DNA from: Candidatus Bipolaricaulota bacterium
GTDB taxonomy: Bacteria > Bipolaricaulota > Bipolaricaulia > RBG-16-55-9 > DRXL01
Direction: 5' to 3'
DNA length: 64,000 nt
Assembly (NCBI GenBank): GCA_025061735.1
Contig: JANXAU010000004.1
Coordinates: 1,643-65,642 of the forward strand
Of the stretch, positions 1-64,000 are shown in pieces. How positions within the stretch are numbered: the stretch's first letter is position 1; each line of letters begins with the position of its first letter. The translations under genes were made by a program, and so were the position numbers. The notes under the pieces are model-generated. The model made no database searches, had not been told where the DNA came from, and was given only the letters and a program-made list of their open reading frames with translations.

Positions 1-1090
1 TCGGCCCACGAACGCACAGCTCTCCGATCTGGCCGACGGGCAGACGTTTATTGTTCTCATCTACGATCTTGCACTCGGCCCCTTCGATGGGCCAGCCGAT
101 CGAGCCGATCTTGGGCTTAGGCGCAGCCAAGTTCGTATGCGTCACCGGCGAAGTCTCCGTCAGCCCGTAGCCCTCGTAGACCGTGATCCCAAATCTCTTC
201 TGGAAGGCCTCCAAGACGGGCACGGGCATCTTCGCCCCGCCGGAGCTGCACAGCTTCAGCGAGCTTAAGTCGTAGTGCCCGGCCTTGGGATGGTTGAGCA
301 GATCAATATAGAGCGTGGGCACACAGACCATGCTTGTTATCTTGTGCTCTTGGATGAGCTGCATCGCCCACTCCGCTTCCCAACGAATCATGGGGTAGAT
401 CGTCACTCCCATCGAGAGCGGCGTGAGCATCAGCACGGTCATCCCCGTGATGTGGAACATCGGGACAGGCACGAGCAGCCGCTCTCCAGCGCCTTTCTCC
501 TTCATCAGTTTCATCACGCTCTGGATGTTGCTGCTGAGATTTTTATGAGTTAACAAGACGCCCTTGGGCTTGCCCGTCGTTCCTGACGTGTAGGGCATGA
601 GCGCCAGATCGTCGTCGGCGCGCTCGACAAAATGCGGCGGATGCTGGAGAAGCTCATCGAAGTTGGGGAAGTTCGAGCCGGGGCCAACGACATAGACTTT
701 TAAGTCGGGCAGCTCCTCGGCGGCTTTGGCGACCTCTTCGAGCATGAAGACCGGCGCGATGATGAGCTTCGATCCCGAATCGGTAATCTGATGGACGATC
801 TCGCGCTTTTTGAGCGTGGGGTTCATCGGGCTGGGAACACAGCCGGCTTTGAAGCCACCCCAGATCGCGATCACAAATTGAGGCAGATTGGGCATATAGA
901 CCGCAAAACGATCTCCGGGCTGTAGGCCCAGTGCTTTCAGCCCGCCCGCGAAGCGACTGGTCCATTCAGACAGCTCTCGATAGCTGATCGGCCTTGGGGG
1001 AATGCCCATGTTGGGGATGCCGGGGAAGTAAACGGCCGTGCGGTCGGGGTGTTCTTGAGCAGCCTGCTCGAAGAGCCGGGCGACGTTCAT
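1..1090 (-). CDS. AMP-dependent synthetase / long-chain-fatty-acid--CoA ligase. Partial: the C-terminus lies upstream of the window.
   Basis: Manual reverse-complement translation from the ATG at 1090 gives MNVARLFEQAAQEHPDRTAVYF...YTSGTTGKPKGVLLTHKNL...GYGLTETSP. The AMP-binding motifs (TSGTTGKPKGV, GYGLTET) are present. No stop codon occurs inside the window, so it is absent from the ORF track. Confidence 0.85.
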   Translation of the reverse strand, partial: MNVARLFEQAAQEHPDRTAVYFPGIPNMGIPPRPISYRELSEWTSRFAGGLKALGLQPGDRFAVYMPNLPQFVIAIWGGFKAGCVPSPMNPTLKKREIVHQITDSGSKLIIAPVFMLEEVAKAAEELPDLKVYVVGPGSNFPNFDELLQHPPHFVERADDDLALMPYTSGTTGKPKGVLLTHKNLSSNIQSVMKLMKEKGAGERLLVPVPMFHITGMTVLMLTPLSMGVTIYPMIRWEAEWAMQLIQEHKITSMVCVPTLYIDLLNHPKAGHYDLSSLKLCSSGGAKMPVPVLEAFQKRFGITVYEGYGLTETSPVTHTNLAAPKPKIGSIGWPIEGAECKIVDENNKRLPVGQIGELCVRGP

Positions 1091-1184
1091 AGCTCTGCCT
1101 CCTTTAGCGTGAGAGAGTCTTCATAATACTAGCTGAAGATTTTTCGGTTGACAAGACCCCGCCCCTCCGTCGTAGAATGAGGCC

Positions 1185-3026
1185 ATGACGGCTCTTCTTC
1201 TCGCCCTCTGTCTCTGCTCTCTGAGGGGGGCTGACGCTCTGCCCCTCCCTTCGGGATTGCGCTGGCAGACGCTAGAAGCCGCACACGCTCGCGTCGTCTT
1301 TCCCGAAGGCTTGGAGGGGTTGGCGCAAGAGGCCATCGTCGCCCTCGAAGAATTAGCGCAGAGCCATGCTCCCGGCAAAAAGATCACGCTGGTCTTGCAC
1401 GACAGCCGCGACCTGAGTGAGCTGACCGTAGATGGGCTTAGTCATAGAATGATCCTTTCGGTAGCACAGTCCGAGTGCCCCGCTCCGGTAGAGAGCCTCT
1501 GGCAAGCGGCTGTCTCCAAGGGCTACCGGTCGCTCGCGAGAGAGAGCGATGACCAAGCCGTTCTCCCGATGGTGCGCCCGTGGCTGCGCCTGTGGCGTGC
1601 TCTGTGGGAGCACCAAGACGAAGCGTCGTGCGCGCTCAGCGATCCCCCGTCGCTACAGATTCCCTCCCCCGACGGAGCACAGATTCTCACCCTCAAGCGC
1701 GACTGGCATCAGCACGCTTATCTCTACGGCGATCTCTATCTCACAGATAAGAAGACGAGACGAGAAGAGCGGCTGACCGAAGGGGCGCGGGTCTATCGTG
1801 CAGCGTTCTTCCCCGATGGCCAGAAGATCTTGGTCGCGCAGTATCGGTGGGGGGATCGCGGCCCGGTCTTGAGCGTCTTAGATAGAACTACTAAAGAGAT
1901 CACGCTGCTCAAAGAATTTTCTCTTCACGATTACTTCCCGCACTCGTTAGCGGTCTCGCCCGATGGGAAACAAATTGCGCTCTCGCTCTGGCGGCGCGGC
2001 GGGTTTCAAGATATCTATCTGATGGCCCTCCCCCCGCCCTACGGCCCTCCCGTCGGTGACGACAGGAGAGGGGCTGGGGGTGAGGGCCTCCAGCCGATCA
2101 CCCGTGACCGTATCCCAGACTTTGATCCCGCCTTCTCTGCTGACGGGCAGTTCCTGCTCTTTAGCAGAAGAGAGCACGAGTTCCCACAGCGCTATGCCTA
2201 TCGTCTCGCCGATGGCGCCTTCTTCAAAGTCTTGTCAGACTCCGACTGGGAACTCATCACTCTGGAGAGAGAACCCTTCCCGTCTTGGGAGGGCTTCCCC
2301 GAAACGGATTACCCCATCGTCCCTTACGATCCCCGAACTACCCTAGACCCCCACCTCTGGATTCCTCTGGTCGGTCTCACGTCCATAGGGCTAGCGACCT
2401 TCGGCGAGGACGCTCTTGGTCATCATCGCTATCAGTTTGCGCTGGGCTTCGACTGGAGACGGCTCGAGCCGTTCTATTGGATGCGCTACGAAGATCAGCA
2501 GTTTCTGCTGGGCTTCAGCGCTCTTGTCCAGAAAGATCACACGGGATCGCAGCAGCGAGCTTCGGCGACGCTGCCCCTGGTCACGACGCTGGCAGCCCAG
2601 CACCGGCTCTCGCTCTTCTACCATCGAGAAGAACGAGAGACGACCGCTCATACGATTGGGCTGGTCTGGAGCGGGGGCTTGGCTCCCTCTCTCGCGTTGC
2701 CCAGATTGGAATTCTCCCTCACGGCCCAGACGCGCACCCGCACCGGCCAACGCCTCTGGGAGAATCTTCTCGTTCTCGAGATGAGAGCGACGCTCCCGCT
2801 CCCCCAGCATCACTCCTTGCAACTCTCTTGGAAATCGGACTCCTGGCGCATCGGCTACCATCTTTGGCTGCGGCCATGGCTGCGTGTCGAGCTTTTTGCC
2901 ACGTCGGGAGTCCGCTGGGGAGCAGAGTTGGAGTTTGCTGCAAGCCAGCTCTGGTCGCCACGGCTAGGCTTGACAGGGGGTGCCACTCAACATCTAGAAT
3001 TCTATCTGAACTTTTGGGGAGATTGA
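1185..3026 (+). CDS. Secreted TolB-like beta-propeller (PD40/WD40-like repeat) protein
   Basis: It has an N-terminal signal peptide (MTALLLALCLCSL). Repeated xxPDGxxIxF motifs are present (FFPDGQKILVA, SPDGKQIALS, FSADGQFLLFS), typical of PD40 repeats. A sigma70-like promoter (TTGACA...TAGAAT) lies upstream at about 1149-1178. Confidence 0.6.
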   Translation: MTALLLALCLCSLRGADALPLPSGLRWQTLEAAHARVVFPEGLEGLAQEAIVALEELAQSHAPGKKITLVLHDSRDLSELTVDGLSHRMILSVAQSECPAPVESLWQAAVSKGYRSLARESDDQAVLPMVRPWLRLWRALWEHQDEASCALSDPPSLQIPSPDGAQILTLKRDWHQHAYLYGDLYLTDKKTRREERLTEGARVYRAAFFPDGQKILVAQYRWGDRGPVLSVLDRTTKEITLLKEFSLHDYFPHSLAVSPDGKQIALSLWRRGGFQDIYLMALPPPYGPPVGDDRRGAGGEGLQPITRDRIPDFDPAFSADGQFLLFSRREHEFPQRYAYRLADGAFFKVLSDSDWELITLEREPFPSWEGFPETDYPIVPYDPRTTLDPHLWIPLVGLTSIGLATFGEDALGHHRYQFALGFDWRRLEPFYWMRYEDQQFLLGFSALVQKDHTGSQQRASATLPLVTTLAAQHRLSLFYHREERETTAHTIGLVWSGGLAPSLALPRLEFSLTAQTRTRTGQRLWENLLVLEMRATLPLPQHHSLQLSWKSDSWRIGYHLWLRPWLRVELFATSGVRWGAELEFAASQLWSPRLGLTGGATQHLEFYLNFWGD

Positions 3027-3057
3027 CGAGAGCGAATTTACCAGATATAGTAAAGCC

Positions 3058-3537
3058 ATGAAGAGACTTGTAGAGCTAAAGATCAACGGCGAGCTGTATC
3101 AGGTGGCCGTGCCGGTGCACAAGACGCTCTTGGAGGTCTTGAGGGAAGATTTACACCTGACGGGCACCAAGCACGGCTGCGAAGTCGGCGAGTGCGGCAC
3201 GTGCACGGTCTTGATAGACGGCCAGCCGGTGCTCTCGTGCCTGACGCTCCCCGTCGAGGTCGAAGGACGCGCGATCACAACCATCGAGGGCTTGGCCGAG
3301 AACGGGCAACCTCACCCGTTGCAGAGGGCGTTCACGCAGCTGGGAGCCGCCCAGTGCGGCTACTGCACCCCCGGGATGATCTTGACGGCCAAGGCGCTGC
3401 TTGATCAGAACCCCTCTCCCTCCCGCGAAGAGATCGTCGAGGCGCTCTCGGGGAATCTCTGCCGCTGCACGGGGTATCTCAAGATCTTTGAGGCCGTGGA
3501 GATGGCCGCCAAGGAGTTGACTCACAAGAGCTTATGA
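3058..3537 (+). CDS. (2Fe-2S)-binding protein, CoxS/CutS/XdhC small-subunit family of molybdenum hydroxylases
   Basis: Two cysteine clusters match this family: CEVGECGTC (plant-type ferredoxin-like) and CGYCTPG...CRCTGY (second 2Fe-2S). It is 159 aa, typical of CoxS. Confidence 0.85.
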   Translation: MKRLVELKINGELYQVAVPVHKTLLEVLREDLHLTGTKHGCEVGECGTCTVLIDGQPVLSCLTLPVEVEGRAITTIEGLAENGQPHPLQRAFTQLGAAQCGYCTPGMILTAKALLDQNPSPSREEIVEALSGNLCRCTGYLKIFEAVEMAAKELTHKSL

Positions 3538-4145
3538 GATCTCCGTCTTTGATCTGCGCGTGCACGCTGCTGTTGATAGTATTTACCGAAAGCGACGGAT
3601 GGGCGAGGGAGCGCGCCGTGGCGATCCTGCGCAACGCCGAGGGCAAGACCGTAGGAATAGCTCGGTTGGTTCAAGAGCCTAAGGGCGTGCGCCTCACCGT
3701 CACCGTTACAGGGCTTTCCCCTGGCGAGCACGGCATCCACATCCACGCCGTAGGCCGGTGCGATCCCCCTGACTTCGCCTCGGCCGGGCCGCACTTCAAC
3801 CCCACCAACAAGAAGCATGGCTTGCTCCATCCCGAAGGCCCTCACGCCGGCGACCTGCCCAATCTCGTCGTCTCCCCAGACGGCCGAGCCGTCTACGAAG
3901 AGCTGACCGACCGCATCACCCTCTCCCCCGGTGACCTCTCGCTCTTCGACGCCGATGGCAGCTCCTTGGTCATCCACGCCAATCCCGACGACCACCAGAC
4001 CGACCCCGCCGGCAACAGCGGCGCTCGCATCGTCTGTGGCGTCATCACGCCCATGCGCAGCCTCTCGCTCCCAGCCAACGGGACGATCCTGCTGCTCTTG
4101 GGCGCGGTGGGCCTGCTCGTATGGTTCCTCGTTGGGCGACGATAG
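3534..4145 (+). CDS. sodC: Cu/Zn superoxide dismutase (SodC) with an N-terminal signal peptide and a C-terminal hydrophobic anchor
   Basis: The Cu/Zn SOD His ligands and the GDL/GNSGAR motifs are present (HIHAVGRCD, HFNP, HAGDLPNL, GNSGARIVCGVI). The start ATG overlaps the stop of the upstream CoxS gene (ATGA). The C-terminus reads LPANGTILLLLGAVGLLVWFLVGRR. Confidence 0.85.
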   Translation: MRSPSLICACTLLLIVFTESDGWARERAVAILRNAEGKTVGIARLVQEPKGVRLTVTVTGLSPGEHGIHIHAVGRCDPPDFASAGPHFNPTNKKHGLLHPEGPHAGDLPNLVVSPDGRAVYEELTDRITLSPGDLSLFDADGSSLVIHANPDDHQTDPAGNSGARIVCGVITPMRSLSLPANGTILLLLGAVGLLVWFLVGRR

Positions 4146-4146
4146 C

Positions 4147-4722
4147 TTAGCACTTGCTCAAAGGCTGCGCCTTTCGATGATTCCACAGGCGCTGAAACTC
4201 TCGCAAGAAGGCCTGGGCCAGCTCGACGCTCTCAATGATCAAGAGATTCTCTTCGTTGCGCGTCTGCGCCGCTGTTGTCCAGTTGTACGACCCCGTGAGG
4301 AGCTTCTCCCCGTCTACGACGGCAAATTTGTGGTGCATGATCCCGCTGTCTGCAAATTCCTTGACGGGGATGCCCGCGTCGCGGAGAAGACAGCCCTTGC
4401 TCCCTCGGCTGGGCTCATCGTCTAGGAGAATCTGGATCTCCAGCCCTTTGCGAAAGGCCTCTTGCAGCGCCTGAGCGATCTCCGGGTCGGTTAGTTGGTA
4501 GAGCGCCGCGTGGAGGGATCGCTGAGCGGTGTTGATTGTCTCTATGATGGCTCTCTCGGGTTGAGGGGAGGGAGAAAAATAAGCTCGGATGGGGGCAAGA
4601 GACGTCCCGATCTCCTTAGGAGCAGATATAGACTCCCAGGGCGCGCAGCCGCTGATCGTATACGCCGCCCACCCCAACGCCAGCCCGATCAACACCCCAA
4701 GGCCAAAGAGAAGCGCGCGCAT
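4147..4722 (-). CDS. Phospholipase D-family (HKD motif) nuclease/phospholipase, probable lipoprotein
   Basis: An HKD motif is present (IMHHKFAVVDG...GSYNWT). The N-terminus has a signal peptide with a lipobox-like LALGWAAYTISGC. Its size is Nuc-like (about 190 aa). Confidence 0.7.
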   Translation of the reverse strand: MRALLFGLGVLIGLALGWAAYTISGCAPWESISAPKEIGTSLAPIRAYFSPSPQPERAIIETINTAQRSLHAALYQLTDPEIAQALQEAFRKGLEIQILLDDEPSRGSKGCLLRDAGIPVKEFADSGIMHHKFAVVDGEKLLTGSYNWTTAAQTRNEENLLIIESVELAQAFLREFQRLWNHRKAQPLSKC

Positions 4723-4728
4723 CTTCGA

Positions 4729-5148
4729 TTATTTCTTTTGCTTTTTGGTATCGGGCTTCTTTTGCGTCGTCTTGGGAGCTGGGGGCGCAGCCGCGCTGGG
4801 AGTTAGGTGCTCCTTCTCGGTGATCACGAGGCGCACGCGCACGTCTTTAAGAAGCTCCTTCGCGGATGCCCCCGGCGACACCGAGAGCAGGAGCGCGCGC
4901 AGCGTCGGGATCTTCTGATGGATTTGAGCATTGACCCGCTGAGCGACTTCATCGGCCACCGCGTCGAAGTTCTTGACCGCTGGGCTGAGCTGCACGAACC
5001 ATAGCGTCAGATCCGCCGAGCTGGGCACCGCCTGCGCGACCGCAGTCGAGCTTGAAGAGGCCGACTGAAGCGCCCCACGCCCACACCCCATCAGCGCTCC
5101 CCCTACCACCAACAGCGCCAAGAAGACTCCAAACCCTCTGAGACTCAT
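4729..5148 (-). CDS. Hypothetical lipoprotein with a Lys-rich C-terminal tail
   Basis: It has a signal peptide with a lipobox (LMGCG) and a C-terminal KKPDTKKQKK tail. Third-codon-position GC is coding-like. No recognisable catalytic motif was found. Confidence 0.45.
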   Translation of the reverse strand: MSLRGFGVFLALLVVGGALMGCGRGALQSASSSSTAVAQAVPSSADLTLWFVQLSPAVKNFDAVADEVAQRVNAQIHQKIPTLRALLLSVSPGASAKELLKDVRVRLVITEKEHLTPSAAAPPAPKTTQKKPDTKKQKK

Positions 5149-5318
5149 CGCTGCTCTCTCCTTCCAAACAAGGCGTCACACTCCCACTCTAGCTTTAGAA
5201 CACTGCCCCAACAAGGCTCGGTGGCTGGCGTGTAGCTGACATCTGTCTTGTGAGAAGGGCATCGCCGAGCCCCGGCCCTTGCTCGTCACAGGCCCCTCTG
5301 CTATGATAGCTTGCGCTT

Positions 5319-6476
5319 ATGGGATGTGCACACGCCGCCGCCGCTGTCCTCGGCTCGGTAGATGTCCGCAAGATCGTTTGGGAGAACGCCGAGATCATCC
5401 GCGCCGGACAGGCCCAACGCCGCCGTCGCTTCCCCCAGATCAAAGAGATTTATAAAGATACAGAATTAATCTGTACGTTCTCCCATCTGACCCCCAACCT
5501 CCCTTTTGACGAAGTCTTCAGCAACTACGTGCTGCCCCAGATCGTAGACCAAGCGGGACTCGCCCGCTCGCACGTCATCAACTGCGCCTACGATAACTAT
5601 ATCCCCGAAAACGACACCCCCAAGGCCTACACGCTCCAACTGGGGATCGTCAACCCCAAGATGCTCCACCCCGAGATCATCCCCAGCTTGCAAGACGAAC
5701 TCTTCTATCAGCGCGAGATCCTCTTCAAAGACGGCCAGAATCGTATCAAGAGCGCCCCGGAAGAGAACCGCGAGGCCTTTCGCCAGCGCTTCGACCAGCT
5801 CGATGCCATCTATCTCAAGCACGTCGGACGCGGGCGCGTCAGCGAGCGCCTCCTGCGCATACGGGCAGAACTGTTACAGTTGCTTCAGATCGATCTCATC
5901 CCCGAAGTGGCCTTCTCTCTCGCGTTGCAACCGTTGATCGCAGACGTTTTAGAAGCCTTGCATCGTGAAGGGTTTTCGTTCTGGGAGATGCCCGTGCCCG
6001 AAGCCAAATACACCAAAGAGACGTTCATGGTCGAGGGGATAGACGCGCAAAAGCGTCGCAAGCACGTGCGCTTTGAAGACGGACACTTTGTCTTTGAGTA
6101 CGCGCCTCAGCGCGAGAAGCGCATCTCAACTGAAAAAATCTTCGACGCGCTCAGAAATTTTGACGTCATCCCCACGATGCCCTTGGTGATCTTAGCTACG
6201 ACGACAGCGCCGCAGATTCCCCATCTAGGGGGCGGGGTCTGGAAGCGCTACGCGCCCCAGCACGTGGACGCCCAAGCCGAGTGGCTCGGCATCTCCGAGC
6301 GCAGCGAGACGCTCATCTTGAGCACCGGCGGGCACGTGCTGCTCAAGGCGTTCCGGCGCAACGAAGAGTTTATCGGGTTTCCCGTGGTCTATATGACTTA
6401 CGGCCCCAGTTGCATCCGCGAAGCCCTCGAGAGAGGCCTCGTGATGCGCGTGGAGTTCAAGCGCCACGTCTTGTGA
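5319..6476 (+). CDS. Hypothetical cytoplasmic protein (385 aa). No recognisable domain.
   Basis: A long ORF with coding-like codon bias and no signal peptide. A sigma70-like promoter, TTGCTC-17-TATGAT, ends 12 nt before the ATG. Confidence 0.5.
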   Translation: MGCAHAAAAVLGSVDVRKIVWENAEIIRAGQAQRRRRFPQIKEIYKDTELICTFSHLTPNLPFDEVFSNYVLPQIVDQAGLARSHVINCAYDNYIPENDTPKAYTLQLGIVNPKMLHPEIIPSLQDELFYQREILFKDGQNRIKSAPEENREAFRQRFDQLDAIYLKHVGRGRVSERLLRIRAELLQLLQIDLIPEVAFSLALQPLIADVLEALHREGFSFWEMPVPEAKYTKETFMVEGIDAQKRRKHVRFEDGHFVFEYAPQREKRISTEKIFDALRNFDVIPTMPLVILATTTAPQIPHLGGGVWKRYAPQHVDAQAEWLGISERSETLILSTGGHVLLKAFRRNEEFIGFPVVYMTYGPSCIREALERGLVMRVEFKRHVL

Positions 6477-6479
6477 TCG

Positions 6480-6905
6480 TCACAAGACCGAGATCTCCCT
6501 CTCGACGATCTGGCGCTCGCCGTGTAAGATTCTCACTCGGTATCGTCCGGCCTTCAGCCCAGTGATCTCGCCGCTATAAGCAGCTCGCCCGATGCACTTG
6601 ACGCAGAACTCGTTGGGATTGAGCGACGACCGCGCCGTGATCTGGACGATCAACAGATCGTTCGCGCTTTCGAGCATTGCCTCCAGGCGATAGCACGGAT
6701 CGGGCGTGGTCACCACGCCGGAGAAGCGAATCGTGCCTACGGCCCCGACGATCTCGCTCTCGCCGTCGCCAGTGCCACAGCCCGTTTCCCCTTGACGGAA
6801 GATCAGCGTAGGCGAGCCGATCTGCACCGCGTGACGACATCCAGAGAGCAGAGCCAGCCCTGTCAGCCCCAGAGACGCCTTGAGAAATCCCCTGCGCGAA
6901 AGCAT
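6480..6905 (-). CDS. Hypothetical Tat-signal lipoprotein
   Basis: The N-terminus MLSRRGFLKASLGLTGLALLSGC has a twin-arginine motif plus a lipobox. No known domain was recognised. Confidence 0.5.
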   Translation of the reverse strand: MLSRRGFLKASLGLTGLALLSGCRHAVQIGSPTLIFRQGETGCGTGDGESEIVGAVGTIRFSGVVTTPDPCYRLEAMLESANDLLIVQITARSSLNPNEFCVKCIGRAAYSGEITGLKAGRYRVRILHGERQIVEREISVL

Positions 6906-6946
6906 TTGGCAATCACCTCCTTTGGAGGCCCTCTCTAGGGGAGAAC

Positions 6947-7885
6947 CTAGATCTGCACCTTGCTCACCGTCTCGCGCACGATCTCGGCGGCCTTGTGCAG
7001 CTGGGCCAGCTCGTCTGGGGTGAGCTTCAGCTCGATGATCTTCTCCGCGCCGCGCGCCCCCAAGACCACAGGAACCCCTAAGAAGACCTCTCTCAGCCCG
7101 TACTCCCCCTGCAAGAGCACCGAACTGGGAATGATTCGCTTTTTGTCCAAGAGAATGCTCTCGATCATCTCGATCACGGCCGCGGAGGGCGCATAGTACG
7201 CACTGCCCTCCCCCAAGAGCTGGACTATTTCTGTCCCGCCCTTGCGCGCTCGATCTACGATCTTTGTGATTCTCTCCGAGTCGAGCAAGTCTGTAAGGGG
7301 AATCCCGGCGACGCTCGAATACCGGGGCAGCGGCACCATCCCCACGTCGGTGTGGCCGCCGAGCACTAAGCCCTGCACGTCCTCCGCAGAGACGCCCAAC
7401 TCTAGGGCGATGAACGTCCGCCAGCGTGCCGAGTCAAGCGCCCCGCCCTGACCGATCACCCGCTCCCTAGGAAAGCGCGTCACGCGGTGGGCAACATAGA
7501 CCATCGCGTCGAGGGGGTTGCTGAAGACGATCAAGATAGCGTTGGGAGAGTATTTGGCGGCTTGCTCCGCGCAGCTTCGGACGATCTTGGTATTGATGTT
7601 CAGCAGATCTTCCCGAGACATCCCCGGTTTTCGGGGAACCCCCGCGGTGATGACCACGATCTGAGAGTCTTCTGTATCTTTGTAGTCGCTGGTGCCGATG
7701 ACTTTTGAACTGAAGCCCACGAGCGGGCCGGCTTGGAGCATATCTAACGCTTTGCCCTTGGTGGGGTTTTCGCGCTCGGGGATGTCGAGCATCACGACGT
7801 CGCAGAGATTCTTCTCGACCAGACGCTGAGCCATCGTCGCGCCGGTGGCCCCGGCCCCCACGATCGAGACTTTCGGTCGCATCAC
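6947..7885 (-). CDS. mdh: Malate dehydrogenase (LDH-like NAD-dependent MDH)
   Basis: A Rossmann fold is present (VSIVGAGATGATMA). The GVPRKPGMSR motif has Arg at the substrate-specificity position, as in MDH rather than LDH. The catalytic His region is LGGHTD. Length is 312 aa. Confidence 0.9.
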   Translation of the reverse strand: MMRPKVSIVGAGATGATMAQRLVEKNLCDVVMLDIPERENPTKGKALDMLQAGPLVGFSSKVIGTSDYKDTEDSQIVVITAGVPRKPGMSREDLLNINTKIVRSCAEQAAKYSPNAILIVFSNPLDAMVYVAHRVTRFPRERVIGQGGALDSARWRTFIALELGVSAEDVQGLVLGGHTDVGMVPLPRYSSVAGIPLTDLLDSERITKIVDRARKGGTEIVQLLGEGSAYYAPSAAVIEMIESILLDKKRIIPSSVLLQGEYGLREVFLGVPVVLGARGAEKIIELKLTPDELAQLHKAAEIVRETVSKVQI

Positions 7886-7942
7886 AGATCGCTCCTTTGA
7901 AAAAAGATGCTCTTTAAGTTATCGCAAAAGGCGGGGGGACGC

Positions 7943-7982
7943 AAATGAAAACGCCGGGGCGGTTAACGACCCCGCCCCGGCG
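7943..7982 (-). terminator. Rho-independent terminator downstream of glnA (minus strand)
   Basis: An 11-bp GC-rich inverted repeat, CGCCGGGGCGG (7952-7962) / CCGCCCCGGCG (7972-7982), has a 9-nt loop. On the minus strand it is followed by a T-rich tract (plus strand AAATGAAAA at 7943-7951), just after the glnA stop codon. Confidence 0.55.
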
Positions 7983-7990
7983 TCACTGCT

Positions 7991-9328
7991 TTAATAATCG
8001 TCGAGATAATGCTCGATCTCCCAAGGGGTGACGGCGAGGCGATACTCTTGGATCTCTTCTTCTTTGGCTTCGATATACTTTTCCAGGACGTGGGGGCCGA
8101 GGGCGGCCTTGATCACCTCGTCGCGTTTGAGGGCTTCGAGGGACTCTTCTAGGCTCCCCGGCAGGCTGCCGATGCCGCGCTCTTGGCGCTGCTCGCGCGT
8201 CAAGTGATAGATATTCTCTTCGACGGGGTCGGGGGCCTTCAGCTTGCGCTGGATGCCGTCTAAGCCCGCCGCGAGGATCGCTGCGTAGGCCAAGTACGGA
8301 TTGCACGAGGGATCGGGGCTGCGCAGCTCGATGCGCGTCGAGACTTCGGGGGTGTTGCTCGCCGGGACGCGGATGAGCGCCGAGCGATTGATGCGCGCCC
8401 AGCTGATATTGACCGGGGCTTCGTAGCCCGGCACTAAACGCTTATAAGAATTGACCAAGGGATTGGCCAGCGCGGTGATCGCCCCGATGTGCTCGATGAT
8501 CCCCGCCAGGAAGTGCCGCGCGGTCTCACTGAGATTGTAGCTGTCCTTGGGATCGTAGAAGGCGTTCTTGCCCTCTTTGAACAGAGAGATGTGGGTGTGC
8601 ATCCCGCTGCCATTGATCTTGGCGATCGGCTTGGGCATGAAGGTCGCGTGCAGCCCATGCATCATGGCGATCGTCTTGACGACAAATCTAAACGTCACGA
8701 TGTTGTCGGCGGTCTTGAGGACATCGGCGTAGCGAAAGTCGATCTCGTGCTGGCTGTGGGCCACCTCGTGATGGGCCGCTTCGACCTCAAAGCCCATCTT
8801 CTCCAAGGCGACGACAATCGCGGCGCGGGTCTCCTCGCCCTGATCGAGCGGGGTGAGATCGAAGTAGCCGCCGCGGTCGTGCAGCTCGATAGCCGGCTCG
8901 CCGTTGCGACGAAAGAGAAAGAACTCGGCTTCGGCGCCCGCGTACATCGTGTAGCCGAGCTTGGCCGCCTCGGCCACCGCGCGGCGCAGGACGTGGCGCG
9001 GATCGCCCTCGAAGGGCTTTCCATCAGGACGCAGCACGTCGCAGATCAGCCGAGCCGTCTTGGCGTAGCCGCTCTCCAGCGTCCACGGGTAGATCGCGAA
9101 CGTCGTGGGATCGGGTTGTAGATACATATCCGACTCGTAGATGCGCACAAAGCCCTCGATCGAAGAGCCATCGAACGCGATCCCCTTGCTCAGCACCTCC
9201 GACAACTTCGCCGCGGGGATCTCGACGTTCTTGGGGATGCCCAAGATGTCGGTAAACTGCAGCCGAATAAAGTCTATCCCCTCGTCCTTGACGGCCTTGA
9301 GAACCCTCTCGTGCTCTTTGTTGCTCAT
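7991..9328 (-). CDS. glnA: Glutamine synthetase type I (GSI-alpha-like, 445 aa)
   Basis: The N-terminus is MSNKEHERVLKAVKDEGIDFIRLQFTDILG. A GS catalytic-domain motif (KPIAKINGSGMHTHISL) is present. The overall length matches Bacillus-type GSI. Confidence 0.92.
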   Translation of the reverse strand: MSNKEHERVLKAVKDEGIDFIRLQFTDILGIPKNVEIPAAKLSEVLSKGIAFDGSSIEGFVRIYESDMYLQPDPTTFAIYPWTLESGYAKTARLICDVLRPDGKPFEGDPRHVLRRAVAEAAKLGYTMYAGAEAEFFLFRRNGEPAIELHDRGGYFDLTPLDQGEETRAAIVVALEKMGFEVEAAHHEVAHSQHEIDFRYADVLKTADNIVTFRFVVKTIAMMHGLHATFMPKPIAKINGSGMHTHISLFKEGKNAFYDPKDSYNLSETARHFLAGIIEHIGAITALANPLVNSYKRLVPGYEAPVNISWARINRSALIRVPASNTPEVSTRIELRSPDPSCNPYLAYAAILAAGLDGIQRKLKAPDPVEENIYHLTREQRQERGIGSLPGSLEESLEALKRDEVIKAALGPHVLEKYIEAKEEEIQEYRLAVTPWEIEHYLDDY

Positions 9329-9385
9329 GGGCGATCACCTCAGATGATTTAAACTTGGGTCGTTTATAGCATAATTTTTTTTGTT

Positions 9386-9431
9386 TGTCAAGAAATTTCA
9401 CCCAAAACGTCATATATAAAAAATTATGACG
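9386..9431. promoter_or_regulatory. AT-rich divergent glnA/yebC control region with a GlnR/TnrA-like box and a perfect 7-bp inverted repeat
   Basis: TGTCAAGAAATTTCACC (9386-9402) matches the TGTNA-N7-TNACA consensus in 7 of 8 defined positions. CGTCATA-N10-TATGACG (9408-9431) is a perfect inverted repeat. Both sit in the only strongly AT-rich stretch nearby, 55-100 nt upstream of the glnA start. Confidence 0.35.
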
Positions 9432-9555
9432 GATTTATATAGCATATATAAAATAAAATCGGCCCAATAGTAATCAAATGATCGCTCAAGGTGCCAGAGA
9501 AGGGGAGGGCGAGGCGGATTTGCAAACTCTAGCAGAATGGGCTAAATTTAAAGTT

Positions 9556-10302
9556 ATGGCAGGGCATTCGAAATGGGCGAATATTAAATATCGCAAAGAG
9601 CGACAAGACGCGGCCAAGATGAAGATCTTCTCCAAGCTGGCCAAGGAGATCATGATGGCCGCGAAGGCCGGCTCTCCCGATCCTGCGCAGAATATCGCGT
9701 TGGCCAACGCGATCGAGAGGGCGCGCGCGGCCAACGTCCCCAAGGAGAACATCGAGCGGGCGATCAAGCGCGCCACCGGCGAGCTGCCCGGCGCGCAATA
9801 CGAAGAGATCTTCTACGAGGGCTATGGCCCCTACGGCGTAGCCGTCATGGTGCGCGTGGTGACCGATAACAGAAACCGAGCGGTCTCGGAGATCCGGCGC
9901 ATCTTTGAGCAGTACGGGGGCAACTTGGGCGGCTCGGTCGCGTGGCTCTTCACGCGGCGCGGCGTGATCACGCTCGACAAGAAGAAGATCGCGCAAGAGC
10001 GCGATGAGCTTCTGATGCGCGTGATCGATCTGGGCGTGGAGGATCTGCAAGAGAAAGACGGGGAGATCGAACTCTATTGCGAGCCTTCTCATCTGAAGGC
10101 CGTGCGCGAGGCGCTGGAGCGACAGGCCGTGCCCATCGAGCGCGCCGAGGTGCAGCTCGTTCCTCAAAACACCGTCCCGCTCACCGGCCCAGAGGCCGAA
10201 AAGTTCCTCAAATTCATGAGCGCGCTCGATGACCAAGAGGACGTCCAAGAGGTCTACGCCAACTTCGACATCCCCGAGGACGTAATGGATCGGCTCAGCT
10301 AA
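9556..10302 (+). CDS. yebC: YebC/PmpR family DNA-binding transcriptional regulator
   Basis: MAGHSKWANIKYRK is the hallmark YebC N-terminus. The start was moved to the internal ATG at 9556, because the ORF-track start at 9478 adds a non-conserved extension. Confidence 0.9.
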   Translation: MAGHSKWANIKYRKERQDAAKMKIFSKLAKEIMMAAKAGSPDPAQNIALANAIERARAANVPKENIERAIKRATGELPGAQYEEIFYEGYGPYGVAVMVRVVTDNRNRAVSEIRRIFEQYGGNLGGSVAWLFTRRGVITLDKKKIAQERDELLMRVIDLGVEDLQEKDGEIELYCEPSHLKAVREALERQAVPIERAEVQLVPQNTVPLTGPEAEKFLKFMSALDDQEDVQEVYANFDIPEDVMDRLS

Positions 10303-10311
10303 TCTCTCTCG

Positions 10312-10833
10312 ATGGGAAAGGGGGCGATCGGTGTGTTCAGATGGTGGGTGTTTGTATGGGTGCTGGGGATGGGATGGGGGTGCTTCGGCTCTGAGGCGCT
10401 GGCGCAGACGGTGGGCGTGGGGGTTCGAGTTCCCGTAGAGATGAACGACCTCTACTTTGGGCGCCTCACCGATAATCTAGAACTCTTCGGGCAGGTGGCG
10501 TTGGGGCCGTTGGCAGCAGAGGCGGGCGTGCTGGTGCCGTTCTCGCCGTTGGTGGCAGGGGCAGCGTTGAAGTTCTCGTTCTTCCAGATGAGCTATCACA
10601 GCGACGAGGGGGAGCTGCTTATGGAGATCCCCTTCTTCATCGGCGGGGGCGGGGTGCTCATCTCGTTTGGGGAGCTGGCCTTTACGACTTATATCGTCAA
10701 AGCGGGGATGGAGTGGCGTTGGGTGGGGCTGCCGCTGCGGGTGCTGGTGGAGGGGGGCTGGCAGTCGCTGATTGTGGGGCTGCAAGGGACGGGTGGGGTC
10801 TTTTTGAGTCTAGGGCTGCGGTGGGATCTGTGA
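10312..10833 (+). CDS. Small secreted beta-rich hypothetical protein (paralog A)
   Basis: It has a signal peptide (FRWWVFVWVLGMGWGCFGSEALAQ). It is Gly/Val/Leu-rich with alternating hydrophobic residues and ends ...LGLRWDL. Confidence 0.5.
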   Translation: MGKGAIGVFRWWVFVWVLGMGWGCFGSEALAQTVGVGVRVPVEMNDLYFGRLTDNLELFGQVALGPLAAEAGVLVPFSPLVAGAALKFSFFQMSYHSDEGELLMEIPFFIGGGGVLISFGELAFTTYIVKAGMEWRWVGLPLRVLVEGGWQSLIVGLQGTGGVFLSLGLRWDL

Positions 10834-11258
10834 AGGGCGTCATCGCGGTTTGTGTGTGTGTGCTCTGCTTCTCGGTGGTGGGGAGCGCGCAGCCGTTGGG
10901 GATGGGGATCAAAGTACCGTTACAAGCGTTTGTCTCGCTGGGGTTCACGGAGAACTTGTTGCTGGAGTTGGGGCTGCCGATTGGGCTGCGGGTAGGGGGG
11001 GTAGCTGCTGTAGCCGATGTCAAGCTCTTCTTCGCGTCGATAACGGCCGTGCAGCTTCTCTGGAGGCCGTTTGTGGGGGTGGGGGTTTCGGCCCGCCTGC
11101 GCGGCTCGGCGACGGAGATCATGATCGCGGCCACTTTCTTTGCGCTGATTGGCATAGAAGTGCCGCTCTCGCCGTTCAGCCTCTTTGGGGAGGCCTGGCT
11201 CTATGCGGGGGAGCGCCTGCCGGGGATCTTCAGCTTGGGGGTGCGCTACGACTTCTAA
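10830..11258 (+). CDS. Small secreted beta-rich hypothetical protein (paralog B)
   Basis: The GTG start overlaps the stop of paralog A (GTGA). It has a signal peptide (VKGVIAVCVCVLCFSVVGSAQP). Its architecture and C-terminus (GVRYDF) resemble paralog A, suggesting a tandem duplication. Confidence 0.5.
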   Translation: MKGVIAVCVCVLCFSVVGSAQPLGMGIKVPLQAFVSLGFTENLLLELGLPIGLRVGGVAAVADVKLFFASITAVQLLWRPFVGVGVSARLRGSATEIMIAATFFALIGIEVPLSPFSLFGEAWLYAGERLPGIFSLGVRYDF

Positions 11259-11260
11259 CG

Positions 11261-11455
11261 ATGGCCATCGAAACGCTTGCCGAGCGACTTGCCGCTAGCG
11301 AAACCTGGATCAGCCTCTGGCGTGATACCAGCGAAAACGAGATCTATCTCCAATACGGATACGTAGATATCAGCATGCCCGTGGAGGACTTTGAAGACCT
11401 TCTTGAAGCGATGCTCGAAGCGCGTCAGAAGCTCAAGGGGAACAGACGCGCCTAA
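11261..11455 (+). CDS. Small hypothetical protein (64 aa)
   Basis: The ATG at 11261 follows the upstream stop, and composition is coding-like (MAIETLAERLAASETWISLWRDTSENEIYLQYGYVDISMPVEDFEDLLEAMLEARQKLKGNRRA). A competing minus-strand ORF (11255-11578) seemed less plausible. Confidence 0.3.
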   Translation: MAIETLAERLAASETWISLWRDTSENEIYLQYGYVDISMPVEDFEDLLEAMLEARQKLKGNRRA

Positions 11456-12879
11456 AGCCCCGCAAAGAACTCGCTCAATAGCATCAATAATTTCAGACAT
11501 GCTCCCTCCACGGGCGCTACGGCTTGCGCTAGCGATATAGACACAAAGCTCAGCCCCAGCAGCGCCACCCCACCCCAAAGCGCCACCGCCACCAACGGCA
11601 CGATCACTAGATTTCCTAAAAGCGCTTCCCAGAGATAGACGCGCTGAAAATGAGAGAAGAGCACCGGTGCTACAAAGCCCTGTGCCCCCAGCGAGACCAG
11701 CACAAAGAGCGTCACGCTACGAGCGATCTTCTTCCATGCCGGCTCAGCGCGCAAGGAGGGAGTAAGCCCCAAGCGCGGTTGCAGCCATGGCCACGCATAG
11801 AGCACCGATATCACAATCCCCAACGTTCCAGCAAAGCTGAGCTGAAAGCTCGCTTCAAAGAGCGCTTCGGGATCGTAGAGCAGTATCACAAAAGCAGCCG
11901 CAGCCAACGACTGCAACGGATCCGCCCAGCGCCTCAAGATCCAGCCGCGCTCGGCGCAAACGTACCCCAACGCCAAAAAGTAGAACATCAGCGTTGCGCG
12001 CACGAGGCTCGGCTCAAAACCAACGATGAGCAGATACATAAAGACAAAGGGCGTAGCGAACAGATAGAGCCGCGCAAGGCTGAAGCCCCACAGACTCAGA
12101 GCCAGTAGCCCCAAGATCATCGCCAGATTGGCCCCCGACGCGACCAAGACATGGGCGACCCCCGCCTCGCGAAAACCGCGCTCGATCTCCCTCGACAAGC
12201 TCTCGCGCTCACCAAAGAGCAAGGCCTTCAACAGACCGCTATGCTCTGGGGACAGCAACTGCTCTAGACGCCTAAAGAGATCTTCTCTCAGATCGTATCC
12301 CCACTGCAGTAGCTTATTCCCCTGGCGATGGCTTAGAATCTCGATCTCGCTAGAGCGCCACACGCGCACCACGCCCCAGATCTCGCGTCGTCGCAAATAG
12401 TCACGATAGTCAAAGCCCGAAAAATTTCTAGGTGCCCGCGGCGCGGCTCGCACGAGCACCTCGTCGCCATAAGAGATCTTCAATGGCTTATCTTGGCTAC
12501 GATGCTCGTAGAAGACTTGGAGCCTGCCCGGCGCGTCGGAGAGCTGCAAGACGAAGCGCGTGCGCTCCGGCCCACGGTCGGGATAGCTGATCACGATGCC
12601 GCGAACCGGCCAATACCGATCGGCGTAGCGATAGAACTGCTCCACAGGAAATCGCGCGTTGAGATAGAGAGCCGCACCCCCACTGACCAAGACGAGCACC
12701 AGCAAGAACGCAGCTCTCTTCGTCTGCGCTCTCCAAACGCATACAGACCAGCCTATCGCCGCCGGCAGCGCCACGGCCCCCCACAACGGCCACGAGAGCA
12801 CCCCCTCGCTCAGACGCCCTACTAAAATGCCTAACGCTAAAGCGATCGCTGCCCACACGATGGGTCTACGACGTCGCAT
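11452..12879 (-). CDS. ComEC/Rec2-family competence membrane protein (DUF4131 + competence domain, no MBL domain)
   Basis: It is polytopic (many transmembrane helices). N-terminal segments precede a periplasmic OB-like region (RFPVEQFYRYADRYWPVRGIVISYPD), then the ComEC channel-domain pattern. At 475 aa it is too short to include the beta-lactamase domain. Confidence 0.7.
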   Translation of the reverse strand: MRRRRPIVWAAIALALGILVGRLSEGVLSWPLWGAVALPAAIGWSVCVWRAQTKRAAFLLVLVLVSGGAALYLNARFPVEQFYRYADRYWPVRGIVISYPDRGPERTRFVLQLSDAPGRLQVFYEHRSQDKPLKISYGDEVLVRAAPRAPRNFSGFDYRDYLRRREIWGVVRVWRSSEIEILSHRQGNKLLQWGYDLREDLFRRLEQLLSPEHSGLLKALLFGERESLSREIERGFREAGVAHVLVASGANLAMILGLLALSLWGFSLARLYLFATPFVFMYLLIVGFEPSLVRATLMFYFLALGYVCAERGWILRRWADPLQSLAAAAFVILLYDPEALFEASFQLSFAGTLGIVISVLYAWPWLQPRLGLTPSLRAEPAWKKIARSVTLFVLVSLGAQGFVAPVLFSHFQRVYLWEALLGNLVIVPLVAVALWGGVALLGLSFVSISLAQAVAPVEGACLKLLMLLSEFFAGL

Positions 12880-12935
12880 CGGCGTTGGACACCCGACCTT
12901 GGACGAAGAAGATCACACCCAATAATACTCTAATT

Positions 12936-14420
12936 ATGAGCACCCTCTCTATCTCGCTGACATCGCTGCTTCGTCATCTTTGTCACCAGGGCGTCCGGGG
13001 CGATCTTTCGGTGACGATCTCGCAGATCGCCGAGGACTCTCGGAGGGTCTGCCCCGGAGCGCTCTTCGTGGCCATCCCCGGCACGCACCACGACGGACAC
13101 CGCTACATCCAAGCCGCCATCTCCAGCGGCGCCGTCGCCGTTGTGGGAGAACGAGCGGACCTCGACGTACCCGTGACTTATATTCTAGTCGAGAACAGCC
13201 GTCAAGCGCTGGCGGAAGCCGCCGCGGCCTTCTATCGCTTCCCCACCGAGAGGCTCTTCACCGTCGGCGTGACGGGCACCAACGGCAAGACCTCCACCAC
13301 GACCCTAGCCGCCGCCGTTTTAGGAGAGTCCCAGACGGCCCTGAGCAACACCGTCCGCAACGCCCTCGAGCGCCACTGCGACCTCACAACGCCAAGCGCA
13401 ATCGAGCTTCAGCGCCTCGCTTACGAAGCTCTCACTTCGGGGAAGCAGCACTTCGTCATCGAAGTCTCGGCCCACGCGCTCTCTCAATACCGCGTTCACG
13501 CCATAGACTTTGACGTCGGGGTCTTTACCAACCTCACGCACGATCACCTGGACTATTACGGCTCGATGGAGCGCTATCTGCAGGCAAAGCTCTTGTTGTT
13601 TCAATATCTGCGCCCCAGCGCCACGGCGATCATCAACGGCGACGACCCCTACGCCACGCACTTTATCCGAGCGACGCACGCCCGCGTGCTCACCTACGGG
13701 CTGGGAGCGCATCACGATCTGTGGGCCGACGAGATCGTCTTGCACCCTACGGGATCGCGCTTCACGGTGCACACGCCGGCGGGCCTCCTGCCCATCGAGA
13801 CCCTACTCCCCGGCGAGTTCTCGGTCTATAATATTCTCGCAGCCATCGCTGTGGGGCTGGTGCGTGGGCGCTCCTTGGAACAGATCAAGCAAGGGATTGA
13901 ATCGGTGAGGGCGGTGCCGGGGCGCTGCGAACGCTATACGACGCGCGATGGGGTGCATATCGTCGTAGACTTTGCGCACTCGCCCGACGCGCTGGAGCGC
14001 GTTCTCAAGATGCTCAAGCGCTTCTATCCCAGGGTGATCTGCGTCTTCGGCTGCGGTGGAGAGTCCGATCCGTACAAGAGACCCATCATGGGCGAGATCA
14101 GCGGGCGTTACGCCGATTATACGATCATCACCAGCGACAATCCCAAGAGAGAAGACCCTTTAGCGATCATCGCGCAGATAGAGTTTGGGATTCGTCCGCT
14201 GCAAGCGGCCTACGAAGCGATAGCGGATCGTCCTCAAGCGATCTTGCGGGCGCTGGCGCTGGCGCGCGCCGGAGACTGTGTTCTCATCGCGGGGAAGGGG
14301 CACGAGCGCACCCAGATCTTCGCCGATCGCGAGATTCCCTACAACGACAGCGACTTCTTGCGCGAGCGCGGGATCATTTCTCAAAGCCCTTCATCTTATG
14401 CTAGAATATCCTCGCGATGA
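12936..14420 (+). CDS. murE: UDP-N-acetylmuramoyl-L-alanyl-D-glutamate--2,6-diaminopimelate ligase
   Basis: GVTGTNGKTSTTTL is the Mur ligase P-loop, with a DSRRV...LFVAIPGTHHDGH N-terminal domain. The start was chosen at MSTLS (12936). The ORF track begins at 12885, 5 nt from comEC. Confidence 0.88.
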   Translation: MSTLSISLTSLLRHLCHQGVRGDLSVTISQIAEDSRRVCPGALFVAIPGTHHDGHRYIQAAISSGAVAVVGERADLDVPVTYILVENSRQALAEAAAAFYRFPTERLFTVGVTGTNGKTSTTTLAAAVLGESQTALSNTVRNALERHCDLTTPSAIELQRLAYEALTSGKQHFVIEVSAHALSQYRVHAIDFDVGVFTNLTHDHLDYYGSMERYLQAKLLLFQYLRPSATAIINGDDPYATHFIRATHARVLTYGLGAHHDLWADEIVLHPTGSRFTVHTPAGLLPIETLLPGEFSVYNILAAIAVGLVRGRSLEQIKQGIESVRAVPGRCERYTTRDGVHIVVDFAHSPDALERVLKMLKRFYPRVICVFGCGGESDPYKRPIMGEISGRYADYTIITSDNPKREDPLAIIAQIEFGIRPLQAAYEAIADRPQAILRALALARAGDCVLIAGKGHERTQIFADREIPYNDSDFLRERGIISQSPSSYARISSR

Positions 14421-15157
14421 AAAGGCTTGACACCCGCACAGAACAAACGATTGAAAAGTTCTCGCGCGAGATCCAGACGCTCTACGGAGACGATCTCGTC
14501 TCGCTCATCTTATACGGGAGCGCCGCGGGCGTAGATTTCGTACCCGATCGTTCCGATCTCAATTTTCTCGTCGTTCTCCGGAGAGTAACCCCCGAAGCCC
14601 TACGCAAGGCTCTTCCCCTCGTGCGCGACTGGCACCGTCAAAGAATCGCAACCCCGCTCTTCGTTGACCCAGAATTCTTAAAATCGTCTCTCGATGTCTT
14701 CCCCATTGAGTTCTTGGATATGCAAGAGCAGCATCGCCTGCTCGCGGGGCGAGACCTCCTGCTCGATCTGAAAGTCTCGCCCAAGAATCTGAGACTCCAG
14801 TGCGAAGAGGAACTCAAGGGCAAGTTGCTCCATTTACGTCGAGCGTATCTAGAGACGGGCAACCGAGCCGCTGCTTTGGAGGAGCTTATGGCCTCTTCGG
14901 TGAAGTCGTTTCTGGTGATCATGCGCCATCTGTTAAGGCTGAAGGGGCTTCAGCCGGCGCGTGAGTTCTTAGAAGCGCTCGTGCAAGCCGAAGAGGCGTT
15001 TGGCACGTCTTTTGAGGCGATCCGCGATGCGCACAGCCTGCGCTTGGGGGCGCTGCGCCTTGAAAAATCCGAAGCGATCGCGCTCTTCGAGCGCTACCTA
15101 GCAGATATTGAGCGTCTTACTGTTTGTGCCGACGCTCTCTTCAAAGAGGCCCCATGA
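14417..15157 (+). CDS. Nucleotidyltransferase-domain protein (Pol-beta superfamily)
   Basis: A GS...D.D motif is present (LYGSAAGVDFVPDRSDLNFLVVL). About 150 aa of C-terminal helical extension follow. It overlaps the murE stop by 4 nt. Confidence 0.55.
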   Translation: MKRLDTRTEQTIEKFSREIQTLYGDDLVSLILYGSAAGVDFVPDRSDLNFLVVLRRVTPEALRKALPLVRDWHRQRIATPLFVDPEFLKSSLDVFPIEFLDMQEQHRLLAGRDLLLDLKVSPKNLRLQCEEELKGKLLHLRRAYLETGNRAAALEELMASSVKSFLVIMRHLLRLKGLQPAREFLEALVQAEEAFGTSFEAIRDAHSLRLGALRLEKSEAIALFERYLADIERLTVCADALFKEAP

Positions 15158-15921
15158 ACCGATTCGCCCTCTGCGCGCTCTTGCTGATGGCTCACGGCGC
15201 GGTCGCTCAAGAGATCCCTGCGCCTCAAGGGTATGTATCGGATTATGCGGAGTTGCTCAGCGCTCAGGCGCGCGAGCGGCTCACGGCACTCCTGCGCGAA
15301 TTAGAAGCGAAGACAACAGTAGAGATCGCTGTGCTCACGGTGAAGACGACAAGGCCGTTGGATGATTTTCAATACGCTGTGAGGGTCTTCGACGAATGGA
15401 AGATCGGCAAGCGGGGGCAAGACAACGGCGCACTCTTTCTGGTGGTGAGCGAGGATCGTCGCGTGAGGATTCTGACGGGCTACGGACTGGAAGGGATTCT
15501 CCCCGATGGCAAAGTCGGGGCGATTTTAGATGAGTTCGTCTTGCCTTACTTTCGCGAAGGGCGTTACGATGAGGGGATTTACAAGGGCGTCTGGGCGGTT
15601 GCGTTGGTGATCGCGCAGGACGCCAACGTCGAGCTGACCGGCGAGGCGCCGGTAGATATTCGGCGAATTTCCGAGGATGGCCGGGTCGCGTTGCCGTTTA
15701 TTCTCTTTGTCGTTGCTGCTATTATCTTGCTTAGTCTGCTGACGCGGTCGGCGCGTCGGAGCGCGCGTGGTAGTTCCTTCCCGTGGTGGGTTCCGATCCC
15801 GACGGTGGGGAGCGGCATGGGGAGGGGGAGCAGTTGGAGCGGTGGTGGTTTCAGTCGCGGGGGGTTTGGTGGGTTTGGTGGCGGGCGCACCGGCGGCGGA
15901 GGAGCCGGACGTGGCTGGTAA
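15154..15921 (+). CDS. TPM-domain (YgcG-like) protein with a C-terminal transmembrane segment and a Gly-rich tail
   Basis: It has a signal peptide (MNRFALCALLLMAHGAVAQE). A TPM motif is present (GYVSDYAELLSAQARERLTALLRELEAKTTVEIAVLTV). A transmembrane segment (LPFILFVVAAIILLSLL) is followed by a GGF-rich tail. Confidence 0.7.
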   Translation: MNRFALCALLLMAHGAVAQEIPAPQGYVSDYAELLSAQARERLTALLRELEAKTTVEIAVLTVKTTRPLDDFQYAVRVFDEWKIGKRGQDNGALFLVVSEDRRVRILTGYGLEGILPDGKVGAILDEFVLPYFREGRYDEGIYKGVWAVALVIAQDANVELTGEAPVDIRRISEDGRVALPFILFVVAAIILLSLLTRSARRSARGSSFPWWVPIPTVGSGMGRGSSWSGGGFSRGGFGGFGGGRTGGGGAGRGW

Positions 15922-15955
15922 TTTAGAGAATTTTTAAAATAAGAAGGAGGTCATC

Positions 15956-16540
15956 ATGCGTAAAGCGCTATGGATCACCTTGGGCGTGCTGGTCATCTTG
16001 GGGATAGCCGCATACTCGCTCTTTGCCGGGACGTACAATCAGTTTGTCACGCAACAAGAAGAGATTCGCCAGAGATGGGCACAAGTAGATAATCAGCTGC
16101 AACGACGGATGGACTTGATCCCCAATCTCGTCGAGACGGTCAAGGGGTTTGCCGCGCAAGAGCGCACCATCTTAGAAGAGATCGCCAACGCGCGCACCAA
16201 GTACGGCAGTGCGGTGCAGATCTCCGATAAGATCGCCGCGGCGAACGAACTCCAGAGCGCGCTGGCTCGTCTGCTCGTGATCGTCGAGAACTATCCCACG
16301 CTCAAGTCCGATCAGACGTTTATCAGATTGATGGACGAACTCGCGGGCACCGAAAACCGAATCGCCGTTGAGCGGCAGCGCTACAACGAAGCAGTTCAGA
16401 ACTACAACGCGAATATTCGGCGCTTCCCCAATCTCTTCTTAGCGCAACTGTACGGGTTTGCTCCGGCAACGTACTACGAAGTGCCCCCGGAAGCGAAGCT
16501 TCCGCCACGGGTGGATTTTACACCTCCTAGAGGGCCATAA
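15956..16540 (+). CDS. lemA: LemA family protein
   Basis: An N-terminal transmembrane segment precedes the conserved LemA core (NQFVTQQEEIRQRWAQVDNQLQRRMDLIPNLVETVKGFA...ENYPTLKSDQ). It follows the TPM-domain gene, a known pairing. Confidence 0.85.
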   Translation: MRKALWITLGVLVILGIAAYSLFAGTYNQFVTQQEEIRQRWAQVDNQLQRRMDLIPNLVETVKGFAAQERTILEEIANARTKYGSAVQISDKIAAANELQSALARLLVIVENYPTLKSDQTFIRLMDELAGTENRIAVERQRYNEAVQNYNANIRRFPNLFLAQLYGFAPATYYEVPPEAKLPPRVDFTPPRGP

Positions 16541-16545
16541 AGAGT

Positions 16546-17037
16546 TTAGCGCAAGGACTGTGGCAGTTCTGCCAGCCATGCTCGCACTCTACGCACCAGC
16601 TCGCCCGGTTCTATTATTTTTAACGACTCTGGAGGCTTGGGGTAATCTTTTGTGTTAAAGGTCACCAAATAATGAGAGCCGTGTAGATATGCCGCTACAA
16701 GCACTACCAAGTCCTTAGGGTCGGCTCGACCCGCCCATTCCCGTAAGAACTCTGCAGGCGGATCGGGCACTTCTTTCAGAGCCGTCTGCACCAGCGCTTG
16801 GAAGATCGGTAGCCCTTGTGGGAGCTTCTGTTTGAGATTTCGCTCTACTTCTTCTCGCACATAGGGGCAGATTACCCCCTCAATGAGGGTCAGTTCAGCC
16901 AACTGCAATAGAATATAGCTAGCAGAAGAATGGGTTTTGGAAACAGAGCCAGCGATGAGCACGTCCGCATCGAAGAAGACGCGCAGCTTATCACGAGGAG
17001 CCGTAGCGTTCTTGGTAGAGCTGGCGGCGTTGCTCAT
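16546..17037 (-). CDS. PIN-domain toxin (VapC-like)
   Basis: LRVFFDADVLIAG matches the PIN N-terminal acidic motif, and downstream acidic residues are present. The start was placed at the internal ATG (MSNAASSTK). It overlaps the upstream antitoxin gene. The region has lower GC than its surroundings. Confidence 0.5.
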   Translation of the reverse strand: MSNAASSTKNATAPRDKLRVFFDADVLIAGSVSKTHSSASYILLQLAELTLIEGVICPYVREEVERNLKQKLPQGLPIFQALVQTALKEVPDPPAEFLREWAGRADPKDLVVLVAAYLHGSHYLVTFNTKDYPKPPESLKIIEPGELVRRVRAWLAELPQSLR

Positions 17038-17266
17038 CAAGGCCCTCAAGCAAGTCTTCCACCCGGAGGCCCGTCTCTTCACGAAGCCGTTCCAATTCGC
17101 CGACGAGCTTGGGCACCAACGCCTCTTTGGGGGAGAGGACGAAGACTCCATCTAAGTCAAGGAGGAGCAACGATTCGCCCTCTTCCAAGCCATACTTCTT
17201 GCGCAGCTCAGCCGGAAGAGTCAAACTCCCGCGACTGCGGAGCGTAAGCGTTCTAGAACTCATCAT
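16991..17266 (-). CDS. AbrB/MazE/SpoVT-type antitoxin
   Basis: MMSSRTLTLRSRGSLTLPAELRKKYGLEEGESLLLLDLDGVFVLSPK is a swapped-hairpin AbrB-type DNA-binding fold pattern. It sits upstream of, and overlaps, the PIN gene. The ORF-track entry 16991-17590 carries a spurious N-terminal extension. Confidence 0.55.
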   Translation of the reverse strand: MMSSRTLTLRSRGSLTLPAELRKKYGLEEGESLLLLDLDGVFVLSPKEALVPKLVGELERLREETGLRVEDLLEGLDEQRRQLYQERYGSS

Positions 17267-17315
17267 AGTCACCGTGAGGAGTATAGCCAAATTTTGAAAG
17301 ATCTGCCATTGGGCT

Positions 17316-17651
17316 TTATTCGTAGAAATCACAGATCGGGCAGCGCCACTCGGTGCCCTCCGGGCGCTCTGGGTGGCGCGTGTTGTCGAGAGTTCTTTTG
17401 TGCGCGTGATACAGCTCGCATTGTCTCTGAAACGCCTCTTGAGGCGTCTCGCAGTAGAGAAATTTAAAGTAGCGATAGCTGCGCCCCAGCCACTTGATGA
17501 GCTTCTCTCGCACGTCTTTGTCGTCGCGCCCCAGATAGCGCGGCGGCCCTTGGGGAACCGTGAAGAGCAAAAAGACCCCCGGTTGGGCATGAAGCACCAT
17601 CTGTTTGATCGTGCGCTCGTTCAGCAGAAACGGTCCGCGAATAGCGCTCAC
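17316..17651 (-). CDS. Hypothetical protein, possibly a GIY-YIG-like nuclease fold with a C-terminal CxxC
   Basis: GVFLLF...YLGRDDKDVREKLIKWL...E resembles the GIY-YIG spacing. The C-terminus is WRCPICDFYE. Weak call. It overlaps the downstream PKD gene by 4 nt. Confidence 0.3.
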   Translation of the reverse strand: MSAIRGPFLLNERTIKQMVLHAQPGVFLLFTVPQGPPRYLGRDDKDVREKLIKWLGRSYRYFKFLYCETPQEAFQRQCELYHAHKRTLDNTRHPERPEGTEWRCPICDFYE

Positions 17652-19111
17652 TCCTTGGTCTGGCGCCAGCGCGAAGCGCTGAGGCTCTCGTTGAAGAAGA
17701 TCGTCACACTGGCAGTATTGGCGTTGGCCGTCACCAGATCGAGCTTGGTGTCGTTGTTGATATCGGTGATGAGAATTCTCGCAGGCGCGCCTCCCACGGG
17801 GAAGGTCTGCAACTCGGCGAACTCCCCCAAGCCGTTGCCGCGCCAGATCAAGAGATCGTTATACTGCCCGCCGACAGCCAAGTCGGCCTTGCCGTCGCCG
17901 TTGAGATCGCCTAGGGCTAGGGAGCGCGTTGGGGCTTCCAGAGCGAACTCTGTCGGGGCGTAGCGATCCCGATCGAGACTCAGCAAGAGCGTGAGAAGAG
18001 ATCGGTTCTCGTGAGCAAGAGCGAAATCGAGAAGATTGTCGCTGTTGAGATCGGCGCTGGCGAGCATAAACGCTTCAGGAGGGATCTCTAGGGTGCGCGT
18101 GGTGAATCGGCCCTGACCGTCGTTGAGGAGCAGCGAGAGCGTGCCGTCGTTGGCTATCGCTATATCTACGTCTCCGTCGTCGTCTATATCAATCAAGTGC
18201 AGGGCGAGGGGGCGGGTGCCGACGGCGTAGGGGATGCCGGGGCCGAAGTTCCCTTGGGCGTCGCTGAAGAAGACCAAGACCCGCTCCGCGCCGCTGCAGA
18301 GGACTATTAAATCTATATGGGCATCTCCGTTGAGATCGGCGCTGGCTAAATCTTTGGGCTGACGGCAGACGGAGATCGTGCGCTCTTGAGAGAAATTCCC
18401 TCGGCCATCCCCAACGAACAGAGCGACCAGATTCTCCACCCACGAAGAGACAGCGAAATCTACATTCCCGTCGCGATTGAAATCCCCCAGAGCGATCCCC
18501 AACGGCCTTTGGGGCACAGCGATCTCTTGGCGCGCGCGCATGGCACTCACATTCAAGATCACCGTGACGGTCTGAGCGTCTTCGTTGGCCACGACGAGAT
18601 CGGCGCGGCCGTCGTCGTTGAGGTCTCCCGCCGCGAGGGCGTGCGGCCCGGCGCCCACGGGTATGAGCACGCGGCGCAGCGCTACGGGTGCTCCGGGCGA
18701 GGGTCGGGTGACGGAGATCTTGCGTCTGGCTTGGCTCTGAAGATTCTGATTGTCTTTCACCGTCAGGACGGCGACAAACTCGCCGGGGCGACGGTAGATA
18801 TGGGTAACGGCTGCCCCGGAGGCGGTCCTTCCGTCGCCGAAGTCCCAGAGATACTCGATGAGAAAGCCGTCGGGATCGCGCGAGCGCGAGCCATCGAAGA
18901 CGACGGTGAGAGGCGCAGGGCCGCTGAGGGGGTCGGCCTCTATAATCGCTACGGGGGGCTTGGGGCCAGAAGCGCATCCATTCAGCATCGCCCAGAAGGG
19001 CAACGCGAGCAGACAGAAGCGCAGACGACGCACCCAGAACTCCCCCTTTGCGCACACGCGGTGATTATATGCGAGTCGGGCTTGGGAGCGCAAATTGCAA
19101 CAGCGCGCCAT
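17648..19111 (-). CDS. Secreted PKD-domain + FG-GAP/VCBS-repeat (integrin-alpha-like) protein
   Basis: A PKD motif is present (LTVVFDGSRSRDPDGFLIEYLWDFGDG). Repeated DLNxDGxxDLVV Ca-binding FG-GAP motifs follow. A lipobox-like LNGC sits near the N-terminus. The true start may be the GTG near 19033. Confidence 0.7.
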   Translation of the reverse strand: MARCCNLRSQARLAYNHRVCAKGEFWVRRLRFCLLALPFWAMLNGCASGPKPPVAIIEADPLSGPAPLTVVFDGSRSRDPDGFLIEYLWDFGDGRTASGAAVTHIYRRPGEFVAVLTVKDNQNLQSQARRKISVTRPSPGAPVALRRVLIPVGAGPHALAAGDLNDDGRADLVVANEDAQTVTVILNVSAMRARQEIAVPQRPLGIALGDFNRDGNVDFAVSSWVENLVALFVGDGRGNFSQERTISVCRQPKDLASADLNGDAHIDLIVLCSGAERVLVFFSDAQGNFGPGIPYAVGTRPLALHLIDIDDDGDVDIAIANDGTLSLLLNDGQGRFTTRTLEIPPEAFMLASADLNSDNLLDFALAHENRSLLTLLLSLDRDRYAPTEFALEAPTRSLALGDLNGDGKADLAVGGQYNDLLIWRGNGLGEFAELQTFPVGGAPARILITDINNDTKLDLVTANANTASVTIFFNESLSASRWRQTKE

Positions 19112-19137
19112 ATATGCTATAGTTTAGAACGACCGAT

Positions 19138-19214
19138 CGGGATGTGGCGCAGCCTGGTAGCGCACACGCTTGGGGTGCGTGGGGTCGCGGGTTCAAATCC
19201 CGCCATCCCGACCA
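19138..19214 (+). tRNA. tRNA-Pro (anticodon GGG)
   Basis: It is 77 nt. The acceptor stem is CGGGATG/CATCCCG, the D-arm GCGCAGCCTGGTAGCGC, the anticodon stem CACGC/GCGTG with loop TTGGGGT (anticodon GGG, G37), the T-arm GCGGGTTCAAATCCCGC, and the 3' end ACCA. Confidence 0.9.
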
Positions 19215-19220
19215 ACTCTC

Positions 19221-20315
19221 TCACGAAGCCCACTTCATCAAGAGCGGCCCCACCAGAGCCAGCACCAAGACCACGGTCACCGTCAAAGCCAGCAGCGACG
19301 GCTCCGGAGCCAATCCCGCCAACAAGATCGAGAACTCTCCCCGCGGCAAGAGCGTCACCCCCAAGCGCACCGCCGCCGCACGCCCCAGAGCGACAACCCG
19401 CCCGATCACCATCCCCGTCAGCAGCTTGCCCGCTATCGCCACCACGAGCACCACCGGCACGAAAAAGACCGTATGCCCAACATCGGTCAGATCGAGCAGC
19501 ATCCCAAACGAGACAAAGAAGATGGCCGCAAAGAGATCGCGAAACGGAGCGATCACCCGCTCCAGGCGCTCACGGAACTCCTGCTCTGGAAGAATAAAAC
19601 CCGCAAAGAACGCCCCAATCGCCCCCGACAACCCCAACCATTCCGACACCGCCGCTAGAACGACCATGAACGCCAGCACAAAGAGCAAGAAGACCTCCAG
19701 CGATTCGTGCGCCATCAGACGCTGCAAGACCGGGCGCAATAGGAGCGCCGCTAAGAACGCTCCCCCAAAGAACCCCACCGTCTTGGCAAAGACCACAAGA
19801 ATCCCTACAAGATCAAGACTCGCTGTGCGCACCAGACCCGCCAGCACCGCCAAATAGAGCGCGGTGATCAAGTCTTGATAGACCGAGACGCCCACGGCGT
19901 ATTCGGTCTCGGCCAGCGCGCTGCGCCGGAAATCTATAATCAGTCGTGCGATGATAGACGTGCTGTTGTTGTAGAGCACCCCTCCCAACACCAGAGCGCT
20001 CCACAGATCCAGCCCTATGACCAACCCCACCAGAATCCCCAAGGGGAGATTGATGAGCAGATCCAGCCCGGTCGCCACGAAGATCGTGCGACTGCTGCGT
20101 CGGACGCGCTCCGGCGAAAAGTCCAGCCCAATCGTAAACAGCAAGAGCATCGCGCCCAACTGCGCCATAAACGCGATGACGTCCGAGTGCGCAACGAAGA
20201 GCTGCACCCCCAAGCCCGCGAGAATGAAGACGGGCACGCTCGATTGCCGAAGGCGATGGGCCACGAGCGCGCCCAGATAGAGCACCAACAAGATAAGCCC
20301 TAGCTGCAAGAGCAT
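19221..20315 (-). CDS. Cation:proton antiporter (CPA2 family, KhtU/YhaU-like)
   Basis: About 11 hydrophobic helices over 364 aa. The N-terminus (MLLQLGLILLVLYLGALVAHRLRQSSVPVFILAGL) is typical of the Na+/H+ or K+/H+ exchanger domain. Confidence 0.8.
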   Translation of the reverse strand: MLLQLGLILLVLYLGALVAHRLRQSSVPVFILAGLGVQLFVAHSDVIAFMAQLGAMLLLFTIGLDFSPERVRRSSRTIFVATGLDLLINLPLGILVGLVIGLDLWSALVLGGVLYNNSTSIIARLIIDFRRSALAETEYAVGVSVYQDLITALYLAVLAGLVRTASLDLVGILVVFAKTVGFFGGAFLAALLLRPVLQRLMAHESLEVFLLFVLAFMVVLAAVSEWLGLSGAIGAFFAGFILPEQEFRERLERVIAPFRDLFAAIFFVSFGMLLDLTDVGHTVFFVPVVLVVAIAGKLLTGMVIGRVVALGRAAAVRLGVTLLPRGEFSILLAGLAPEPSLLALTVTVVLVLALVGPLLMKWAS

Positions 20316-20317
20316 GA

Positions 20318-20839
20318 TCAGTGCACGCGAAAGCGCTCTTGGAACTGGCGAACTTGAGATTCTTCTCCGATGACGACGACCGTGTCCCCCGAAGCGATGA
20401 GCGTGTCAGGGCCGGGGTTGAGGATCTTCTTCGCCGGCCCGAAGACGGCGATGATCGTCGCGCCGGTGAGCTTGCGCACCCGGTTCTCTTGGATGGACTT
20501 GCCCGCCAGGGGCGAATCCGCGGGAACCTTGAGCCATTCGATGGTCAGCTCCTTCATCACCAAACGAGCTGTATCTTGAACATCGGGTTGGAAGTGCGTG
20601 CCGATTAGTATTGCGCCCAGCTCACGAGCCTCTTGGTCGCTCAGCTCGATGACCGAGTCGGGGGTATCGTGACCGGGCAAGAAGCGATAGATCTCGCGGC
20701 GCCCCGTCTTGTGAATCACTACACAGATCGTCTCGCCCTCTTCGCTCTCGAACGAGAACTTCATGCCGATACCGGGAAGCTCTGCTTCACGCACTTCCAT
20801 AAAGACCCCCTTCGGTTTGATCTCCGTGTTCTGTTTCAA
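20318..20839 (-). CDS. TrkA-C-domain regulatory subunit of the cation:proton antiporter (KhtT-like)
   Basis: A TrkA_C motif is present (PLAGKSIQENRVRKLTGATIIAVFGPAKKILNPGPDTLIASGDTVVVIGEES). It lies immediately upstream of the antiporter gene on the same strand. Confidence 0.75.
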   Translation of the reverse strand: MKQNTEIKPKGVFMEVREAELPGIGMKFSFESEEGETICVVIHKTGRREIYRFLPGHDTPDSVIELSDQEARELGAILIGTHFQPDVQDTARLVMKELTIEWLKVPADSPLAGKSIQENRVRKLTGATIIAVFGPAKKILNPGPDTLIASGDTVVVIGEESQVRQFQERFRVH

Positions 20840-20868
20840 GTATACTGCTCAACGATAGAGTTACCAAG

Positions 20869-22371
20869 ATGAACGATCACGGAGCGAGCCGATACTCCCT
20901 CTGGCAGAAGATCGGACTGGTGCTCGGTCTTCTTCTCTTTCTTGGCGTGCTGCTGGCCCCCACCCCAAGCAGCTTGACGCCCCAAGCCCAGCGCGTCGGT
21001 GCCGTGACCCTGTTGATGGCCCTCTGGTGGATCAGCGAAGCCGTCCCCATCTACGCTACCGCCCTGCTCCCTTTGGTGCTCTTCCCGCTCTTAGGGGTCT
21101 TGCCCATCAAAGACGCTGCGCCTCCCTATGCCGAGCCGACGATCTTTCTCTTTATGGGGGGATTCTTTCTGGCGATGGCCATGCAACGCTGGGGGCTGCA
21201 CCGCCGCATGGCTTTGAAGATCATTCAGATCGTAGGGGTCAGTCCCAGGCGCTTGATCTTGGGGTTCATGGTCGCCACCGCGTTCGTCTCGATGTGGGTC
21301 TCCAATACCGCTACAACGATGATGATCTTCCCCATTGGGCTGGCTGTCGTCAGCCAGCTCGACCCCTCGGCGCTGACCAAGCGCCAAGGGTCTCGAGCGG
21401 GCTTCGGCGCCGCTCTGATGCTGGGCATCGCTTATGCCGCGAGCATCGGTGGAGTGGGCACGATCATGGGGACGCCCCCAAACGCGATCTTCGTCGGCCA
21501 AGCGAAGCTGCTCTTTCCGGAACTGGGTGAAGTAGGATTTCTGCAATGGATGCTGGTCGGCGTGCCGTTCGTGATGCTCTTTCTGCCGCTGGCGTGGGTC
21601 TATTTGGCGTTTGTGTTTATGAAAGACTCGAAGGTAGTGGCAGAACCGACGCGGCTCGCTCAAGAGCTGCGGGAATTGGGGCCGCTGAGCCGAGGGGAGA
21701 AGGGGGTGCTGGCGATCTTTGTGTTCGCGGTCTTGGGGTGGATCTTTCGCGCCGATCTGCATCTGGGCGCTTGGACGATCCCCGGATGGGCGACGCTGCT
21801 GGGCGTAAGCGCTTGGGTCAGCGACGCGACCGTAGCGCTGCTCGCTGCGCTGCTGTTGTTCGTGATTCCCACAGATTTCAAAAACGGGGAGTTCTTGCTC
21901 ACGTGGGAGTGGGCCAAGCGGATCCCCTGGGAAGTATTGATTCTCTTTGGGGGCGGTTTCTGTCTGGCTGAGGGTTTTCAGAAGACGCGCCTGGCCGAGT
22001 GGCTCGCGGGAGGGCTGACGGGGCTTGCTCAGGTGCCCTTGCCCATCTTGATCTTCGCGCTGGCTTTGGGGGTCACCCTTCTGAGCGAACTAGCTTCGAA
22101 CACGGCCCTCGCCGCTACGATGATGCCCATCTTAGGAGCGACCGCGACGGCTATGGAGATCCATCCGTTCTTGCTGATGATCCCCGCGACGATGGCCGCG
22201 TCGGCGGGGTTTATGCTGCCGGTGGCCACGCCCCCCAACGCCATCGTCTTCGGAAGCGGCTATCTCACGGTCTCGCAGATGGCAAAAGCCGGCTTCGTCT
22301 TGGATCTCTTAGGAGCGTTGGTCATCACCATCGTTCTCTATCTTGTGGTCATTCCCGTCTTTGGTCTGTGA
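20869..22371 (+). CDS. DASS/SLC13-family anion (sulfate/di-tricarboxylate):Na+ symporter
   Basis: 500 aa and polytopic (many transmembrane helices). It shows the duplicated hairpin-region motifs typical of the ArsB/NhaD-DASS superfamily (SNTATTMM, SNTALAATMMP, PPNAIVFGSG). Confidence 0.8.
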   Translation: MNDHGASRYSLWQKIGLVLGLLLFLGVLLAPTPSSLTPQAQRVGAVTLLMALWWISEAVPIYATALLPLVLFPLLGVLPIKDAAPPYAEPTIFLFMGGFFLAMAMQRWGLHRRMALKIIQIVGVSPRRLILGFMVATAFVSMWVSNTATTMMIFPIGLAVVSQLDPSALTKRQGSRAGFGAALMLGIAYAASIGGVGTIMGTPPNAIFVGQAKLLFPELGEVGFLQWMLVGVPFVMLFLPLAWVYLAFVFMKDSKVVAEPTRLAQELRELGPLSRGEKGVLAIFVFAVLGWIFRADLHLGAWTIPGWATLLGVSAWVSDATVALLAALLLFVIPTDFKNGEFLLTWEWAKRIPWEVLILFGGGFCLAEGFQKTRLAEWLAGGLTGLAQVPLPILIFALALGVTLLSELASNTALAATMMPILGATATAMEIHPFLLMIPATMAASAGFMLPVATPPNAIVFGSGYLTVSQMAKAGFVLDLLGALVITIVLYLVVIPVFGL

Positions 22372-22425
22372 GAGATTTGTCTCTGAAGCTGGAGAGGGAC
22401 TATAATCCGAGAGGGGGTATGAGCA

Positions 22426-23118
22426 ATGGAGCCTATCGAGATCAAAGTTTTAGATAAGGGCTTTGTGCGGCTTATTGACTTTATGGGCGGAGACGAGACG
22501 GTCGTCTTGGCGGCGCGGGTATCTACGGGCAAAGGGCTGAAGGGCGAAGAGCAAGATAAAAAACTGATACACTATCTGATGAAGCATCGTCACGAGACGC
22601 CGTTTGAGCACTCGGTCTTTCAGTTTCAGATCTCGTGCCCGCTCTTTGTGGCGCGCCAATGGTTTCGGCATCGGATCGCAAGCTACAACGAGCGTTCGGG
22701 ACGTTATGTCGAGTACGAAGACGAGTTCTATCTCCCCGACCGATTGCGGCTGCAAGCCAAGTCCAACAAGCAAGCCAGCGAGTTCGGCGAGATTCCCAAT
22801 GAGCAAGAGCTTCTCAAAATGATCCAAGAGACGTACGATCTCGTCTATGAACGATACGAGAAGCTCTTGGCGGCAGGCGTGGCGCGCGAATTGGCGCGAA
22901 TGATCTTGCCCCTCTCGCTCTACACGCAGTTCTACTGGACGATCAACGCGCGCTCTCTGATGAACTTTATCAATCTACGCGCCGACGCGGGCGCACAGTG
23001 GGAGATCCGTCAGTACGCCGAAGCGATTGCCAAGATCTTCAAAGCGAAGATGCCCTGGACATGGGAGGCGTTTGTGCAGCACGTCTGGCGCGGGGAGAAC
23101 CCCGCCATCACGCCGTGA
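22426..23118 (+). CDS. thyX: FAD-dependent thymidylate synthase
   Basis: The ThyX signature [14 protein letters not shown] (RHRxxSxxxxSxR) is present. It is about 230 aa. Confidence 0.9.
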
Positions 23119-24205
23119 GCAACTTACGGTAGCGATAATACGCGGCGCACGCGCCTTCGGATGAGACCATCGGCGCTCCTAAAGGATGCTCCGGCGTGCA
23201 GCGCGTCCCAAACGCCGGACACTCGTGAGGCTTCTTCACGCCCTGCAACACCAAGCCCGCGATGCACTCCGACGCCTCCTCAACCGAGCGAGCCGTCAGG
23301 CCGAACTTTCTCTCTGCGTCAAACTCTTTGTATTTTTCTGTCAGGCCCAGCCCGCTTTGGGGGATCTCTCCGATGCCGCGCCACTTGCGAGGCACGACGC
23401 AGAAGACCTCACGGATCAGCTCTTGCGCTCTTCTGTTGCCCTCGCGGCGCACCGAGCGCGTGTACTGATTTTCGACGTCGTAGCGCCCCTCCTCAAGCTG
23501 CTTGACGCACATATAGACGCCCTGCAAGATATCCAACGGCTCAAAGCCCGTCACGACGATGGGCACTCTGTATTTTTTCGCAATCGGCTCGTATTCAGTA
23601 TAGCCCATCACGGTGCAAACATGCCCGGCCGCGAGAAAGCCCTGCACGCGATTGCTGGGCGACGAGAGAATCGCTTCCATCGCCGGGGGAACCAAGACAT
23701 GCGCGACCAAGAGCGAGAAGTTCTTCACGTTTTGTAGATACGCTTGGTGAACGGCCATCGCGTTCGCAGGAGCGGTCGTCTCAAACCCCACGGCGAAGAA
23801 GACGACTTCTCTGTCGGGGTTCTCTTTTGCGATCTTGAGCGCGTCCAAGGGGGAGTAGACGATGCGCACGTCGCCCCCTTGCGCCTTGACCGAGAGCAGA
23901 TCTTTCGCGCTGCCAGGGACCCGCAGCATATCCCCAAACGAACAAAAGATCACATTGGGGCGCGACGCGATCTCGATGGCTTTGTCTATGATCTCGACAG
24001 GCGTGACGCAGACGGGGCAGCCGGGGCCGTGCACTAACGTGATCTGTTTGGGCAGCAGCTCGTCTATCCCGAATTTGATAATAGCATGGGTCTGCCCGCC
24101 GCAGACCTCCATGATCGTCCACTCTTTGGTGGTGATCTGGGCGATCCGGCGTGCGTAGTGCTGCGCGAGCGCGGCGTCGCGATACTCGTCGATGAAGCGC
24201 ATCAC
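23108..24205 (-). CDS. hypD: [NiFe]-hydrogenase maturation protein HypD
   Basis: The conserved HypD motifs [13 protein letters not shown] and the C-terminal [11 protein letters not shown] cysteine cluster are present. Confidence 0.9.
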
Positions 24206-24241
24206 CGAGAGAATATCACAAACGCCGCGCCTTGTCGAGCC

Positions 24242-25336
24242 TTAATAGAGTGTATAGGTGAATCCCACGCTCAGCCCCCAGCTGGGTTCTTCAAAGCCGC
24301 TGCCCCAGCTGGTCTCGGTGCGCAAGAGCAAGTTCAACGCGGCGGAGATGCGCAGATTCAGATTGACCGTGATCGTATGGAGTTGAGCCATCTCTGTGGG
24401 GTTTTGCCGCCCAGAGAAGCTATAGAGGGCTGTGAGCGCTGCGGTTGGGGAGAGGAGCCGGTTGTAGCTCGCCGAGGCCGTGAGGCGGGCGTAGCCGGTG
24501 AAGGGGAGATCGGCCTGCCAGAGGGCGTTGGCGAGCAAGCCGCTGTCGGCGTCGAGGGCGCGCGCCAAGTTCGCCGCGACTTGGACAACGGCACTGTTGG
24601 TGCCCGTGGGATCGAGGACTTCGTAGCCCGCTGAAGCGGTCAGATCGAAGCCGCAGAAGCGACGACTCTCATCGCTCAGCACGCTTTGCAGCGCGAGCAC
24701 GCCGCGCACTCCTAGAGTCGTGCCGAGGGCTTTCTCGATCTCTTCCAGAACTCCCGATAAGCCTAGCTCGGCGCGCCGCCCGATGATCTGGGCGATCTGC
24801 TGCAGTTGATCGTTGGAGAGGGGTTGGGTTATGATCTTCTCTTGCTGGAGGGCTTCGGAGACTTTGACCGCCTTGGCTAAGGGAGTGACATCGCGGAAGC
24901 GGCCCCAGCCTGCGCCGCCCAACAGAGTGACGGCGAGATCGGGCTGCCCCGGCACTCCCGTAGAAGCGAGCCCCCCGAAGAGAAAGAGATTTTCGTCGAG
25001 ATAGCGGCGCACGTCGGCGGAGCTGGCCATAGCGATGTCAAATCGGATAGCTTGGCCCAGCTCTAGACGCGCTACCCCTTCTAGCCGATAGCCCCATTCC
25101 GGCTCGGCCAGCCACGACACCCCTTGCGCGACCAGATGCCCCACGCTCACGTTGCTGCGATTATCGAGATATCTATCGTTCAAGTAGCGATAATCGCCAC
25201 TCAGACTGATCGCAAACAGCTCGTTGCGCGGGGGTGTGTAGTCGCAGATGTTCACGCCTTGGGCTAGAACCACCCTACTGAATACAGCTACCATCAAGAA
25301 TATACTGAGTAATAATATACTGAGTAATGCTCGCAT
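24242..25336 (-). CDS. Hypothetical secreted protein (signal peptide, beta-rich C-terminus) embedded between hypC and hypD
   Basis: It has a signal peptide (MRALLSILLLSIFLMVAVFSRVVLAQG). Its C-terminal region is rich in alternating Ser/Thr/aromatic residues and ends GFTYTLY. No known domain was recognised. Confidence 0.5.
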   Translation of the reverse strand: MRALLSILLLSIFLMVAVFSRVVLAQGVNICDYTPPRNELFAISLSGDYRYLNDRYLDNRSNVSVGHLVAQGVSWLAEPEWGYRLEGVARLELGQAIRFDIAMASSADVRRYLDENLFLFGGLASTGVPGQPDLAVTLLGGAGWGRFRDVTPLAKAVKVSEALQQEKIITQPLSNDQLQQIAQIIGRRAELGLSGVLEEIEKALGTTLGVRGVLALQSVLSDESRRFCGFDLTASAGYEVLDPTGTNSAVVQVAANLARALDADSGLLANALWQADLPFTGYARLTASASYNRLLSPTAALTALYSFSGRQNPTEMAQLHTITVNLNLRISAALNLLLRTETSWGSGFEEPSWGLSVGFTYTLY

Positions 25337-25382
25337 ACTCGCCTCCTTTGGTTTAATATCTTAACACCAACCGTCTGCGGGA

Positions 25383-25397
25383 GTCAAATTATTTGAC
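25383..25397. promoter_or_regulatory. Perfect palindrome GTCAAAT-T-ATTTGAC upstream of the secreted-protein gene
   Basis: A 15-bp perfect palindrome lies in the 93-bp intergenic gap between hypC (ends 25430) and the start of the 24242-25336 gene, about 47-61 nt upstream of that start codon. Confidence 0.3.
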
Positions 25398-25429
25398 CTT
25401 GGAGACCGGCTGACACAGGATACGGCGTA

Positions 25430-25693
25430 TTAGCTCGGAGGAGCTGGAGATTCTAGCTCACCCAACTCGCCCATCTCGCGCAGATACTCAAAGACTTTCT
25501 GGGCTTCGGCTTCGTCGAGCTTGCTGATGGCAAAGCCCACGTGCACGATCACATAATCCCCGACTTGGGCCTCGGGAACATACGCGAGATTGACTTCTTT
25601 AACGATGCCCCCGAAGCTGACCTTCCCAGTACGCAAAATTGGGTCGTCGCTCTCGCTAATGCTGATGACTTTTCCCGGAACGGCGAGACACAT
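25430..25693 (-). CDS. hypC: Hydrogenase assembly chaperone HypC/HupF
   Basis: MCLAVPGKVISI is the canonical HypC N-terminus (Cys2). The start was placed at MC. The ORF track adds 6 upstream codons. Confidence 0.85.
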   Translation of the reverse strand: MCLAVPGKVISISESDDPILRTGKVSFGGIVKEVNLAYVPEAQVGDYVIVHVGFAISKLDEAEAQKVFEYLREMGELGELESPAPPS

Positions 25694-25729
25694 CGGAGAC
25701 CTCTCTTTCAAGGCCCTCGCTCCCGTAGC

Positions 25730-28012
25730 TCAACCTCCCGAAGAGGGGCGGAAGATGAGGGCCTTGACAATCTGTCCTAGCGCAATTCCCCCATCGTTGG
25801 GCGGGACTCTCTGGTGCCAATAGACGCGAAAGCCCGCTTCGCGCAGCCGAGCGATCGCGCGCTCGGTCAGATATTTATTCTGAAAGCAACCGCCGGTCAA
25901 CACGACTCGCTCTTCTCCCACACGCCGCGCTACTGCGACGATCATCTCGACTAGTGTATTGTGAAACTTCGCTGCTATCTTACCCACCGCGACGCCCGCG
26001 CGCACGTCGCCTATCAAAGAGCGCAGCATCGCCTCCCAATCGAGCAGCTCTTGTAAGAGATCAAACTCATAGGTCTCGTCTGTCTCGATGCTGCCCAGCG
26101 CAAACTCAAGCTCCATCGCGGCTTGGCCCTCAAAGCGACCGATCTGCCTCAGCCCAACTAGAGAAGCAACTGCGTCGAAGAGCCGCCCCGCGCTCGACGT
26201 CACGGGGCTGTTGAGATTCTTCTGCAACATCGCTAACAAGAGCTTCAGCTCGTTCTGGGAGAAGCTCTGAATTGGAGCAAGATCGGCACACTCGTCTGTG
26301 AGTGCATCCCCAAAGAGTTCATACAGCACGCCGAGTGCAGAACGTCGTGGCTCTTGGATCGCGCGCTCGCCTCCGGGAAGACGAAACGTCCGTAAATGAG
26401 CGACTCGCGTGAATGACTCTCTAGTTGCGCGCAGAAACTCCCCGCCCCAGATCGTGCCGTCCAGCCCATAGCCCGTGCCATCCCACGATACCCCCAGCAC
26501 TGAGCTATCTAGTTCGTTCTCCGCCATGCACGCCAGCACATGCGCGTAGTGATGCTGCACCCCGACCGTGCGTGGCTTGCGCCCCTGCGCGTACTGGGTC
26601 GAGAGGTAGTCCGGGTGCAGATCGTGAGCGATCACCGACGGCTGGGCGTCGTAGAGCCGTTCAAAGTCTTGGATGACTCTCTGGAACGCGCCGAACGCCT
26701 CGGCGGTCTCTAAATCCCCAATGTGTTGGCTGAGAAAAACGTTGGAGCCGACAGCGAGCGCGATGGTGTTCTTTAAGTGCGCGCCGACGGCAAGAACGGT
26801 TTTTGATTGGGAATCTTCGGTTTTTATGCGGATAGGAAGGGGAGCGAACCCGCGGGCGCGGCGCATTACCAGCTCGCGACCTCCAACTATTCTCACAATG
26901 GAGTCATCCACGTGTCGCGCAATAGGACGATTGTGCACGAGAAAGAGATCAGCGATCTTATTGAGTCTTTCGAGCGCTTCGTGTTCGTCGGTGCAGATGG
27001 GTTCGTCGGAGAGATTCCCGCTGGTGGCGACGACGGGGAAGCCCAGCTCCTTCATAAGCAAGTGATGGAGCGGCGTGTAGGGGAGCATGATGCCCAGATA
27101 GGGGTTGTGCGGGGCAACAGAAGAAGCAATCTGAACGCTCTTGCGTCGGCGCAGGAGCACGATCGGCGCCTCCGGCGACGTTAAGAGCCGCTCTTCTAGC
27201 GCAGAGACTTCGCAGTGGGCTCTGACAAGCTCTAGGGAAGGGTACAGGAGCGCAAACGGCTTCTCTTCTCGATGTTTGCGTCTTCTGAGTTCTTGCACGG
27301 CGTCGTCGTTGCGGGCGTCGCAGATCAGGTGAAATCCCCCCAAGCCCTTGACCGCGACGATTTGACCAGTGCGAATCGCTTCGGCAGTTTGACGCAAAGC
27401 GTTATCGTGCTGCGCGAGCACGTTGCCCTTGGAGTCCCATAGCTCTAGGTGCGGCCCGCACGTAGGGCAGGCGTTGGGCTGAGCGTGAAAGCGTCTATGG
27501 GTTGGGTCTTGGTACTCGGCTTGGCAATCAGAGCACATCGGGAATTTTTTCATGGTCGTGTTCGGACGATCGTAGGGCAGAGCTTCGATAATCGAGAAGC
27601 GCGGGCCGCAGTGAGTGCAGTTCGTAAACGGGTAGCGATAGCGCCGGTCGGTGGGATCAAAGATCTCGCGCAGACACTCGGGACACGTTGCAATATCGGG
27701 GAGGATGAACGCCGTCTTTTGCCCAGACTCTTCGCTGTGGCGAATCTCAAACGCGGGGTAGCCGACAGGGTCGAGCCATGAAGCTTCTAAGCTCTGAAGA
27801 AAAGCTCGTGGGGGCTTATCGCGCTCGAGCCTGCGCAAGAACTCTTCGAGCTGCTCTTTGGCCCCTTCGACTTCGATGAAGACCCCTTGAGCGGAATTGA
27901 GCACCCAGCCCGTCAGCTTCAGCTCCGTCGCCAGCCGATAGACAAACGGACGAAACCCCACCCCCTGCACCGCCCCATAGAGCACCAGACGCAAACGCTG
28001 CCGACCAGACAC
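25730..28012 (-). CDS. hypF: Carbamoyltransferase HypF
   Basis: It has an N-terminal acylphosphatase (VQGVGFRPFVYRLA), two CxxC zinc-finger pairs (CPECL...CTHCGPRF, CSDCQAEY...CPTCGP), a YrdC domain and a Kae1-like carbamoyltransferase domain. Length is 760 aa. Confidence 0.92.
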   Translation of the reverse strand: MSGRQRLRLVLYGAVQGVGFRPFVYRLATELKLTGWVLNSAQGVFIEVEGAKEQLEEFLRRLERDKPPRAFLQSLEASWLDPVGYPAFEIRHSEESGQKTAFILPDIATCPECLREIFDPTDRRYRYPFTNCTHCGPRFSIIEALPYDRPNTTMKKFPMCSDCQAEYQDPTHRRFHAQPNACPTCGPHLELWDSKGNVLAQHDNALRQTAEAIRTGQIVAVKGLGGFHLICDARNDDAVQELRRRKHREEKPFALLYPSLELVRAHCEVSALEERLLTSPEAPIVLLRRRKSVQIASSVAPHNPYLGIMLPYTPLHHLLMKELGFPVVATSGNLSDEPICTDEHEALERLNKIADLFLVHNRPIARHVDDSIVRIVGGRELVMRRARGFAPLPIRIKTEDSQSKTVLAVGAHLKNTIALAVGSNVFLSQHIGDLETAEAFGAFQRVIQDFERLYDAQPSVIAHDLHPDYLSTQYAQGRKPRTVGVQHHYAHVLACMAENELDSSVLGVSWDGTGYGLDGTIWGGEFLRATRESFTRVAHLRTFRLPGGERAIQEPRRSALGVLYELFGDALTDECADLAPIQSFSQNELKLLLAMLQKNLNSPVTSSAGRLFDAVASLVGLRQIGRFEGQAAMELEFALGSIETDETYEFDLLQELLDWEAMLRSLIGDVRAGVAVGKIAAKFHNTLVEMIVAVARRVGEERVVLTGGCFQNKYLTERAIARLREAGFRVYWHQRVPPNDGGIALGQIVKALIFRPSSGG

Positions 28013-28113
28013 ATCCTCAGTATACGCACTCGCCTAGAGGGGATTCAAACCTCCCCTAAGACAGAGAGCCTTGACAGCGCCGGACGTTCTCGCTCTAATA
28101 GAGGCGAGAAAGG

Positions 28114-29856
28114 ATGGTAGATATGACAGATCAAGCCGAACTAGAACGAAGACTAAGAGCGAAGGCGAACTTCGCCGAAGCGCCCACCGAGCCTAGCCCC
28201 CTGCGCCCCCTCGGCGAGGACGAGATCGGACGCCTCTGCATAGCAGAAGAGCTTTCTATCGCCACCGACGACCAGCAGACCCACATCGAAGTCTATCTGC
28301 CCGAAGATAAGCGCAACGAGATCGCGCTGGGGGATTACGTGGTCATCCCGCTGGGCTATAAAGACTACAAGATCTTTGCCAGCGTCGAGAAGCTCTGCTA
28401 TCGCAAGCGCGACGCGCTCGACGACATGAGCGAGGTGCACGTCTTGGTGAGCGCGGAGCGCCTCGGCGAAGACGACTACATCGAGACGGCAGTCCTCACC
28501 CCCATCTCGATGATCGGCCCGGAGCGCCAAGCCCTCGAGGTGCGCTACATCCCTAAGCCCAACACCATCGTGCGCAAGGTGGCCAGCGAAGATGAAGTCA
28601 AGATCGGCCTCGATATCCCCGACCAAGGACTCTTTCTGGGCTTTGTGGCCGTCAACGGCGAGCCGATCCAGACGCGCCAGCGCCAGTACGTCCCGTACTA
28701 TCTCATCAACGACGAGCAGAAGACCGGCGATCCCATGATCTTTACGCACGTGCTCATCGCGGGGATGAGCGGGCGCGGCAAGACCCATGTCGCCAAAAAT
28801 TTCCTAAGGCAGATCATCGGCTCGGTCTACCCCATGGAGCGGCGCGGCGGCGAGCAACGCAAACCGTGCCTCGTGATTATTGACCCGGAGAACGAGTACT
28901 GGAAGATGCGCGAAGACCCCCACATCGCCAAAGAAGATCGCGAGATGCTCTTTGGGCATGGGATCAAGTTCGGCGGCGTGAAAGACCAGCTCACGGTCTA
29001 TGCCGCCGTCGAGGGCGAAGCGCGCTACACCGGCTGCCCCAAATATACGAACTTCACCATTCCCTTCACGCTCGTGCGCGATTTCCCCTATCTCATCGCG
29101 GGCGGCGAGTTGGACGAGAATCAGTATCTCTCGCTGGTGCAGCTCGTGCGCGACTTCTTCGCCCAGCGCGAAGACGGCACCTACGAAGAGTTCCGTCGCT
29201 TTGTGGACGATCCCAAGACATTAGAAAAGTACAAAGAGTCTGGAAAGATCCATCCGGCGACGTTCCAAGCGCTCCAGCGCCGCGTGGATCGCGCCCACTT
29301 CGAGCGAATCTTTGATCAAGGAGCCAACCCCCTCACGCAGCTTTACAACGACATCTTCGCCGAAGACGTCGTCAGCGTCTTCGCGACCAAGCACTTGAGT
29401 CCCGACGCCGAGCGCATCGTCGTCTTGGCGATCCTCTCGATGATCGCCGATGCCAAACTCAAGAGCGCTCCCACCGACTGGGGCCGACGCATCGAGAAGT
29501 TCCCCATCGTCTTGGTTGTAGACGAGGCCCACCGCTACTTCACCAAAGACCAGACCGAGCAAGATCGCATCATCGTTGAAAAGTTCATCAAAGCTGCCAA
29601 ACAGGGGCGCAAGCATCGTCTGGCGCTGGTGCTGATCACCCAGAATCCTCAAGACGTCAACGAAGCGGTCCTCTCGCAGTTGAGCACGCGCGTCCTGCTG
29701 GGGATGGAGCGGGAGATGGCCGAGAAGGCCGGCGCCCCCGCGCGCTACCAGAAAGTGCTGCCGTACTTTGAGCGCGGGCGGATGGTCGTCCATGCCCCGG
29801 ACAACTCCAAGCCCCTCGAGCTGCGTGGACTAGACTTCTGTCTTGTGGGGCACTAG
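28114..29856 (+). CDS. HerA/FtsK-superfamily ATPase (DUF87-like) with an N-terminal HAS-barrel-like domain
   Basis: Walker A is LIAGMSGRGKTHVAKNF and Walker B is IVLVVDEAHRYF. A downstream LVLITQNPQD sensor region is present. The beta-rich N-terminal ~200 aa precede the P-loop as in HerA. A putative promoter TTGACA-17-TCTAAT lies at about 28068-28096. Confidence 0.7.
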   Translation: MVDMTDQAELERRLRAKANFAEAPTEPSPLRPLGEDEIGRLCIAEELSIATDDQQTHIEVYLPEDKRNEIALGDYVVIPLGYKDYKIFASVEKLCYRKRDALDDMSEVHVLVSAERLGEDDYIETAVLTPISMIGPERQALEVRYIPKPNTIVRKVASEDEVKIGLDIPDQGLFLGFVAVNGEPIQTRQRQYVPYYLINDEQKTGDPMIFTHVLIAGMSGRGKTHVAKNFLRQIIGSVYPMERRGGEQRKPCLVIIDPENEYWKMREDPHIAKEDREMLFGHGIKFGGVKDQLTVYAAVEGEARYTGCPKYTNFTIPFTLVRDFPYLIAGGELDENQYLSLVQLVRDFFAQREDGTYEEFRRFVDDPKTLEKYKESGKIHPATFQALQRRVDRAHFERIFDQGANPLTQLYNDIFAEDVVSVFATKHLSPDAERIVVLAILSMIADAKLKSAPTDWGRRIEKFPIVLVVDEAHRYFTKDQTEQDRIIVEKFIKAAKQGRKHRLALVLITQNPQDVNEAVLSQLSTRVLLGMEREMAEKAGAPARYQKVLPYFERGRMVVHAPDNSKPLELRGLDFCLVGH

Positions 29857-31055
29857 GGGTAGACGGCACGCCCCTTGACAAAGGTCATCACCGGCCAGCC
29901 TTGAACCCTCAAGCCCTCATAGGGCGACCAGCCGCACTTGCTCCGTACCGACTCGCGCGTGATCGTCCGCGCGATGTTCATGTCTATAACCGTGATATCG
30001 GCGTCCCGGCCGACGCTCAACTCGCCCGTGGGCAGTCCAAACCGCTTCGCGGGGTTGGCACAGCACACTTCGACCAGGCGCTTCAGAGAGAGCTTCTGAG
30101 CGTTCACAGCGTTGAGCAAGAGCACCAGCATAAATTCCACGCCGGGCACGCCCGCGGGTGCCCTCTCATATCCCACGCTCTTCTCTTCTTGCGTGTGCGG
30201 CGCGTGATCGGTCGCTACTATGTCTATTAAGCCCTCTGCCAAAGCCCACCAGAGAAATTCACGATCTTCTTCGGTCGCCAGCGGCGGGTTCATCTTCAGC
30301 CAGGCGCCCCGCTGCTCTCGATCCCGCTCGGTGAAGAAGAGATACTGAGGGCACGTCTCCAGCGTCACGTCTACTTTCGAGCGCTTGGCTTCTACAATCG
30401 CTTCGACGCCGCGGCGTGTCGTAACGTGCACAAGATGCAGCTTCGTCTCGTGGGCGGCTGCCAGATCGAGCACGTAATGGATATCATCGGCTTCGTGCCG
30501 CGTGACGGTCTTGGGAGGGCCGCCGCGCTGAGCGTGGACCGCTAAGAGCTTTCCCGTCTGCGCGATCCCCTTGAAAATCTCTCGGTGGAGCTTTCTGTCG
30601 GTGATCACAAGATTTCCCGTCGTCTCGCCCAGATAGAGCTTGAAGGCGTCCACGTCGCGCGCCAACTCTTCTAACCGCCCGATATTGTCGCGCGTGATGC
30701 CCCCGTAGATCTTGGCGTTGACGCGGGCGCTGGCGGCCCGCTCCCGATACGCGCGCACGATCTCGGGACGATCCAGGGGCGGATCGGTGTTGGGCATGGC
30801 GCAGACCGTCGTGACGCCACCAGAAACTGCTGCTCTTCCCAGAGAGGCCCAGTCTTCTTTATGAGATTGGTTGAGATCGCGCGCGTGGACGTGAACATCT
30901 ATCCCCCCCGGCAGAATCAATCTCCCCGAACAGTCTATCTGCTCATCGCCCGAGAGATTGCTCCCGATCGCGCGAATCTTCTCGTCAAACGCGATGTCGG
31001 TCTTGCGAAGCTGGCCATCAACGAAGACGGTGGCATTGCGGAGGATGGTCATCAA
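29853..31055 (-). CDS. Cyclic amidohydrolase of the dihydroorotase/allantoinase family (PyrC-like)
   Basis: The metal-binding pattern is DVHVHARD...(K)...HLVHVTT...DHAPH with a terminal Asp, typical of dihydroorotase and related amidohydrolases. Length is 400 aa. Confidence 0.75.
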   Translation of the reverse strand: MMTILRNATVFVDGQLRKTDIAFDEKIRAIGSNLSGDEQIDCSGRLILPGGIDVHVHARDLNQSHKEDWASLGRAAVSGGVTTVCAMPNTDPPLDRPEIVRAYRERAASARVNAKIYGGITRDNIGRLEELARDVDAFKLYLGETTGNLVITDRKLHREIFKGIAQTGKLLAVHAQRGGPPKTVTRHEADDIHYVLDLAAAHETKLHLVHVTTRRGVEAIVEAKRSKVDVTLETCPQYLFFTERDREQRGAWLKMNPPLATEEDREFLWWALAEGLIDIVATDHAPHTQEEKSVGYERAPAGVPGVEFMLVLLLNAVNAQKLSLKRLVEVCCANPAKRFGLPTGELSVGRDADITVIDMNIARTITRESVRSKCGWSPYEGLRVQGWPVMTFVKGRAVYP

Positions 31056-32620
31056 GGGGATTTTTGAGCTAAGGAGAGAAAGTATTGGCGTACGGTCGCG
31101 CGCAGCTCCGTCGGCACGGCAAGCGCGTCCAAGAGCGCTTCGACCTTCTGATAATCTATCTGCGTCGGTCTTTGGCGCGGGAGCACTTGGGAGTGATCGG
31201 GCATCGCGGTCTGGAAGATCTCAAAGAGCACGTGAAGCTGCTCTTCTTGAACCCCTTTTACAGGGATCTGGCGAATCCGTTCTTGTAATTCAGAGAGATC
31301 GGGGAGGTCGCGTTCGGCCTGCGGGTCGAGAGGGGCTGTGCCCTTCGCGCCCGAGGGCTGGGAGTTCCCGTCGGGATGGCGCGGGCCTTCGCCCTCGCCC
31401 GCTATGGGGGCCTTGCCCGAGCTAAGTTCGTTGGCCGATTCGGATTGGCTCTGCCCAGAACGCTCGTCGGCGGGATGGTGGCCGGAGCGCGAGGCCAGCG
31501 CGTCTTGCAGCTCGCGCTGCAAGTCTGACAGCTGCTGCTGAAGCGCTCTCTGCTCTTCTAATTGCTTGATCGCCTCTTCGAGTTGACGGCTGAACTCCTC
31601 TGGGGTCTGCATCGAGTCTGTCAGCCCTTCTATAAGCGAGAACGCTTGTGGGTTTTGCGAGCGTAGGTCTTGGAGCAGTTTGGTCAGCTCTTCGGGAGAG
31701 AGCGCGCGGGCTTGGGCTTGGACGGCTTGCAGGTCGCGTAAGAGCTGATCGAGTTTATCTTCGCCGGAGCCTTGGTGGCGGGAGCCGAGGGGGCCACCGG
31801 GTTCATCGGTGGGTTTCAGATCGGGGGCTTGCTCGCGGCTTCGGAATGACGAATCCGGCGGGGAGTTTGCCGTCGGAGGTGCAGGCACGAGGCGATCTTG
31901 GGCCTCGCTGATCTCGGCTTGCAATTGCTGAAGCGCAGCTTGAGCGCGCGGGTCGTCGGGATTTTGAGTGAGGGCCGCGCGAGCCTCGTTCAACCGTTGG
32001 CGCCATTCCTCCAGCTTGGCGACTAGCACCGCCCCTGACTGGGGCAGCGGAGAGCGAGCCTCAACACCGGGCTTTTGAGGCGCTGGATCGTTGGTCTCAG
32101 CCATCGTCGCAGGGCGAGAGGCCAACAGCCCTTCGTAGTTCGTCAGCGCCAGACAGACCAGACCCAGCGCAAAGACGCCCACCCACCGACCGTATGTTTG
32201 GTGCTCCAGCGCGCGATCAAACGCAGCGGGCTGGCGCTCGATCATGCGCTCCCACTGGGCTTCCAAGAGCGATGCAAACGCCGATTTCTCGGCTTTGAGT
32301 TCATAGAGCGTGATGAGCCTCTCTCCCCATCCGATGCGCCGGTCGGCCCCATAGAGCAAGCGGGCCATATCTAGACGATAGAACCAGCCCAACGAGAACG
32401 CCCCAAGGGCTACCAGCAAATTGGCGCTCAACCAGACCCACCAGGGCAGCAGTCGTCCCGTAAAGATCTCTAGCCCCAGCCCTGCCATCGTTGCGCTCAA
32501 GCTGACCAGAAGCGCAAGACTGCTCGTGCGCGCGGCTCGCGCAAGGCGCGCCCGCCTCTCTAGGCGTCCAATCCAACGCTCAAAGCGATTCATCGAAGGA
32601 GAGTATAACAAAACAGCCAA
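31052..32620 (-). CDS. Hypothetical membrane protein with N-terminal transmembrane helices and a long Gln/Leu-rich coiled-coil
   Basis: Two to three N-terminal transmembrane helices are followed by about 300 aa rich in Q/L/E heptads (LQQLQAEISEAQDRL, LEEQRALQQQLSDLQRELQ). It overlaps the downstream amidohydrolase gene by 4 nt. Confidence 0.5.
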   Translation of the reverse strand: MAVLLYSPSMNRFERWIGRLERRARLARAARTSSLALLVSLSATMAGLGLEIFTGRLLPWWVWLSANLLVALGAFSLGWFYRLDMARLLYGADRRIGWGERLITLYELKAEKSAFASLLEAQWERMIERQPAAFDRALEHQTYGRWVGVFALGLVCLALTNYEGLLASRPATMAETNDPAPQKPGVEARSPLPQSGAVLVAKLEEWRQRLNEARAALTQNPDDPRAQAALQQLQAEISEAQDRLVPAPPTANSPPDSSFRSREQAPDLKPTDEPGGPLGSRHQGSGEDKLDQLLRDLQAVQAQARALSPEELTKLLQDLRSQNPQAFSLIEGLTDSMQTPEEFSRQLEEAIKQLEEQRALQQQLSDLQRELQDALASRSGHHPADERSGQSQSESANELSSGKAPIAGEGEGPRHPDGNSQPSGAKGTAPLDPQAERDLPDLSELQERIRQIPVKGVQEEQLHVLFEIFQTAMPDHSQVLPRQRPTQIDYQKVEALLDALAVPTELRATVRQYFLSLAQKSP

Positions 32621-32642
32621 AAGCCCGTCAAGCCTTCTGATG

Positions 32643-33302
32643 CTATTCAGCGCTGGGCGTGAACCTAGAAGCCCAAAGATGGAGCGCTGCTAAGATGAGC
32701 GCAAGCCCCCCATACCCAAACGCAAGAAAGAAGCCCTGACCGTGCAGAGGGCTTTCGCTGAACCAGAGCGAGAGCATCAGAAACGGATTGAGAGGATGCA
32801 GCACGAAGAACGTCACAAGGAGCACTACAGCTACCAGAGCGTATTTGATATTAAACTGAACGATCTCCGAGGGCCAGCGCCGCGCAATCAACCAGCCCGC
32901 ATAGGCCCAGCACCATCCCTGACCTAACAGATAGATCAAGGCGAAGAGCAGACGCTCCACCGCTAGCGCCGTCAAGCCCTGATAGACCGCCCAGTAGGGC
33001 AGCGAGATCACCCCCAAGAACGTCACCGGCGGTAGCAGCGCTATCGCCGACGAAGAGGCCGATTTTCCATAAGCTACCCCCATGTTCAGCGCGTATAGAA
33101 TAAACAATAAAATAGCGAAGGCGCTGAAGAGGCTGAGAAAATTGATTCTGGGTTCAAGGAGATCGTCAATGCGACTAGGAGCGGGCAAGGCCAGCACCAA
33201 CGGCACGCCCGTCAGCACCAGATACCCCAGCCACCATCCGGGTGTCACAAGCAGAGCGCTCTCGCCCCAAGAGGCTCGAATCTTCTCTCGCCAGGCCCTC
33301 AC
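32643..33302 (-). CDS. Hypothetical polytopic membrane protein
   Basis: Six to seven hydrophobic helices are present. The start was placed at a GTG (VRAWREKI...) overlapping the stop of the upstream gene. The ORF-track version (to 33479) would overlap the upstream gene by 180 nt. Confidence 0.45.
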   Translation of the reverse strand: MRAWREKIRASWGESALLVTPGWWLGYLVLTGVPLVLALPAPSRIDDLLEPRINFLSLFSAFAILLFILYALNMGVAYGKSASSSAIALLPPVTFLGVISLPYWAVYQGLTALAVERLLFALIYLLGQGWCWAYAGWLIARRWPSEIVQFNIKYALVAVVLLVTFFVLHPLNPFLMLSLWFSESPLHGQGFFLAFGYGGLALILAALHLWASRFTPSAE

Positions 33303-35017
33303 GGTTCTCTCTCCCTCCCTGCGAATACCACTAAATTTCGCGCGCGACGCAGCTCGGCATCGCGCTCCCCCCACAGAGACGATCCCCCGCTGCGCCACGC
33401 CACCAGCGCCACCGGAGGAAGCTGCCCCCGCACGTGATACCAGAGCGCTTGTGCCGCTTCGTCCAGATCGCGCGCCCACTCCTCTTCGCTAGAGGCCTCT
33501 ATCAACGCGATCTCGGCGTCGCTTTGAGCCGCAACCTCCCCAAGCCTATAGAACGCCCCACGCCAGCGCACCGCCACGCGCTCCAAGCTCTCCGATGATC
33601 TGTTAGAGACAAAGACCTTGGGAGGAGAGCCGGAAGCGTCCACCAAGAACTCCATCTGTGCAGGGGAGAAGCGCTCGGCCTTGAACGAACGCAAGGAGAG
33701 CGACTCGCCGTAAAAACGCACTGTCTTCTCGGAGATCTGAGAGTCAAGGTTCACGCTCAAAGCGCGCGGCGTCTGGCCAGTGCGCGTTAGGTTCTTCACG
33801 GCGTCACTCCTCACGGTGAGCTGCTGCTCCCCCGCACGCCGCGAGAAGATCGCATACCAGCTTTGCTCTAGACCGAACCGTTCGCCGCTCCACCCCCACA
33901 GCACGCTCAGCTCCAAGCTATAATACTGACGGATGAAATCCGGCTGGCGCAAATACCCCCCCAGCACGAGCGCCAGAGAGAACGCCCAAGCGACCGTCAA
34001 GGGAAGCCCTAGCTGGGGCTTCTGTCGCTGCCATGCGTTCAGAGCCGCAACCCCAAGGACAAAGACAACCAACAGAGAGACGAGCCATAGCCGCGAAGGC
34101 ACAGGAACTATCTCCCGGCCCAACGCTCGCTCCACCAAGAGCGCTTCGTCTACACGACCGCTCTCGCGTTTAGGGAGCCTCTCCCACTGACCGGGAGCTT
34201 CTGTAGCGCTCAGCCACACCCGCCCCAAGCCCAACGGGCGCTCCCACCACAAGGGACGTCCAAGCGAATCCCTCGCGATGACCCGCGCCCCCACTCGCAA
34301 CTCCCCGTCGAGCCGTAGCTCCCCTGCGTCCTCTAAGATCTGCAGACGTCTCAACGGAAGGAGCGCAGCCCACCAGCCCTGGGGCGTCTCAGGCGACACC
34401 GAGAGATCCCCTAATCCCAGATGTTCCAGCGCGTAGCTCCCTCCCAAGATGACCAGCTCGCCCCCGCGCAAGACCCATTGATAGAGCGCCGTGCGCTGCT
34501 CGTCGCTCAGGCGAGCCGGGTCGAGCCGCCCCCAGTAGAGACGCTGCACGCTCTCGTAGCTTGTCCAGCGCTGAGGAAGCTTGTCAAACGGGTAGGGTTC
34601 GGCACCGGGGACGTCGGGTGCTTCCAGAGCCAAGACCAAGGGCTGATCGCTCCAGCGCTCGCGCAGCTCAATCTCGGTGCGGATCAGCTCGTGGCCGTCC
34701 GCGCGCAGCAAGCGCACGTGAACGGGGACGCTGACCCCTCGGACAAGAAAGTCCAGCGCGAGCGTCTTGCGCGTGCGCGGCGGCAGAGCTACCGAGACCA
34801 AAACCCGCTCTACAGCCTCGCCCGCTCGCAGCTCTTGCGTCACCTCTAAAAGCGCGTTGAGCGCCGTGTTTCCGTTGCCGATCGTCACCGATAGCGGCGT
34901 GAGCGTCTCGGGAAGATAGCGACCGTTGAACCCAAATTCGAGCGCCTCCAAACGCAGTTGGGCCGCTACTGGCCAGCCCCATAGACAGATCAACCAGAGC
35001 GCTAGCGATCTACGCAT
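33299..35017 (-). CDS. Hypothetical secreted/membrane-anchored protein (572 aa)
   Basis: It has a signal peptide (MRRSLALWLICLWGWPVAAQ) and an internal transmembrane helix (LWLVSLLVVFVLGVAALNAW). No recognised catalytic motif was found. It overlaps the VKOR gene by 8 nt. Confidence 0.5.
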   Translation of the reverse strand: MRRSLALWLICLWGWPVAAQLRLEALEFGFNGRYLPETLTPLSVTIGNGNTALNALLEVTQELRAGEAVERVLVSVALPPRTRKTLALDFLVRGVSVPVHVRLLRADGHELIRTEIELRERWSDQPLVLALEAPDVPGAEPYPFDKLPQRWTSYESVQRLYWGRLDPARLSDEQRTALYQWVLRGGELVILGGSYALEHLGLGDLSVSPETPQGWWAALLPLRRLQILEDAGELRLDGELRVGARVIARDSLGRPLWWERPLGLGRVWLSATEAPGQWERLPKRESGRVDEALLVERALGREIVPVPSRLWLVSLLVVFVLGVAALNAWQRQKPQLGLPLTVAWAFSLALVLGGYLRQPDFIRQYYSLELSVLWGWSGERFGLEQSWYAIFSRRAGEQQLTVRSDAVKNLTRTGQTPRALSVNLDSQISEKTVRFYGESLSLRSFKAERFSPAQMEFLVDASGSPPKVFVSNRSSESLERVAVRWRGAFYRLGEVAAQSDAEIALIEASSEEEWARDLDEAAQALWYHVRGQLPPVALVAWRSGGSSLWGERDAELRRARNLVVFAGREREP

Positions 35018-35468
35018 CGGAGGCGTCCGGCGCGGAGCAAGACGCCGTGAGCACGCGCAACTCCCACACGCTCAGCACAAAGATTAGCGTGACGATCAGG
35101 GCAGAGACGACGCACCACAAGCAGAACGCGCCGATGACAAACCGTTGCAGATAACTGAGATAGAGCGAATAGAGAAAAGCGCCGAGCGCGAGGCCAAAAT
35201 TCAGCCCCGCCAGCGTCTTACGGCGCTCGCCGGAGGCCTTCAGTTGCAACGCCGTGACGAGCACGAAGAGCAGATAGCCCCCCAACCCCAGCAGAGCCAC
35301 CGGGATCGGGCCGATGTAGGCGTAGATGCTCGTCTGCACTACCTCACAGGGGTTGCCCTCGCCCAAACAGAGAAGCTCTGTGTTGGTGAGCTTGGAGTAC
35401 GTCAAATACCCCGAGACGCCGACCCCGGCCAACGCCAAGCAGAGAATCACCCAGAGACGCCATTTCAT
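35010..35468 (-). CDS. Vitamin K epoxide reductase (VKOR) family membrane protein
   Basis: Hydrophobic helices are present, with the loop cysteines CLGEGNPC and the active-site CLWC (CxxC) in the last helix. The start was placed at MKWRLWVILCL. The ORF-track N-terminal extension is not membrane-like. Confidence 0.75.
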   Translation of the reverse strand: MKWRLWVILCLALAGVGVSGYLTYSKLTNTELLCLGEGNPCEVVQTSIYAYIGPIPVALLGLGGYLLFVLVTALQLKASGERRKTLAGLNFGLALGAFLYSLYLSYLQRFVIGAFCLWCVVSALIVTLIFVLSVWELRVLTASCSAPDASDA

Positions 35469-35473
35469 TTTTT

Positions 35474-36151
35474 TTATCTTCTCGACAGCGGGAGGTTCTG
35501 CTGAATGGCTGCCAGAAGACCTAGATAATCGGCACCGCGCACCAACGTGCCGTGCACGTAAAAGCTTGGCGTAGCGTTGACGCCGCGCTGAATCCCCTCT
35601 TCCATGTCCTCGCGCACCCTCTGAGCATATTTGCGCTCGTCGAGGCATTTTTTGAACTCTTCTTCTTTCAGCCCGAGATTGCGCGCAAACCGCACGAGAT
35701 TGGCCTTGTTAAAATCGACGCCCCGATCGTGCTGCTCAAAGAGCGTATCGTGATAGGCCCAGAAGGCCCCTTGCTCGGCCGCACAATAAGCGGCCTCACC
35801 GGCCAAGTACGACTTCTCCCCCTTGACGATGAAGTTCCGATAGATAAACCGCACGTTGCCCGTCTTGATGTGCTTCTCTTCCAAGACGGGTTTGTGCTCG
35901 CGATTAAAATAGCTGCACGCCGGACACTGAAAGTCTGAGTACTCATAGACGACGACCGGAGCGTTGGGATCGCCCATCTCGGCATTGAAATCTTGGCCGA
36001 TGGCACGCTCTGATCCCTTGGGCTTGGTGAAGAAGAGATTCGCTAGAACAATCAAGATCACAAAGACGGCAGCGATTCCGACGCCCAGCAAGACCGGCGA
36101 CTGCAGATACCAAGGCTTCTGCGCCGTTGGTTTGGCAGCTTTCTTGCTCAC
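35474..36151 (-). CDS. DsbA-family thiol:disulfide oxidoreductase (thioredoxin fold) with an N-terminal membrane anchor
   Basis: The active site is CPACSYF within YEYSDFQCPAC. An N-terminal transmembrane segment and a thioredoxin-like layout are present. It lies immediately upstream of VKOR on the same strand. Confidence 0.8.
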   Translation of the reverse strand: MSKKAAKPTAQKPWYLQSPVLLGVGIAAVFVILIVLANLFFTKPKGSERAIGQDFNAEMGDPNAPVVVYEYSDFQCPACSYFNREHKPVLEEKHIKTGNVRFIYRNFIVKGEKSYLAGEAAYCAAEQGAFWAYHDTLFEQHDRGVDFNKANLVRFARNLGLKEEEFKKCLDERKYAQRVREDMEEGIQRGVNATPSFYVHGTLVRGADYLGLLAAIQQNLPLSRR

Positions 36152-36164
36152 GGAGACAACCTCC

Positions 36165-36992
36165 CTAGTCTTGAGTTCTTCTCATTATAGGGGCAATAAG
36201 CCGCGATTTCCACAGATCAAGAACGCTTTGGCTCTCTTGGGGGAATTCAGCGATCAGCGTTGGGGTTCCAGGGCGCAGCAGGCCGGGGATCCCCTCGGGA
36301 GGATGGTCGTCAAGCCGGGCAAACGCGATCTGGAGCGATTGAATCTCCCGTTGAAGCTCGTGGGCTTCGCGCCCCCAAGCGGCCGTCCGCCAGATCACGC
36401 CGTACTGGTGGGTGGCCCAGCGCCGGCCCAGCTTGGCCAGCCGCTCACGCTCTTGAGGGTCTGTGATCTCGCGGCTGATGCCCACACCCCTCATAGACGA
36501 GAGCACCGCGAAGCGCCCCGCCACGCTGATCTCCAATGTCAAGAGCGCCTCCTCGCCCGCGTCGGTGAGATCGTAGACCTGGACGCGCAAGGCCTCGCCA
36601 GAACGCAATGCTCGCTTGGCCTTGCTCATAGGGAGAAATCCGCTTGCGGCTCCCAAGTCGATCTCGTAACCCGCTGCGCGCCGGCGGCGCACCAGACCCA
36701 GGTAGATCGCATCGAGCCAGACCGGCGGCGTGCAGATCCCAACGCTTGGCAGCGCTTGGCAAATAAGACGGCGAAATTCCGCCAGAGCCGTCTCGTCGCC
36801 GGTGACGATAACCCCTTTGCCATCATCGCGATCGGAGACTTGCAGCTCAAACGGTTCTGGGAGAGAAGCTCCATTCAGATAGGCTCGAAGCTCTTCCGAG
36901 GGCTGCACGATCTGCCAGCCGTGCTCGTGCAGCAACGCGCCAAGAGCCAGACCGTACACGCTGCGCAGTCGAACCTTGAACATAAAGGGCAA
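36165..36992 (-). CDS. Hypothetical protein (275 aa)
   Basis: Coding-like composition and an operon position upstream of dsbA. No domain was recognised. Confidence 0.45.
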   Translation of the reverse strand: MPFMFKVRLRSVYGLALGALLHEHGWQIVQPSEELRAYLNGASLPEPFELQVSDRDDGKGVIVTGDETALAEFRRLICQALPSVGICTPPVWLDAIYLGLVRRRRAAGYEIDLGAASGFLPMSKAKRALRSGEALRVQVYDLTDAGEEALLTLEISVAGRFAVLSSMRGVGISREITDPQERERLAKLGRRWATHQYGVIWRTAAWGREAHELQREIQSLQIAFARLDDHPPEGIPGLLRPGTPTLIAEFPQESQSVLDLWKSRLIAPIMRRTQD

Positions 36993-37059
36993 GAGATTAT
37001 AGGGTACAGACCCGGTGTTTGCATCCCCGGCGCTCTCTCTGTTAAACTAAGATATATTT

Positions 37060-38613
37060 ATGGAGTCTCTTCTTATCGTAGATTTCGGCTCGCAGTATAC
37101 CAAGCTGATTGCTAAGATGGTGCGGGAGTTGGGGGTCTATGCCGAGATTGTCTCTCCCGAGATCAAGGCCGAAGAGATCGAGCGTCGCGCCCCCAAGGGG
37201 CTGATTCTCTCGGGAGGTCCGGCCAGCGTCTATGCCCCCGAGGCCCCTCGCCTCGACCCGGCCATCTACAGATTACAGATCCCGATCTTGGGGATCTGCT
37301 ACGGAATGCAATTGCTGGCTCACGAGTTTGGCGGGAGAGTCCTGCGGGGGGCCAAGCGCGAGTACGGCTCCAGCCTCTTGGAGATCCTCCAAGAGAATAC
37401 GCTGCTGAAAGGGCTGGGCCCCTGCGAAGAAGTCTGGATGAGCCACGGCGACGAGATCCAAGAGCTGCCCAAAGAATTTATCTCGCTGGCCAAGACGGCC
37501 AACGTAGCCCACGCCGCGATGAAGAGCCGCGATGGGCGTCTCTATGGGATCCAGTTTCACCCAGAGGTGGCCCATACCCCCAAGGGCCGAGAGATCTTGA
37601 AGAACTTTCTCTTTGAGATCTGTGGGTTTGAAGGGCAATGGCGTCCCGCCGACCGGGTAGAAGAGATCGTTGCCGAGCTGCGCCAGCAGCTCGCGCACGC
37701 GCGCCACGTGCTCATCGGGGTTTCGGGCGGGGTAGACAGCAGCACCGCCGCGGTTCTGGTGCACCGCGCCATCGGCCCTCGACTGATCTCGCTTTTTGTG
37801 GACACCGGGCTGCTGCGTCTGGGGGAGGTCGAGCGCACGCAGAGGGTCTTCGAGCGCTTGGGAATCGAGCTAAAGATCGTAGACGCCAAAGCGCGCTTCT
37901 TGAGAGCGCTGGCAGGGGTCACCGACCCGGAGGAGAAGCGCAAGCGCATTGGAACCGAGTTTATCAGGGTCTTTGAAGAAGAAGCCCGGCGCTTGGAGCG
38001 CGCCCTAGGCCCCATAGACGTCCTGGTGCAGGGGACGATCTATTCCGACGTGATCGAGAGCGGCGCGCCGAACACAGGGGCACGCCGGGCCGACAGAATC
38101 AAGAGCCATCACAACGTCGGCGGACTCCCAGAGCGATTGAACTTTAAGATCGTCGAACCGTTGAGAAACTTCTTCAAAGACGAGGTGCGTCAGATTGGCT
38201 TAGAGCTGGGGATCCCCCCGGAGATCATCTGGGAGCAGCCTTTTCCGGGGCCGGGGCTGGCCGTGCGCATCGTGGGGGAGGTCACAGCCGAGCGCGTCGC
38301 GCTCTTGCAGAGAGTCGATGCGATTTTGAGGGAAGAGATCGCCCAAGCGGGGCTGTCGCGCGCTATTTGGCAGTATTTTGCGGTCTTGTTGCCCGTGCGA
38401 GCCGTGGCGGTCTTGGGGGATGGTCGGGCCTACGGGCACGTTGTAGCTCTGCGTGCCGTCGAGAGCCGCGACGGCATGACCGCCGACTGGGTTCACTTGT
38501 CTTACGATCTTTTGGAGCGCGTCTCCAGTCGCATCACCAACGAAGTTGAGGGAGTGACGCGGGTGGTCTACGACATCACGTCGAAGCCGCCCGCCACGAT
38601 CGAATGGGAGTAG
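37060..38613 (+). CDS. guaA: GMP synthase (glutamine-hydrolysing)
   Basis: It has an N-terminal GATase domain (ILGICYGMQLL, catalytic Cys), an ATP-PPase P-loop (GVSGGVDSST) and a C-terminal dimerisation domain ending ...PPATIEWE. Length is 517 aa. Confidence 0.93.
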   Translation: MESLLIVDFGSQYTKLIAKMVRELGVYAEIVSPEIKAEEIERRAPKGLILSGGPASVYAPEAPRLDPAIYRLQIPILGICYGMQLLAHEFGGRVLRGAKREYGSSLLEILQENTLLKGLGPCEEVWMSHGDEIQELPKEFISLAKTANVAHAAMKSRDGRLYGIQFHPEVAHTPKGREILKNFLFEICGFEGQWRPADRVEEIVAELRQQLAHARHVLIGVSGGVDSSTAAVLVHRAIGPRLISLFVDTGLLRLGEVERTQRVFERLGIELKIVDAKARFLRALAGVTDPEEKRKRIGTEFIRVFEEEARRLERALGPIDVLVQGTIYSDVIESGAPNTGARRADRIKSHHNVGGLPERLNFKIVEPLRNFFKDEVRQIGLELGIPPEIIWEQPFPGPGLAVRIVGEVTAERVALLQRVDAILREEIAQAGLSRAIWQYFAVLLPVRAVAVLGDGRAYGHVVALRAVESRDGMTADWVHLSYDLLERVSSRITNEVEGVTRVVYDITSKPPATIEWE

Positions 38614-38627
38614 TTACTCCAACCCAA

Positions 38628-39644
38628 ATGAAAATAAAAGTCTGTCTCTACTTGGAGGCCGAGAGCGTCATCGGGCGTTCGGGGTTTCGCACCGCGTTTC
38701 TCCAGCAACTCCGAGCGCTCCAACAGCAAGACTTACAAGTCACGACCGACCCTAACGACGACTATGATATCCTTCACTTACACTGGTTTGGCCCGCTCTC
38801 GTTTTACAATCTCATCAAGGCCAAGCAGCAGGGCAAGAAGGTGATCGCGCACGCGCACAGCGTCGGCGCGTATGACCTCAAAGACAGCTTCACGCTCTCG
38901 AATACTCTTGCTCCGCTCTACGAGCGCTATCTTCAGTATTTTTATGAACAGAGCGACGCGATCTTCACGCCCTCCGAACACGCTCGGAGACTTCTAGAAG
39001 CCCAGGGGATTCGTACTCCCATCTACGTCGTCAGCAACGGCGTGGACTTGGAGCGCTTTCGTTTTGATCCGCGCAAGCGCGCCCAGAGCCGTGCTCAGCT
39101 TGGGCTAAAGCGTTTCACGGTCTTCAGCGCCGGCCATGTGATCCCTCGCAAAGGGATCATTGATTTTATCTCGGTAGCGCGTCGGCTTCCCCAGTTTGAT
39201 TTCGTCTGGTTTGGGCACTTGTGGGGGAAGCTCTTGGCGTACGACAGCGAGATGAATGAAGCGTTAGAATCTCGCCCGAAGAACGTGAAAATGCCGGGGT
39301 TTGTCGAGGACACGCCCGCGGCCTACGCGGCCGGCGATCTCTTGCTCTATCTCTCGTACGGGGAGACGCACGGCCTGGTGCTCCTGGAAGCAGCCGCTCT
39401 AGAGCGCCCCATCGTCCTGCGCGATCTGCCCGAATATCGGTCGCTGGGCTTTGAAGACGGGGTCAACTGCTTAAAGGGCAAGACGGTCGAGGAGTTCTCG
39501 CGCCAAGTAGAACGATTGGCCAACGATCCAGAACTCCAGAGGCGTTTGGGGCAAGCCGCCCGCGCGCTGGCCGAAACGCACGCGCTCGACCGCGTGGGGC
39601 AGCGCCTGTGCGAGCTGTATCAAAAGATCTTAGAAGGGAAATGA
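38628..39644 (+). CDS. Glycosyltransferase family 4 (GT-B, retaining), paralog 1
   Basis: GT4 C-terminal EX7E-like region (LLYLSYGETHGLVLLEAAALERPIV). The N-terminus MKIKVCLYLEA is highly similar to the next gene. The start was placed at the internal ATG. Confidence 0.8.
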   Translation: MKIKVCLYLEAESVIGRSGFRTAFLQQLRALQQQDLQVTTDPNDDYDILHLHWFGPLSFYNLIKAKQQGKKVIAHAHSVGAYDLKDSFTLSNTLAPLYERYLQYFYEQSDAIFTPSEHARRLLEAQGIRTPIYVVSNGVDLERFRFDPRKRAQSRAQLGLKRFTVFSAGHVIPRKGIIDFISVARRLPQFDFVWFGHLWGKLLAYDSEMNEALESRPKNVKMPGFVEDTPAAYAAGDLLLYLSYGETHGLVLLEAAALERPIVLRDLPEYRSLGFEDGVNCLKGKTVEEFSRQVERLANDPELQRRLGQAARALAETHALDRVGQRLCELYQKILEGK

Positions 39645-39655
39645 GGGGAAATAAG

Positions 39656-40690
39656 ATGAGAGTCTGTCTCTATTTAGAAGCCGCGGAGATGGTGGCCAAA
39701 TCCGGCTTTAGAACGGCGTTCGAGCACCAGCGCCGCGCGCTGCAGAGCGCCGGCGTGGAGGTCGTGGACGACCCCGCGCGCGACGATTATGACTTGCTGC
39801 ATCTGCACTTCTTTGGCCCCAAGTCGCTCTTCTATCTCAAGCGCGCCCGGCGTCTGGGCATCAAAGTGATCGCGCACGCGCACAGCATCGGCGCGCACGA
39901 CTTCGAGGACAGCTTTACGCTCTTCAACTCCATCTCCGGGCTGTATGAAAAATATCTCTATTATTTTTACGAATCGAGCGATGCGGTGATAACATGCTCC
40001 CAGTACGCCCGCGAGCAACTCCAAGCCCAAGGGATCTCCAAGCCCATCTTCGTCGTCAGCAACGCCGTAGATCGTCAGAAGTTCAAGTTCGACTTAGAAA
40101 AACGTCGCCACTATCGCGAGCTGTTGCAATTGAAGCGCTTCACGGTCTTCAGCGCGGGCAACGTCATCCCGCGCAAGGGGATCTTAGACTTCTTAGAAGT
40201 CGCACGGCGGCTCCCAGAGCTGGATTTTGTCTGGTTCGGGCACCTGTGGCCCAAGTTTATGACGTTCTATCCCGAGATGCACAAAGCTTTAGAAACTAAG
40301 CCCCCGAATGTGAAGATGCCCGGCTTTGTGGTAGATACGCCCGCGGCGTTTTCGGCCGGCGATCTCTGTTTTCTCCCGTCGTTTCGAGAGAACCAGCCGA
40401 TGGTCTTGCTGGAGGCGCTCTCGCTGGGGCGCCCGCTGGTCGTGCGCGACATCCCGGAGTATCGGGGCTGGCTCAAAGAGGGCGTCAACGCGCGCTTGGG
40501 CAGCTCTGTCGAGGAGTTCGTCGCGCAGATTCGCACACTTGCGCAAGACCCCCGCGAATGGCAGCGGCTCTCGTTGGCCGCCGAAGCGCTGGCCGAGCAG
40601 AGCAGCCTCCCCGTTGTGGGCCGTCGCTTGAAAGAGCTGTACGCGCTTATCCTAGAAGGAGCTGCCGTGTCGGCTTCTTCGTCTCTATGA
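39656..40690 (+). CDS. Glycosyltransferase family 4, paralog 2 (tandem duplicate)
   Basis: MRVCLYLEAAEMVAKSGFRTAF... aligns by eye with paralog 1 along its full length (HLH.FGP, KVIAHAHS.GA.D, VFSAG.VIPRKGI.DF, VWFGHLW). The start was placed at the internal ATG at 39656. Confidence 0.8.
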   Translation: MRVCLYLEAAEMVAKSGFRTAFEHQRRALQSAGVEVVDDPARDDYDLLHLHFFGPKSLFYLKRARRLGIKVIAHAHSIGAHDFEDSFTLFNSISGLYEKYLYYFYESSDAVITCSQYAREQLQAQGISKPIFVVSNAVDRQKFKFDLEKRRHYRELLQLKRFTVFSAGNVIPRKGILDFLEVARRLPELDFVWFGHLWPKFMTFYPEMHKALETKPPNVKMPGFVVDTPAAFSAGDLCFLPSFRENQPMVLLEALSLGRPLVVRDIPEYRGWLKEGVNARLGSSVEEFVAQIRTLAQDPREWQRLSLAAEALAEQSSLPVVGRRLKELYALILEGAAVSASSSL

Positions 40691-41442
40691 AGCTCTCTAT
40701 CGCGATCCCTGCCCACAACGAAGAGGCGTTTATCACAGACGCGCTGCGCTCTCTAGACGCGCAAGAGTTTTCAGGAGAGCTTGAGATCATCGTCTGTCTC
40801 AACGCGTGCACCGACAAGACCGAAGAGATCGTGCGTGCTTGGGCGACGGCATCGCGTTGGCCGATGGTGATCGTGCACGAGCCGCGCAAGGGCGTGAGCT
40901 GGGCGCGCCAGACGGCGTTTATGAGCGCTTGTGGGGAGATCATCGCCAGCGCCGACGCCGACGCTTCTTATCCCCCTCGCTGGGCGGCGCGCATCGCCGA
41001 GGCTTTCGCCCAAGATGCAAATTTAGTGCAAATCTACGGGCCAGTGCGCTTACGCGACTTCACGGGGCCAGGGCGCTGGTTCTGGAAGTACGCCCATCCC
41101 GTCATGAACGATCTGTTTACACTGATGGGGCGTTGGCTGGGCTGGCACAACGTGATTGGCTCTAACTTTGCGGTGCGGCGCAGCGCGTTCTTAGCCGTTG
41201 GGGGCTTTGATACAAAGCTCAAAGCGCTCGAAGACCACGAGATCACGCGGCGCTTGCGCCAGCTCGGTACCGTGCGCTACGACCCCCAATTGGTGGTCTA
41301 TGCCTCCGCGCGCCGCTATAATCGCTTAGGCTTTTGGCGGACTGTCTTGTTTTACACGCGCAACGCGCTCAAGGCGTTTGTGCTCAAGCGCGAGACCGAA
41401 GACTTAGAAAACGTGAGCGAACGCTCGAAGGAGACAACATGA
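40687..41442 (+). CDS. Glycosyltransferase family 2
   Basis: MKLSIAIPAHNEE...LDAQ...DADASYPP gives GT-A DXD-like motifs. The start was placed at the internal ATG at 40687, overlapping the stop of the previous gene. Confidence 0.75.
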   Translation: MKLSIAIPAHNEEAFITDALRSLDAQEFSGELEIIVCLNACTDKTEEIVRAWATASRWPMVIVHEPRKGVSWARQTAFMSACGEIIASADADASYPPRWAARIAEAFAQDANLVQIYGPVRLRDFTGPGRWFWKYAHPVMNDLFTLMGRWLGWHNVIGSNFAVRRSAFLAVGGFDTKLKALEDHEITRRLRQLGTVRYDPQLVVYASARRYNRLGFWRTVLFYTRNALKAFVLKRETEDLENVSERSKETT

Positions 41443-43073
41443 ACCGACGCGTGTTGGTCATCGCCCTCGACGGGGCGACTTTGGATCTCATCGAGCCGTG
41501 GGCCAGAGAGAATCGCCTGCCCCATCTGAAAGCGCTCCTAGACAGGGGCGTATCGGCTCGCCTGGAGAGCACCCTCCCCCCGATTACGGGAGCCGCGTGG
41601 ACGAGCTTTCAAACGGGGGTGCAGCCGGGGCGACACGGGCACTTCGATTGGCTCACGCGCGATGAGCGAAGCTACAAGCTCGTCCCGATCAGCTCGCGCT
41701 CTATCCCCCAAGAGACCTTGTGGGAGTATCTCAGTCGCTACGGCAAGCGCGTCGGCGTGATGGGCGTGCCGGTCAGCTATCCCGCTCGCCCCGTGAACGG
41801 CTTTCTGCTGACAGACTTGCTGACGCCCTCAGACGAAAACTACGCTTCTCCCCCAGAACTCAAAGACGAGATCGAGCGAGCCGTCGGCCCCTACCCCGTC
41901 ATGCCCCAACATTGGAAGGGGCGCTATGCCGCCCGCCAATGGCTGGGCCACCTCAAAGCGAATATTGAGCGCCGCTTACAAATCGCGCGCTATCTGATGC
42001 GCACTCGCCCCTGGGACTTCTTTATGCTGCACATTATGGAGACCGATTCGGTGCAGCATCAGATGTGGCATCTGTTAGATGGCGTGAAGCGTCCGCGCTA
42101 TCACGGCGGGTGGGTCAGGGGCAATCCCATCTTGGAGATCTATCAGCACGCCGACGCTGCGGTTGGAGAACTCCGGCGTGAGCTTTCAGAGCAAGACACG
42201 CTCTTGGTCATCTCCGATCACGGCTTTGGCCCGCTTTATTATAATATCTATCTGAACTGCTGGCTCTACCAAGAGGGCTATTTGAAACTCAAGAGCGATC
42301 TGGCAACGCGCTTGAAATGGCTCTGCTGGAAGAGCGGGCTGACTCCGGCGAACCTCTACGTCTGGCTAGACAGGCTGGGCGTCTTGGGATGGGGGTCGCA
42401 ATTGCGACACGCGGCCATGCACGAACTCTTCGGGCGGTTCTTCTTGTCCATGCAGAATATTGATTGGCCCAAGACTCAAGCATACTCGCACGGCAACGTT
42501 GGACAGATCTATTTGAATCTGCGAGGGCGCGAGCCGCAGGGCTGCGTCGCTCCTGAGAGTGCACACTCTCTGATCGAAGAGATCGCTGCCAAGCTCAAGG
42601 AGCTGCGCAATCCCCTCTCCGGTGAACGGCTCTTTGCCCAGATATATCGCAAAGAAGAAGTCTATCACGGCGAGTCTTTGTCTCGTGCGCCGGAGCTGAT
42701 CCTAGTCCCCCAAGAGGGCGCGATGGCGGTGGGGACTACCGAGTTTATAGATAATAAAATCGTGGGATGGACGTATGCCGGATCGGGGTGGCATCGGATG
42801 GAGGGGGTCTTCATCGCCGCGGGGGAGAACATCTGCAAAGCCCAGGGCTTTGTCTCGAGCTTACAGATCACAGATCTCTTCCCGATCATCGTGACGGCGT
42901 TGGAGTTGCCCGTGCCGGCGGGCTTGGACGGGCGCGTCCCGGCGGGGCTCTTTCGTGAGAAGAGAACGGGCGAGTTGGTCGCTCAGCCCCGTCGCGGTCG
43001 CGATTCCCAAAGACCCGACGCCCAATGGGAAGAGGAGATTCGCCGGCGTTTGAGAAACTTGGGATACGTTTAG
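41439..43073 (+). CDS. Alkaline-phosphatase-superfamily type I phosphodiesterase / nucleotide pyrophosphatase-like protein
   Basis: RVLVIALDGATLDLI...LPPITGAAWTSFQTG matches the PF01663-like metal-binding N-terminus (DG, T nucleophile). Downstream DHGFG is present. The start at 41439 overlaps the GT2 stop (ATGA). Confidence 0.7.
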   Translation: MNRRVLVIALDGATLDLIEPWARENRLPHLKALLDRGVSARLESTLPPITGAAWTSFQTGVQPGRHGHFDWLTRDERSYKLVPISSRSIPQETLWEYLSRYGKRVGVMGVPVSYPARPVNGFLLTDLLTPSDENYASPPELKDEIERAVGPYPVMPQHWKGRYAARQWLGHLKANIERRLQIARYLMRTRPWDFFMLHIMETDSVQHQMWHLLDGVKRPRYHGGWVRGNPILEIYQHADAAVGELRRELSEQDTLLVISDHGFGPLYYNIYLNCWLYQEGYLKLKSDLATRLKWLCWKSGLTPANLYVWLDRLGVLGWGSQLRHAAMHELFGRFFLSMQNIDWPKTQAYSHGNVGQIYLNLRGREPQGCVAPESAHSLIEEIAAKLKELRNPLSGERLFAQIYRKEEVYHGESLSRAPELILVPQEGAMAVGTTEFIDNKIVGWTYAGSGWHRMEGVFIAAGENICKAQGFVSSLQITDLFPIIVTALELPVPAGLDGRVPAGLFREKRTGELVAQPRRGRDSQRPDAQWEEEIRRRLRNLGYV

Positions 43074-43082
43074 GAGAGCGGT

Positions 43083-44135
43083 GTGCGTCGTCGTTCTTTA
43101 GTTGTGCTTTCGATCTTAGTGGGCGCAGGGCTGTTAGGGGGTATTCTCTATTATATCGGCCCAGAGCGCGTCTGGGAGCAGATTGTGCGCCTGGGGGTTT
43201 GGGGATATCTTTCGCTGGTAGCGATCGCGATCCTGACGATGGTCTGCTGGACTTCGAGTTGGTGGGTGATCTTGAGGGCGTACGGGGTGCGCGTGAGCTG
43301 GTGGACGACGTGGTGGGCCCGGCTGAGCGGCTTTGCCATTACGTATCTGACGCCCTCGATGTATTTTGGGGGGGAACCGGCGAGCGTCTTTCTCATCGTC
43401 AAGGAGCAAGAGGGCGCGCACCGCGCCACGCGCGTCGTGGCTACGCTCTTGGTTGCTAAACTTTTAGAGGGTCTATCGCTGCTGGCATTTGTCTATCTGG
43501 GATTCTATTACGCAGCAGCGACGAAGCTTCTGCCCTTGGACGACATGGGCGTGATGATCGTGGGGAATCTGATCTTCGCGCTCTTTGTCGCCTTAGCGGC
43601 GATCAATTTTATGGGAGGGCGTCTGTGGCTGACGCGGCTGTTGGGCTGGCTCAAGCGTCACCTGCCGTGGAAGCACGCGCTGGGGGTCGCCGAGGCCAAG
43701 ATGCGCGAAGTCGAAGAGGACGTTCATAACGCGTTTCAAGAGCATCAGCGCGCGACGTGGACGGCCTTCTTGCTCACGCTGCTGGCGACGTTCTTGCTCT
43801 ATCTGCGTCCTCAAGTCTTCTTTCTGTTTGCGCTGCGGGCGTTTATGCCCATCTCGCATCTTTCGATCGCGTATGCGCTCTTCGTGCTCTTGGGGGTCTT
43901 CTTCTGGCTGACGCCGGGGGGGATGGGGGTTTTAGAGGGGGGCATGGTAGGCATCTTCAGCGTGGTCTCGGTCTTGAGCTTGAAAGATCACCAATGGCTG
44001 CCGATTCCCTACGAAAGTGCGGTGGCGTTTGCGCTCACGCTCAAGTCGATAGAGTTTCCGTTGGTGGGGCTGGGGCTGTTCTATCTGATCCGAGTGGGCT
44101 TCTTGAAGGTGCCCAAGCCCCCCTTGCGGCGCTAG
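43083..44135 (+). CDS. Flippase-like (UPF0104 / lysyl-PG-synthase TM-region-like) membrane protein
   Basis: Eight or more transmembrane helices are present. The N-terminus MRRRSLVVLSILVGAGLLGGILYYIGPERVWEQIVRLGVWGYL is typical of the family. It sits at the end of the glycosyltransferase operon. Confidence 0.6.
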   Translation: MRRRSLVVLSILVGAGLLGGILYYIGPERVWEQIVRLGVWGYLSLVAIAILTMVCWTSSWWVILRAYGVRVSWWTTWWARLSGFAITYLTPSMYFGGEPASVFLIVKEQEGAHRATRVVATLLVAKLLEGLSLLAFVYLGFYYAAATKLLPLDDMGVMIVGNLIFALFVALAAINFMGGRLWLTRLLGWLKRHLPWKHALGVAEAKMREVEEDVHNAFQEHQRATWTAFLLTLLATFLLYLRPQVFFLFALRAFMPISHLSIAYALFVLLGVFFWLTPGGMGVLEGGMVGIFSVVSVLSLKDHQWLPIPYESAVAFALTLKSIEFPLVGLGLFYLIRVGFLKVPKPPLRR

Positions 44136-44204
44136 ACGTATTTTCACGCCATCCCGACCTCCGATACATAATATCTCCATAGTCTTGAAGTACGCTCTCC
44201 GTGC

Positions 44205-44225
44205 CACTCAGGGAGAACCTGAGTG
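44205..44225 (+). promoter_or_regulatory. Perfect 8-bp stem/5-nt loop hairpin in the leader of the PepSY-RR-HK operon
   Basis: CACTCAGG-GAGAA-CCTGAGTG lies 27 nt upstream of the PepSY start and is followed by the RBS AAAGGAG. There is no U-tract, so it is not a canonical terminator. Confidence 0.3.
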
Positions 44226-44251
44226 AGTCTCCAACAAAGGAGTGATCCTCC

Positions 44252-44689
44252 ATGAACGTGAGAAAGCTCTCACGGACGATAGGTCTTTTGGTTTTGGCGT
44301 TCGTTCTGCTGGCGGGCGTGGCATATTACTATGCCTCGGCCCAAGACCCCAATGCCCCGGCCTCCGATCAGCCGCGGCCTCCGGAGATCGTGGGCAGTGT
44401 GAAAGCCCCCAGTCGCATCGCGACTCTCGTGAGTATGGCCAAGATTGATCTGTCCAAGGCGATAGAAGCCGCGACAGCGCGCCAGAGCGGGACTGTGTTT
44501 GCCGCTCATCTGGGCGAGCGCAACGGCTACGTCGTCTATCAAGTTGCGATCTTGACCGCCGATGGTAACTCGGTCTTGGTGACGGTGGACGCCGGCGACG
44601 GAAAAGTCTTAAGCGTCGTCCAGCTCCCGATGGGAGGGCGCTTTGGACACTTCGGGCCGATGGGACCGGGCAAGCGCGGCGGGCGCTGA
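44252..44689 (+). CDS. PepSY-domain secreted protein
   Basis: It has a signal/transmembrane N-terminus. The PepSY-like core is KIDLSKAIEAATARQSGTVFAAHLGERNGYVVYQVAILTADGNSVLVTVDAGDGKVL. It sits directly upstream of a two-component system. Confidence 0.7.
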   Translation: MNVRKLSRTIGLLVLAFVLLAGVAYYYASAQDPNAPASDQPRPPEIVGSVKAPSRIATLVSMAKIDLSKAIEAATARQSGTVFAAHLGERNGYVVYQVAILTADGNSVLVTVDAGDGKVLSVVQLPMGGRFGHFGPMGPGKRGGR

Positions 44690-44790
44690 ACCGACCGCCT
44701 TCATCATCCTCCCCATCTTCCCCTAGGGAGGGCAGGGAAGCCGAAACACGGCTTCCCTGCTCCCCTTTGTGTTATAATAATACAATCCCC

Positions 44791-45486
44791 GTGAAACCGA
44801 AGATTCTCATCGTTGAGGACGAAGAACAGCTCGCGCAAGCGATTGCGCTCTACTTGCGCAATGCGGGCTTTCTCACGGAGATCGCCCTCGACGGCCAAAC
44901 GGCGCTAGAAGCCGTCCAGAAAGAACCGCCGGACTTGATCGTGCTCGATCTGATGCTGCCCAAGGTAGACGGGTGGGAGGTCTGCCATCGCATCCGGAAA
45001 GACTCGCAGATCCCGATCATCATGCTGACGGCGCGCGTGGGCGAGCCTGCGCGGATCCAAGGGCTAGAGCTGGGAGCCGACGATTATCTGGAAAAGCCCT
45101 TCAGCTTGAGAGAGCTGGTCGCCCGCATTCAGGCCGTCTTGCGACGCTCCGCCAAAGCCGCTCCACGTCATCTCGTCAACGGGGCCCTCGTCGTAGATGT
45201 AGAGAAGCGCGAGGTGCGCTACGGGCACAAACAGATCGATCTGACGCGCAGCGAATTTGATCTATTGGTGACGCTGATGCAGCATCCGGGACGGGTCTTC
45301 TCACGGTTACAGCTTCTAGAAGCGATTCAGGGAACGACCGCTGATAGCTTTGATCGCGCGATTGATTCGCACATCAAGAACTTGAGAAAAAAGATAGAAC
45401 CCGACCCGAAGCACCCTCAACTGATTCTGACCGTCTATGGCGTGGGGTATCGCTTTCGCAAGCCGCCCGAGGGGGGCCAAGAATGA
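44791..45486 (+). CDS. OmpR-family response regulator
   Basis: A GTG start follows a TATAAT box (44773-44778). The receiver domain has KILIVEDEE, a DLIVLDLMLP phospho-Asp and a KPF motif. The winged-helix output domain has GYRF at the C-terminus. Confidence 0.9.
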   Translation: MKPKILIVEDEEQLAQAIALYLRNAGFLTEIALDGQTALEAVQKEPPDLIVLDLMLPKVDGWEVCHRIRKDSQIPIIMLTARVGEPARIQGLELGADDYLEKPFSLRELVARIQAVLRRSAKAAPRHLVNGALVVDVEKREVRYGHKQIDLTRSEFDLLVTLMQHPGRVFSRLQLLEAIQGTTADSFDRAIDSHIKNLRKKIEPDPKHPQLILTVYGVGYRFRKPPEGGQE

Positions 45487-46847
45487 GAGCTTTCTGGCAC
45501 CGACTCCCGTTTAAGTATCAGCTATTAGGGGCGCTGGCGCTGGTGACCCTGGTGGCCGTGAGCGTTGTCTATCTCTTGGCTGATCAAGCGATCCAGACGC
45601 GCTTTACGGAATTTCGGGGGCGGGCCGGAGCTGCCCAAGCGCGGCACCTGCGCTACTTGCTCTCGGAATACTACGCCCGCTACGGCAGTTGGCAGGGCCT
45701 GCACCAGCTCTTGAACGCTCCGGGGAGAGACCAACGCTTGGAGCCCCCCTTGGTGATTGCAGATGCTGAAGGGGTCATTGTAGTCAGTGACGAAGAGCAG
45801 CTGTTGGGCCAGCAGCTCTCCCCCGAAGACCTAGCGCTAGGGATGCCTATCTGGTACAGGGGCGAGCGCGTAGGTACGCTCTTCGTGCGCCCGCCGCCTC
45901 GGGTGCTGACGCCGCTGGAGCAGCAGTTTGCGCAGTCTGTGCAAAGCGCGATCTTGCTTGCTGGTGGTGTAGCGCTGATCGTAGCGTTTGTCTTGGGGAC
46001 GGTGTTGATGCGCCGTCTCGCGCAGCCCTTGACGGAATTGCGCAACGCCGCAGAACAGATCGCCCAAGGACACCTAGAGACCCGGGTCAACGTCTCAGAG
46101 AGCGACGAGCTGGGGCGCTTGGGGCAGGCGTTCAATGCGATGGCCCAGAGCTTGCACCGTTCGGAGCACTTGCGACGCCAGATGGTGCTCGACATCGCCC
46201 ATGAGCTTCGCAACCCGTTGATGATTCAGCAGAGCCATTTGGAGCTGTTGCTCGACCGCGTGACGGAGCTGACGCCGCAACAGATCGAGACGATCTATCA
46301 GCAGAATCTGCTGTTGGGGCGCTTGGTGCGCGATTTGCAACTGCTTGCGCTGGCCGATGCCGGCGAGCTGCCTGTCGAGCGCGCTCCGCTCTCGTTAGCC
46401 GAAGTCCTTCAGAGCGTCTCAGATCAAATGGCTCCGGCCCTCCAAGAGAAAGAGATAACGCTGCAGATGAGGGGTTCATCTCAAGAGCTGATCGTCTATG
46501 GGGATCGCCAGCGCTTGGAACAAGTCTTGATGAATTTGCTAGAGAACGCGCGGTGCTATACGCCCATCGGTGGCACGATCAGAGTATCTGCGACTGCTCA
46601 GGGTAGTGAAGCACTCGTCTCGGTCGAAGACAGCGGACCGGGGATCTCCCCCGAAGATCTGCCCCATCTGTTTGATCGCTTCTATCGTGGGGACAAATCC
46701 CGCGCGCGGGCCAGCGGCGGGACGGGGCTAGGTCTGGCGATCGCTAAAGCGCTCGTAGAGGCGCACAACGGCAAGATCTGGGCCGAGAACCTTCCCAACG
46801 GAGGAGCACGATTCTCGTTCACCCTGCCCCTAGCTCTCAAAAGCTGA
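45483..46847 (+). CDS. Sensor histidine kinase (transmembrane sensor, HAMP, HisKA, HATPase_c)
   Basis: Two transmembrane helices flank a periplasmic loop. The H-box is IAHELRNPL, the N-box LLENARCYT, the G-boxes DSGPGI and GGTGLGLAI. It overlaps the response-regulator stop. Confidence 0.9.
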   Translation: MRAFWHRLPFKYQLLGALALVTLVAVSVVYLLADQAIQTRFTEFRGRAGAAQARHLRYLLSEYYARYGSWQGLHQLLNAPGRDQRLEPPLVIADAEGVIVVSDEEQLLGQQLSPEDLALGMPIWYRGERVGTLFVRPPPRVLTPLEQQFAQSVQSAILLAGGVALIVAFVLGTVLMRRLAQPLTELRNAAEQIAQGHLETRVNVSESDELGRLGQAFNAMAQSLHRSEHLRRQMVLDIAHELRNPLMIQQSHLELLLDRVTELTPQQIETIYQQNLLLGRLVRDLQLLALADAGELPVERAPLSLAEVLQSVSDQMAPALQEKEITLQMRGSSQELIVYGDRQRLEQVLMNLLENARCYTPIGGTIRVSATAQGSEALVSVEDSGPGISPEDLPHLFDRFYRGDKSRARASGGTGLGLAIAKALVEAHNGKIWAENLPNGGARFSFTLPLALKS

Positions 46848-46898
46848 CAGCAGATTTCAGTTGTCAGCTTCACGTCAAAGAGTGCGAATAAGAACTAC

Positions 46899-46927
46899 TT
46901 GTCTTAGGCAGCGCGCACGGCTATAAT
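46899..46927 (+). promoter_or_regulatory. Sigma70-type promoter for the copper-monooxygenase operon
   Basis: TTGTCT (46899-46904), a 17-nt spacer, then a perfect TATAAT (46922-46927), 24 nt upstream of the ATG at 46951. Confidence 0.45.
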
Positions 46928-46950
46928 GGCCTCCAACGCGAGGTGAGGCT

Positions 46951-48390
46951 ATGAAAAAATGGAGCGTGGTTGGGCTTGTTGCGCTGTTGGGCATCGCCGG
47001 AGGGCTGTCGGGATACTTGATAGCGGCCAGCAGTCAGGCTCAGACTCCCGTTACGTACTACAGTCATATCGCGGGCATACTGGAGCGCAATTGTCTCAAT
47101 TGTCATAGTGCCGGGGGCGTGGCGCCCTTCTCGCTGGAAGACCCCCAGAGGGTCGTGCGCATGGCCGCGGCGATCAAATACGTCGTCGAGAACGATATTA
47201 TGCCCCCGTGGCCGCCCGGCCCCCTCTCGCCCCCGATGCTCGACGAACGGAGGCTCTCGCCCGAAGAGAAAGAGCTGATCTTGCGCTGGGTGGCCTCCGG
47301 AGCGCCCCTGGGCGATCCCAGTCAGCGCCCCCCAAGCTCGCCTCCTCCGCGCCCCAGCGAACGCACCCCCGATCGCGTCGTCATCATGGACCCGCCCTAT
47401 CTGCCCAATAAAGCCCGTTCCGATGACTATCGCTGCTTCTTGCTCGATCCCCAACTAGAACGCGATACGCTCGTCACGGGCTATCGGGTCTATCCGGGGC
47501 AGAAGAGCTTGGTGCATCACGTGATTCTCTTTGTCATCGGCCCCGATGCCGTATCGGCTGCCGAGGCGCGCGACCGCGCCGAGCCGGGTCCGGGCTGGAC
47601 GTGCTACGGCGGCCCCGGCCTCAGCGGTGTTGGAGCGAACGCGCTCTCTAACAGCCTGGGCTTCTGGGTCCCTGGCACCGATGGCACCGACTTCCCCCAC
47701 AAGAGCGCCAGGCTCTTGCGGGCCGGCTCCCGAATCGTAATGCAAGTGCATTATCACACCGCGCACGTCACCCAGAACTCTTACGACGCTACCAAAGTTC
47801 ATCTCTTCTTAGCCCCTGAAGGCGCCTCGCTCATCCCCCTCCAAGGGATGATCCTCGCCGCTCCCGTTGAGATCCGCTGCCCGGGCCCCTATCCCAGCGA
47901 TCCCAACGATCCGTGCCACCGCGAAGCGGCGATGCGCCGCGCCGAACCCGACTTCGCCCTACTCTCTGACGCGATCCATCAGATCTGCGGCACGACTGTG
48001 CAAGAGTACCTCCGGCGCGACATCGGCGACGGCAGCGCGCAACGCACCCAGTGCGACTTCCGCGTGCGCCAGAACGGCTTGGCGTTGGGGGTCATCAGCC
48101 ACATGCACATGCGCGGCACGGCCACGCGCATCGAGCTGAACCCCGACACCCCACAAGCCAAGATTCTGTTAGATATCCCGCGCTGGGACTTCAACTGGCA
48201 GGGGAACTATTGGTTCCAAGAGCCGATCCCCCTCAAGGCCGGGGATCGCGTGCGCATCGTCTGCGTCTATGACAACAGCCGAGCTATTATGGGTCCAGAC
48301 CGTCAGATGGTGCCGCCGCGCTATATGATCTGGGGCGAGGGCACGTTAGACGAGATGTGCTTGGGAGGGGTAGCGTTCATCCGACAGTGA
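46951..48390 (+). CDS. Secreted fusion protein: PSCyt1-type cytochrome c domain + copper type II ascorbate-dependent-monooxygenase-like (PHM/DBH-like) domains
   Basis: It has a signal peptide. CLNCHSAGGVAPFSL...IMPPWPP is CxxCH haem-binding plus the MPP motif of the planctomycete-type cyt c domain. His clusters match the PHM CuH/CuM layout (LVHHVILF, HYHTAH, SHMHMRG) with a downstream Met (LDEMCLGG). Confidence 0.65.
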   Translation: MKKWSVVGLVALLGIAGGLSGYLIAASSQAQTPVTYYSHIAGILERNCLNCHSAGGVAPFSLEDPQRVVRMAAAIKYVVENDIMPPWPPGPLSPPMLDERRLSPEEKELILRWVASGAPLGDPSQRPPSSPPPRPSERTPDRVVIMDPPYLPNKARSDDYRCFLLDPQLERDTLVTGYRVYPGQKSLVHHVILFVIGPDAVSAAEARDRAEPGPGWTCYGGPGLSGVGANALSNSLGFWVPGTDGTDFPHKSARLLRAGSRIVMQVHYHTAHVTQNSYDATKVHLFLAPEGASLIPLQGMILAAPVEIRCPGPYPSDPNDPCHREAAMRRAEPDFALLSDAIHQICGTTVQEYLRRDIGDGSAQRTQCDFRVRQNGLALGVISHMHMRGTATRIELNPDTPQAKILLDIPRWDFNWQGNYWFQEPIPLKAGDRVRIVCVYDNSRAIMGPDRQMVPPRYMIWGEGTLDEMCLGGVAFIRQ

Positions 48391-48409
48391 CAAGAAGGGA
48401 GGTGAGAGA

Positions 48410-48790
48410 ATGAGAAGGACGCTGGTGGGGTTGGCTTTTTTCGCGTTGGTGATGGGAACGGTCTACTCGCAGGACGACGCGCAGCAGCCGATGCCCCCGG
48501 GACTGCGAGCGATCTCGGTGACGGTCGATGGACAGTATATCTGGCTGCCCAGCACGATCATTCTCTACGCCGGCGAGACGGTGAGACTGCGCATTGAGAA
48601 TCAAGATCAGCTCACGCCCGAAGGGCACGGCTTCGCCATGCCGGGATTGTTGCCGGCCCCCATCGCCTTGCGCCCCGGCGAGGTCCGCGAGATAGAGTTC
48701 ACCCCCGAACGCCCCGGCGTCTATCGCTACTTCTGTCACCTTCACGGGGAGTTTCATCTCAGCGGCCAAGTCTTGGTCTTGAGCAGATAG
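48410..48790 (+). CDS. Cupredoxin-like small copper protein
   Basis: It has a signal peptide. The C-terminus YRYFCHLHGEFHLSGQVLV shows a cupredoxin-type Cys/His ligand cluster, with an upstream His (PEGHGF). It is 126 aa. Confidence 0.55.
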   Translation: MRRTLVGLAFFALVMGTVYSQDDAQQPMPPGLRAISVTVDGQYIWLPSTIILYAGETVRLRIENQDQLTPEGHGFAMPGLLPAPIALRPGEVREIEFTPERPGVYRYFCHLHGEFHLSGQVLVLSR

Positions 48791-48808
48791 TTCTCAAAAG
48801 GAGGGGTT

Positions 48809-49993
48809 ATGACGCGCCGAGAGTTTCTCGCAGTGAGCGGCGGAGTCGGAGCGGCTCTGCTCGTAGGCGGGCCAGAGCGGAACAGATCGTTGAGTGCGGC
48901 ACAACAGCCCATCCCCGGAAAAGAAGACATGATCGTTCACTCGATCAATCCCAGCATCTTGGAGACGAAGCTGCCCTATCTGAGATCCTTCATCACGCCC
49001 AATAAGCACTTCTACGTGCGCTCGCAATATCCGACGCCGACGATTGACTTGAGCAAATGGCAGCTCTCGGTCGAGGGCGAGGTCGAACGGACGCTGACGT
49101 TCAAATTCGACGATCTGAAGCAATTTGAAGAGGTGACCCTGACGACGTGGCTCCAGTGCTTTGGCAACGGGCGCTCGTTCTTCGTCCCTCGGGCTACGGG
49201 GACGCCTTGGCGCTACGGAGCGATTGGGCAAGCCGTCTGGAAGGGCATTCGCATGCGCGATCTCTTGCTAAGAGCAGGGCTGAAAGTGGGAGCCAAGCAC
49301 GTGGCCTCTCAAGGCTACGACGACCCGCCCGAAGGGGCCGAGCCGTTCATCCGCAGCATCCCCCTAGAAAAAGCGCTCGATCCCAACACGCTCTTGGTCT
49401 ACGAGATGAACGGCGAACCGTTGCCGCTGCTCAATGGCTATCCGTTGCGCTTGCTTGTCCCCGGCTGGGGCGGCTCAGCAAGCGTCAAATGGCTAAGAAG
49501 AATCATAGTCACCAAAGAGGAGTGGCCGGGGCGCTTCATGCAGCAGGCCTATCGCGTGCCGGTGATCCCCACCGAGCCAGGAGCGCGAGTCGACCCGCGC
49601 GATATGGTCGCGGCGACGCGCCAGCCCGTCAATTCGTTCTTCACTAGCCACGCTGGGGGCGAGACCCTCAAGGCCGGCGAGGTCGTGCTCACGGGGATCG
49701 CTTATTCAGGCGAGACCGGGATTGATCTCGTCGAGGTCTCGGTAGACGGCGGCAAGAGCTGGCAACCGGCGACGATCACGCAACCAAGACCGGGGACTCC
49801 CCCCGCCCAAGCCGTCTGGATGTGGCATCACTGGGAGTATCGCTGGCGAGCTACATCCGGCAAGCATACGCTCCTCTGCCGCGCCCGCGACTGGCTCGGC
49901 CGAACCCAGCCCACCCACCAACGCGACATCCCCTGGAACCCCCTAGGGTATAACTACAACGCCGTGCAGAGCATCGAAGTCACGGTAGAGTAG
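48809..49993 (+). CDS. Tat-exported sulfite-oxidase-family molybdopterin oxidoreductase
   Basis: MTRREFLAVSGGVGAALLV is a twin-arginine signal. The Mo-co binding core (TLTTWLQCFGNGRS...PWRYGAIGQAVWKG) contains the conserved Cys (CFGN). A C-terminal dimerisation domain is present. Confidence 0.8.
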   Translation: MTRREFLAVSGGVGAALLVGGPERNRSLSAAQQPIPGKEDMIVHSINPSILETKLPYLRSFITPNKHFYVRSQYPTPTIDLSKWQLSVEGEVERTLTFKFDDLKQFEEVTLTTWLQCFGNGRSFFVPRATGTPWRYGAIGQAVWKGIRMRDLLLRAGLKVGAKHVASQGYDDPPEGAEPFIRSIPLEKALDPNTLLVYEMNGEPLPLLNGYPLRLLVPGWGGSASVKWLRRIIVTKEEWPGRFMQQAYRVPVIPTEPGARVDPRDMVAATRQPVNSFFTSHAGGETLKAGEVVLTGIAYSGETGIDLVEVSVDGGKSWQPATITQPRPGTPPAQAVWMWHHWEYRWRATSGKHTLLCRARDWLGRTQPTHQRDIPWNPLGYNYNAVQSIEVTVE

Positions 49994-50077
49994 ACCGACA
50001 GATTCTAAACGGATGGACGGAGGAAGTCATGTCCTCCGTTCATCCGTGGTGCCGATCCCTTGGCCGATTCGTTTTAC

Positions 50078-50134
50078 TTGACAGCTTGGTTGGTCTTTGG
50101 TATATTATTAGCAGACTGATCAGGTGATTGCTAA
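50078..50134 (+). promoter_or_regulatory. Sigma70 promoter (TTGACA-17-TATATT) followed by a CIRCE inverted repeat (HrcA operator) overlapping the hrcA start
   Basis: TTGACA is at 50078-50083 and TATATT at 50101-50106. TTAGCA-gactgatcaggtgat-TGCTAA (50108-50134) has the CIRCE arm spacing (arms TTAGCAnnn/nnnTGCTAA, 15 nt between core hexamers). The ATG lies at 50134-50136. Confidence 0.7.
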
Positions 50135-51168
50135 TGGATCAGCGGAAGCGTCTGATTCTGAAAGAGATTGTGGATTACTATATCAAGACGGGCGAGCCGG
50201 TCAGCTCGCAGACGCTCTTAGAGAAATACAACTTGTCGCTCAGCTCGGCGACGATCCGCAACGAGATGAAAGACCTAGAGAAGATGGGCTACCTGAAGAA
50301 ATCTTGGAGCTCGTCGGGGCGTCTGCCGACGGCCAAAGGGATTCGTTTCTTTGTAGACTGGCTCTTAGAGCTGAGCGAGCTCTCCCATCGTCCGCAGCAT
50401 GCGCTGTTGGAAGCCTACGGCTTCCAGCGGCTGCGACTGGACGATCTCTTCCAGCAGACGGCCTTTCTCTTGGCCAGCCTGACGGGGCATCTGGGCTTTG
50501 TCTTGGCCCCCCGTCTGGAGGAGACCGAGCTGGAGGCCATTTCGCTCACCAAGCTCGACGATCATTACGCGCTGGCGATCCTCATCACGAACCTTGGGAT
50601 CGTCGAGTCCAAGATCATCAAGACCGCTCTGCCCTCGGAGTATCTTGCCAAGGTCGCACGCCTTCTGAATCGTCAGCTGCGCGGACGGCGCCTGGGCGAG
50701 CTGAGCCGCGAGATCGCGCACGAGATCGAAGGATGGAGCGACCCTATCACCCAAGATGCCTTTTTACTGTTGAGGGAGATCCTCCGGCCTCAGCGGCCGC
50801 ACCGGCAGCTCTACCTAGAAGGTCTGCCTCAGTTGCTCCGCGCCGTCTTGACGTGGGAGTCGGCCCTGGAGGAGGTGCGTCGGCTGCTGAGCCTGCTGGA
50901 GGACGAAGCCCGCTTGGCCGAGATCATCCGCGCGAGGCGAGCAACTAGGGAGGGAGGAATCAGCGCGCTGATCGGCGAGGAGAGCGGGCTGCGCGAGCTG
51001 GAACGCTACAGTCTTATCTATCTGGACTACGGCTACGGCGGCGCGTTGGGGCTTTTGGGCCCTCTGCGGATGGATTACAGCCGCAGCATCTCGACGACCC
51101 AATATATCGGGAATCGCCTGCGGGCGATCCTCTCCGTCTCGCGCCGACGTCCCGAGGAGGTGAAGTAG
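50134..51168 (+). CDS. hrcA: Heat-inducible transcription repressor HrcA
   Basis: The N-terminus MDQRKRLILKEIVDYYIKTGEPVSSQTL is an HrcA winged-helix. Length is about 345 aa. It is the first gene of the hrcA-grpE-dnaK-dnaJ array. The ATG at 50134 was preferred over the TTG at 50128. Confidence 0.9.
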   Translation: MDQRKRLILKEIVDYYIKTGEPVSSQTLLEKYNLSLSSATIRNEMKDLEKMGYLKKSWSSSGRLPTAKGIRFFVDWLLELSELSHRPQHALLEAYGFQRLRLDDLFQQTAFLLASLTGHLGFVLAPRLEETELEAISLTKLDDHYALAILITNLGIVESKIIKTALPSEYLAKVARLLNRQLRGRRLGELSREIAHEIEGWSDPITQDAFLLLREILRPQRPHRQLYLEGLPQLLRAVLTWESALEEVRRLLSLLEDEARLAEIIRARRATREGGISALIGEESGLRELERYSLIYLDYGYGGALGLLGPLRMDYSRSISTTQYIGNRLRAILSVSRRRPEEVK

Positions 51169-51170
51169 CG

Positions 51171-51704
51171 ATGTCGGAGGCCCAACCGACCGAGAAGCTC
51201 ACCGACTTGCAAGAACAGCTCCAGGCCAAGGACCAGCAGCTCAAAGAGCTGACGGAGCGCTTGCAGCGCTTGCAGGCCGATTTTGACAACTACCGCAAGC
51301 GCCTCGCTCGCGAGCAAGAGGAGCTGTTTCGTCGCATGGAAGATCAGATCATCCTGGAGATCTTGCCGCTGTATGACAACATGGAGCGGGCGTTTCGCAG
51401 CTTCAACAAGAACCAAGACCGCGAGTCGTTCGTCGAGGGGATGGAGCGCATCTTCGCGCAGTTTCATGCGTTCTTAGAAGGGCGTGGGGTGCGCCCCATC
51501 TCAGCCATAGGAGAACTCTACGATCCGGCGCTGCATGAGGCCCTGATCACCGTAGAGGTCACCGACGATAGCGGTGGTAAGGTCTTGGAGGAGTTCGAGC
51601 GCGGCTATCTGCGTGCGGGGCGGCTGCTAAAGCCCAGCAAGGTCAAGGTGGGCAAGCGCAAGGAGCCCACCTCTCCGCCTGCAGAGCAGGCGGCCCATTC
51701 TTAA
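51171..51704 (+). CDS. grpE: Nucleotide exchange factor GrpE
   Basis: A coiled-coil N-terminus precedes the conserved ADFDNYRKR motif. It is 177 aa. Confidence 0.9.
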   Translation: MSEAQPTEKLTDLQEQLQAKDQQLKELTERLQRLQADFDNYRKRLAREQEELFRRMEDQIILEILPLYDNMERAFRSFNKNQDRESFVEGMERIFAQFHAFLEGRGVRPISAIGELYDPALHEALITVEVTDDSGGKVLEEFERGYLRAGRLLKPSKVKVGKRKEPTSPPAEQAAHS

Positions 51705-51725
51705 ACCCAAAAGGAGGGAATCGCT

Positions 51726-53579
<1,854 letters not shown>

Positions 53580-53618
53580 CAGAACCCTAACGAAAACCGA
53601 AGAAGAGAAGGAGACGGC

Positions 53619-54713
53619 GTGGCCAAGAAGGACTATTACACGGTGCTAGGGGTAGCCCGCAACGCCTCCCAAGAGGAGATCAAGAAGGCGTTTCGTCAGC
53701 TGGCCAAGAAGTACCATCCCGACAAGGGGGGCGACCCGGAGAAGTTCAAGGAGATCGCCGAGGCTTACGAAGTCCTCAGCGACCCAGAAAAGCGCGCGCA
53801 GTACGATCATTTCGGGCATGTAGGCCCGGAGCAGCGCTTCGACTTCGACCTGCGGGATTTTCGCCGCGCCCGCGAGGCGTTTGAGGAGTTTGGGTTTGGA
53901 TCGGCGTGGGAGGATATCTTTGACGCGTTCTTTGGGGAGGGGCTGCGCACGCGCCAGACGCGCGAGCGTCGCCGCAGCCGCGCCCAACGAGGCGAAGACC
54001 TAGAATATCGGCTGCGCATCAATTTAGAAGACGCGGCGTTTGGGACGCAGATGAAGCTCACCGTGCCGCGCCAGGTCCTCTGCCCAGAATGCGACGGTCA
54101 GGGGATGGCCCCCGGTTCGGGGCGCATCCGGTGCGAGGTCTGTGGCGGACGCGGCGAGCTCCACTACCGCCAGCAGACGCTCCTGGGGAGTTTTGTGAAT
54201 ATCCGCACGTGCGAGCGCTGCCAAGGAACCGGAGAACTCATCGAGAGACCCTGCTCGCGCTGTCATGGCACGGGAAGGGTGAAGACCGAGAGCCAGCTCT
54301 CGGTGAAGATCCCGCCGGGGGTGGACACCGGCTCGCGGCTGCGCCTGGCCGGGGAAGGAAACGCAGGGACGGAGGGCGGCCCACCGGGAGATCTCTACAT
54401 CGTCGTCGAGGTCCGCCCCCATCCGATCTTTCAGCGCCGTGGCGATGACATCTATGTCGAACTGCCCATTCGATTCACGCAAGCGGTGCTGGGGGCCAAG
54501 GTCAAAGTCCCCACGCTCGACGGCGAAGAGACGTTAGAGATCCCATCCGGCACCCAACCGGGCGAGACCTTCCGTCTGCGCGGCAAAGGGATTCCTCACC
54601 TACAGGGCTGGGGTAAGGGCGATCAGTACGTCGTCGTCAAGATAGAGGTGCCCAAGACCGTCAGCAAGCGCGCTCAAGAGCTGCTGCAACAGCTCGACCA
54701 AGAGCTAAGATAA
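53619..54713 (+). CDS. dnaJ: Molecular chaperone DnaJ
   Basis: A J-domain (KDYYTVLGV...KYHPDK) is followed by a Gly/Phe region, four CxxCxGxG zinc-finger repeats and a C-terminal domain. Confidence 0.95.
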
Positions 54714-54720
54714 TATAGCG

Positions 54721-55605
54721 ATGGATATGACGCTGGATCTTGGTTCATTGGCGCTGGCGTTGGGGGCGGGGGTGGTGGCGTTTCTCAACCCGTGTGGGTT
54801 CGTGCTCCTGCCCTCTTACATAGCCCATTATTTAGGAAGTCGAGAATCGGGTCCTAGGTCTTGGTGGGCGCAAGGCCAACGAGGCTTGCTCGTGGGCCTC
54901 ACGGTGAGCGTGGGCTTCTTCACGGTCTTCATCGCCCTAGGGGCGATCATCGCGCTCTTGGGGACTGCCGTGGGAGGGTATCTGCCGTGGGCGGCTGTGG
55001 CGGTTGGCGTCGGGCTGATCCTGCTAGGCGTGCGGACGCTCTGGGGGCCACCCCCTGAGTTGGTGTCCGTGTCATGGGCGGGGCGTCTCACCGCCGGACG
55101 CCAAGAGTCGTCGCTGAAATTTTATTATCTCTACGGGATCAGCTACGCGCTCGCGTCGAGCGGGTGCACGCTGCCGATCTTTATGATCTACGTGATCGGC
55201 CCGGCTCTGGCGTCGGGGGTGCTCTCCGGGTTTGTCAATTTTGTCGCGTATGCGTCGGGGATGACGCTGATGATGCTTCTGCTCTCGCTCAGCCTGGCGT
55301 TCTCCAAAGGGGGCTTGGACAGAGATATGCCGATACGTTGGGCGTTGGCGGGGCTTGGTCTCTCTTTGGCGGCTCTCATGGGTGTCGTGTGGCTGCAGCC
55401 GGACGGCTTGAGCGCCCGCTGGCTGCTTTCGATCTATAGCGAGAACTCCTTGCTCTTCTTGGTGTTAGGCCCCGCGTTGGTCTTGATGCTGCTGTTTCAA
55501 TGGTGGCGCTGGGAGCGCAGCGTGCGCTGGCTCAATGGGCTGATCTTGATCCTTGCGGGTGGGTATCTAATCTACTATCAATTCAAGACCGGGCTGCTCA
55601 TGTGA
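54721..55605 (+). CDS. Cytochrome c biogenesis/thiol-disulfide transporter CcdA/DsbD-family membrane protein
   Basis: Polytopic, with the conserved Cys pair in the transmembrane helices (FLNPCGF in TM1 and ASSGCTLP in TM4). Confidence 0.65.
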   Translation: MDMTLDLGSLALALGAGVVAFLNPCGFVLLPSYIAHYLGSRESGPRSWWAQGQRGLLVGLTVSVGFFTVFIALGAIIALLGTAVGGYLPWAAVAVGVGLILLGVRTLWGPPPELVSVSWAGRLTAGRQESSLKFYYLYGISYALASSGCTLPIFMIYVIGPALASGVLSGFVNFVAYASGMTLMMLLLSLSLAFSKGGLDRDMPIRWALAGLGLSLAALMGVVWLQPDGLSARWLLSIYSENSLLFLVLGPALVLMLLFQWWRWERSVRWLNGLILILAGGYLIYYQFKTGLLM

Positions 55606-57110
55606 GAGGCATCGTGCGTGCGCTTGCGGTAGTAGTCTTGACGGTGGCGTTGACGCTTCTCAGCATGCCCGGTTACTCTCTAGATTGGACGGTCTTCGTC
55701 GCGCTGGTTCCGTTCTTTTGGGGTCTTCAGGACGCTACGATGCGCATGGGGTTCTGGCGCGGGTGGCTGGCGGGGACTCTCTTCTTTGGGGTGCTGTTGC
55801 ATTGGCTCTACACGCTCTGGGAGTGGGCTGGCTTTTTTATTGCGCTTGCGCATCTGGTGCTCTCGGGGCTGCTGGGGCTATCGTGGGGACTTTTTGGAAT
55901 GGGGTTTGTCTGGCTGGAGCAGCGTTATCCCATCGCTTCGTTCGGGGCTGTGCCTGCGCTTTGGGTAGTTCTAGAATATCTGCGCTCGTTGACAAAATTC
56001 GGCTTCCCATGGGGGTATCTCAGCGATGCGCTCTACCAGCGCCCGGAGCAGTTGCAACTAGCAGCCTTCGCGGGCGCATGGGCTATTTCTTTGCTGATTG
56101 TCTCTGTGAATTACTTGCTCTATCGCGCGCTGCGCGAGCGCCGTATCCATTGGGTGGCTCTCGCTGTTGTTCTGGTTGTGCTCAATACCGCTTGGGGAAA
56201 CTTTCAGCTCTCCCTGCAGACAGAAAAGAACGACAAAAGACTCCATCTAGCGCTGGTACATTCCAACGCGCCCCAACGCGCCCGCAGCGATCCTGCTCAA
56301 CTAGAGCGACTCCACTCGCTCTACATGGAGCAATTGCAGAATCTGGAAGGCGTTAAACCCGATCTCGCTATTTTGCCAGAGTCCATCTTGCCGACCTATC
56401 TGCTTCGCCATAGCGATCTCTTGAAAGACTACCAAGAGATCGCCCAACGACTGGCTCTCTCTTTGATTGTGGGCACGATTGACTACCGCGACGGGAAGCT
56501 TTTTAATAGCGCCGCTCTTATCGCACCGGATGGCCAGATCGCGGGCCTGTACGACAAAGTACAGTTGGTCCCGTTTAGCACCGAATATTTTCCGTTGATT
56601 GATCTGTTGAGAAGCACAGCATTTTCTCAATGGCTGGCAGATCTGCCGTTGGGAGCGCTCACAGCCGGCGAGCGCTGGGAGCCGTTGCGCAGCTCTATAG
56701 GCGCGATTGGCACGCCCATCTGCTTTGAGTCCCTCTTTCCCCAGATCGGTCGCGCTTTTGTGCGCCAAGGCGCGCACGCGCTTGCGATCATCACCAATGA
56801 TGCTTGGTTCAAAGGCTCTACGGCGCTAGAGCAACACTTTGCCAAGGCCGTCTTTCGCGCGATCGAGACCGGGCGTTATACCGTACAAGCGGCCAACGGA
56901 GGGATCTCGGGAGTGATTGACCCTCAGGGGCGCATTCGCGCGCAGACGCGCTCTCCAAACGAGACGGTCCTGCAAGCGGAGGTCTTCTTGCAGGACCGTC
57001 AGACGCTCTACGTCGGCCTCGGCGATTGGGTGGTCTCTCTCTGCGCGCTGGGGCTTATCGCTTTAGTGGTTGGTTCAAGAGTGCGCGCACGCTCCCCGGC
57101 GTCGCGTTGA
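55602..57110 (+). CDS. lnt: Apolipoprotein N-acyltransferase (Lnt-like, CN-hydrolase domain)
   Basis: An N-terminal polytopic membrane domain precedes a C-terminal nitrilase-fold with Glu (ILPESILP), Lys and the catalytic Cys (GTPICFESLFP). The GTG start overlaps the ccdA stop (ATGTGA). Confidence 0.75.
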   Translation: MRGIVRALAVVVLTVALTLLSMPGYSLDWTVFVALVPFFWGLQDATMRMGFWRGWLAGTLFFGVLLHWLYTLWEWAGFFIALAHLVLSGLLGLSWGLFGMGFVWLEQRYPIASFGAVPALWVVLEYLRSLTKFGFPWGYLSDALYQRPEQLQLAAFAGAWAISLLIVSVNYLLYRALRERRIHWVALAVVLVVLNTAWGNFQLSLQTEKNDKRLHLALVHSNAPQRARSDPAQLERLHSLYMEQLQNLEGVKPDLAILPESILPTYLLRHSDLLKDYQEIAQRLALSLIVGTIDYRDGKLFNSAALIAPDGQIAGLYDKVQLVPFSTEYFPLIDLLRSTAFSQWLADLPLGALTAGERWEPLRSSIGAIGTPICFESLFPQIGRAFVRQGAHALAIITNDAWFKGSTALEQHFAKAVFRAIETGRYTVQAANGGISGVIDPQGRIRAQTRSPNETVLQAEVFLQDRQTLYVGLGDWVVSLCALGLIALVVGSRVRARSPASR

Positions 57111-58302
57111 TCCCCATATTCGTGAGCTTGGTAACCGTCCCGTTTGTAAGATTGACTTTGTAGATCTGATACGTTCCATCTCGGTTGGAGACAAACGCGA
57201 TCTCGGTGCCGTTGGGAAGCCAGAACGGGTCGAACTCGTCGTGAGGGGTGTTCGCCGTAGATGAGCTGGCAAAGGTGTTCAAATTAACGATTCCCGATCC
57301 GTCAGCGTTCATCACTAACAGATCAAGATGCCCATTCTGGTCTGACGTGAAGACGATCTTGGTCCCATCGGGGGACCATGCCGGGGGCGAAGGCACGCCC
57401 AAGAACGGCGAGAGCGCGCCGTCGTTGATCGTCGCGCGATTGGTGAGGTTGACCAAATTGGTGCCGTCGGCGCGGATCCTCCAAATATCAAGCTTGGAAC
57501 TGCTATCGTTGGGCTTGACGAAGATAATCAGATTGGGATCTGTGGGGGACCAGCGTGGGGCGAAGGCGTTCTTGGGAGAGCTGATGGTCAAGCGCGTCTG
57601 GTTGGTGCCATCGGCGTTCATTTTGTAGATCTCGAAGTTTCCGTCTCGATTCGAAGCAAAGGCGATCTGGGTAGCGTCGGGCGACCAACTGGGCTGGATC
57701 TCCATGCTGGGACTCTGTTGAGTCAGATTCGTCTGCAGACTGCCGTCGGGGCGCATCTTGAAGATGTCAAAATCTCCGATGGTGGGCGGACTACTCAGTA
57801 TCAAGGGGGCACGCGCGAAGACGACCTCTCGTCGTCCGTTGACCGTAAGGGAAGGCCACAAGTCCATCCCGCCCATCGAGGTGATCTGCGCCTGGTTGGT
57901 GCCATTGCTGTTCATGCGAAAGATTTGAAAGAGACCGTTGCGATCTGTGGAGAAGAAGATCGTATTATCAAAAACGTTGATCGTTCCAGACGACCGACTT
58001 TTAAGCCCGCGATCGTCGGTCACCGTCAGAGTGACGACAAACGTGCCGGGCGCGGTGTACGTGTAGGTAACGGTTGCGCCCGTAGCATCTATGGTACCAT
58101 CTCCGTTGAAATCCCATTCGTACTGAGTGATCGAGCCGTCGGGATCGTGCGAGGCCGAACCGTTAAACGCTACTTTGAGCGGGGCTTCACCCGCCGTGGG
58201 TGTAGCACTGAAGATCGCAAAGGGAGTTTGGGCAACGGTGCAGCCAGTTAACGCTAAAGCAGCCAGCGCCAGAAGGATCATAGAGCGTCGTGATCTAGCC
58301 AT
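57055..58302 (-). CDS. Secreted lipoprotein with a PKD domain followed by TolB-like PD40 beta-propeller repeats
   Basis: It has a lipoprotein signal (LALTGC). A PKD motif is present (LKVAFNGSASHDPDGSITQYEWDFNGDG). Multiple xSPDGxxIxF repeats follow (WSPDATQIAFASNRDGNFEIY, WSPDGTKIVFTSDQNG). Confidence 0.7.
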   Translation of the reverse strand: MARSRRSMILLALAALALTGCTVAQTPFAIFSATPTAGEAPLKVAFNGSASHDPDGSITQYEWDFNGDGTIDATGATVTYTYTAPGTFVVTLTVTDDRGLKSRSSGTINVFDNTIFFSTDRNGLFQIFRMNSNGTNQAQITSMGGMDLWPSLTVNGRREVVFARAPLILSSPPTIGDFDIFKMRPDGSLQTNLTQQSPSMEIQPSWSPDATQIAFASNRDGNFEIYKMNADGTNQTRLTISSPKNAFAPRWSPTDPNLIIFVKPNDSSSKLDIWRIRADGTNLVNLTNRATINDGALSPFLGVPSPPAWSPDGTKIVFTSDQNGHLDLLVMNADGSGIVNLNTFASSSTANTPHDEFDPFWLPNGTEIAFVSNRDGTYQIYKVNLTNGTVTKLTNMGINATPGSVRALLNQPLKR

Positions 58303-58512
58303 CGTATACCTCCTTAAGAACTTCTCGCCGTTGCTATTGTAGATTACTTGCCTTAAAACTTTAAGGGATCAGATGGAAGCAGCTACAGGATTTTGGTTCG
58401 GCCTCTAAAGGACAGGGGTTTGTAACAGAGCTTACACGGAGTTGGTAGAATGTATAAATGAAACTTAGCAGACTGGGGAGGAGTATATACTTTTGAATTA
58501 CGGGGAGGATGC

Positions 58513-59070
58513 ATGGGTGAGGACGAATTGGTCTTGATACGCAAGTCGCTAGAGGGCGACAAGGACGCTTGGGGAGAGATCGTGAAGCGCTATAAAGTCT
58601 CAGTCTTTGGAATCGCTCTGGGCATCTTGGGCAATCCCGCCGATGCCGAAGACGCGGCTCAAGACGCGTTTATTCGCGCCTACCAGGCGCTGCATACGTT
58701 TCATCTCGACAAGCGTTTTTCTACGTGGATCTTCACGATCACGGCCAATCTGTGCAAGAACAAGCTGCGCCGAGATCGGCTCTTTGCCCCGTTAAAGTAC
58801 GTCACGCGGGCGACCAAGAGCCACCACAACCCCGAAGCGCGCCTTATCGAAGACGAACGCATCCAAACGATGCGAGAGGCGCTTGATCAATTGAGTCCCA
58901 AATATCGGATGCCCTTGGTCCTGAGATACTATGGCGATCTAGAATATAAAGACATTGCAGAGATGCTGCAGGTGCCAGAGGGAACAGTGAAGACGAGAAT
59001 CCATCGAGCGAAGTCTGAGCTTAAAAAATTGCTGGAGAAGAAGGGAGTGATCGGTCGTGCACGAACATGA
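58513..59070 (+). CDS. ECF-subfamily RNA polymerase sigma-70 factor
   Basis: Region 2 (DAFIRAYQALHTFH...FSTWIFTI) and region 4 (YKDIAEMLQVPEGTVKTRIHRAK) are present. Length is 185 aa. Confidence 0.88.
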   Translation: MGEDELVLIRKSLEGDKDAWGEIVKRYKVSVFGIALGILGNPADAEDAAQDAFIRAYQALHTFHLDKRFSTWIFTITANLCKNKLRRDRLFAPLKYVTRATKSHHNPEARLIEDERIQTMREALDQLSPKYRMPLVLRYYGDLEYKDIAEMLQVPEGTVKTRIHRAKSELKKLLEKKGVIGRART

Positions 59071-59578
59071 ACTTGAACAGCTCATCAAAGAGACGGTCGC
59101 TCAGCACACCGCCGCGTATCAAGACCGTATTGAAGATCTTGAGTATCGGGTTGTAGACGCCCTACCCGATCGGACAGCGGTTTTAGAGCCAAGACCGGCT
59201 TGGCCGATGCGCTTGGCGCTAGCGGCGACGGCGCTCGTGATCTTTCTGGGCGGCTTTTGGCTAGGGGGAACCCTTTCGGACGGGCCTCCTTGCGCCGATC
59301 CCGATGTGCTCTGCTTGGTCTACCCCAACGCCAAGAGCGTTGCCCTCGTGGGCCAACTGACCTACTGGGAGCGCTGGCCCATGAACGGCCCGGATCGCCA
59401 CGGGATCTGGTGGATACGACTACCCCGAAATTTGGAACCCGGACGCTACGAATACGGATTCATGGTGGACGAATACCACTGGGTGCATGACCCACGTGCC
59501 CGCGAGTTCGTCCACACGTTTGATAACAAGATCAATTCAGTGTTGATCTGGCCCCCCTCTCGAGGTGATTCCCCATGA
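59057..59578 (+). CDS. Putative anti-sigma factor: single transmembrane helix plus an extracytoplasmic CBM48/AMPK-beta glycogen-binding-like (E-set) domain
   Basis: It overlaps the ECF sigma stop. It has a transmembrane helix (LALAATALVIFLGGFWLGG). The C-terminal domain VALVGQLTYWERWPMNGPDRHGIWWIRLPRNLEPGRYEYGFMVDEYHWVHDP matches the CBM48/AMPK1_CBM aromatic pattern. Confidence 0.5.
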   Translation: MHEHELEQLIKETVAQHTAAYQDRIEDLEYRVVDALPDRTAVLEPRPAWPMRLALAATALVIFLGGFWLGGTLSDGPPCADPDVLCLVYPNAKSVALVGQLTYWERWPMNGPDRHGIWWIRLPRNLEPGRYEYGFMVDEYHWVHDPRAREFVHTFDNKINSVLIWPPSRGDSP

Positions 59579-60273
59579 AGTATCTTCACAGTATACTACT
59601 GATAACTCTGCTCGTGAGCGCTAACGTGCTGGCGTTGCGCACCGAGCAAGTGACCCCCCAGGACGTCTATAACTGTTTTCGGGCGCTCAACGTTTCGGAT
59701 CTGCAGTTTCTCATCAACGCTTACGACAAGGGCTTCAAAGACAGGCGCATCGCGCCGCAGACGGCGCTGACGCTCTGTCAGCGTCTTGCGCAGAGCGCCG
59801 CGCCGATCTCGTTGCGCGAAGGCGTTCTCAGAGTGATCGGCTTGGCTCTGATAGAAGAGCTGCCCGTCACGATGTTGGTGGATAAAGCGCTGGAGGGTCT
59901 AGCAAAAGGGGTCGCCCTCGAAGCGATCAACGACGAACTCGTCCAGCGCAAAGCGACTCTGGGCGAAGTGAAGGCGCTCTTCGCCAGCAAGGGCATCCGC
60001 ATCAGCTTGACGATTCGCTTTGGCACCGCGACATTGGAACTGACTTTGGAGGCCGTAGATACAGCCATCACGGAGGCCGCGCGCGCTTTGGAAGACTATG
60101 TGCGCGGCGGCCAGAGGATCGAAGACGCGGCGGCTATCAAAGCAACGGTGCAACGGTATTTGGCGAGCAATCGCGTTATTCCCCCAACGTTGGTGAGCTT
60201 TATTGACCAAGTCGTGAGCGCTGCGGAGTGGGCGCAGTTGGCCCAGAACGTGGCCAACCGTCTGAAGAGGTGA
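59575..60273 (+). CDS. Hypothetical secreted protein
   Basis: Signal peptide (MKYLHSILLITLLVSANVLALRTE) and coding-like composition. It overlaps the upstream stop by 4 nt. Confidence 0.45.
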   Translation: MKYLHSILLITLLVSANVLALRTEQVTPQDVYNCFRALNVSDLQFLINAYDKGFKDRRIAPQTALTLCQRLAQSAAPISLREGVLRVIGLALIEELPVTMLVDKALEGLAKGVALEAINDELVQRKATLGEVKALFASKGIRISLTIRFGTATLELTLEAVDTAITEAARALEDYVRGGQRIEDAAAIKATVQRYLASNRVIPPTLVSFIDQVVSAAEWAQLAQNVANRLKR

Positions 60274-60287
60274 AAGGAGTCTGGGAT

Positions 60288-61115
60288 ATGATGAGATGGC
60301 TGATCTGGCTCTCTTGGGCGGTGCTGGCGACGATGGCATTCTCGAGCTTTGGGGGGGAGCCGCGCGAGCTGGCGCTCGCTCCTACTGATCCCATCTTGCT
60401 CGCGGGGCGATATTATCGAGTCTCTCTCGCATTCCCCACCCTGGATCGCACGGCGATCATCGAAGCGGCCAAGCAAGCAGGATTCTCCGTGCGCATCGCC
60501 GAGGGCACCCGCGTCAGCTATTTTATTGGCACGACGCCGTGTCCCGATTGCACGCCGGAGAACGAACGCTCTCGCTTAGGATTTCCGCAATTATACGTGG
60601 ACGGCGCGCTCTTGTGGGTGCGCGCCGAAGAGGCGCTCGCGCGTTATAATCTCCGTCCCGCGACAGACGGCTATGAGCTGATCGTGGCTCCCAAAGCGAC
60701 CGCGAGCGCGTTGGCAATCTTAGGGGAGATCGGAGTCCGACTGGTGCAGCTTAAGCTCTTGCGCGAGCCGACGCTGCCGTTGAACGTCGAGCAGCTCAGC
60801 GTCGTCCCGGGGACGAAGCTACCCAAGCCCCCGGACAACGTGCGCTTGGATTCGCTGCTCTACGGGCTGATGCTCATGCCCGATTGGTACGACTTTGCTC
60901 TGCAGAATCGTCTGGAGCTTTGGGGACTGCGAGTGCGCGTGATCGTCGAATTGATCAGTCCTGAAGCCCAACTGTCTGCCGGGCACAATCTGATTGTCGA
61001 AGCCCGCTCGCCGTCGGGATTGATGCGCGTGCTCGTGCCCGTCCATCAGCTCGCAATGCTCGCCAGCGATCCAGCCGTCAAGCTCGTTCGACCACCGTTC
61101 CAACCGGGGAATTGA
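60288..61115 (+). CDS. Hypothetical secreted protein
   Basis: Signal peptide (MMRWLIWLSWAVLATMAFSSFGG). The start was placed at the internal MM. No domain was recognised. Confidence 0.45.
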   Translation: MMRWLIWLSWAVLATMAFSSFGGEPRELALAPTDPILLAGRYYRVSLAFPTLDRTAIIEAAKQAGFSVRIAEGTRVSYFIGTTPCPDCTPENERSRLGFPQLYVDGALLWVRAEEALARYNLRPATDGYELIVAPKATASALAILGEIGVRLVQLKLLREPTLPLNVEQLSVVPGTKLPKPPDNVRLDSLLYGLMLMPDWYDFALQNRLELWGLRVRVIVELISPEAQLSAGHNLIVEARSPSGLMRVLVPVHQLAMLASDPAVKLVRPPFQPGN

Positions 61116-61143
61116 AAGAATTCCAAGGAGGAGATGATCTACC

Positions 61144-64000
61144 GTGCGCAAGCTCTATCTCGTTGTAGCGCTGCTGACGGTTCTCGTCGTGAGCTATAGC
61201 AGCTCAAGCTGGATGCAAGAACCTCGAGATCCTAAACAAGCCCAGAAGCTCGATCACACTCCCAAAGTAGATAGCGTCCTGGAGCAGATTATCAAGCTAG
61301 CGGCTCAAGGGAACTCTCCCGCTGCCGCGCAAGCCGCCGCCCAAGCGCGCATCCCCTTGCGCGGCAATCAACTCGTTGCGATCGTTCAGCTTGGGGAACA
61401 ATTTGCAGACCCCACCGGCGAAGAGTACACGACTCTGTTGCGTTCTATCTCCGTCGTCGGGGGACAAGTGCTCGGCACTTCGAAATACGCGATCAAAATA
61501 CTGCTCCCCCTCGATATAGAAGCCGTCCGACGGATTGCGGCCTTGGGGTCTGTCAGTTTTGTCCGGCCCCCGCTGACGCCCCAGACGCTGGTGACCAGCG
61601 AGGGCGTCGCGCTCACCGGGGCTTCGGGCTATCACGCCAACGGCTTTCGCGGGCAGGGCGTCAAAATCGCCGTGATTGACTTGGGCTTCGCTGGACTCTC
61701 TTCGGCTCAGGCGCGCGGGGAACTCCCCGGAGGGCTGCAAACGTTTGATTTCACGGGCACTGGTATCGAATCCGGCACCAATCACGGCACGGCTGTTGCT
61801 GAGATTGTCCACGACATGGCCCCGCAAGCGCAATTGCTCTTGATGAAGATCGCCGACGAAGTGGACTTAGAGAACGCCAAAGAAGAAGCGATCCGTCAGG
61901 GCGCGAAGATCATCAATCACTCCGTGGGCTGGTTCAATACGAACTTCTACGACGGCACGGGGATTATCAACAATATCGTCGCCGATGCGCGCAATCGCGG
62001 AGTGCTCTGGGTCAATGCTGCCGGCAACTACGGGCGTCGCCACTGGCAAGGGGGCTTTCGAGATTCTAACAACGATCGCTGGCACGAGTTCTCCGGCAGC
62101 GATGATTGCTTGCGCATCACCGCCAACGCTGGAGATGCCATCTCTGTCTTCTTGACGTGGAACGATTGGCCCGCGTCACGAAACGACTACGATCTCTATC
62201 TGTTCGACTCGACGGGCCGCCAAGTTGCCCAATCCGAGCGCATCCAAAGCGGCACCCAAACTCCCACCGAGAATTTCTTCTATCAGACGTTTATCCCCGG
62301 GAACTTCTGCATCAAGATTAAAGCCGACGGCACCCCCGCCCCCAGGACCTTCTCGCTCTTCAGCGTCAATCACGATGTGAACTATCCCGTCCCTGCTAGC
62401 AGCATTCTCGCGCCGGGAGACTCCCCCAACGCCCTCACCGTAGGAGCCGTCAATCATCAGAATTGGACGACTGGCCCCATCGCTGCGTACAGCTCCCAAG
62501 GGCCGACCAACGCCGGCTTGAGCAAGCCCGATCTCGTCGGCCCCGATCGCGTCTCGACCGCGACTTATACAGAGTTCTTCGGCACCTCGGCCGCGGCTCC
62601 GCACGTCGCCGGAGCCGCCGCGCTCTTGCTCTCGCAGAATCAGTCGCTCTCGGCGGCTCAGCTTGAATCGCGCTTGAAGAGCGAAGCGATCCCGATGGGA
62701 TCGCCCTTGCAGTTCGGTTCTGGCAGGCTCAATCTGGCCCAAGCCGGGCCGCCGCGACTGCCCGATCTGATCGTCACAGGGCTGACGTCCAACCCCACCA
62801 GCCCGCGCGTAGGAGATTCGGTCACCATCAGCGGCGTCGTGCGCAATCAGGGAACGGGCGACGCCGGAGCGTTCGTCGTCGAGCTGCGCGACAGCGCGGG
62901 GACGGAGCGCCGCACGATCAACGGTCTCGTTGCGGGAGCTTCCGCAGGGTTCTCGTTCACGCGCCGAGTCAACCAAATCAACGAAACGTTCGTAGTCGTT
63001 GCAGACGCTCTCAATCAGATTAACGAATCGAACGAGAACAACAACACCGCAGAGCTGCGCGTGACCGCGTCGCAGCCGACGCTCAAGCCCGATCTGACGA
63101 TCACTCTTGTAGATTGGTCGCCGCGCACCCCGCGTGTGGGAGAGACTGTCAATTACACGGTCATCGTGCGCAACCAAGGGCAAGCCAACGCCGGGGCGTT
63201 TGTCACGGAATTGCGCGACAGCGCGGGTACGGCTCAACAGCCGTCGTCTGGGCTGGCCGCCGGCGCTTCTCTCAGCATCAGTTTCAGCCGGCGCATCAAT
63301 AACATCACGGAGACCGTGACGTTTGTCGTGGACGCGCTCAACCAAGTAGATGAATCCAACGAAGCAAATAATACCGCCCAGATTCGCGTGGACGCCCAGC
63401 CCGAAGCGCCGCGCAAGCCCGACCTGACCATCGCCGGCACGGATTGGTCGCCGCGCACGCCCCGCTTGGGCGATCCTGTCAATTTCACGGTTGTCGTGCG
63501 CAATCAGGGGACGGCCAGCGCCGGCGCTTTCTTTGTAGAGATCCGAGACAGCGGCGGCACCGATCGGCGTTCGGTCGCGGCTCTTGATGTGGGCAGCTCG
63601 CTCTCGCTCAGCTTCGAGCGCCGCCTCAACAACGCCACCGAACTCTTCACGATTGTCGTTGACCCCGACAATCGCATTGACGAGCTGAACGAAGCGAACA
63701 ACAGCGCCCAGATTCGCGTAGATGCCCAGCCCGAATCGCGCTTGCCCGATCTCTTGATCGAATCGCTCGACTACGCGCCGCGCGAGCTGCGCGTCGGCGA
63801 CGCCTTCACGACGATCGCTGTCGTTCGCAACGGCGGTAACGCCGACGCTGGCCCGTTCGTCGTGGATCTCCAAGACAGCGCCGGAACGACGCGCCAAGCC
63901 GTCTCTGGGTTACGAGCCGGAGCATCCGTGCGGCTCGATTTCCCACGACGCTTGAACAACGCCACCGAGACGATCACTATCACTGTAGACGCGCTGCGCC
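61144..64000 (+). CDS. Subtilisin-like S8 serine peptidase with at least 4 C-terminal CARDB-type repeat domains. Partial: it runs off the 3' end of the window.
   Basis: Manual translation from the GTG at 61144 (RBS AAGGAGG at 61125-61131) gives a signal peptide and the S8 triad motifs (VIDLGF, HGTAVAEIV, GTSAAAPHVAGAAALL). About 108-aa repeats follow, of the form PDLTI..SPR.PRVG..V...V.VRNQG...AGAF.V.LRDSAGT...ESNE.NN.A. No stop codon occurs in the window, so it is absent from the ORF track. Confidence 0.8.
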   Translation, partial: MRKLYLVVALLTVLVVSYSSSSWMQEPRDPKQAQKLDHTPKVDSVLEQIIKLAAQGNSPAAAQAAAQARIPLRGNQLVAIVQLGEQFADPTGEEYTTLLRSISVVGGQVLGTSKYAIKILLPLDIEAVRRIAALGSVSFVRPPLTPQTLVTSEGVALTGASGYHANGFRGQGVKIAVIDLGFAGLSSAQARGELPGGLQTFDFTGTGIESGTNHGTAVAEIVHDMAPQAQLLLMKIADEVDLENAKEEAIRQGAKIINHSVGWFNTNFYDGTGIINNIVADARNRGVLWVNAAGNYGRRHWQGGFRDSNNDRWHEFSGSDDCLRITANAGDAISVFLTWNDWPASRNDYDLYLFDSTGRQVAQSERIQSGTQTPTENFFYQTFIPGNFCIKIKADGTPAPRTFSLFSVNHDVNYPVPASSILAPGDSPNALTVGAVNHQNWTTGPIAAYSSQGPTNAGLSKPDLVGPDRVSTATYTEFFGTSAAAPHVAGAAALLLSQNQSLSAAQLESRLKSEAIPMGSPLQFGSGRLNLAQAGPPRLPDLIVTGLTSNPTSPRVGDSVTISGVVRNQGTGDAGAFVVELRDSAGTERRTINGLVAGASAGFSFTRRVNQINETFVVVADALNQINESNENNNTAELRVTASQPTLKPDLTITLVDWSPRTPRVGETVNYTVIVRNQGQANAGAFVTELRDSAGTAQQPSSGLAAGASLSISFSRRINNITETVTFVVDALNQVDESNEANNTAQIRVDAQPEAPRKPDLTIAGTDWSPRTPRLGDPVNFTVVVRNQGTASAGAFFVEIRDSGGTDRRSVAALDVGSSLSLSFERRLNNATELFTIVVDPDNRIDELNEANNSAQIRVDAQPESRLPDLLIESLDYAPRELRVGDAFTTIAVVRNGGNADAGPFVVDLQDSAGTTRQAVSGLRAGASVRLDFPRRLNNATETITITVDALR
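62761..64000 (+). repeat. Four diverged tandem repeats of about 327 bp encoding CARDB-like domains within the S8 peptidase gene
   Basis: Unit starts (CCCGATCTG / CCCGACCTG) are at about 62761, 63088, 63418 and 63745. Conserved nucleotide blocks include GTCGTGCGCAATCAGGG and CTGCGCGACAGCGCGGG. Confidence 0.6.

Follow-up and report, generated by a model that had tools for sequence, protein, structure and literature searches.

A conserved envelope gene trio of Bipolaricaulota, probably the orphaned half of a "Bat-like" MoxR/vWA operon

Seven minus-strand genes at positions 29853-36992 of the 64-kb stretch of Bipolaricaulota DNA analyzed here (the window) are probably a composite of four unrelated functional units, i.e., a FAU-1-like gene, a DsbA-VKOR pair, the trio X572-X220-X520, and pyrC (Table 1). 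The trio is the sole unusual unit among the four. In the explanation that we favor with moderate confidence, it is the orphaned envelope half of a "Bat-like" MoxR/vWA operon of Bipolaricaulota, of the DUF4350-MoxR-vWA type.

Table 1. Genes and promoter-like sites of the array (positions in the window)
Feature	Position	Strand	Basis or characteristics
g1, FAU-1 / RNase E/G-like, truncated form	36165..36983	-	Pfam RNase_E_G and homologue comparison
g2, DsbA-like thiol:disulfide oxidoreductase, membrane-anchored, 225 aa	35474..36151	-	Pfam Thioredoxin_4, DSBA
g3, stand-alone VKOR, 152 aa	35010..35468	-	Pfam VKOR
g4, X572	33299..35017	-	Signal peptide, Ig-like, GATase1-like, TM hairpin, C-terminal beta-rich domain
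g5, X220, six-TM protein, ABC-2 (type V) permease fold in model	32643..33302	-	AF2 model
g6, X520, 513 aa	31052..32593	-	Alignments; agrees with NCBI call P0009
g7, pyrC, class I dihydroorotase, 399 aa	29853..31052	-	NCBIfam TIGR00857, Pfam
Sigma-70-like site TGGAAA-17-TATAAT, in the g1 3' end, upstream of DsbA	36184..36212	-	Consensus scan, 10/12
Sigma-70-like site TTGACG-18-TATACT, TG-extended -10	32602..32631	-	Consensus scan, 10/12

The gene order, which is informative where the packing is not, is conserved in relatives, in at least eight distinct lineages at 39 to 86% protein identity and dS ≥ 0.9. The complete order, FAU1-DsbA-VKOR-X572-X220-X520-pyrC, is found in the window and at loci L005/6/9 and L007/8. 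At L001-L003, L010-L012, L017, and L018, the first six genes are the same, but MoxR-DUF58-BatA come next, with BatB where the contig reaches it. Outside the window's clade, in all relatives with a contig extending past X520, the trio is the 5' half of X572-X220-X520-MoxR (AAA_3)-DUF58-BatA-BatB; the DUF4350 and DUF58 neighborhoods that the initial annotation suggested testing for are thus present in relatives. The trio stays together across the Bipolaricaulota, down to ca. 20% identity. The distant L014 (ca. 20% to the window's X520) has X725-X245-X639-MoxR-DUF58, and the contig of L015, equally distant, begins at the X245 homologue and runs through MoxR-DUF58-BatA-vWA. By hhalign, X725 matched the X572 family (probability 99.6%, E 8e-25) and X245 the X220 family (96.5%, E 7e-10). 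MoxR, DUF58, BatA, and BatB are absent from the window's locus and from the whole window. Since the closest outgroup, L017 (X520 49% and X220 57% identical), keeps the MoxR half, its absence from the window's clade is derived; these genes may have been lost or moved elsewhere in the genome.

That the three trio members, initially listed as unknowns, are envelope proteins was borne out. X572 has a signal peptide, an Ig-like beta-sandwich (residues ca. 22-116), a GATase1-like/DUF4350/GldG-like domain (ca. 127-270), a TM hairpin (ca. 309-356), and a beta-rich C-terminal domain. It had been correctly recognized as an envelope protein; the single internal helix assigned to it is actually a two-helix hairpin. 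The prediction places both large domains outside the cytoplasm. The GATase1-fold domain appears to be non-catalytic, of the DUF4350/GldG-like/GIFT-like kind, in a structure model of mediocre quality (pLDDT 61), and its DUF4350 matches are under the Pfam threshold. X220 (219 aa from the GTG at 33302) seems to have the fold of an ABC-2 (type V) ABC-transporter permease, as judged from a single AF2 model based on 17 sequences, with Foldseek E values ≥0.29; it had no match to Pfam ABC2_membrane. X520 has three TM segments, an N-terminal hairpin and a third one after a cytoplasmic segment with the conserved motif DRxxGxGExLxTLYEL. Its extracytoplasmic part consists of Pro-rich linkers, two helical stretches rich in Q, L, E, A, and R (ca. 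191-236 and 279-372), and a conserved C-terminal 85 aa ending in DYxxVExLLxAxxxPxELRxxVRxYF. The single coiled coil of 300 aa described before is instead two helical stretches split by Pro/Gly/Ser linkers. An exhaustive profile search recovered the X520 family from only 57 of 1.84e9 representatives (E ≤ 1e-3), and no Pfam or NCBIfam model matched among 49 members.

The closest known system is the archaeal and bacterial association of arCOG01314 (DUF4350, GldG-like) with a MoxR AAA+ ATPase and vWA/DUF58 proteins, a neighborhood for which Makarova, Galperin & Koonin (2015, PMC5898192) predicted a complex that acts in secretion or membrane remodelling. As described there, it shares with X572 a signal-peptide membrane protein with an extracellular flavodoxin/GATase1-like (DUF4350/GldG-like) domain, and with the window's relatives the joint encoding with a MoxR-family ATPase, DUF58/vWA, and further Ig-domain membrane proteins. 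However, X572 scores under the DUF4350 threshold in the Bipolaricaulota and has, besides the TM hairpin within its chain, a further ectodomain at the C terminus, versus the single C-terminal TM in that description. Its partners are a protein with an ABC-2 fold in the model and a novel stalk protein, neither of which is listed in the passages on the archaeal system, and the window's own locus is without MoxR and DUF58. A second likeness is to the Bacteroides aerotolerance (Bat) operon, MoxR-DUF58-BatA-BatB-BatC-BatD-BatE, and its spirochaete homologues, with which the relatives share the order MoxR (AAA_3), DUF58, BatA (BatA N-terminal domain plus VWA_2), and a larger membrane-anchored vWA protein. 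It differs in that no BatC (TPR), BatD (PF13584), or BatE was detected in the Bat-like operons of the relatives, where MoxR is instead preceded by three different envelope genes, and in that the window has no Bat gene at all. PMC3557215 reports that experiments have yet to demonstrate a specific function for Bat proteins.

X572 and X220, with X520 as adaptor, could instead form an ordinary GldG/GldF-type ABC-2 exporter, with its ATPase encoded elsewhere and the MoxR/vWA genes as unrelated neighbors. The modelled permease fold of X220 would agree with this, as would the GldG/GIFT/DUF4350-like nature of X572 (such a pairing is known from GldAFG in the relevant sections of PMC5898192) and the persistence of the trio without an adjoining MoxR in the window's clade. 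However, in contrast to GldA-GldF-GldG and to other type V ABC exporters such as NosDFY, KpsMT-KpsE, and Wzm-Wzt, which have accessory subunits in the periplasm, no ABC ATPase gene was found in the 64-kb window or in or beside the cluster at the eight loci checked (an unlinked one may exist), and the permease assignment has no counterpart at the sequence level. Moreover, conservation within X220 is lowest in the N-terminal helix and the TM2-TM3 loop, where ABC-2 permeases usually dock their ATPase, and the loop has only ca. 6 residues and no helix. Where contigs are long enough, the trio also runs into MoxR-DUF58-BatA-BatB in clade B, in L017/L018, and in the distant L014/L015. We consider such an exporter unlikely.

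In the orphaned-operon explanation, X220 would be a type-V ABC-fold membrane core, probably a dimer, with X572 as a GldG-like non-catalytic GATase1/Ig cap held on its outer face by the TM hairpin. X520 would contribute the conserved cytoplasmic segment and an extended helical and Pro-rich stalk, bringing its conserved tip into the envelope. In lineages that have them, MoxR and DUF58 would act from the cytoplasm, jointly with BatA and BatB (vWA proteins anchored in the membrane), to assemble or remodel the complex. The window's clade has no MoxR-side genes at this locus, and there pyrC would have become the translationally coupled gene after X520. The data show the gene identities, the synteny, the lack of cysteines, the selection, and, as predicted models, the folds; we infer the formation of a complex, its topology, and the role of MoxR, as well as a substrate that would be transported or remodelled.

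The seven packed, co-directional genes of the initial annotation are real, all ORFs being present. Read from the sequence, neighbors overlap by 1 to 8 nt or sit 5 to 49 nt apart: there are gaps of 13 nt (g1 to DsbA) and 5 nt (DsbA to VKOR), overlaps of 8 nt (VKOR to X572) and 4 nt (X572 to X220, GTGA), a gap of 49 nt between X220 and the ATG of X520 at 32593 (22 nt with the TTG at 32620 as its start), and an overlap of 1 nt with pyrC (TGATG; 4 nt with the TTG start of X520). Co-transcription is only weakly indicated by this, because tight packing is the norm across this streamlined genome and proves little. About half of the same-strand neighbors in the window are ≤25 nt apart, and the plus strand at 37060-57110 is nearly unbroken genes (runs of 11 and 7 with one short minus ORF between, as counted by a crude greedy ORF call). 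In addition, sigma-70-like sites are located just before g2 and g6, with three such sites in the consensus scan versus 1.5 ± 1.3 expected. The one in g1 is a candidate promoter by its match to the consensus. The other lies in the only sizeable intergenic gap of the array, its -10 ending 8 nt ahead of the X520 ATG, and could be an internal promoter for a near-leaderless X520-pyrC transcript; this gap is absent in relatives whose X220 and X520 genes overlap.

That all seven genes are one functional operon, with shared regulation and a common physiological role, would fit their compact layout, the lack of terminator-like sites above shuffle expectation in the array, and the order of the first six genes, kept across two clades. 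We regard it as quite improbable. Besides the promoter-like sites and the general packing, their roles (RNA processing, disulfide formation, an envelope complex, and pyrimidine synthesis) are unrelated, MoxR and its partners take the place of pyrC in other clades, and in L014 a prolyl oligopeptidase, not VKOR or DsbA, directly precedes the trio. The first gene, initially labelled unknown, is by sequence a truncated FAU-1-type RNase E/G-like RNA-binding protein (272 aa from the ATG at 36983, 275 aa from the TTG at 36992). Pfam RNase_E_G matched residues 156-229 with 47.3 bits, covering only profile positions 1-75 of 270, and the full-length L010 homologue matched the FAU-1 structure 8wo8 in the PDB (E 1.6e-64). 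The C-terminal DUF402 domain is missing, and ca. 165 C-terminal residues are absent in the alignment from the window and L005. The amidohydrolase, which had seemed odd in an envelope operon, is a bona fide housekeeping pyrC (TIGR00857, 329.6 bits with the cutoff at 279.05; Amidohydro_1, E 5e-27; HxH motif at 54-56), with one copy within the window. It is a lineage-specific neighbor: just the window, L005/6/9, and L007/8, where MoxR-DUF58-BatA-BatB are missing from this position, have it 3' of X520.

DsbA-VKOR pairs are a DsbB-independent disulfide-forming type known from actinobacteria and cyanobacteria. The identification of such a pair here was upheld. DsbA (Thioredoxin_4, E 1.5e-35; DSBA, E 8e-16; 142.5 bits, below cutoff, to the NCBIfam Rcas_1661 family) has one N-terminal TM, CPAC at 76-79, and a further Cys pair at 123/169. 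A GGGAGG Shine-Dalgarno sequence is found ahead of its GTG at 36151. VKOR (87.5 bits with the cutoff at 27.5) carries a Cys pair in a loop, C34/C41, and the motif C116xxC119 in the region of its last TM; its true start is the ATG at 35468 and not that of the 212-aa longest ORF, as picked from the sequence and homologue lengths of 148 to 154 aa. With these known pairs it shares a stand-alone VKOR adjoining a membrane-anchored DsbA, and the window's pair looks ordinary, with no notable difference.

The initial annotation had proposed that this machinery precedes the trio because the assembly of an extracytoplasmic complex needs disulfide bonds. FAU-1 and DsbA-VKOR do adjoin the trio in every examined lineage whose contig reaches upstream, except L014; DsbA-VKOR are directly upstream of it in the window's clade, clade B, and L017/L018, and VKOR and X572 overlap. 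However, the idea fails because the mature ectodomains are without cysteine. Mature X572 has none in the window and none across eight homologues bar one variable position, X220 and X520 have one each, inside a TM helix (the conserved X220-C131 and X520-C147), cysteine is absent from the BatA homologue, and the only two of the BatB homologue lie in its N-terminal TM region. These counts refute intramolecular disulfides in the trio proteins, and the peptidase of L014 also speaks against the proposal, which we consider very improbable. DsbA-VKOR would rather be the cell's general quinone-linked disulfide-forming system, with the neighboring genes not being substrates. A functional tie of FAU-1 or DsbA-VKOR to the trio, other than disulfides in these proteins, may exist.

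It is also very improbable that the trio is a decaying, functionless remnant left by the loss of the four MoxR-side genes, absent as they are from locus and window, given that its ORFs are intact in three diverged lineages (window, L005, and L007) with the family-wide motifs retained, and that dN/dS within the MoxR-less clade is 0.15 to 0.22 at dS ≥ 1.3, like that of pyrC (0.15). These sequence comparisons indicate that the trio is under purifying selection in the window's clade. Still selected without the MoxR half at the locus, it therefore would work alone or with partners encoded elsewhere. DUF4350-MoxR-vWA and Bat-like systems are known but uncharacterized, and the trio module of the Bipolaricaulota is a variant of them.

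All seven of the minus-strand ORFs that the initial annotation had placed at 29853-36992 (g1 to g7) are present, and the gene order on which its reading of the array depended is conserved in relatives. Its three envelope unknowns, X572 (g4), X220 (g5) and X520 (g6), hereafter the trio, are kept together down to the distant contig L014, and the first six genes are common to two arrangements. One of them, FAU1-DsbA-VKOR-X572-X220-X520-pyrC, is that of the window and of the relatives' loci L005/6/9 and L007/8 (X572 66% and 59% identical, respectively). In the other, the six genes from FAU1 to X520 are followed by MoxR (AAA_3), DUF58 and BatA (L001-L003, L010-L012 [about 39%], L017 and L018), the BatA of these relatives having a BatA N-terminal domain and VWA_2. 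Where the contig is long enough, an 840-860-aa vWA/GATase1-like protein comes after BatA; in three loci it precedes DoxX, possibly the eighth conserved component of the operon, and in L010 and L018 a DinB_2 protein comes next. Two contigs are shorter, L004 reaching only the start of MoxR and L013 ending inside X572. A metagenome scan with the most divergent X520 subgroup as query recovered two high-GC contigs, L014 and L015. The former has the order X725-X245-X639-MoxR-DUF58, with a prolyl oligopeptidase immediately upstream of the trio in place of DsbA/VKOR, and the latter begins at the X245 homologue and runs on through MoxR-DUF58-BatA and a vWA protein. By hhalign, X725 is homologous to X572 (99.6%) and X245 to X220 (96.5%). 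Since the synteny of the trio extends to these distant contigs, the trio belongs integrally to a MoxR/vWA operon of seven genes. MoxR and DUF58/vWA adjoin the trio in all the loci of the second arrangement and in L014, but not in the window, L005/6/9 or L007/8, and tblastn with the L002 proteins found no MoxR, DUF58 or BatA in the 64-kb window. The DUF58 neighbourhood that had been suspected is therefore real downstream of the trio in relatives and missing at the window locus. The closest outgroup of the window's clade, L017 (X520 49%, X220 57%), carries the MoxR half, so that its absence from this clade is derived. In all searches, the trio was found solely in metagenome contigs and in Bipolaricaulota-type MAGs, some of which carry the label Acetothermia or Fraserbacteria.

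The FAU-1 and DsbA-VKOR neighbours of the trio represent synteny inherited in part of the phylum, and these genes, like pyrC, are ordinary. The first gene has an N-terminal S1 and an RNase E/G-like region and scores 47.3 bits against PF10150 (RNase_E_G; cutoff 25.5) with a match that spans just profile positions 1-75 of 270; no complete RNase E/G catalytic domain was found in it (TIGR00757, 51 bits versus a cutoff of 326). Its full-length homologues (430-445 aa) have a DUF402 domain, and one of them matched the solved archaeal "probable ribonuclease FAU-1" in the PDB with an E-value of 1.6e-64. DUF402, the C-terminal domain of FAU-1, is missing from the window's 272-aa protein and present in the homologues of L007, L010 and L002; about 165 C-terminal residues are lacking in the window, L005 and L017. 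This pattern departs from the split between pyrC- and MoxR-bearing loci, which implies two truncation events or a more complex tree. The second gene codes for a TM-anchored DsbA-like thioredoxin (Thioredoxin_4, E 1.5e-35; DSBA, E 8e-16; N-terminal TM at 14-46, CPAC at 76-79), and the third for a stand-alone VKOR (87.5 bits; cutoff 27.5) that has the four expected cysteines, namely the loop pair C34 and C41 and, in a TM helix, C116xxC119. The Pfam matches, the CPAC motif and this cysteine set bear out the pair named by the initial annotation, and the two proteins are predicted to form disulfides together, with VKOR reoxidising DsbA at the expense of quinone. Its assignment of the last gene to the dihydroorotase family was equally sound: g7 reaches 329.6 bits with TIGR00857 (curated cutoff 279.05) and is a class I pyrC by this score and by its metal-ligand motifs. 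These were read from the translation, an HxH at 54-56 (DVHVHARD) and, further on, AVHAQ, LVHVT and ATDHAPH, and probably supply the individual metal ligands of the amidohydrolase superfamily. This pyrC is a single copy within the 64-kb window.

The proximity of DsbA-VKOR had also suggested an extracytoplasmic complex dependent on disulfides, and here the sequences contradict the proposal. X572 has a single cysteine, located in the signal peptide and thus not in the mature chain, and X220 and X520 have one conserved cysteine each, within a TM helix. As for the proteins of the MoxR half, the BatA homologue has no cysteine and the BatB homologue has two, in the N-terminal TM region.

Coordinates and junctions of the array and of other features (window positions unless a relative's locus is named)
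Feature	Location	Strand	Remarks
FAU-1-like gene, truncated to about 272 aa, without DUF402	36165-36983	-	window
FAU-1-like gene, truncated to about 272 aa, without DUF402	L005 7979-8797
FAU-1-like gene, truncated to about 272 aa, without DUF402	L017 5341-6156
FAU-1-like gene, full length (445 aa)	L007 7255-8592
g1/g2 junction	13-nt gap	-	read from sequence
g2/g3 junction	5-nt gap, VKOR start ATG 35468	-	read from sequence
g3/g4 junction	8-nt overlap	-	read from sequence
g4/g5 junction	GTGA overlap, X220 start GTG 33302	-	read from sequence
g5/g6 junction	49-nt gap to ATG 32593	-	start is that of the NCBI call P0009 (513 aa, identical)
g6/g7 junction	TGATG overlap	-	read from sequence
Sigma-70-like promoter site	upstream of DsbA (g2)	-	consensus scan
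Sigma-70-like site, TTGACG-18-TATACT, TG-extended -10	gap 32594-32642	-	-10 ends 8 nt before X520 ATG
HerA/DUF87-type ATPase, 580 aa	28114-29856	+	converges on pyrC, stop codons overlap 4 nt
tRNA gene	19138-19211	+	64.9 bits
Cu/Zn superoxide dismutase (Pfam Sod_Cu)	3534-4145, equal to L016 5615-6226	+	adjoins 2Fe-2S ferredoxin gene
DoxX, after the large vWA protein	L010 20230-21337 (region with DoxX and DinB_2)
DoxX, after the large vWA protein	L012 14614-15168
DoxX, after the large vWA protein	L018 18259-19367 (region with DoxX and DinB_2)
225-aa protein annotated PF00005 (ABC_tran)	L007 3779-4456	-	degenerate Walker A (GPPASGKS), without SGGQ

About half of the same-strand neighbours in the window are separated by 25 nt or less, and the plus-strand genes at 37060-57110 are near-continuous, with runs of 11 and 7 (counted by a crude greedy ORF call) and one short minus ORF between them. 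Because tight packing is common throughout the window, it is not specific evidence of an operon, and the spacing of the array is a weak argument for the co-transcription that had been read from it. The array has one real intergenic gap, between g5 and g6, and it is absent in relatives, where the X220 and X520 genes overlap; the promoter-like site within it would produce a near-leaderless X520-pyrC mRNA. Promoter-like sites numbered 3, not significantly more than the expectation of 1.5 +/- 1.3, and terminator-like sites (8 versus 7.1 +/- 2.6) showed no excess over shuffles. Rfam detected no regulatory RNA in the array, and the tRNA gene was its sole match within the 64-kb window.

Several flanking genes are worth recording. 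The HerA-type ATPase that converges on pyrC matches the PADLOC HerA defence models (best E 5.9e-22) and, weakly, the NCBIfam anti-phage HerA models, with no obvious partner gene (NurA, SIR2 or DUF4297) adjoining it. The divergent neighbour of the array has 88% protein identity to the GMP synthase gene of L005, after which come genes for three glycosyltransferases (two GT4, one GT2), a phosphodiesterase-family protein and LPG_synthase_TM; the ORFs at 37060-43073 (+) in the window resemble those at 1-7877 of L005 by size and order only. The superoxide dismutase and ferredoxin identities come from Pfam calls that had been precomputed for the identical contig at NCBI.

Direct Pfam and NCBIfam scans of the trio gave only noise, except for a weak DUF4350 match in X572. 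This was one of the families that the initial annotation had offered for the unknowns, and the outcome was mixed: seven of the eight X572 members match it at the same segment, "LDPARLSxEQRxALxxWVxRGGELVILGG", but below the Pfam gathering score (at best 18.1 bits versus 30.4). Of the other families suggested, the BatD-like and DUF4129/DUF4175 types found no backing, since neither BatD (PF13584) nor BatC-type Pfam matches were detected for X572, X220, X520 or their homologues, and none of 49 X520-family members matched DUF4175, DUF4129 or TIGR02302-type models (Pfam E<=1; NCBIfam E<=0.1). The signal peptide of X572 shows an invariant A-Q where cleavage is predicted, and the AlphaFold2 model of the protein, built from a shallow alignment (pLDDT 61 overall, 70-85 in the N-terminal domains), runs from an Ig-like sandwich through an alpha/beta domain, a TM hairpin and a low-confidence stretch to a C-terminal beta-rich domain. 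The modelled alpha/beta domain appears to be an extracellular flavodoxin/GATase1-like fold without the catalytic Cys; the lack of this cysteine excludes a class I amidotransferase, and the domain is a GldG/DUF4350-type scaffold. A profile search of PDB sequences with X572 gave only noise, and among GTDB genomes its profile recovered only five loci, all in Bipolaricaulota-type MAGs.

For X220, 17 homologues were found, and the AlphaFold2 model from this shallow alignment (pLDDT 76, pTM 0.71) predicts an ABC-2 fold of six TM helices that includes an elbow helix at the N-terminus and, between TM5 and TM6, a re-entrant segment. Foldseek searches of PDB structures with the model gave probabilities of up to 0.99 and a TM-score of ca. 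0.57 at non-significant E-values; none of the 17 members matched ABC2_membrane in Pfam at E<=10, and the X220 profile had no match among PDB sequences. Two loops, the first extracytoplasmic one and that between TM4 and TM5, are near-invariant, as is the re-entrant "LNPFLMLSLWF" segment. Conservation in the family alignment is lowest in the N-terminal helix and in the short loop between TM2 and TM3, where the ATPase normally docks in ABC-2 permeases. No protein combining a Walker A with SGGQ, i.e., a canonical ABC ATPase, was found in the window or the eight loci checked, and none of the clusters examined has an ABC_tran gene inside it. The PF00005 protein of L007 is encoded on the opposite strand, ca. 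3 kb upstream of the cluster, at a position that is not conserved in other loci.

X520 starts with a basic N-terminus, a TM hairpin and a conserved cytoplasmic "DRxxGxGExLxTLYEL" segment; the third TM holds the invariant Cys, and the ectodomain has two helical stretches rich in Q/L/E/A/R, interspersed with Pro/Gly/Ser linkers, and ends with a C-terminal domain that is strongly conserved. Among 1.84 billion representatives, an exhaustive search with the X520 profile retrieved just 57 proteins (E<=1e-3); they are 100-648 aa long, and only four are shorter than 410 aa. Cluster look-ups gave a taxon for a single one of the distant X520 relatives, likewise Bipolaricaulota. Most of them match the N-terminal region, the C-terminal motif is common to the 49 aligned members, and no Pfam or NCBIfam family was found for X520 among the 49 diverse members. 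A PADLOC hit to LmuB (E 4.5e-4) sits in the helical region and was dismissed as coiled-coil noise; this aside, neither the trio nor MoxR/DUF58/BatA/BatB matched any PADLOC defence system.

The trio ORFs are intact in three diverged lineages, with dN/dS of 0.15-0.22 at near-saturated dS (pyrC, 0.15; VKOR, 0.16). Given the intact ORFs and values comparable to those of pyrC and VKOR, the trio is, by the usual criteria, still functional in the window's lineage.

Operons of the MoxR-DUF58-vWA ("Bat") type occur widely among bacteria and archaea, and we know of no established function or client for them. An analogy to GldF/GldG and to other type V ABC systems would make X220 the membrane core, X572 an outer cap over it and X520 a stalk reaching into the envelope. 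MoxR and DUF58, neither of which has a predicted signal peptide or N-terminal TM segment, would act with the membrane-anchored vWA proteins BatA and BatB in the assembly or remodelling of the complex, the role proposed generally for MoxR-vWA pairs and likewise for the DUF4350-MoxR-vWA neighbourhood. The closest described systems are the DUF4350-MoxR-vWA complex, the Bat operon and the GldAFG-type ABC-2 transporters; the first is predicted to be a secretion or membrane-remodelling complex in the passages of Makarova et al. (PMC5898192) that deal with this neighbourhood. Unlike GldAFG, the Bipolaricaulota module has no ATPase subunit, and unlike the Bat operon, it has no BatC/D/E. Relative to all three, taking the first as those passages portray it, X572 differs by its hairpin and second ectodomain, and X520 is a novel family. 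As known here from genes and models, the module is a variant, not yet described, of the known MoxR-vWA/Bat kind of system. We regard as rather improbable the bolder reading, in which the trio is a novel envelope machine that uses an ABC-permease fold without ABC ATPases, coupled to MoxR/DUF58/vWA (Bat) in most Bipolaricaulota and uncoupled in the window's lineage. The MoxR AAA+/DUF58/vWA module would then assemble or energise the trio, and if this were true, Bat/MoxR-vWA systems would gain a concrete membrane client.

For annotation, the lesson is that adjacency to DsbA-VKOR and pyrC is functionally meaningless here and that close gene packing in streamlined genomes is no evidence of an operon. 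Three extra envelope genes are fixed ahead of a MoxR-vWA operon across a whole candidate phylum, and the window's lineage is a natural deletion experiment, with the trio retained and the MoxR half gone from the locus. The trio is thus a defined candidate membrane partner, making the question of what Bat/MoxR-vWA modules act on more testable.

Follow-up and report, generated by a model that had tools for sequence, protein, structure and literature searches.

In the closest described systems, HerA forms a hexamer that drives duplex DNA into a dimer of NurA, leading to end resection downstream of Mre11-Rad50 (PMC9960219, PMC5448004, PMC3326311, PMC5715905). In Deinococcus radiodurans and S. solfataricus HerA, the HAS-barrel is the surface on which NurA docks and a helix-bundle domain is inserted in the RecA-like domain; the Walker A and Walker B motifs of D. 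radiodurans HerA (K175 and D487/E488) are separated by 312 aa (PMC9960219).

A gene for a protein with these motifs is present in a 64-kb stretch of DNA (the window) that is 100% identical to part of JAVQXX010000001.1 (185 kb), from the Candidatus Bipolaricaulota MAG GCA_033577865.1. Its product is 100% identical to a public protein (P0001) from Ca. Bipolaricaulota annotated as an ATP-binding protein. The sequence-only reading had presented it as an orphan or unusually partnered HerA-like ATPase, of the kind that recurs in anti-phage systems and in the end-resection machinery of bacteria. The protein is very probably the canonical HerA of a Mre11-Rad50-NurA-HerA system, encoded by a gene that has become unlinked from the operon, has a promoter of its own and works in trans with NurA. 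Separated from its partner genes and equipped with a promoter, herA would only look like an orphan.

The herA locus

The features of the locus are listed below, with residues in brackets.

25730..28012, - strand: hypF (carbamoyltransferase), divergent from herA
28071..28099, + strand: predicted sigma-70-like herA promoter (-35 TTGACA at 28071-28076, 17-nt spacer, -10 TCTAAT at 28094-28099)
28106..28114, + strand: Shine-Dalgarno-like sequence GAGAAAGGA, 8 nt ahead of the ATG at 28123
28123..29856, + strand: herA coding sequence from the likely start (577 aa; the mechanical ORF begins at 28114)
28213..28713, + strand: HAS-barrel domain (approximately 34-200), beta-rich in the model, with many invariant columns
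28762..28785, + strand: Walker A or P-loop motif GMSGRGKT (217-224), from sequence and alignment
29104..29343, + strand: helix-bundle domain in the RecA-like fold (approximately 331-410)
29509..29526, + strand: Walker B motif VLVVDE (466-471), followed by QGRK (497-500) and ITQNP (508-512)
29853..31055, - strand: dihydroorotase-like amidohydrolase gene, convergent with herA, with a 4-nt 3' overlap

The mechanical ORF runs from 28114 to 29856 on the + strand and encodes the 580 aa originally given for the protein. That ORF stands, but the true start is most likely the ATG at 28123, giving 577 aa, because M4 is invariant in an alignment of 50 sequences, the public gene calls are 577 aa long and AAGGA is found 8 nt upstream.

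The flanking genes were as originally described, and both are functionally unrelated to herA. The divergent hypF gene, 110 bp from the herA ORF, was identified by Pfam and by a TIGR00143 score of 885 bits, and the convergent amidohydrolase scores as a dihydroorotase (Pfam Amidohydro_1; TIGR00857, 329.6 bits vs a cut-off of 279). When the window was searched using tblastn, no NurA, Mre11 or Rad50 was found, and a Pfam scan of its 38 proteins detected no Sir2, DUF4297, nuclease or mobile-element genes, in agreement with the original observation that no partner is adjacent. The proteins scanned are housekeeping ones, including those of the hyp maturation genes, thyX, guaA, glnA, mdh, a murE-like gene, comEC, glycosyltransferase genes, hrcA-dnaK-dnaJ and lnt. 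The GC content of herA is typical of the window, and when repeats on either side of the gene were sought as the mark of a mobile cassette, just short matches were found, of the kind expected by chance. PADLOC, applied to two neighbours (the amidohydrolase and the 522-aa ORF at 31052-32620), gave no defence match beyond a weak, coiled-coil-like match of the 522-aa ORF to LmuB.

Motifs, domains and fold of the HerA protein

Both HerA-type Walker motifs reported for the protein were confirmed. In Walker A, G217, G220, G222, K223 and T224 are invariant in the 50 sequences aligned, and D470, E471, Q497, G498, R499, K500, T509, Q510 and P512, from Walker B and the two motifs that follow it, are invariant in 50 homologues, so that the catalytic motifs are intact. 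The residues of the Walker B, QGRK and ITQNP motifs align to EEAH...AKEGRKYG...SQRP of the solved HerAs. Pfam matches were obtained to the DUF87/HerA central domain (PF01935; 38.4 bits, GA 23.2; residues 207-444) and to HerA_C (PF05872; 27.5 bits, GA 22), and a precomputed match to the HAS-barrel (PF09378) is available for the relatives P0030, P0047 and P0053-55. The NCBIfam HerA equivalogs NF040937 (HerA_Thermprot; 46.3 bits vs 800) and NF040819 (helicase_HerA; 30.2 bits vs 970), both built on archaeal lineages, were not reached, and scores this far below the cut-offs place the protein in a divergent lineage of the family.

The structure predicted by AlphaFold from 50 homologues (pLDDT 87.4, pTM 0.85) comprises a beta-rich N-terminal domain, with the beta-barrel region at 37-200, a RecA-like core and, at 335-399, a bundle of helices. 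As modelled, the protein thus has the HAS-barrel and the helix bundle inserted in the RecA fold that are found in the HerA family. The best full-length matches in a Foldseek search were S. solfataricus HerA (4D2I, E 3e-24), the T. kodakarensis HerA-NurA complex (9X1M) and D. radiodurans HerA (7WRX, 7WRW and 7F6D), all of them NurA-partnered. The defence proteins of Sir2-HerA and DUF4297-HerA ranked just behind these repair HerAs. The full-length alignment with HerA structures upholds the earlier description of the N-terminus as HAS-barrel-like. By analogy with the solved proteins, this HerA would form a hexameric ring and translocate on double-stranded DNA.

The stretch of roughly 190 aa between the Walker motifs had been singled out as an unusual insertion that might contain a nuclease-like fold. 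The spacing between Walker A and Walker B is 247 aa (K223 to D470), shorter than in the solved HerAs, for which 269 aa (8XAU) and 288 aa (8ZIQ) were counted from alignments. Given this shorter spacing and the known helix-bundle domain, the supposed insertion is a defining domain of HerA and not an addition. The predicted helices lie at 335-351, 357-365, 367-376, 381-391 and 394-399. A nuclease-like fold in the spacer was rejected, as the region is helical from 335 to 399, is covered by the DUF87 model of Pfam and matches the helix-bundle domain known from HerA; nothing nuclease-like was seen there.

Orthologues, operons and partner genes

Eight clusters of HerA are 83-100% identical to the window protein, and approximately 50 further clusters from Bipolaricaulota and Fraserbacteria are 54-67% identical. 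Outside the phylum, the HerAs of Methanosarcinaceae come closest (35-39% identity, 90-100% coverage). The genes for HerAs that are 52-67% identical to the window protein follow nurA directly, in most cases behind mre11-rad50 (loci L002, L003, L007, L010, L014, L017, L019-21, L026, L032, L036, L038, L040-44 and L047-49). Two of these, L002 and L007, with HerAs in the range 61-67%, are complete mre11-rad50-nurA-herA operons, and L003 contains rad50-nurA-herA. The order nurA-herA is also found in Methanolobus zinderi, whose HerA is 38% identical. NurA was immediately upstream in every orthologue at or below 67% identity that was examined, archaeal ones included. NurA is therefore the conserved neighbour in relatives, a finding that the original reading had named as one that would count against it, with the nuance that the partner here appears to be unlinked rather than lost.

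The HerAs of the 83-100% clade are found in four unrelated contexts, in each of which herA stands alone:

the window: hypF / herA / pyrC
L008: TetR / herA / FAD-binding protein
L001: RNase HII / herA / GlnRS
L059/L060: FTHFS / herA

In a HerA tree, these unlinked genes (window, L001, L008 and L059) form a single clade nested among the linked ones. None of the four has nurA adjacent to herA, and effectors such as Sir2 or DUF4297 were found neither in these contexts nor elsewhere in the window. The genes are under strong purifying selection (dN/dS approximately 0.07), with pairwise dN/dS within the clade of 0.05-0.11 at dS of approximately 1-1.6. For the HAS-barrel, dN/dS is 0.054 in the unlinked genes vs 0.050 in closely related linked herA, and the remaining domains differ just as little between unlinked and linked genes. 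Nothing in these sequences suggests that the predicted NurA-docking interface of the unlinked HerA has been released from constraint.

The earlier proposal that herA is monocistronic, with a TTGACA-17-TCTAAT promoter of its own, gained support from this clade. Approximately 60 bp upstream of herA can be aligned across the four unlinked loci, in which the upstream genes differ, and the conserved blocks are CTTGACA, the 17-nt spacer, TCTAAT (TTCTAT in L008), GAGAAAGGATGG and the ATG, with GAGAAAGGATGG kept in three of the four upstream regions. The same element and spacing precede herA in L001 and L059/L060, and L008 has TTGACA-17-TTCTAT. No element of this type was found within 250 nt upstream of any of 20 operon-linked herA genes. 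The site was missed by a scanner for consensus promoters, as the -10 hexamer has C and not A at position 2; the call was retained on the strength of the phylogenetic footprint across the unlinked loci, and the element probably functions as a promoter. Its presence at all of the unlinked herA and at 0/20 linked ones indicates that the promoter was acquired at the time herA separated from the operon and has travelled with the gene since.

A search of public genomes and metagenomes with a profile of Bipolaricaulota NurA recovered at least 44 loci (at least 13 of them from metagenomes), all of which were compared with Mre11, Rad50, NurA and HerA using tblastn. The 13 metagenome loci listed include none from the 1.79-Mb JGI contig that carries P0008. 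Two architectures were seen. In approximately 20 loci nurA is followed by herA, and more than 20 contain mre11-rad50-nurA without herA, with no herA detected by tblastn within the 2.5-7 kb of sequence downstream. The herA-less loci make up one large monophyletic clade in a NurA tree, with a few independent cases elsewhere, and are found in a context with lexA-recA divergent upstream and a SurA-like gene downstream. Judging from the distribution of these loci, the four-gene mre11-rad50-nurA-herA cluster is the probable ancestral state in Bipolaricaulota.

Genomes of the unlinked clade retain mre11-rad50-nurA elsewhere. In GCA_037440025.1, an unlinked herA (P0007, 85% identity) is located on JBBIUX010000002.1 and an mre11-rad50-nurA operon without herA (L035) on JBBIUX010000012.1. 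For other members, co-occurrence was assessed indirectly, from the proximity of NCBI protein accessions, which are sequential within an assembly, those of adjacent Rad50 and NurA differing by 1. The HerA that is 93% identical to the window protein (P0002) is 171-409 accession numbers from the Rad50 (P0244) and NurA (P0196) of L045. The window HerA itself is represented in three assemblies (MCS7273833, MDW8110749 and MDW8328393) and a near-identical cluster-mate, P0394, has the accession MCS6936514. The Rad50 P0235 (MCS7274717, MDW8109994, MDW8328934 and MCS6935957) is 541-884 accession numbers from these, which places it in the same assemblies. Its identity is 87% to the Rad50 encoded immediately ahead of nurA in L045, and 78.5% to the Rad50 of L039, which is a herA-less operon. 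Among 86 NurA clusters, no named NCBI entry had an accession near those of the window HerA, and P0135, P0143, P0331 and P0386, looked up as candidates for the NurA of the window assemblies, were all from other assemblies. In the exact genome of the window nurA is probably present, the operon-type rad50 being the gene traced there.

That NurA was lost, or HerA re-partnered, so that HerA acts alone, with Mre11-Rad50 or with a nuclease such as RecJ, is a reading that takes the orphan appearance at face value. It draws on the lack of NurA in the 64-kb window and of a NurA assignable to the window's own assemblies, on the independent transcription of herA from its predicted promoter, and on a RecJ-HerA interaction reported for D. 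radiodurans (PMC4663267). We nevertheless consider it quite improbable, as two related genomes with unlinked herA carry nurA, the operon-type Rad50 of the window assemblies is close to one that directly precedes nurA, and the HAS-barrel remains about as constrained as it is in linked genes. A NurA of the window species could, moreover, be hidden in the 90% clusters of P0150 or P0159 (85-92% identity to the nearest NurA), as a member other than the representative. A related view is that uncoupling and the strong promoter of its own mark a change in the function of HerA, towards a NurA-independent role or another partner and, at the extreme, with nurA lost in the window species and herA kept under strong purifying selection. 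This too is unlikely; if it were so, expression of HerA would be uncoupled from that of the repair operon adjacent to lexA-recA.

An anti-phage HerA, of the Sir2-HerA (Nezha), DUF4297-HerA or a related type with the effector encoded elsewhere, was suggested by matches to PADLOC HerA models (E 1e-22 to 1e-9) and by the first rank of anti-phage HerAs among PDB matches by sequence. Those matches fall mainly in the conserved Walker B and C-terminal ATPase core (residues approximately 410-560), and the NCBIfam HerA_antiphage models gave 42.5 bits vs 800 (NF042943) and 35.6 vs 850 (NF042944). With no effector in the window or the four unlinked contexts, orthologues in mre11-rad50-nurA operons, housekeeping surroundings of typical GC content and repair HerAs first in whole-chain structural matches, such a role is highly improbable. 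A place in another branch of the FtsK-HerA superfamily, as a VirB4/TraC-like conjugative ATPase, an FtsK/SpoIIIE translocase or a Ced DNA-import ATPase, has next to no probability. The NCBIfam matches to VirB4_plasma (42.8 bits), CedD, CedB, TraC and EccCb are weak, those to Pfam AAA_10 and Zot are near or below threshold, and the scores are confined to the Walker B region and far below cut-offs of 590-894 (VirB4_plasma 42.8 vs 590; for TraC, 14.6 vs 567). There was no FtsK_SpoIIIE Pfam match, no membrane segment or gamma domain in the protein and no T4SS or mobile-element gene nearby, and structure and phylogeny both place the protein with HerA, which agrees with its original assignment. Context, thresholds, structure and phylogeny thus led us to reject the anti-phage, VirB4/TraC, FtsK and Ced readings.

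For the canonical HerA acting in trans, the following course of events may be proposed. In the ancestor of the subclade, herA would have split from the mre11-rad50-nurA operon and acquired a sigma-70-type promoter, and promoter and gene would then have been carried together into different housekeeping neighbourhoods. Most likely, HerA has kept a NurA dimer as its partner in trans, with nurA at another place in the genome. Once a DNA end is threaded into the HerA ring, ATP hydrolysed at the Walker A/B sites, which lie between protomers, would push the duplex through the helix-bundle entrance, and the duplex would exit from the HAS-barrel face into NurA, which would degrade the strands to leave a 3' tail for RecA. 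Physical interaction of HerA with NurA, hexamer formation and resection activity are expected in this organism by analogy with the described systems.

The gene should be annotated as herA, encoding a DNA double-strand-break repair translocase, rather than an ATP-binding protein, and is not a candidate stand-alone defence ATPase. Beyond annotation the finding matters little, though three points are of modest value. A complete mre11-rad50-nurA-herA operon of the archaeal type occurs in Bipolaricaulota and Fraserbacteria; the break-up of this operon in one lineage is clean and datable, the departing gene having apparently gained a promoter and then moved repeatedly; and, if a single locus is inspected, the lack of a neighbouring partner says little in favour of an orphan.

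Comparison with known systems

The HerAs of D. radiodurans (7WRW, 7WRX and 7F6D) and HepA of Thermus thermophilus have the same HAS-barrel, RecA-like ASCE ATPase and helix bundle between the Walker motifs as the window protein. D. radiodurans HerA, like the window HerA from a bacterial host, matches the model over its full length with a TM of 0.61-0.63, but the identity in the structural alignment is just 15-16% and the spacer is 312 aa vs 247. In Deinococcus and Thermus nurA precedes herA (PMC5448004), as it does in the orthologues of the window HerA, whereas in the window clade herA lies apart from nurA, behind a predicted promoter of its own. The probable ancestral operon in Bipolaricaulota also includes mre11-rad50, unlike the arrangement in Thermus and Deinococcus.

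Anti-phage HerAs (8J4U, 8SUB and 8WLD; 8ZIQ and 9C1M; 8XAU) share the fold and ATPase motifs of the window HerA and have the highest sequence scores to it, over the C-terminal ATPase core. As whole-chain structural matches they are slightly weaker than the repair HerAs, and the window HerA differs from them in having no effector partner, a different operon ancestry and a housekeeping context.

The archaeal HerAs of the mre11-rad50-herA-nurA cluster (S. solfataricus 4D2I, T. kodakarensis 9X1L/9X1M and those of Methanosarcinaceae) share the motifs of the window HerA, and the S. solfataricus protein is its best Foldseek match. The archaeal equivalog models are nevertheless not reached by the window HerA (46 bits vs 800 and 30 vs 970), and the HerAs of Methanosarcinaceae are linked to nurA whereas that of the window is unlinked and belongs to a bacterial host.

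The hypF-herA intergenic region and family-less ORFs of the window

In the window, the divergent 110-bp intergenic region contains both the herA promoter and, a short way upstream of where hypF starts (28012), a promoter-like site, TTGAAT-18-TATACT. Within the hydrogenase-maturation cluster, between hypD (23108-24205) and hypC (25430-25711), lies a 364-aa ORF that had no Pfam match at E <= 0.01 and is also predicted, without a family, by public gene callers. No family was assigned to three consecutive ORFs downstream of the dihydroorotase gene, and their only matches were weak and sub-threshold (LmuB, IglI-family, EntA_Immun and DUF4350).

Features of the window
24242-25336, minus strand: 364-aa ORF
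28019-28048, minus strand: promoter-like site
31052-35017, minus strand: ORFs of 522, 278 and 572 aa

The operon without herA

In the large herA-less clade of the NurA tree, the mre11-rad50-nurA operon is divergently adjoined by lexA-recA and usually followed by a gene for a SurA-like PPIase, and is thus set in an SOS/recombination neighbourhood. In two Bipolaricaulota MAGs (L061 and L062), the second gene downstream of nurA encodes a single-strand-annealing protein of the Rad52/Mgm101 family, which is unusual in a bacterial chromosome context.

Features of herA-less loci
L054 249-8239, L057 1-8230, L061 and L062 245-8245: operon adjoining lexA-recA
L012, L023, L029, L035 (5' ends): likewise
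L061 and L062 9360-10034, plus strand: Rad52/Mgm101-family gene (PF04098, PF06420)

Further loci with nurA and no downstream herA (L015, L016, L051, L053 and L013) were placed outside the large herA-less clade of the NurA tree. The operon appears to have broken up several times independently. In the 1.79-Mb JGI Bipolaricaulota contig with an unlinked herA (L001), gyrA harbours an intein that includes a homing-endonuclease domain of the LAGLIDADG type.

L001 1-2157, minus strand: intein-bearing gyrA

The complete operon and its relatives

The archaeal-type mre11-rad50-nurA-herA operon is complete in Bipolaricaulota and Fraserbacteria MAGs. No mre11 was seen upstream of rad50 in the rad50-nurA-herA cluster of Ca. 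Fraserbacteria RBG_16_55_9 (L003), which is flanked by toxin-antitoxin pairs.

L002, L007, L010, L026, L032, L036, L038, L041-L044, L047 (whole loci) and L009 6728-9860: complete operon
L003 3805-4245 and 11651-12245: HicA/HicB and RHH/PemK toxin-antitoxin pairs

Outside Bipolaricaulota and Fraserbacteria, the nearest HerA relatives (35-39% identity) are those of Methanosarcinaceae, whose genes are likewise linked to nurA, a hint that an inter-domain transfer took place long ago.

Follow-up and report, generated by a model that had tools for sequence, protein, structure and literature searches.

Gene content of the locus

The window (the whole stretch of 64,000 nucleotides that was analysed) carries six genes in series on the + strand (Table 1), and all six open reading frames were found where the original prediction had placed them, with the domains expected of them. 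They encode a PepSY-domain protein, a response regulator, a histidine kinase, a 479-aa protein in which a haem domain precedes a copper core, a small cupredoxin and a twin-arginine molybdoenzyme; the site proposed as a separate promoter for the 479-aa gene is likewise present.

Table 1. Genes and sequence features of the locus, with coordinates in the window
Feature	Position	Strand	Evidence or remark
Promoter-like site TTCACG-18-CATAAT, weak	44143-44172	+	5' of PepSY gene; 9/12 consensus positions; consensus match only
PepSY-domain protein, 145 aa	44252-44689	+	PF03413, E 9.1e-11, 42.4 bits vs cutoff 24
Stem-loop, strong	44725-44766	+	-40.1 kcal/mol, z -5.9
TATAAT box	44773-44778	+	Read from sequence
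OmpR/PhoB-type response regulator	44767-45486	+	Response_reg E 3.7e-30; Trans_reg_C E 1.8e-27
Sensor histidine kinase	45483-46847	+	HAMP, HisKA, HATPase_c; two predicted TM segments
Promoter-like site TTGTCT-17-TATAAT	46899-46927	+	10/12 consensus positions; 23 nt 5' of the 479-aa ORF
Cytochrome c / PHM-DBH-fold dicopper monooxygenase fusion (predicted), exported, 479 aa	46951-48390	+	
Cupredoxin, small, Sec-exported (predicted), 126 aa	48410-48790	+	PF13473, E 4.1e-10, 40 bits vs cutoff 27
SorA/SorT-type sulfite-oxidase-family molybdoenzyme, twin-arginine, 394 aa	48809-49993	+	PF00174 E 3.4e-56; PF03404 E 1.5e-13
16-bp perfect hairpin	50009-50047	+	3' of Mo-enzyme stop codon; -34.8 kcal/mol, z -3.76

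The PepSY gene and the two-component system

The PepSY protein, whose N-terminus is a hydrophobic anchor or signal and whose orthologue in the related locus L081 occupies the equivalent position, may form an envelope-facing sensor set with the regulator and the kinase. The arrangement recalls BaeSR or MtrAB-type envelope systems with a PepSY accessory, in that an OmpR-family regulator is paired with a HAMP-HisKA-HATPase kinase. Unlike those systems, however, every match here lies below its equivalog cutoff: the best NCBIfam matches of the regulator are MtrA, BaeR and CreB, all beneath their thresholds, and for BaeS_SmeS the kinase reaches 295.6 bits of the 500 required, so that no equivalog can be assigned. 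Nor does the sensor domain of the kinase show recognisable kinship with any named system. The kinase start overlaps the regulator stop by 4 nt, and the regulator itself, the L081 orthologue of which has 230 aa, probably begins at the GTG at 44791 rather than at the TTG at 44767.

The strong stem-loop lies downstream of the PepSY stop codon and ahead of the regulator gene, and is followed by CCCCUUUG; it has 14 pairs, 10 of them G-C, is listed as terminator-like, and folds better than every one of 200 shuffles. A hairpin with altered stem bases stands at the equivalent place in L081, a comparison of two sequences. The hairpin had been put forward as a possible regulatory RNA structure in the leader of the two-component operon, but its position is that expected of a PepSY terminator, with a -10 box after it, and it matches no Rfam family, the sole Rfam match across the window being one tRNA. 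Most simply, it is an intrinsic terminator or attenuator of the PepSY gene. The TATAAT box lies between this hairpin and the likely GTG start, is kept as CTATAATAC in L081, and on its sequence would act as a promoter.

A cytochrome c domain fused to a PHM/DBH-type dicopper core

The 479-aa protein is a bacterial relative of animal PHM, the catalytic core of PAM, and of dopamine beta-hydroxylase (DBH), with a fused cytochrome c domain. A signal peptide (residues ~1-30) is followed by a haem c domain (~35-120), a proline-rich linker (~120-140), a CuH domain (~141-305) with H189, H190 and H267, a family-specific helical insert (~306-370) with four invariant cysteines, and a CuM domain (~371-479) with H384, H386 and M469. 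The N-terminal domain has the CxxCH motif (C48-x-x-C51-H52), distal methionine (M84-P-P) and fold of a monohaem, class I-like c-type cytochrome. Its Pfam matches, to Haem_bd (PF14376) and Cytochrome_CBB3 (PF13442), are weak, and PSCyt1 (PF07635) was not matched at E <= 0.1; the cytochrome c call thus holds, but the PSCyt1 label originally attached to it does not.

For the copper core, the evidence is of several kinds. The protein itself falls short of both Pfam gathering scores (14.8 bits against 30 for PF01082, 18.9 against 23 for PF03712), so the proposed profile check fails for the query and succeeds for its relatives: homologues such as P0059 exceed both cutoffs (31.5 and 42.4 bits), and many more carry precomputed matches to the two families. 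Membership is therefore to be understood at family or superfamily level. Profile comparison agrees, with hhalign giving 97% probability against PHM and aligning the six copper ligands, Y79, Q170 and four disulfide cysteines with invariant family residues. The fold agrees as well, since the AF2 model (pLDDT 87.5) has the two-domain beta-sandwich core of copper type II monooxygenases and its best 31 Foldseek matches are all PHM or DBH. It is because passing homologues, profile comparison and fold concur that the protein is assigned to the PHM/DBH group, as predicted. The His and Met clusters likewise fall on the PHM ligands, with H189/H190 at H107/H108, H267 at H172, H384/H386 at H242/H244 and M469 at M314; all six are invariant in 38 homologues of 36-90% identity, in a layout above chance. 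The numbering of the PHM reference sequence used for this alignment fits the landmark residues given in publications, and two of its long segments also appear in tool output.

The likeness to PHM (PDB 1PHM, 1SDW) thus extends from the order and alignment of the CuH His3 and CuM His2Met sites to the Y79 and Q170 equivalents, the DEMC motif and four aligned disulfide cysteines, all kept in the family. Identity to PHM is nevertheless only 15-18%, and the differences are considerable. PHM lacks the N-terminal cytochrome c domain and proline-rich linker, the ~60-residue helical insert between domains with its four extra invariant cysteines, and the aromatic IPxWDFxWQ motif specific to the bacterial family. 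The protein described here is, moreover, bacterial and periplasmic, has no PAL partner, and would not be expected to use ascorbate as donor. Of the PHM residues that contact the peptide carboxylate, R240 is replaced by I382 and N316 by L471, while Y318 lies just beyond the aligned block; since the residues aligned with R240 and N316 are hydrophobic, a glycine-extended peptide is an unlikely substrate. Compared with DBH, tyramine beta-monooxygenase and MOXD1 (PDB 4ZEL), the protein has a c-type cytochrome as its additional domain in place of DOMON, and it lacks a dimerisation domain. By analogy with these enzymes, the natural reading of the fused haem c domain is that of a built-in electron donor; monooxygenase activity, a route from haem to CuH and the direction of electron flow would follow from the same analogy.

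Such proteins had been thought rare in bacteria. On the contrary, species-representative genomes contain 593 loci or more, clustering at 50% identity (E <= 1e-30) yields 1,724 clusters, and the family extends across many phyla, among them Deinococcota, Chloroflexota, Actinomycetota and Myxococcota. Architectures vary, with the cytochrome domain present, absent or joined by YceI, and clustering of neighbours across the family loci returned lineage-specific housekeeping genes only, with no conserved partner or substrate-related gene. No characterised bacterial member was found in the literature searched, in keeping with the original prediction on this point. The family is accordingly large, uncharacterised, already catalogued in databases and normally stands alone, and the 479-aa gene is one ordinary member of it.

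The cupredoxin and the molybdenum enzyme

The small cupredoxin was correctly recognised, PF13473 being passed. Its candidate copper ligands are H73, C109, H112 and H116; the first three are conserved, H116 takes the axial position in place of the Met of the His-Cys-His-Met set of a type 1 (blue) cupredoxin, and the pattern is kept in the orthologues of L081 and L092. Nitrosocyanin (1IBY) is its best solved relative (E 4.5e-6), and the Cys-x2-His...His loop aligns. The position of the nitrosocyanin Glu ligand is, however, His73 here, the spacing is C-x2-H-x3-H without Met, and the score of 23.9 stands far below the equivalog cutoff of 142.85.

The assignment of the last gene to the sulfite-oxidase family also stands. 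The protein has the twin-arginine motif MTRREFLAV at its N-terminus, like the Tat-type N-terminus of SorA from Starkeya novella, with which it aligns end to end (2BLF, E 4.1e-64 over residues 35-391), and it keeps the Cys that binds molybdenum and the Arg of QCxGNxR, the Arg of FxVR and the Tyr of AYR. The Arg and Tyr residues are those of the substrate site, and both the Mo-binding and the dimerisation domain are present (PF00174, PF03404). In the alignment, SorA His57 reads as Gln, and scores remain under the NCBIfam equivalog cutoffs (283 bits against 600 for SorA, 223 against 570 for SorT). The usual electron acceptor of SorA/SorT-type enzymes is a cytochrome c encoded alongside them (SorB, SorU), and Sinorhizobium meliloti co-encodes a pseudoazurin as well, its sorT / cytochrome c (SorU) / azu2 operon being a precedent for a sulfite dehydrogenase encoded with a cupredoxin (PMC3511301, PMC4760952). 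The present molybdoenzyme shares with sorT and azu2 the company of a small copper protein; unlike SorAB and SorT-SorU-Azu2, however, it has no dedicated small cytochrome c gene (SorB or SorU) in the three-gene unit, and the cupredoxin gene precedes the molybdenum gene.

Transcription and gene neighbourhood

Given the gaps of 19 nt between the monooxygenase and cupredoxin genes and 18 nt between the cupredoxin and molybdoenzyme genes, the lack of a terminator-like site in either gap (the only one on the + strand within 46951-49993, at 49155-49175, is inside the molybdoenzyme gene), and a strong hairpin only 3' of the last gene, the three genes are probably co-transcribed from the promoter-like site upstream of the monooxygenase. 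That 3' hairpin is kept in L081 and is likely the terminator of the unit. A genuine functional link would likewise be expected to show such tight co-transcription, with no cytochrome c gene set aside for the SorA-like enzyme.

The wider neighbourhood is another matter. No SorA-like enzyme or cupredoxin was detected within 10 kb of the monooxygenase in any of 80 genome loci, the cupredoxin search being a tblastn with the 126-aa query that may miss very divergent cupredoxins. Both genes are similarly absent beside monooxygenase relatives of 88%, 64%, 63%, 55%, 54% and 53% identity, and adjoin the monooxygenase only in L081, the locus of a 92% orthologue. In L089 (88%) and L088 (63%) the next gene after the monooxygenase is hrcA, whose promoter and operator can be aligned across the four loci compared. 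Conversely, four metagenome contigs (L090-L093) carry a cupredoxin (44%) ~40 nt upstream of an adjacent SorA-like gene (75-76%) without any monooxygenase; match identities are equal in all four, which may therefore stem from one lineage. The proposal of a self-contained periplasmic redox module thus fails on synteny and, unless evidence to the contrary appears, the three-gene module reflects a chance arrangement in one lineage.

A probable set of three separable units, and the alternatives

On balance the locus is probably best explained as three separable units joined in one narrow lineage: the sensor set, a stand-alone haem-copper monooxygenase and a portable cupredoxin-SorA cassette. The monooxygenase is regarded as stand-alone because it occurs at many loci with no conserved neighbours and variable architecture; the cassette is regarded as independent because none of the 80 loci has it, L088 and L089 run straight to hrcA, and L090-L093 have the pair by itself. 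The second unit would be a Sec-exported enzyme in which a monohaem cytochrome c is tethered by the proline-rich linker to a non-coupled dicopper core. Its haem may draw electrons one at a time from the electron pool of the periplasm and deliver them to CuH, a role that ascorbate has in animal PHM and DBH; from there they would reach CuM, where O2 would be activated and a C-H bond hydroxylated. In the third unit, the molybdoenzyme would oxidise sulfite to sulfate with the cupredoxin as likely electron acceptor, the cassette having presumably entered downstream of the monooxygenase gene, ahead of the hrcA promoter. Since co-transcription of the three genes looks likely, the monooxygenase and the cassette may share a lineage-specific electron link.

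Were that link to be the very function of the unit, sulfite electrons would pass through the SorA-like enzyme and the cupredoxin to the haem c of the fusion, so that sulfite either drives the monooxygenase or finds in the fusion its terminal acceptor. The short gaps, single promoter-like site and single terminator agree with this, as does the presence of just one cytochrome c in the unit, the N-terminal domain of the fusion, where a SorA/SorT-type enzyme would normally have such a partner; L081 retains the arrangement, and at a distant locus (L140) a cytochrome c-PHM homologue again neighbours a Mo-co_dimer gene. Yet the monooxygenase occurs without the pair in hundreds of genomes and the pair without the monooxygenase in L090-L093, so neither unit requires the other, and adjacency in one lineage after an insertion says little about coupling. 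Such an integrated function is consequently unlikely, albeit with some weight.

It is rather improbable that the PHM-like protein is an electron-transfer, oxidase or copper-handling protein instead of a substrate hydroxylase, for example a cytochrome c:O2 or reactive-oxygen-scavenging oxidoreductase, or a periplasmic copper buffer under two-component control. The loss of the R240 and N316 peptide contacts and the want of a conserved partner or substrate-related gene would suit such a role, and one locus interleaves three paralogues with the oxidative-damage genes DJ-1/PfpI and MsrB. Two-component systems do adjoin the gene in several lineages, but in only ~4-6 of ~85 loci, which by rough estimate is near chance, and the adjoining kinases share their catalytic core only (30% identity over 244 aa). 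Across a very broad family the two copper sites (with the CuM Met among their ligands), the equivalents of second-shell residues Y79 and Q170 and the framework of disulfides do not vary, which argues for an O2-activating catalytic core rather than a metal buffer. That the cupredoxin instead serves the haem or copper of the monooxygenase, with the molybdoenzyme as an unrelated passenger, is very improbable. The location of its gene between the other two suits either partner and so speaks for this reading, but the cupredoxin accompanies the SorA-like gene without the monooxygenase in L090-L093, and none was detected beside the monooxygenase in the 80 genome loci.

Implications

The significance attaches to the monooxygenase family as a whole and to nothing special to the window. 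In PHM and DBH, the textbook examples of non-coupled dicopper enzymes, the crossing of electrons from CuH to CuM is still debated, and a bacterial homologue with a predicted covalent haem c donor, possibly thermostable, would offer a spectroscopically visible point of electron injection for that step. More broadly, a large family for which no substrate has been found represents a sizeable gap in periplasmic oxidative chemistry. There is a slim but consequential prospect that the cassette is wired to the enzyme, from sulfite through the molybdoenzyme, cupredoxin and haem c to CuH, and that the PHM/DBH-type hydroxylases of this family, with an envelope component as substrate, are the first in bacteria to carry a cytochrome donor of their own; if true, this would be a periplasmic copper monooxygenase powered by an inorganic reductant, without ascorbate or NAD(P)H. 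As to the substrate, a lipid or isoprenoid is weakly suggested by the fusion of some members to YceI.

Identity of the 479-residue protein

The original prediction, that the 479-aa protein joins a cytochrome c to a PHM/DBH-like copper core, was right at the level of domains, because ligand alignment, fold match and profile evidence agree. Its identification required profile search, hhalign and fold search. In Pfam the protein falls below threshold for Cu2_monoox_C (18.9 bits, cutoff 23), for Cu2_monooxygen (14.8, cutoff 30), and for Haem_bd and Cytochrome_CBB3, and the predicted PSCyt1 assignment is lost, that family giving no match. Used as a single sequence in phmmer against the PDB, it draws just a weak cytochrome c match (E 0.11), and its C-terminal 104 residues alone draw none. 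Homology searching recovers more than 1,200 relatives, of which the majority carry PF01082 and/or PF03712 and some additionally PF13442.

In an alignment of 38 members (36-90% identity), C48-x-x-C51-H52, M84-P85-P86, H189-H190, H267, H384-x-H386 and M469 are invariant, as are eight cysteines. The AlphaFold2 model built from this alignment is confident (pLDDT 87.5, pTM 0.83), and its top 31 Foldseek matches in the PDB come without exception from human dopamine beta-hydroxylase or rat PHM (E ~1e-13 to 1e-14). At the sequence level the family profile finds both DBH (E 1.9e-6) and PHM (E 1.6e-5), and hhalign aligns the family to the rat PHM core with 97% probability over 244 columns. All six predicted copper ligands find their counterparts in that alignment: H189/H190/H267 fall on the CuH ligands H107/H108/H172, and H384/H386/M469 on the CuM ligands H242/H244/M314. 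Likewise, Y160 aligns to Y79, Q265 to Q170, and C162/C218/C438/C470 to C81/C126/C293/C315. The N-terminus, MKKWSVVGLVALLGIAGGLSGYLIAASSQAQ, resembles a Sec signal by prediction, and several homologues in the alignment have lipobox-like sequences. Sequence and model together identify a putative exported protein in which a full PHM/DBH-type dicopper core is joined to a cytochrome c, an architecture that naturally suggests the fused haem domain as electron donor.

There are clear departures from PHM. Of the residues with which PHM contacts the peptidylglycine carboxylate, R240 is replaced by I382 and N316 by L471, and Y318 falls just past the aligned block; the protein is predicted not to be a peptidylglycine hydroxylase. 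A family-specific helical insert (~306-370) with four invariant cysteines has no PHM counterpart, nor does an aromatic IPxWDFxWQ motif. Together with a W412/F414/W416 cluster, the insert would form a pocket. Set against the characterised PHM/DBH enzymes, the protein is a new variation on an established type of copper monooxygenase.

Features of the window and of related loci
Locus	Feature	Position	Strand	Details
Window	tRNA-Pro(GGG)	19138-19214		
Window	envelope-related genes	40558-44135		
Window	PepSY protein	44252-44689	+	PF03413 E 9e-11 (Pfam)
Window	stem-loop	44725-44766		-40.1 kcal/mol, z -5.9
Window	OmpR-type response regulator	44767-45486	+	Pfam/NCBIfam; listed TTG start
Window	TATAAT box	44773-44778		
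Window	histidine kinase	45483-46847	+	HAMP-HisKA-HATPase; top NCBIfam match BaeS-like, under cutoff
Window	promoter-like site	46899-46927		TTGTCT-17-TATAAT
Window	cytochrome c / PHM-DBH-like fusion	46951-48390	+	479 aa
Window	cupredoxin	48410-48790	+	PF13473 40 bits (cutoff 27)
Window	sulfite-oxidase-family molybdoenzyme	48809-49993	+	Oxidored_molyb E 3e-56; Mo-co_dimer E 1.5e-13
Window	perfect hairpin	50009-50047		16 bp, z -3.76
Window	hrcA promoter region	50078-50133		TTGACA-17-TATATT, 11/12 matches, TG extension
L083	three tandem cyt c-PHM paralogues	7065-12731		472, 472, 476 aa
L085	DnaJ-domain gene	9528-9968		
L090	pyruvate phosphate dikinase gene with intein	2219-5863	-	1,214-aa product
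L140	cyt c-PHM / Mo-co_dimer juxtaposition	59-445 and 1043-2533		3' end of Mo-co_dimer-domain gene

A large bacterial family

The protein belongs to a large bacterial family already catalogued, and the view that such enzymes are rare in bacteria is contradicted on two counts. With each species represented by a single genome, at least 593 loci are confirmed, those listed spanning Deinococcales, Thermaceae, Gaiellales, Chloroflexota, Myxococcota, other Actinomycetota, Gemmatimonadota and Vicinamibacteria. Exhaustive scanning of 1.84 billion cluster representatives with HMMER recovers 1,724 proteins when the cutoff is E <= 1e-30 and 5,650 when it is E <= 1e-10. Cultured hosts with a homologue include Calidithermus roseus, Nannocystis pusilla and Archangium gephyra. 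Databases name them 'monooxygenase', 'c-type cytochrome' or 'hypothetical protein', and literature searches found no characterised bacterial PHM/DBH homologue. Cyt c-PHM is the commonest architecture, others being YceI-cyt c-PHM, insertion-bearing versions and PHM-only. Three proteins of ~800 aa (P0091, P0093, P0095) carry a YceI-like (polyisoprenoid- or lipid-binding) domain N-terminal to the cytochrome c and copper domains, and one of 374 aa (P0040) is entirely without the cytochrome domain. Interest attaches to the whole family and not to the window locus.

Genomic context of the monooxygenase gene

Comparative genomics gives no support to the proposed three-gene redox module of monooxygenase, cupredoxin and molybdoenzyme. 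The original prediction had itself named a lack of synteny in other genomes as refuting, and beyond one close orthologue the neighbours are not syntenic. When each window protein was searched by tblastn against 80 genome loci with flanks of up to 10 kb per side, the monooxygenase was found in all 80, and the SorA-like molybdoenzyme gene and the cupredoxin in none. Among the contigs of the closest relatives, the full PepSY-regulator-kinase-monooxygenase-cupredoxin-Mo-hrcA order is kept only in L081, which holds a 92% orthologue. Relatives at 64%, 54% and 53% identity have neighbourhoods unrelated to the window's, and in Calidithermus roseus (55%) the regulator-kinase pair 5' of the gene differs from that of the window. 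In L089 (a 'Candidatus Acetothermia' MAG, 88%) and L088 (63%), hrcA-grpE-dnaK-dnaJ follows the monooxygenase gene directly. Given that the hrcA promoter and CIRCE-like operator can be aligned across the window, L081, L088 and L089, the interposition of the cupredoxin-Mo pair between monooxygenase gene and hrcA promoter is limited to the window and L081; most simply, the pair would have been inserted there. Elsewhere the two families were found side by side just once, in L140, where a 27%-identical cyt c-PHM homologue is convergent to a truncated Mo-co_dimer gene ~600 nt away, a single and weak counter-example to the independence of cassette and monooxygenase.

Clustering of neighbours across the 80 loci yielded solely lineage-specific housekeeping genes, the genuine clusters being glycosyltransferase, FtsH, ABC ATPase, methylmalonyl-CoA mutase and LexA; naive ORF calling also gave antisense artefacts in high-GC loci (cluster 1, for example). 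In three separate lineages the monooxygenase gene has chaperone-related genes nearby. The window lineage has hrcA-grpE-dnaK-dnaJ directly downstream, L085 has a DnaJ-domain gene, and four Actinomycetota variants without the cytochrome domain (L063, L072, L076, L079) have hrcA 4-6 kb upstream. This link was set aside as probably coincidental. A two-component system immediately adjoins the gene in Calidithermus (L086), Polyangium (L038), a Deinococcales MAG (L053, divergent) and the window lineage, but as a family-wide partner it was rejected: the frequency of such systems beside the gene (~4-6 of ~85 loci) is by rough estimate near chance for genes so common, the kinases are alike in their catalytic core only, and L088 has no kinase 5' of the gene. 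In L083, DJ-1/PfpI and SelR (MsrB) genes separate the last two of the three tandem paralogues and a sulfatase lies upstream, an arrangement that may hint at a role related to oxidative damage.

The cupredoxin-molybdoenzyme cassette

A reverse search of metagenome contigs with the molybdoenzyme found four (L090-L093) with a SorA-like gene 75-76% identical and a 44%-identical cupredoxin ~40 nt upstream; phosphoglucomutase, PPDK and DUF4139 genes flank the pair. Match identities are equal in all four, which may represent one lineage. None carries the monooxygenase, which argues that the cupredoxin-Mo pair is a unit of its own. The intein in the dikinase gene of L090 is indicated by LAGLIDADG_3 and Hint_2 matches.

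The molybdoenzyme, with an N-terminal MTRREFLAV motif, gives an end-to-end alignment to Starkeya SorA (2BLF, E 4e-64), in which the Mo-ligand Cys and Arg of QCxGNxR, the Arg of FxVR and the Tyr of AYR are conserved. For the NCBIfam equivalogs SorA and SorT it scores under the cutoffs. Among solved structures the cupredoxin is closest to nitrosocyanin, a red-copper protein (E 4.5e-6), whose Glu ligand position is His here. The cupredoxin's candidate ligands H73, C109, H112 and H116 (C-x2-H-x3-H, no axial Met) form an unusual set, which orthologues with 90% and 44% identity share. In S. meliloti, sorT shares an operon with the genes for cytochrome c SorU and a pseudoazurin (azu2); the two were proposed as SorT acceptors, and SorU was confirmed later (PMC3511301, PMC4760952). 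On this precedent, the cupredoxin would most plausibly be the acceptor of the SorA-like enzyme.

Transcription of the locus

The six predicted plus-strand genes agree in placement with the ORF listing, and the predicted promoter-like site before the monooxygenase gene is present. The gaps on either side of the cupredoxin gene are 19 and 18 nt, neither holds a terminator-like site, and a perfect hairpin stands 3' of the Mo gene. The three genes are likely co-transcribed from that promoter, which leaves room for a possible lineage-specific electron link. Beyond them, a CIRCE-like inverted repeat, TTAGCAGACT-N7-GGTGATTGCTAA, lies 3' of the hrcA promoter and overlaps the hrcA start; promoter and repeat are kept in L081, L088 and L089.

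The strong stem-loop between the PepSY and regulator genes had been proposed as a regulatory RNA leader. This was rejected: no Rfam family matches it, and its position is terminator-like, beginning 36 nt past the PepSY stop codon. After it come CCCCUUUG and then the TATAAT box, which the regulator's listed start overlaps. An alternative GTG at 44791 is the likely start, its product matching the 230-aa L081 orthologue, and would leave the leader very short or missing. In L081 the equivalent place again carries a hairpin, its stem bases altered, together with the same -10-like box; this compares two sequences, too few for covariation. The simplest reading is that the hairpin is the terminator or an attenuator of PepSY, with the promoter of the regulator after it.

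The window has a single tRNA-Pro(GGG). The envelope-related genes 5' of PepSY encode a glycosyltransferase of family 2, a type I phosphodiesterase/nucleotide pyrophosphatase and an LPG_synthase_TM-domain protein; they are syntenic in L081.
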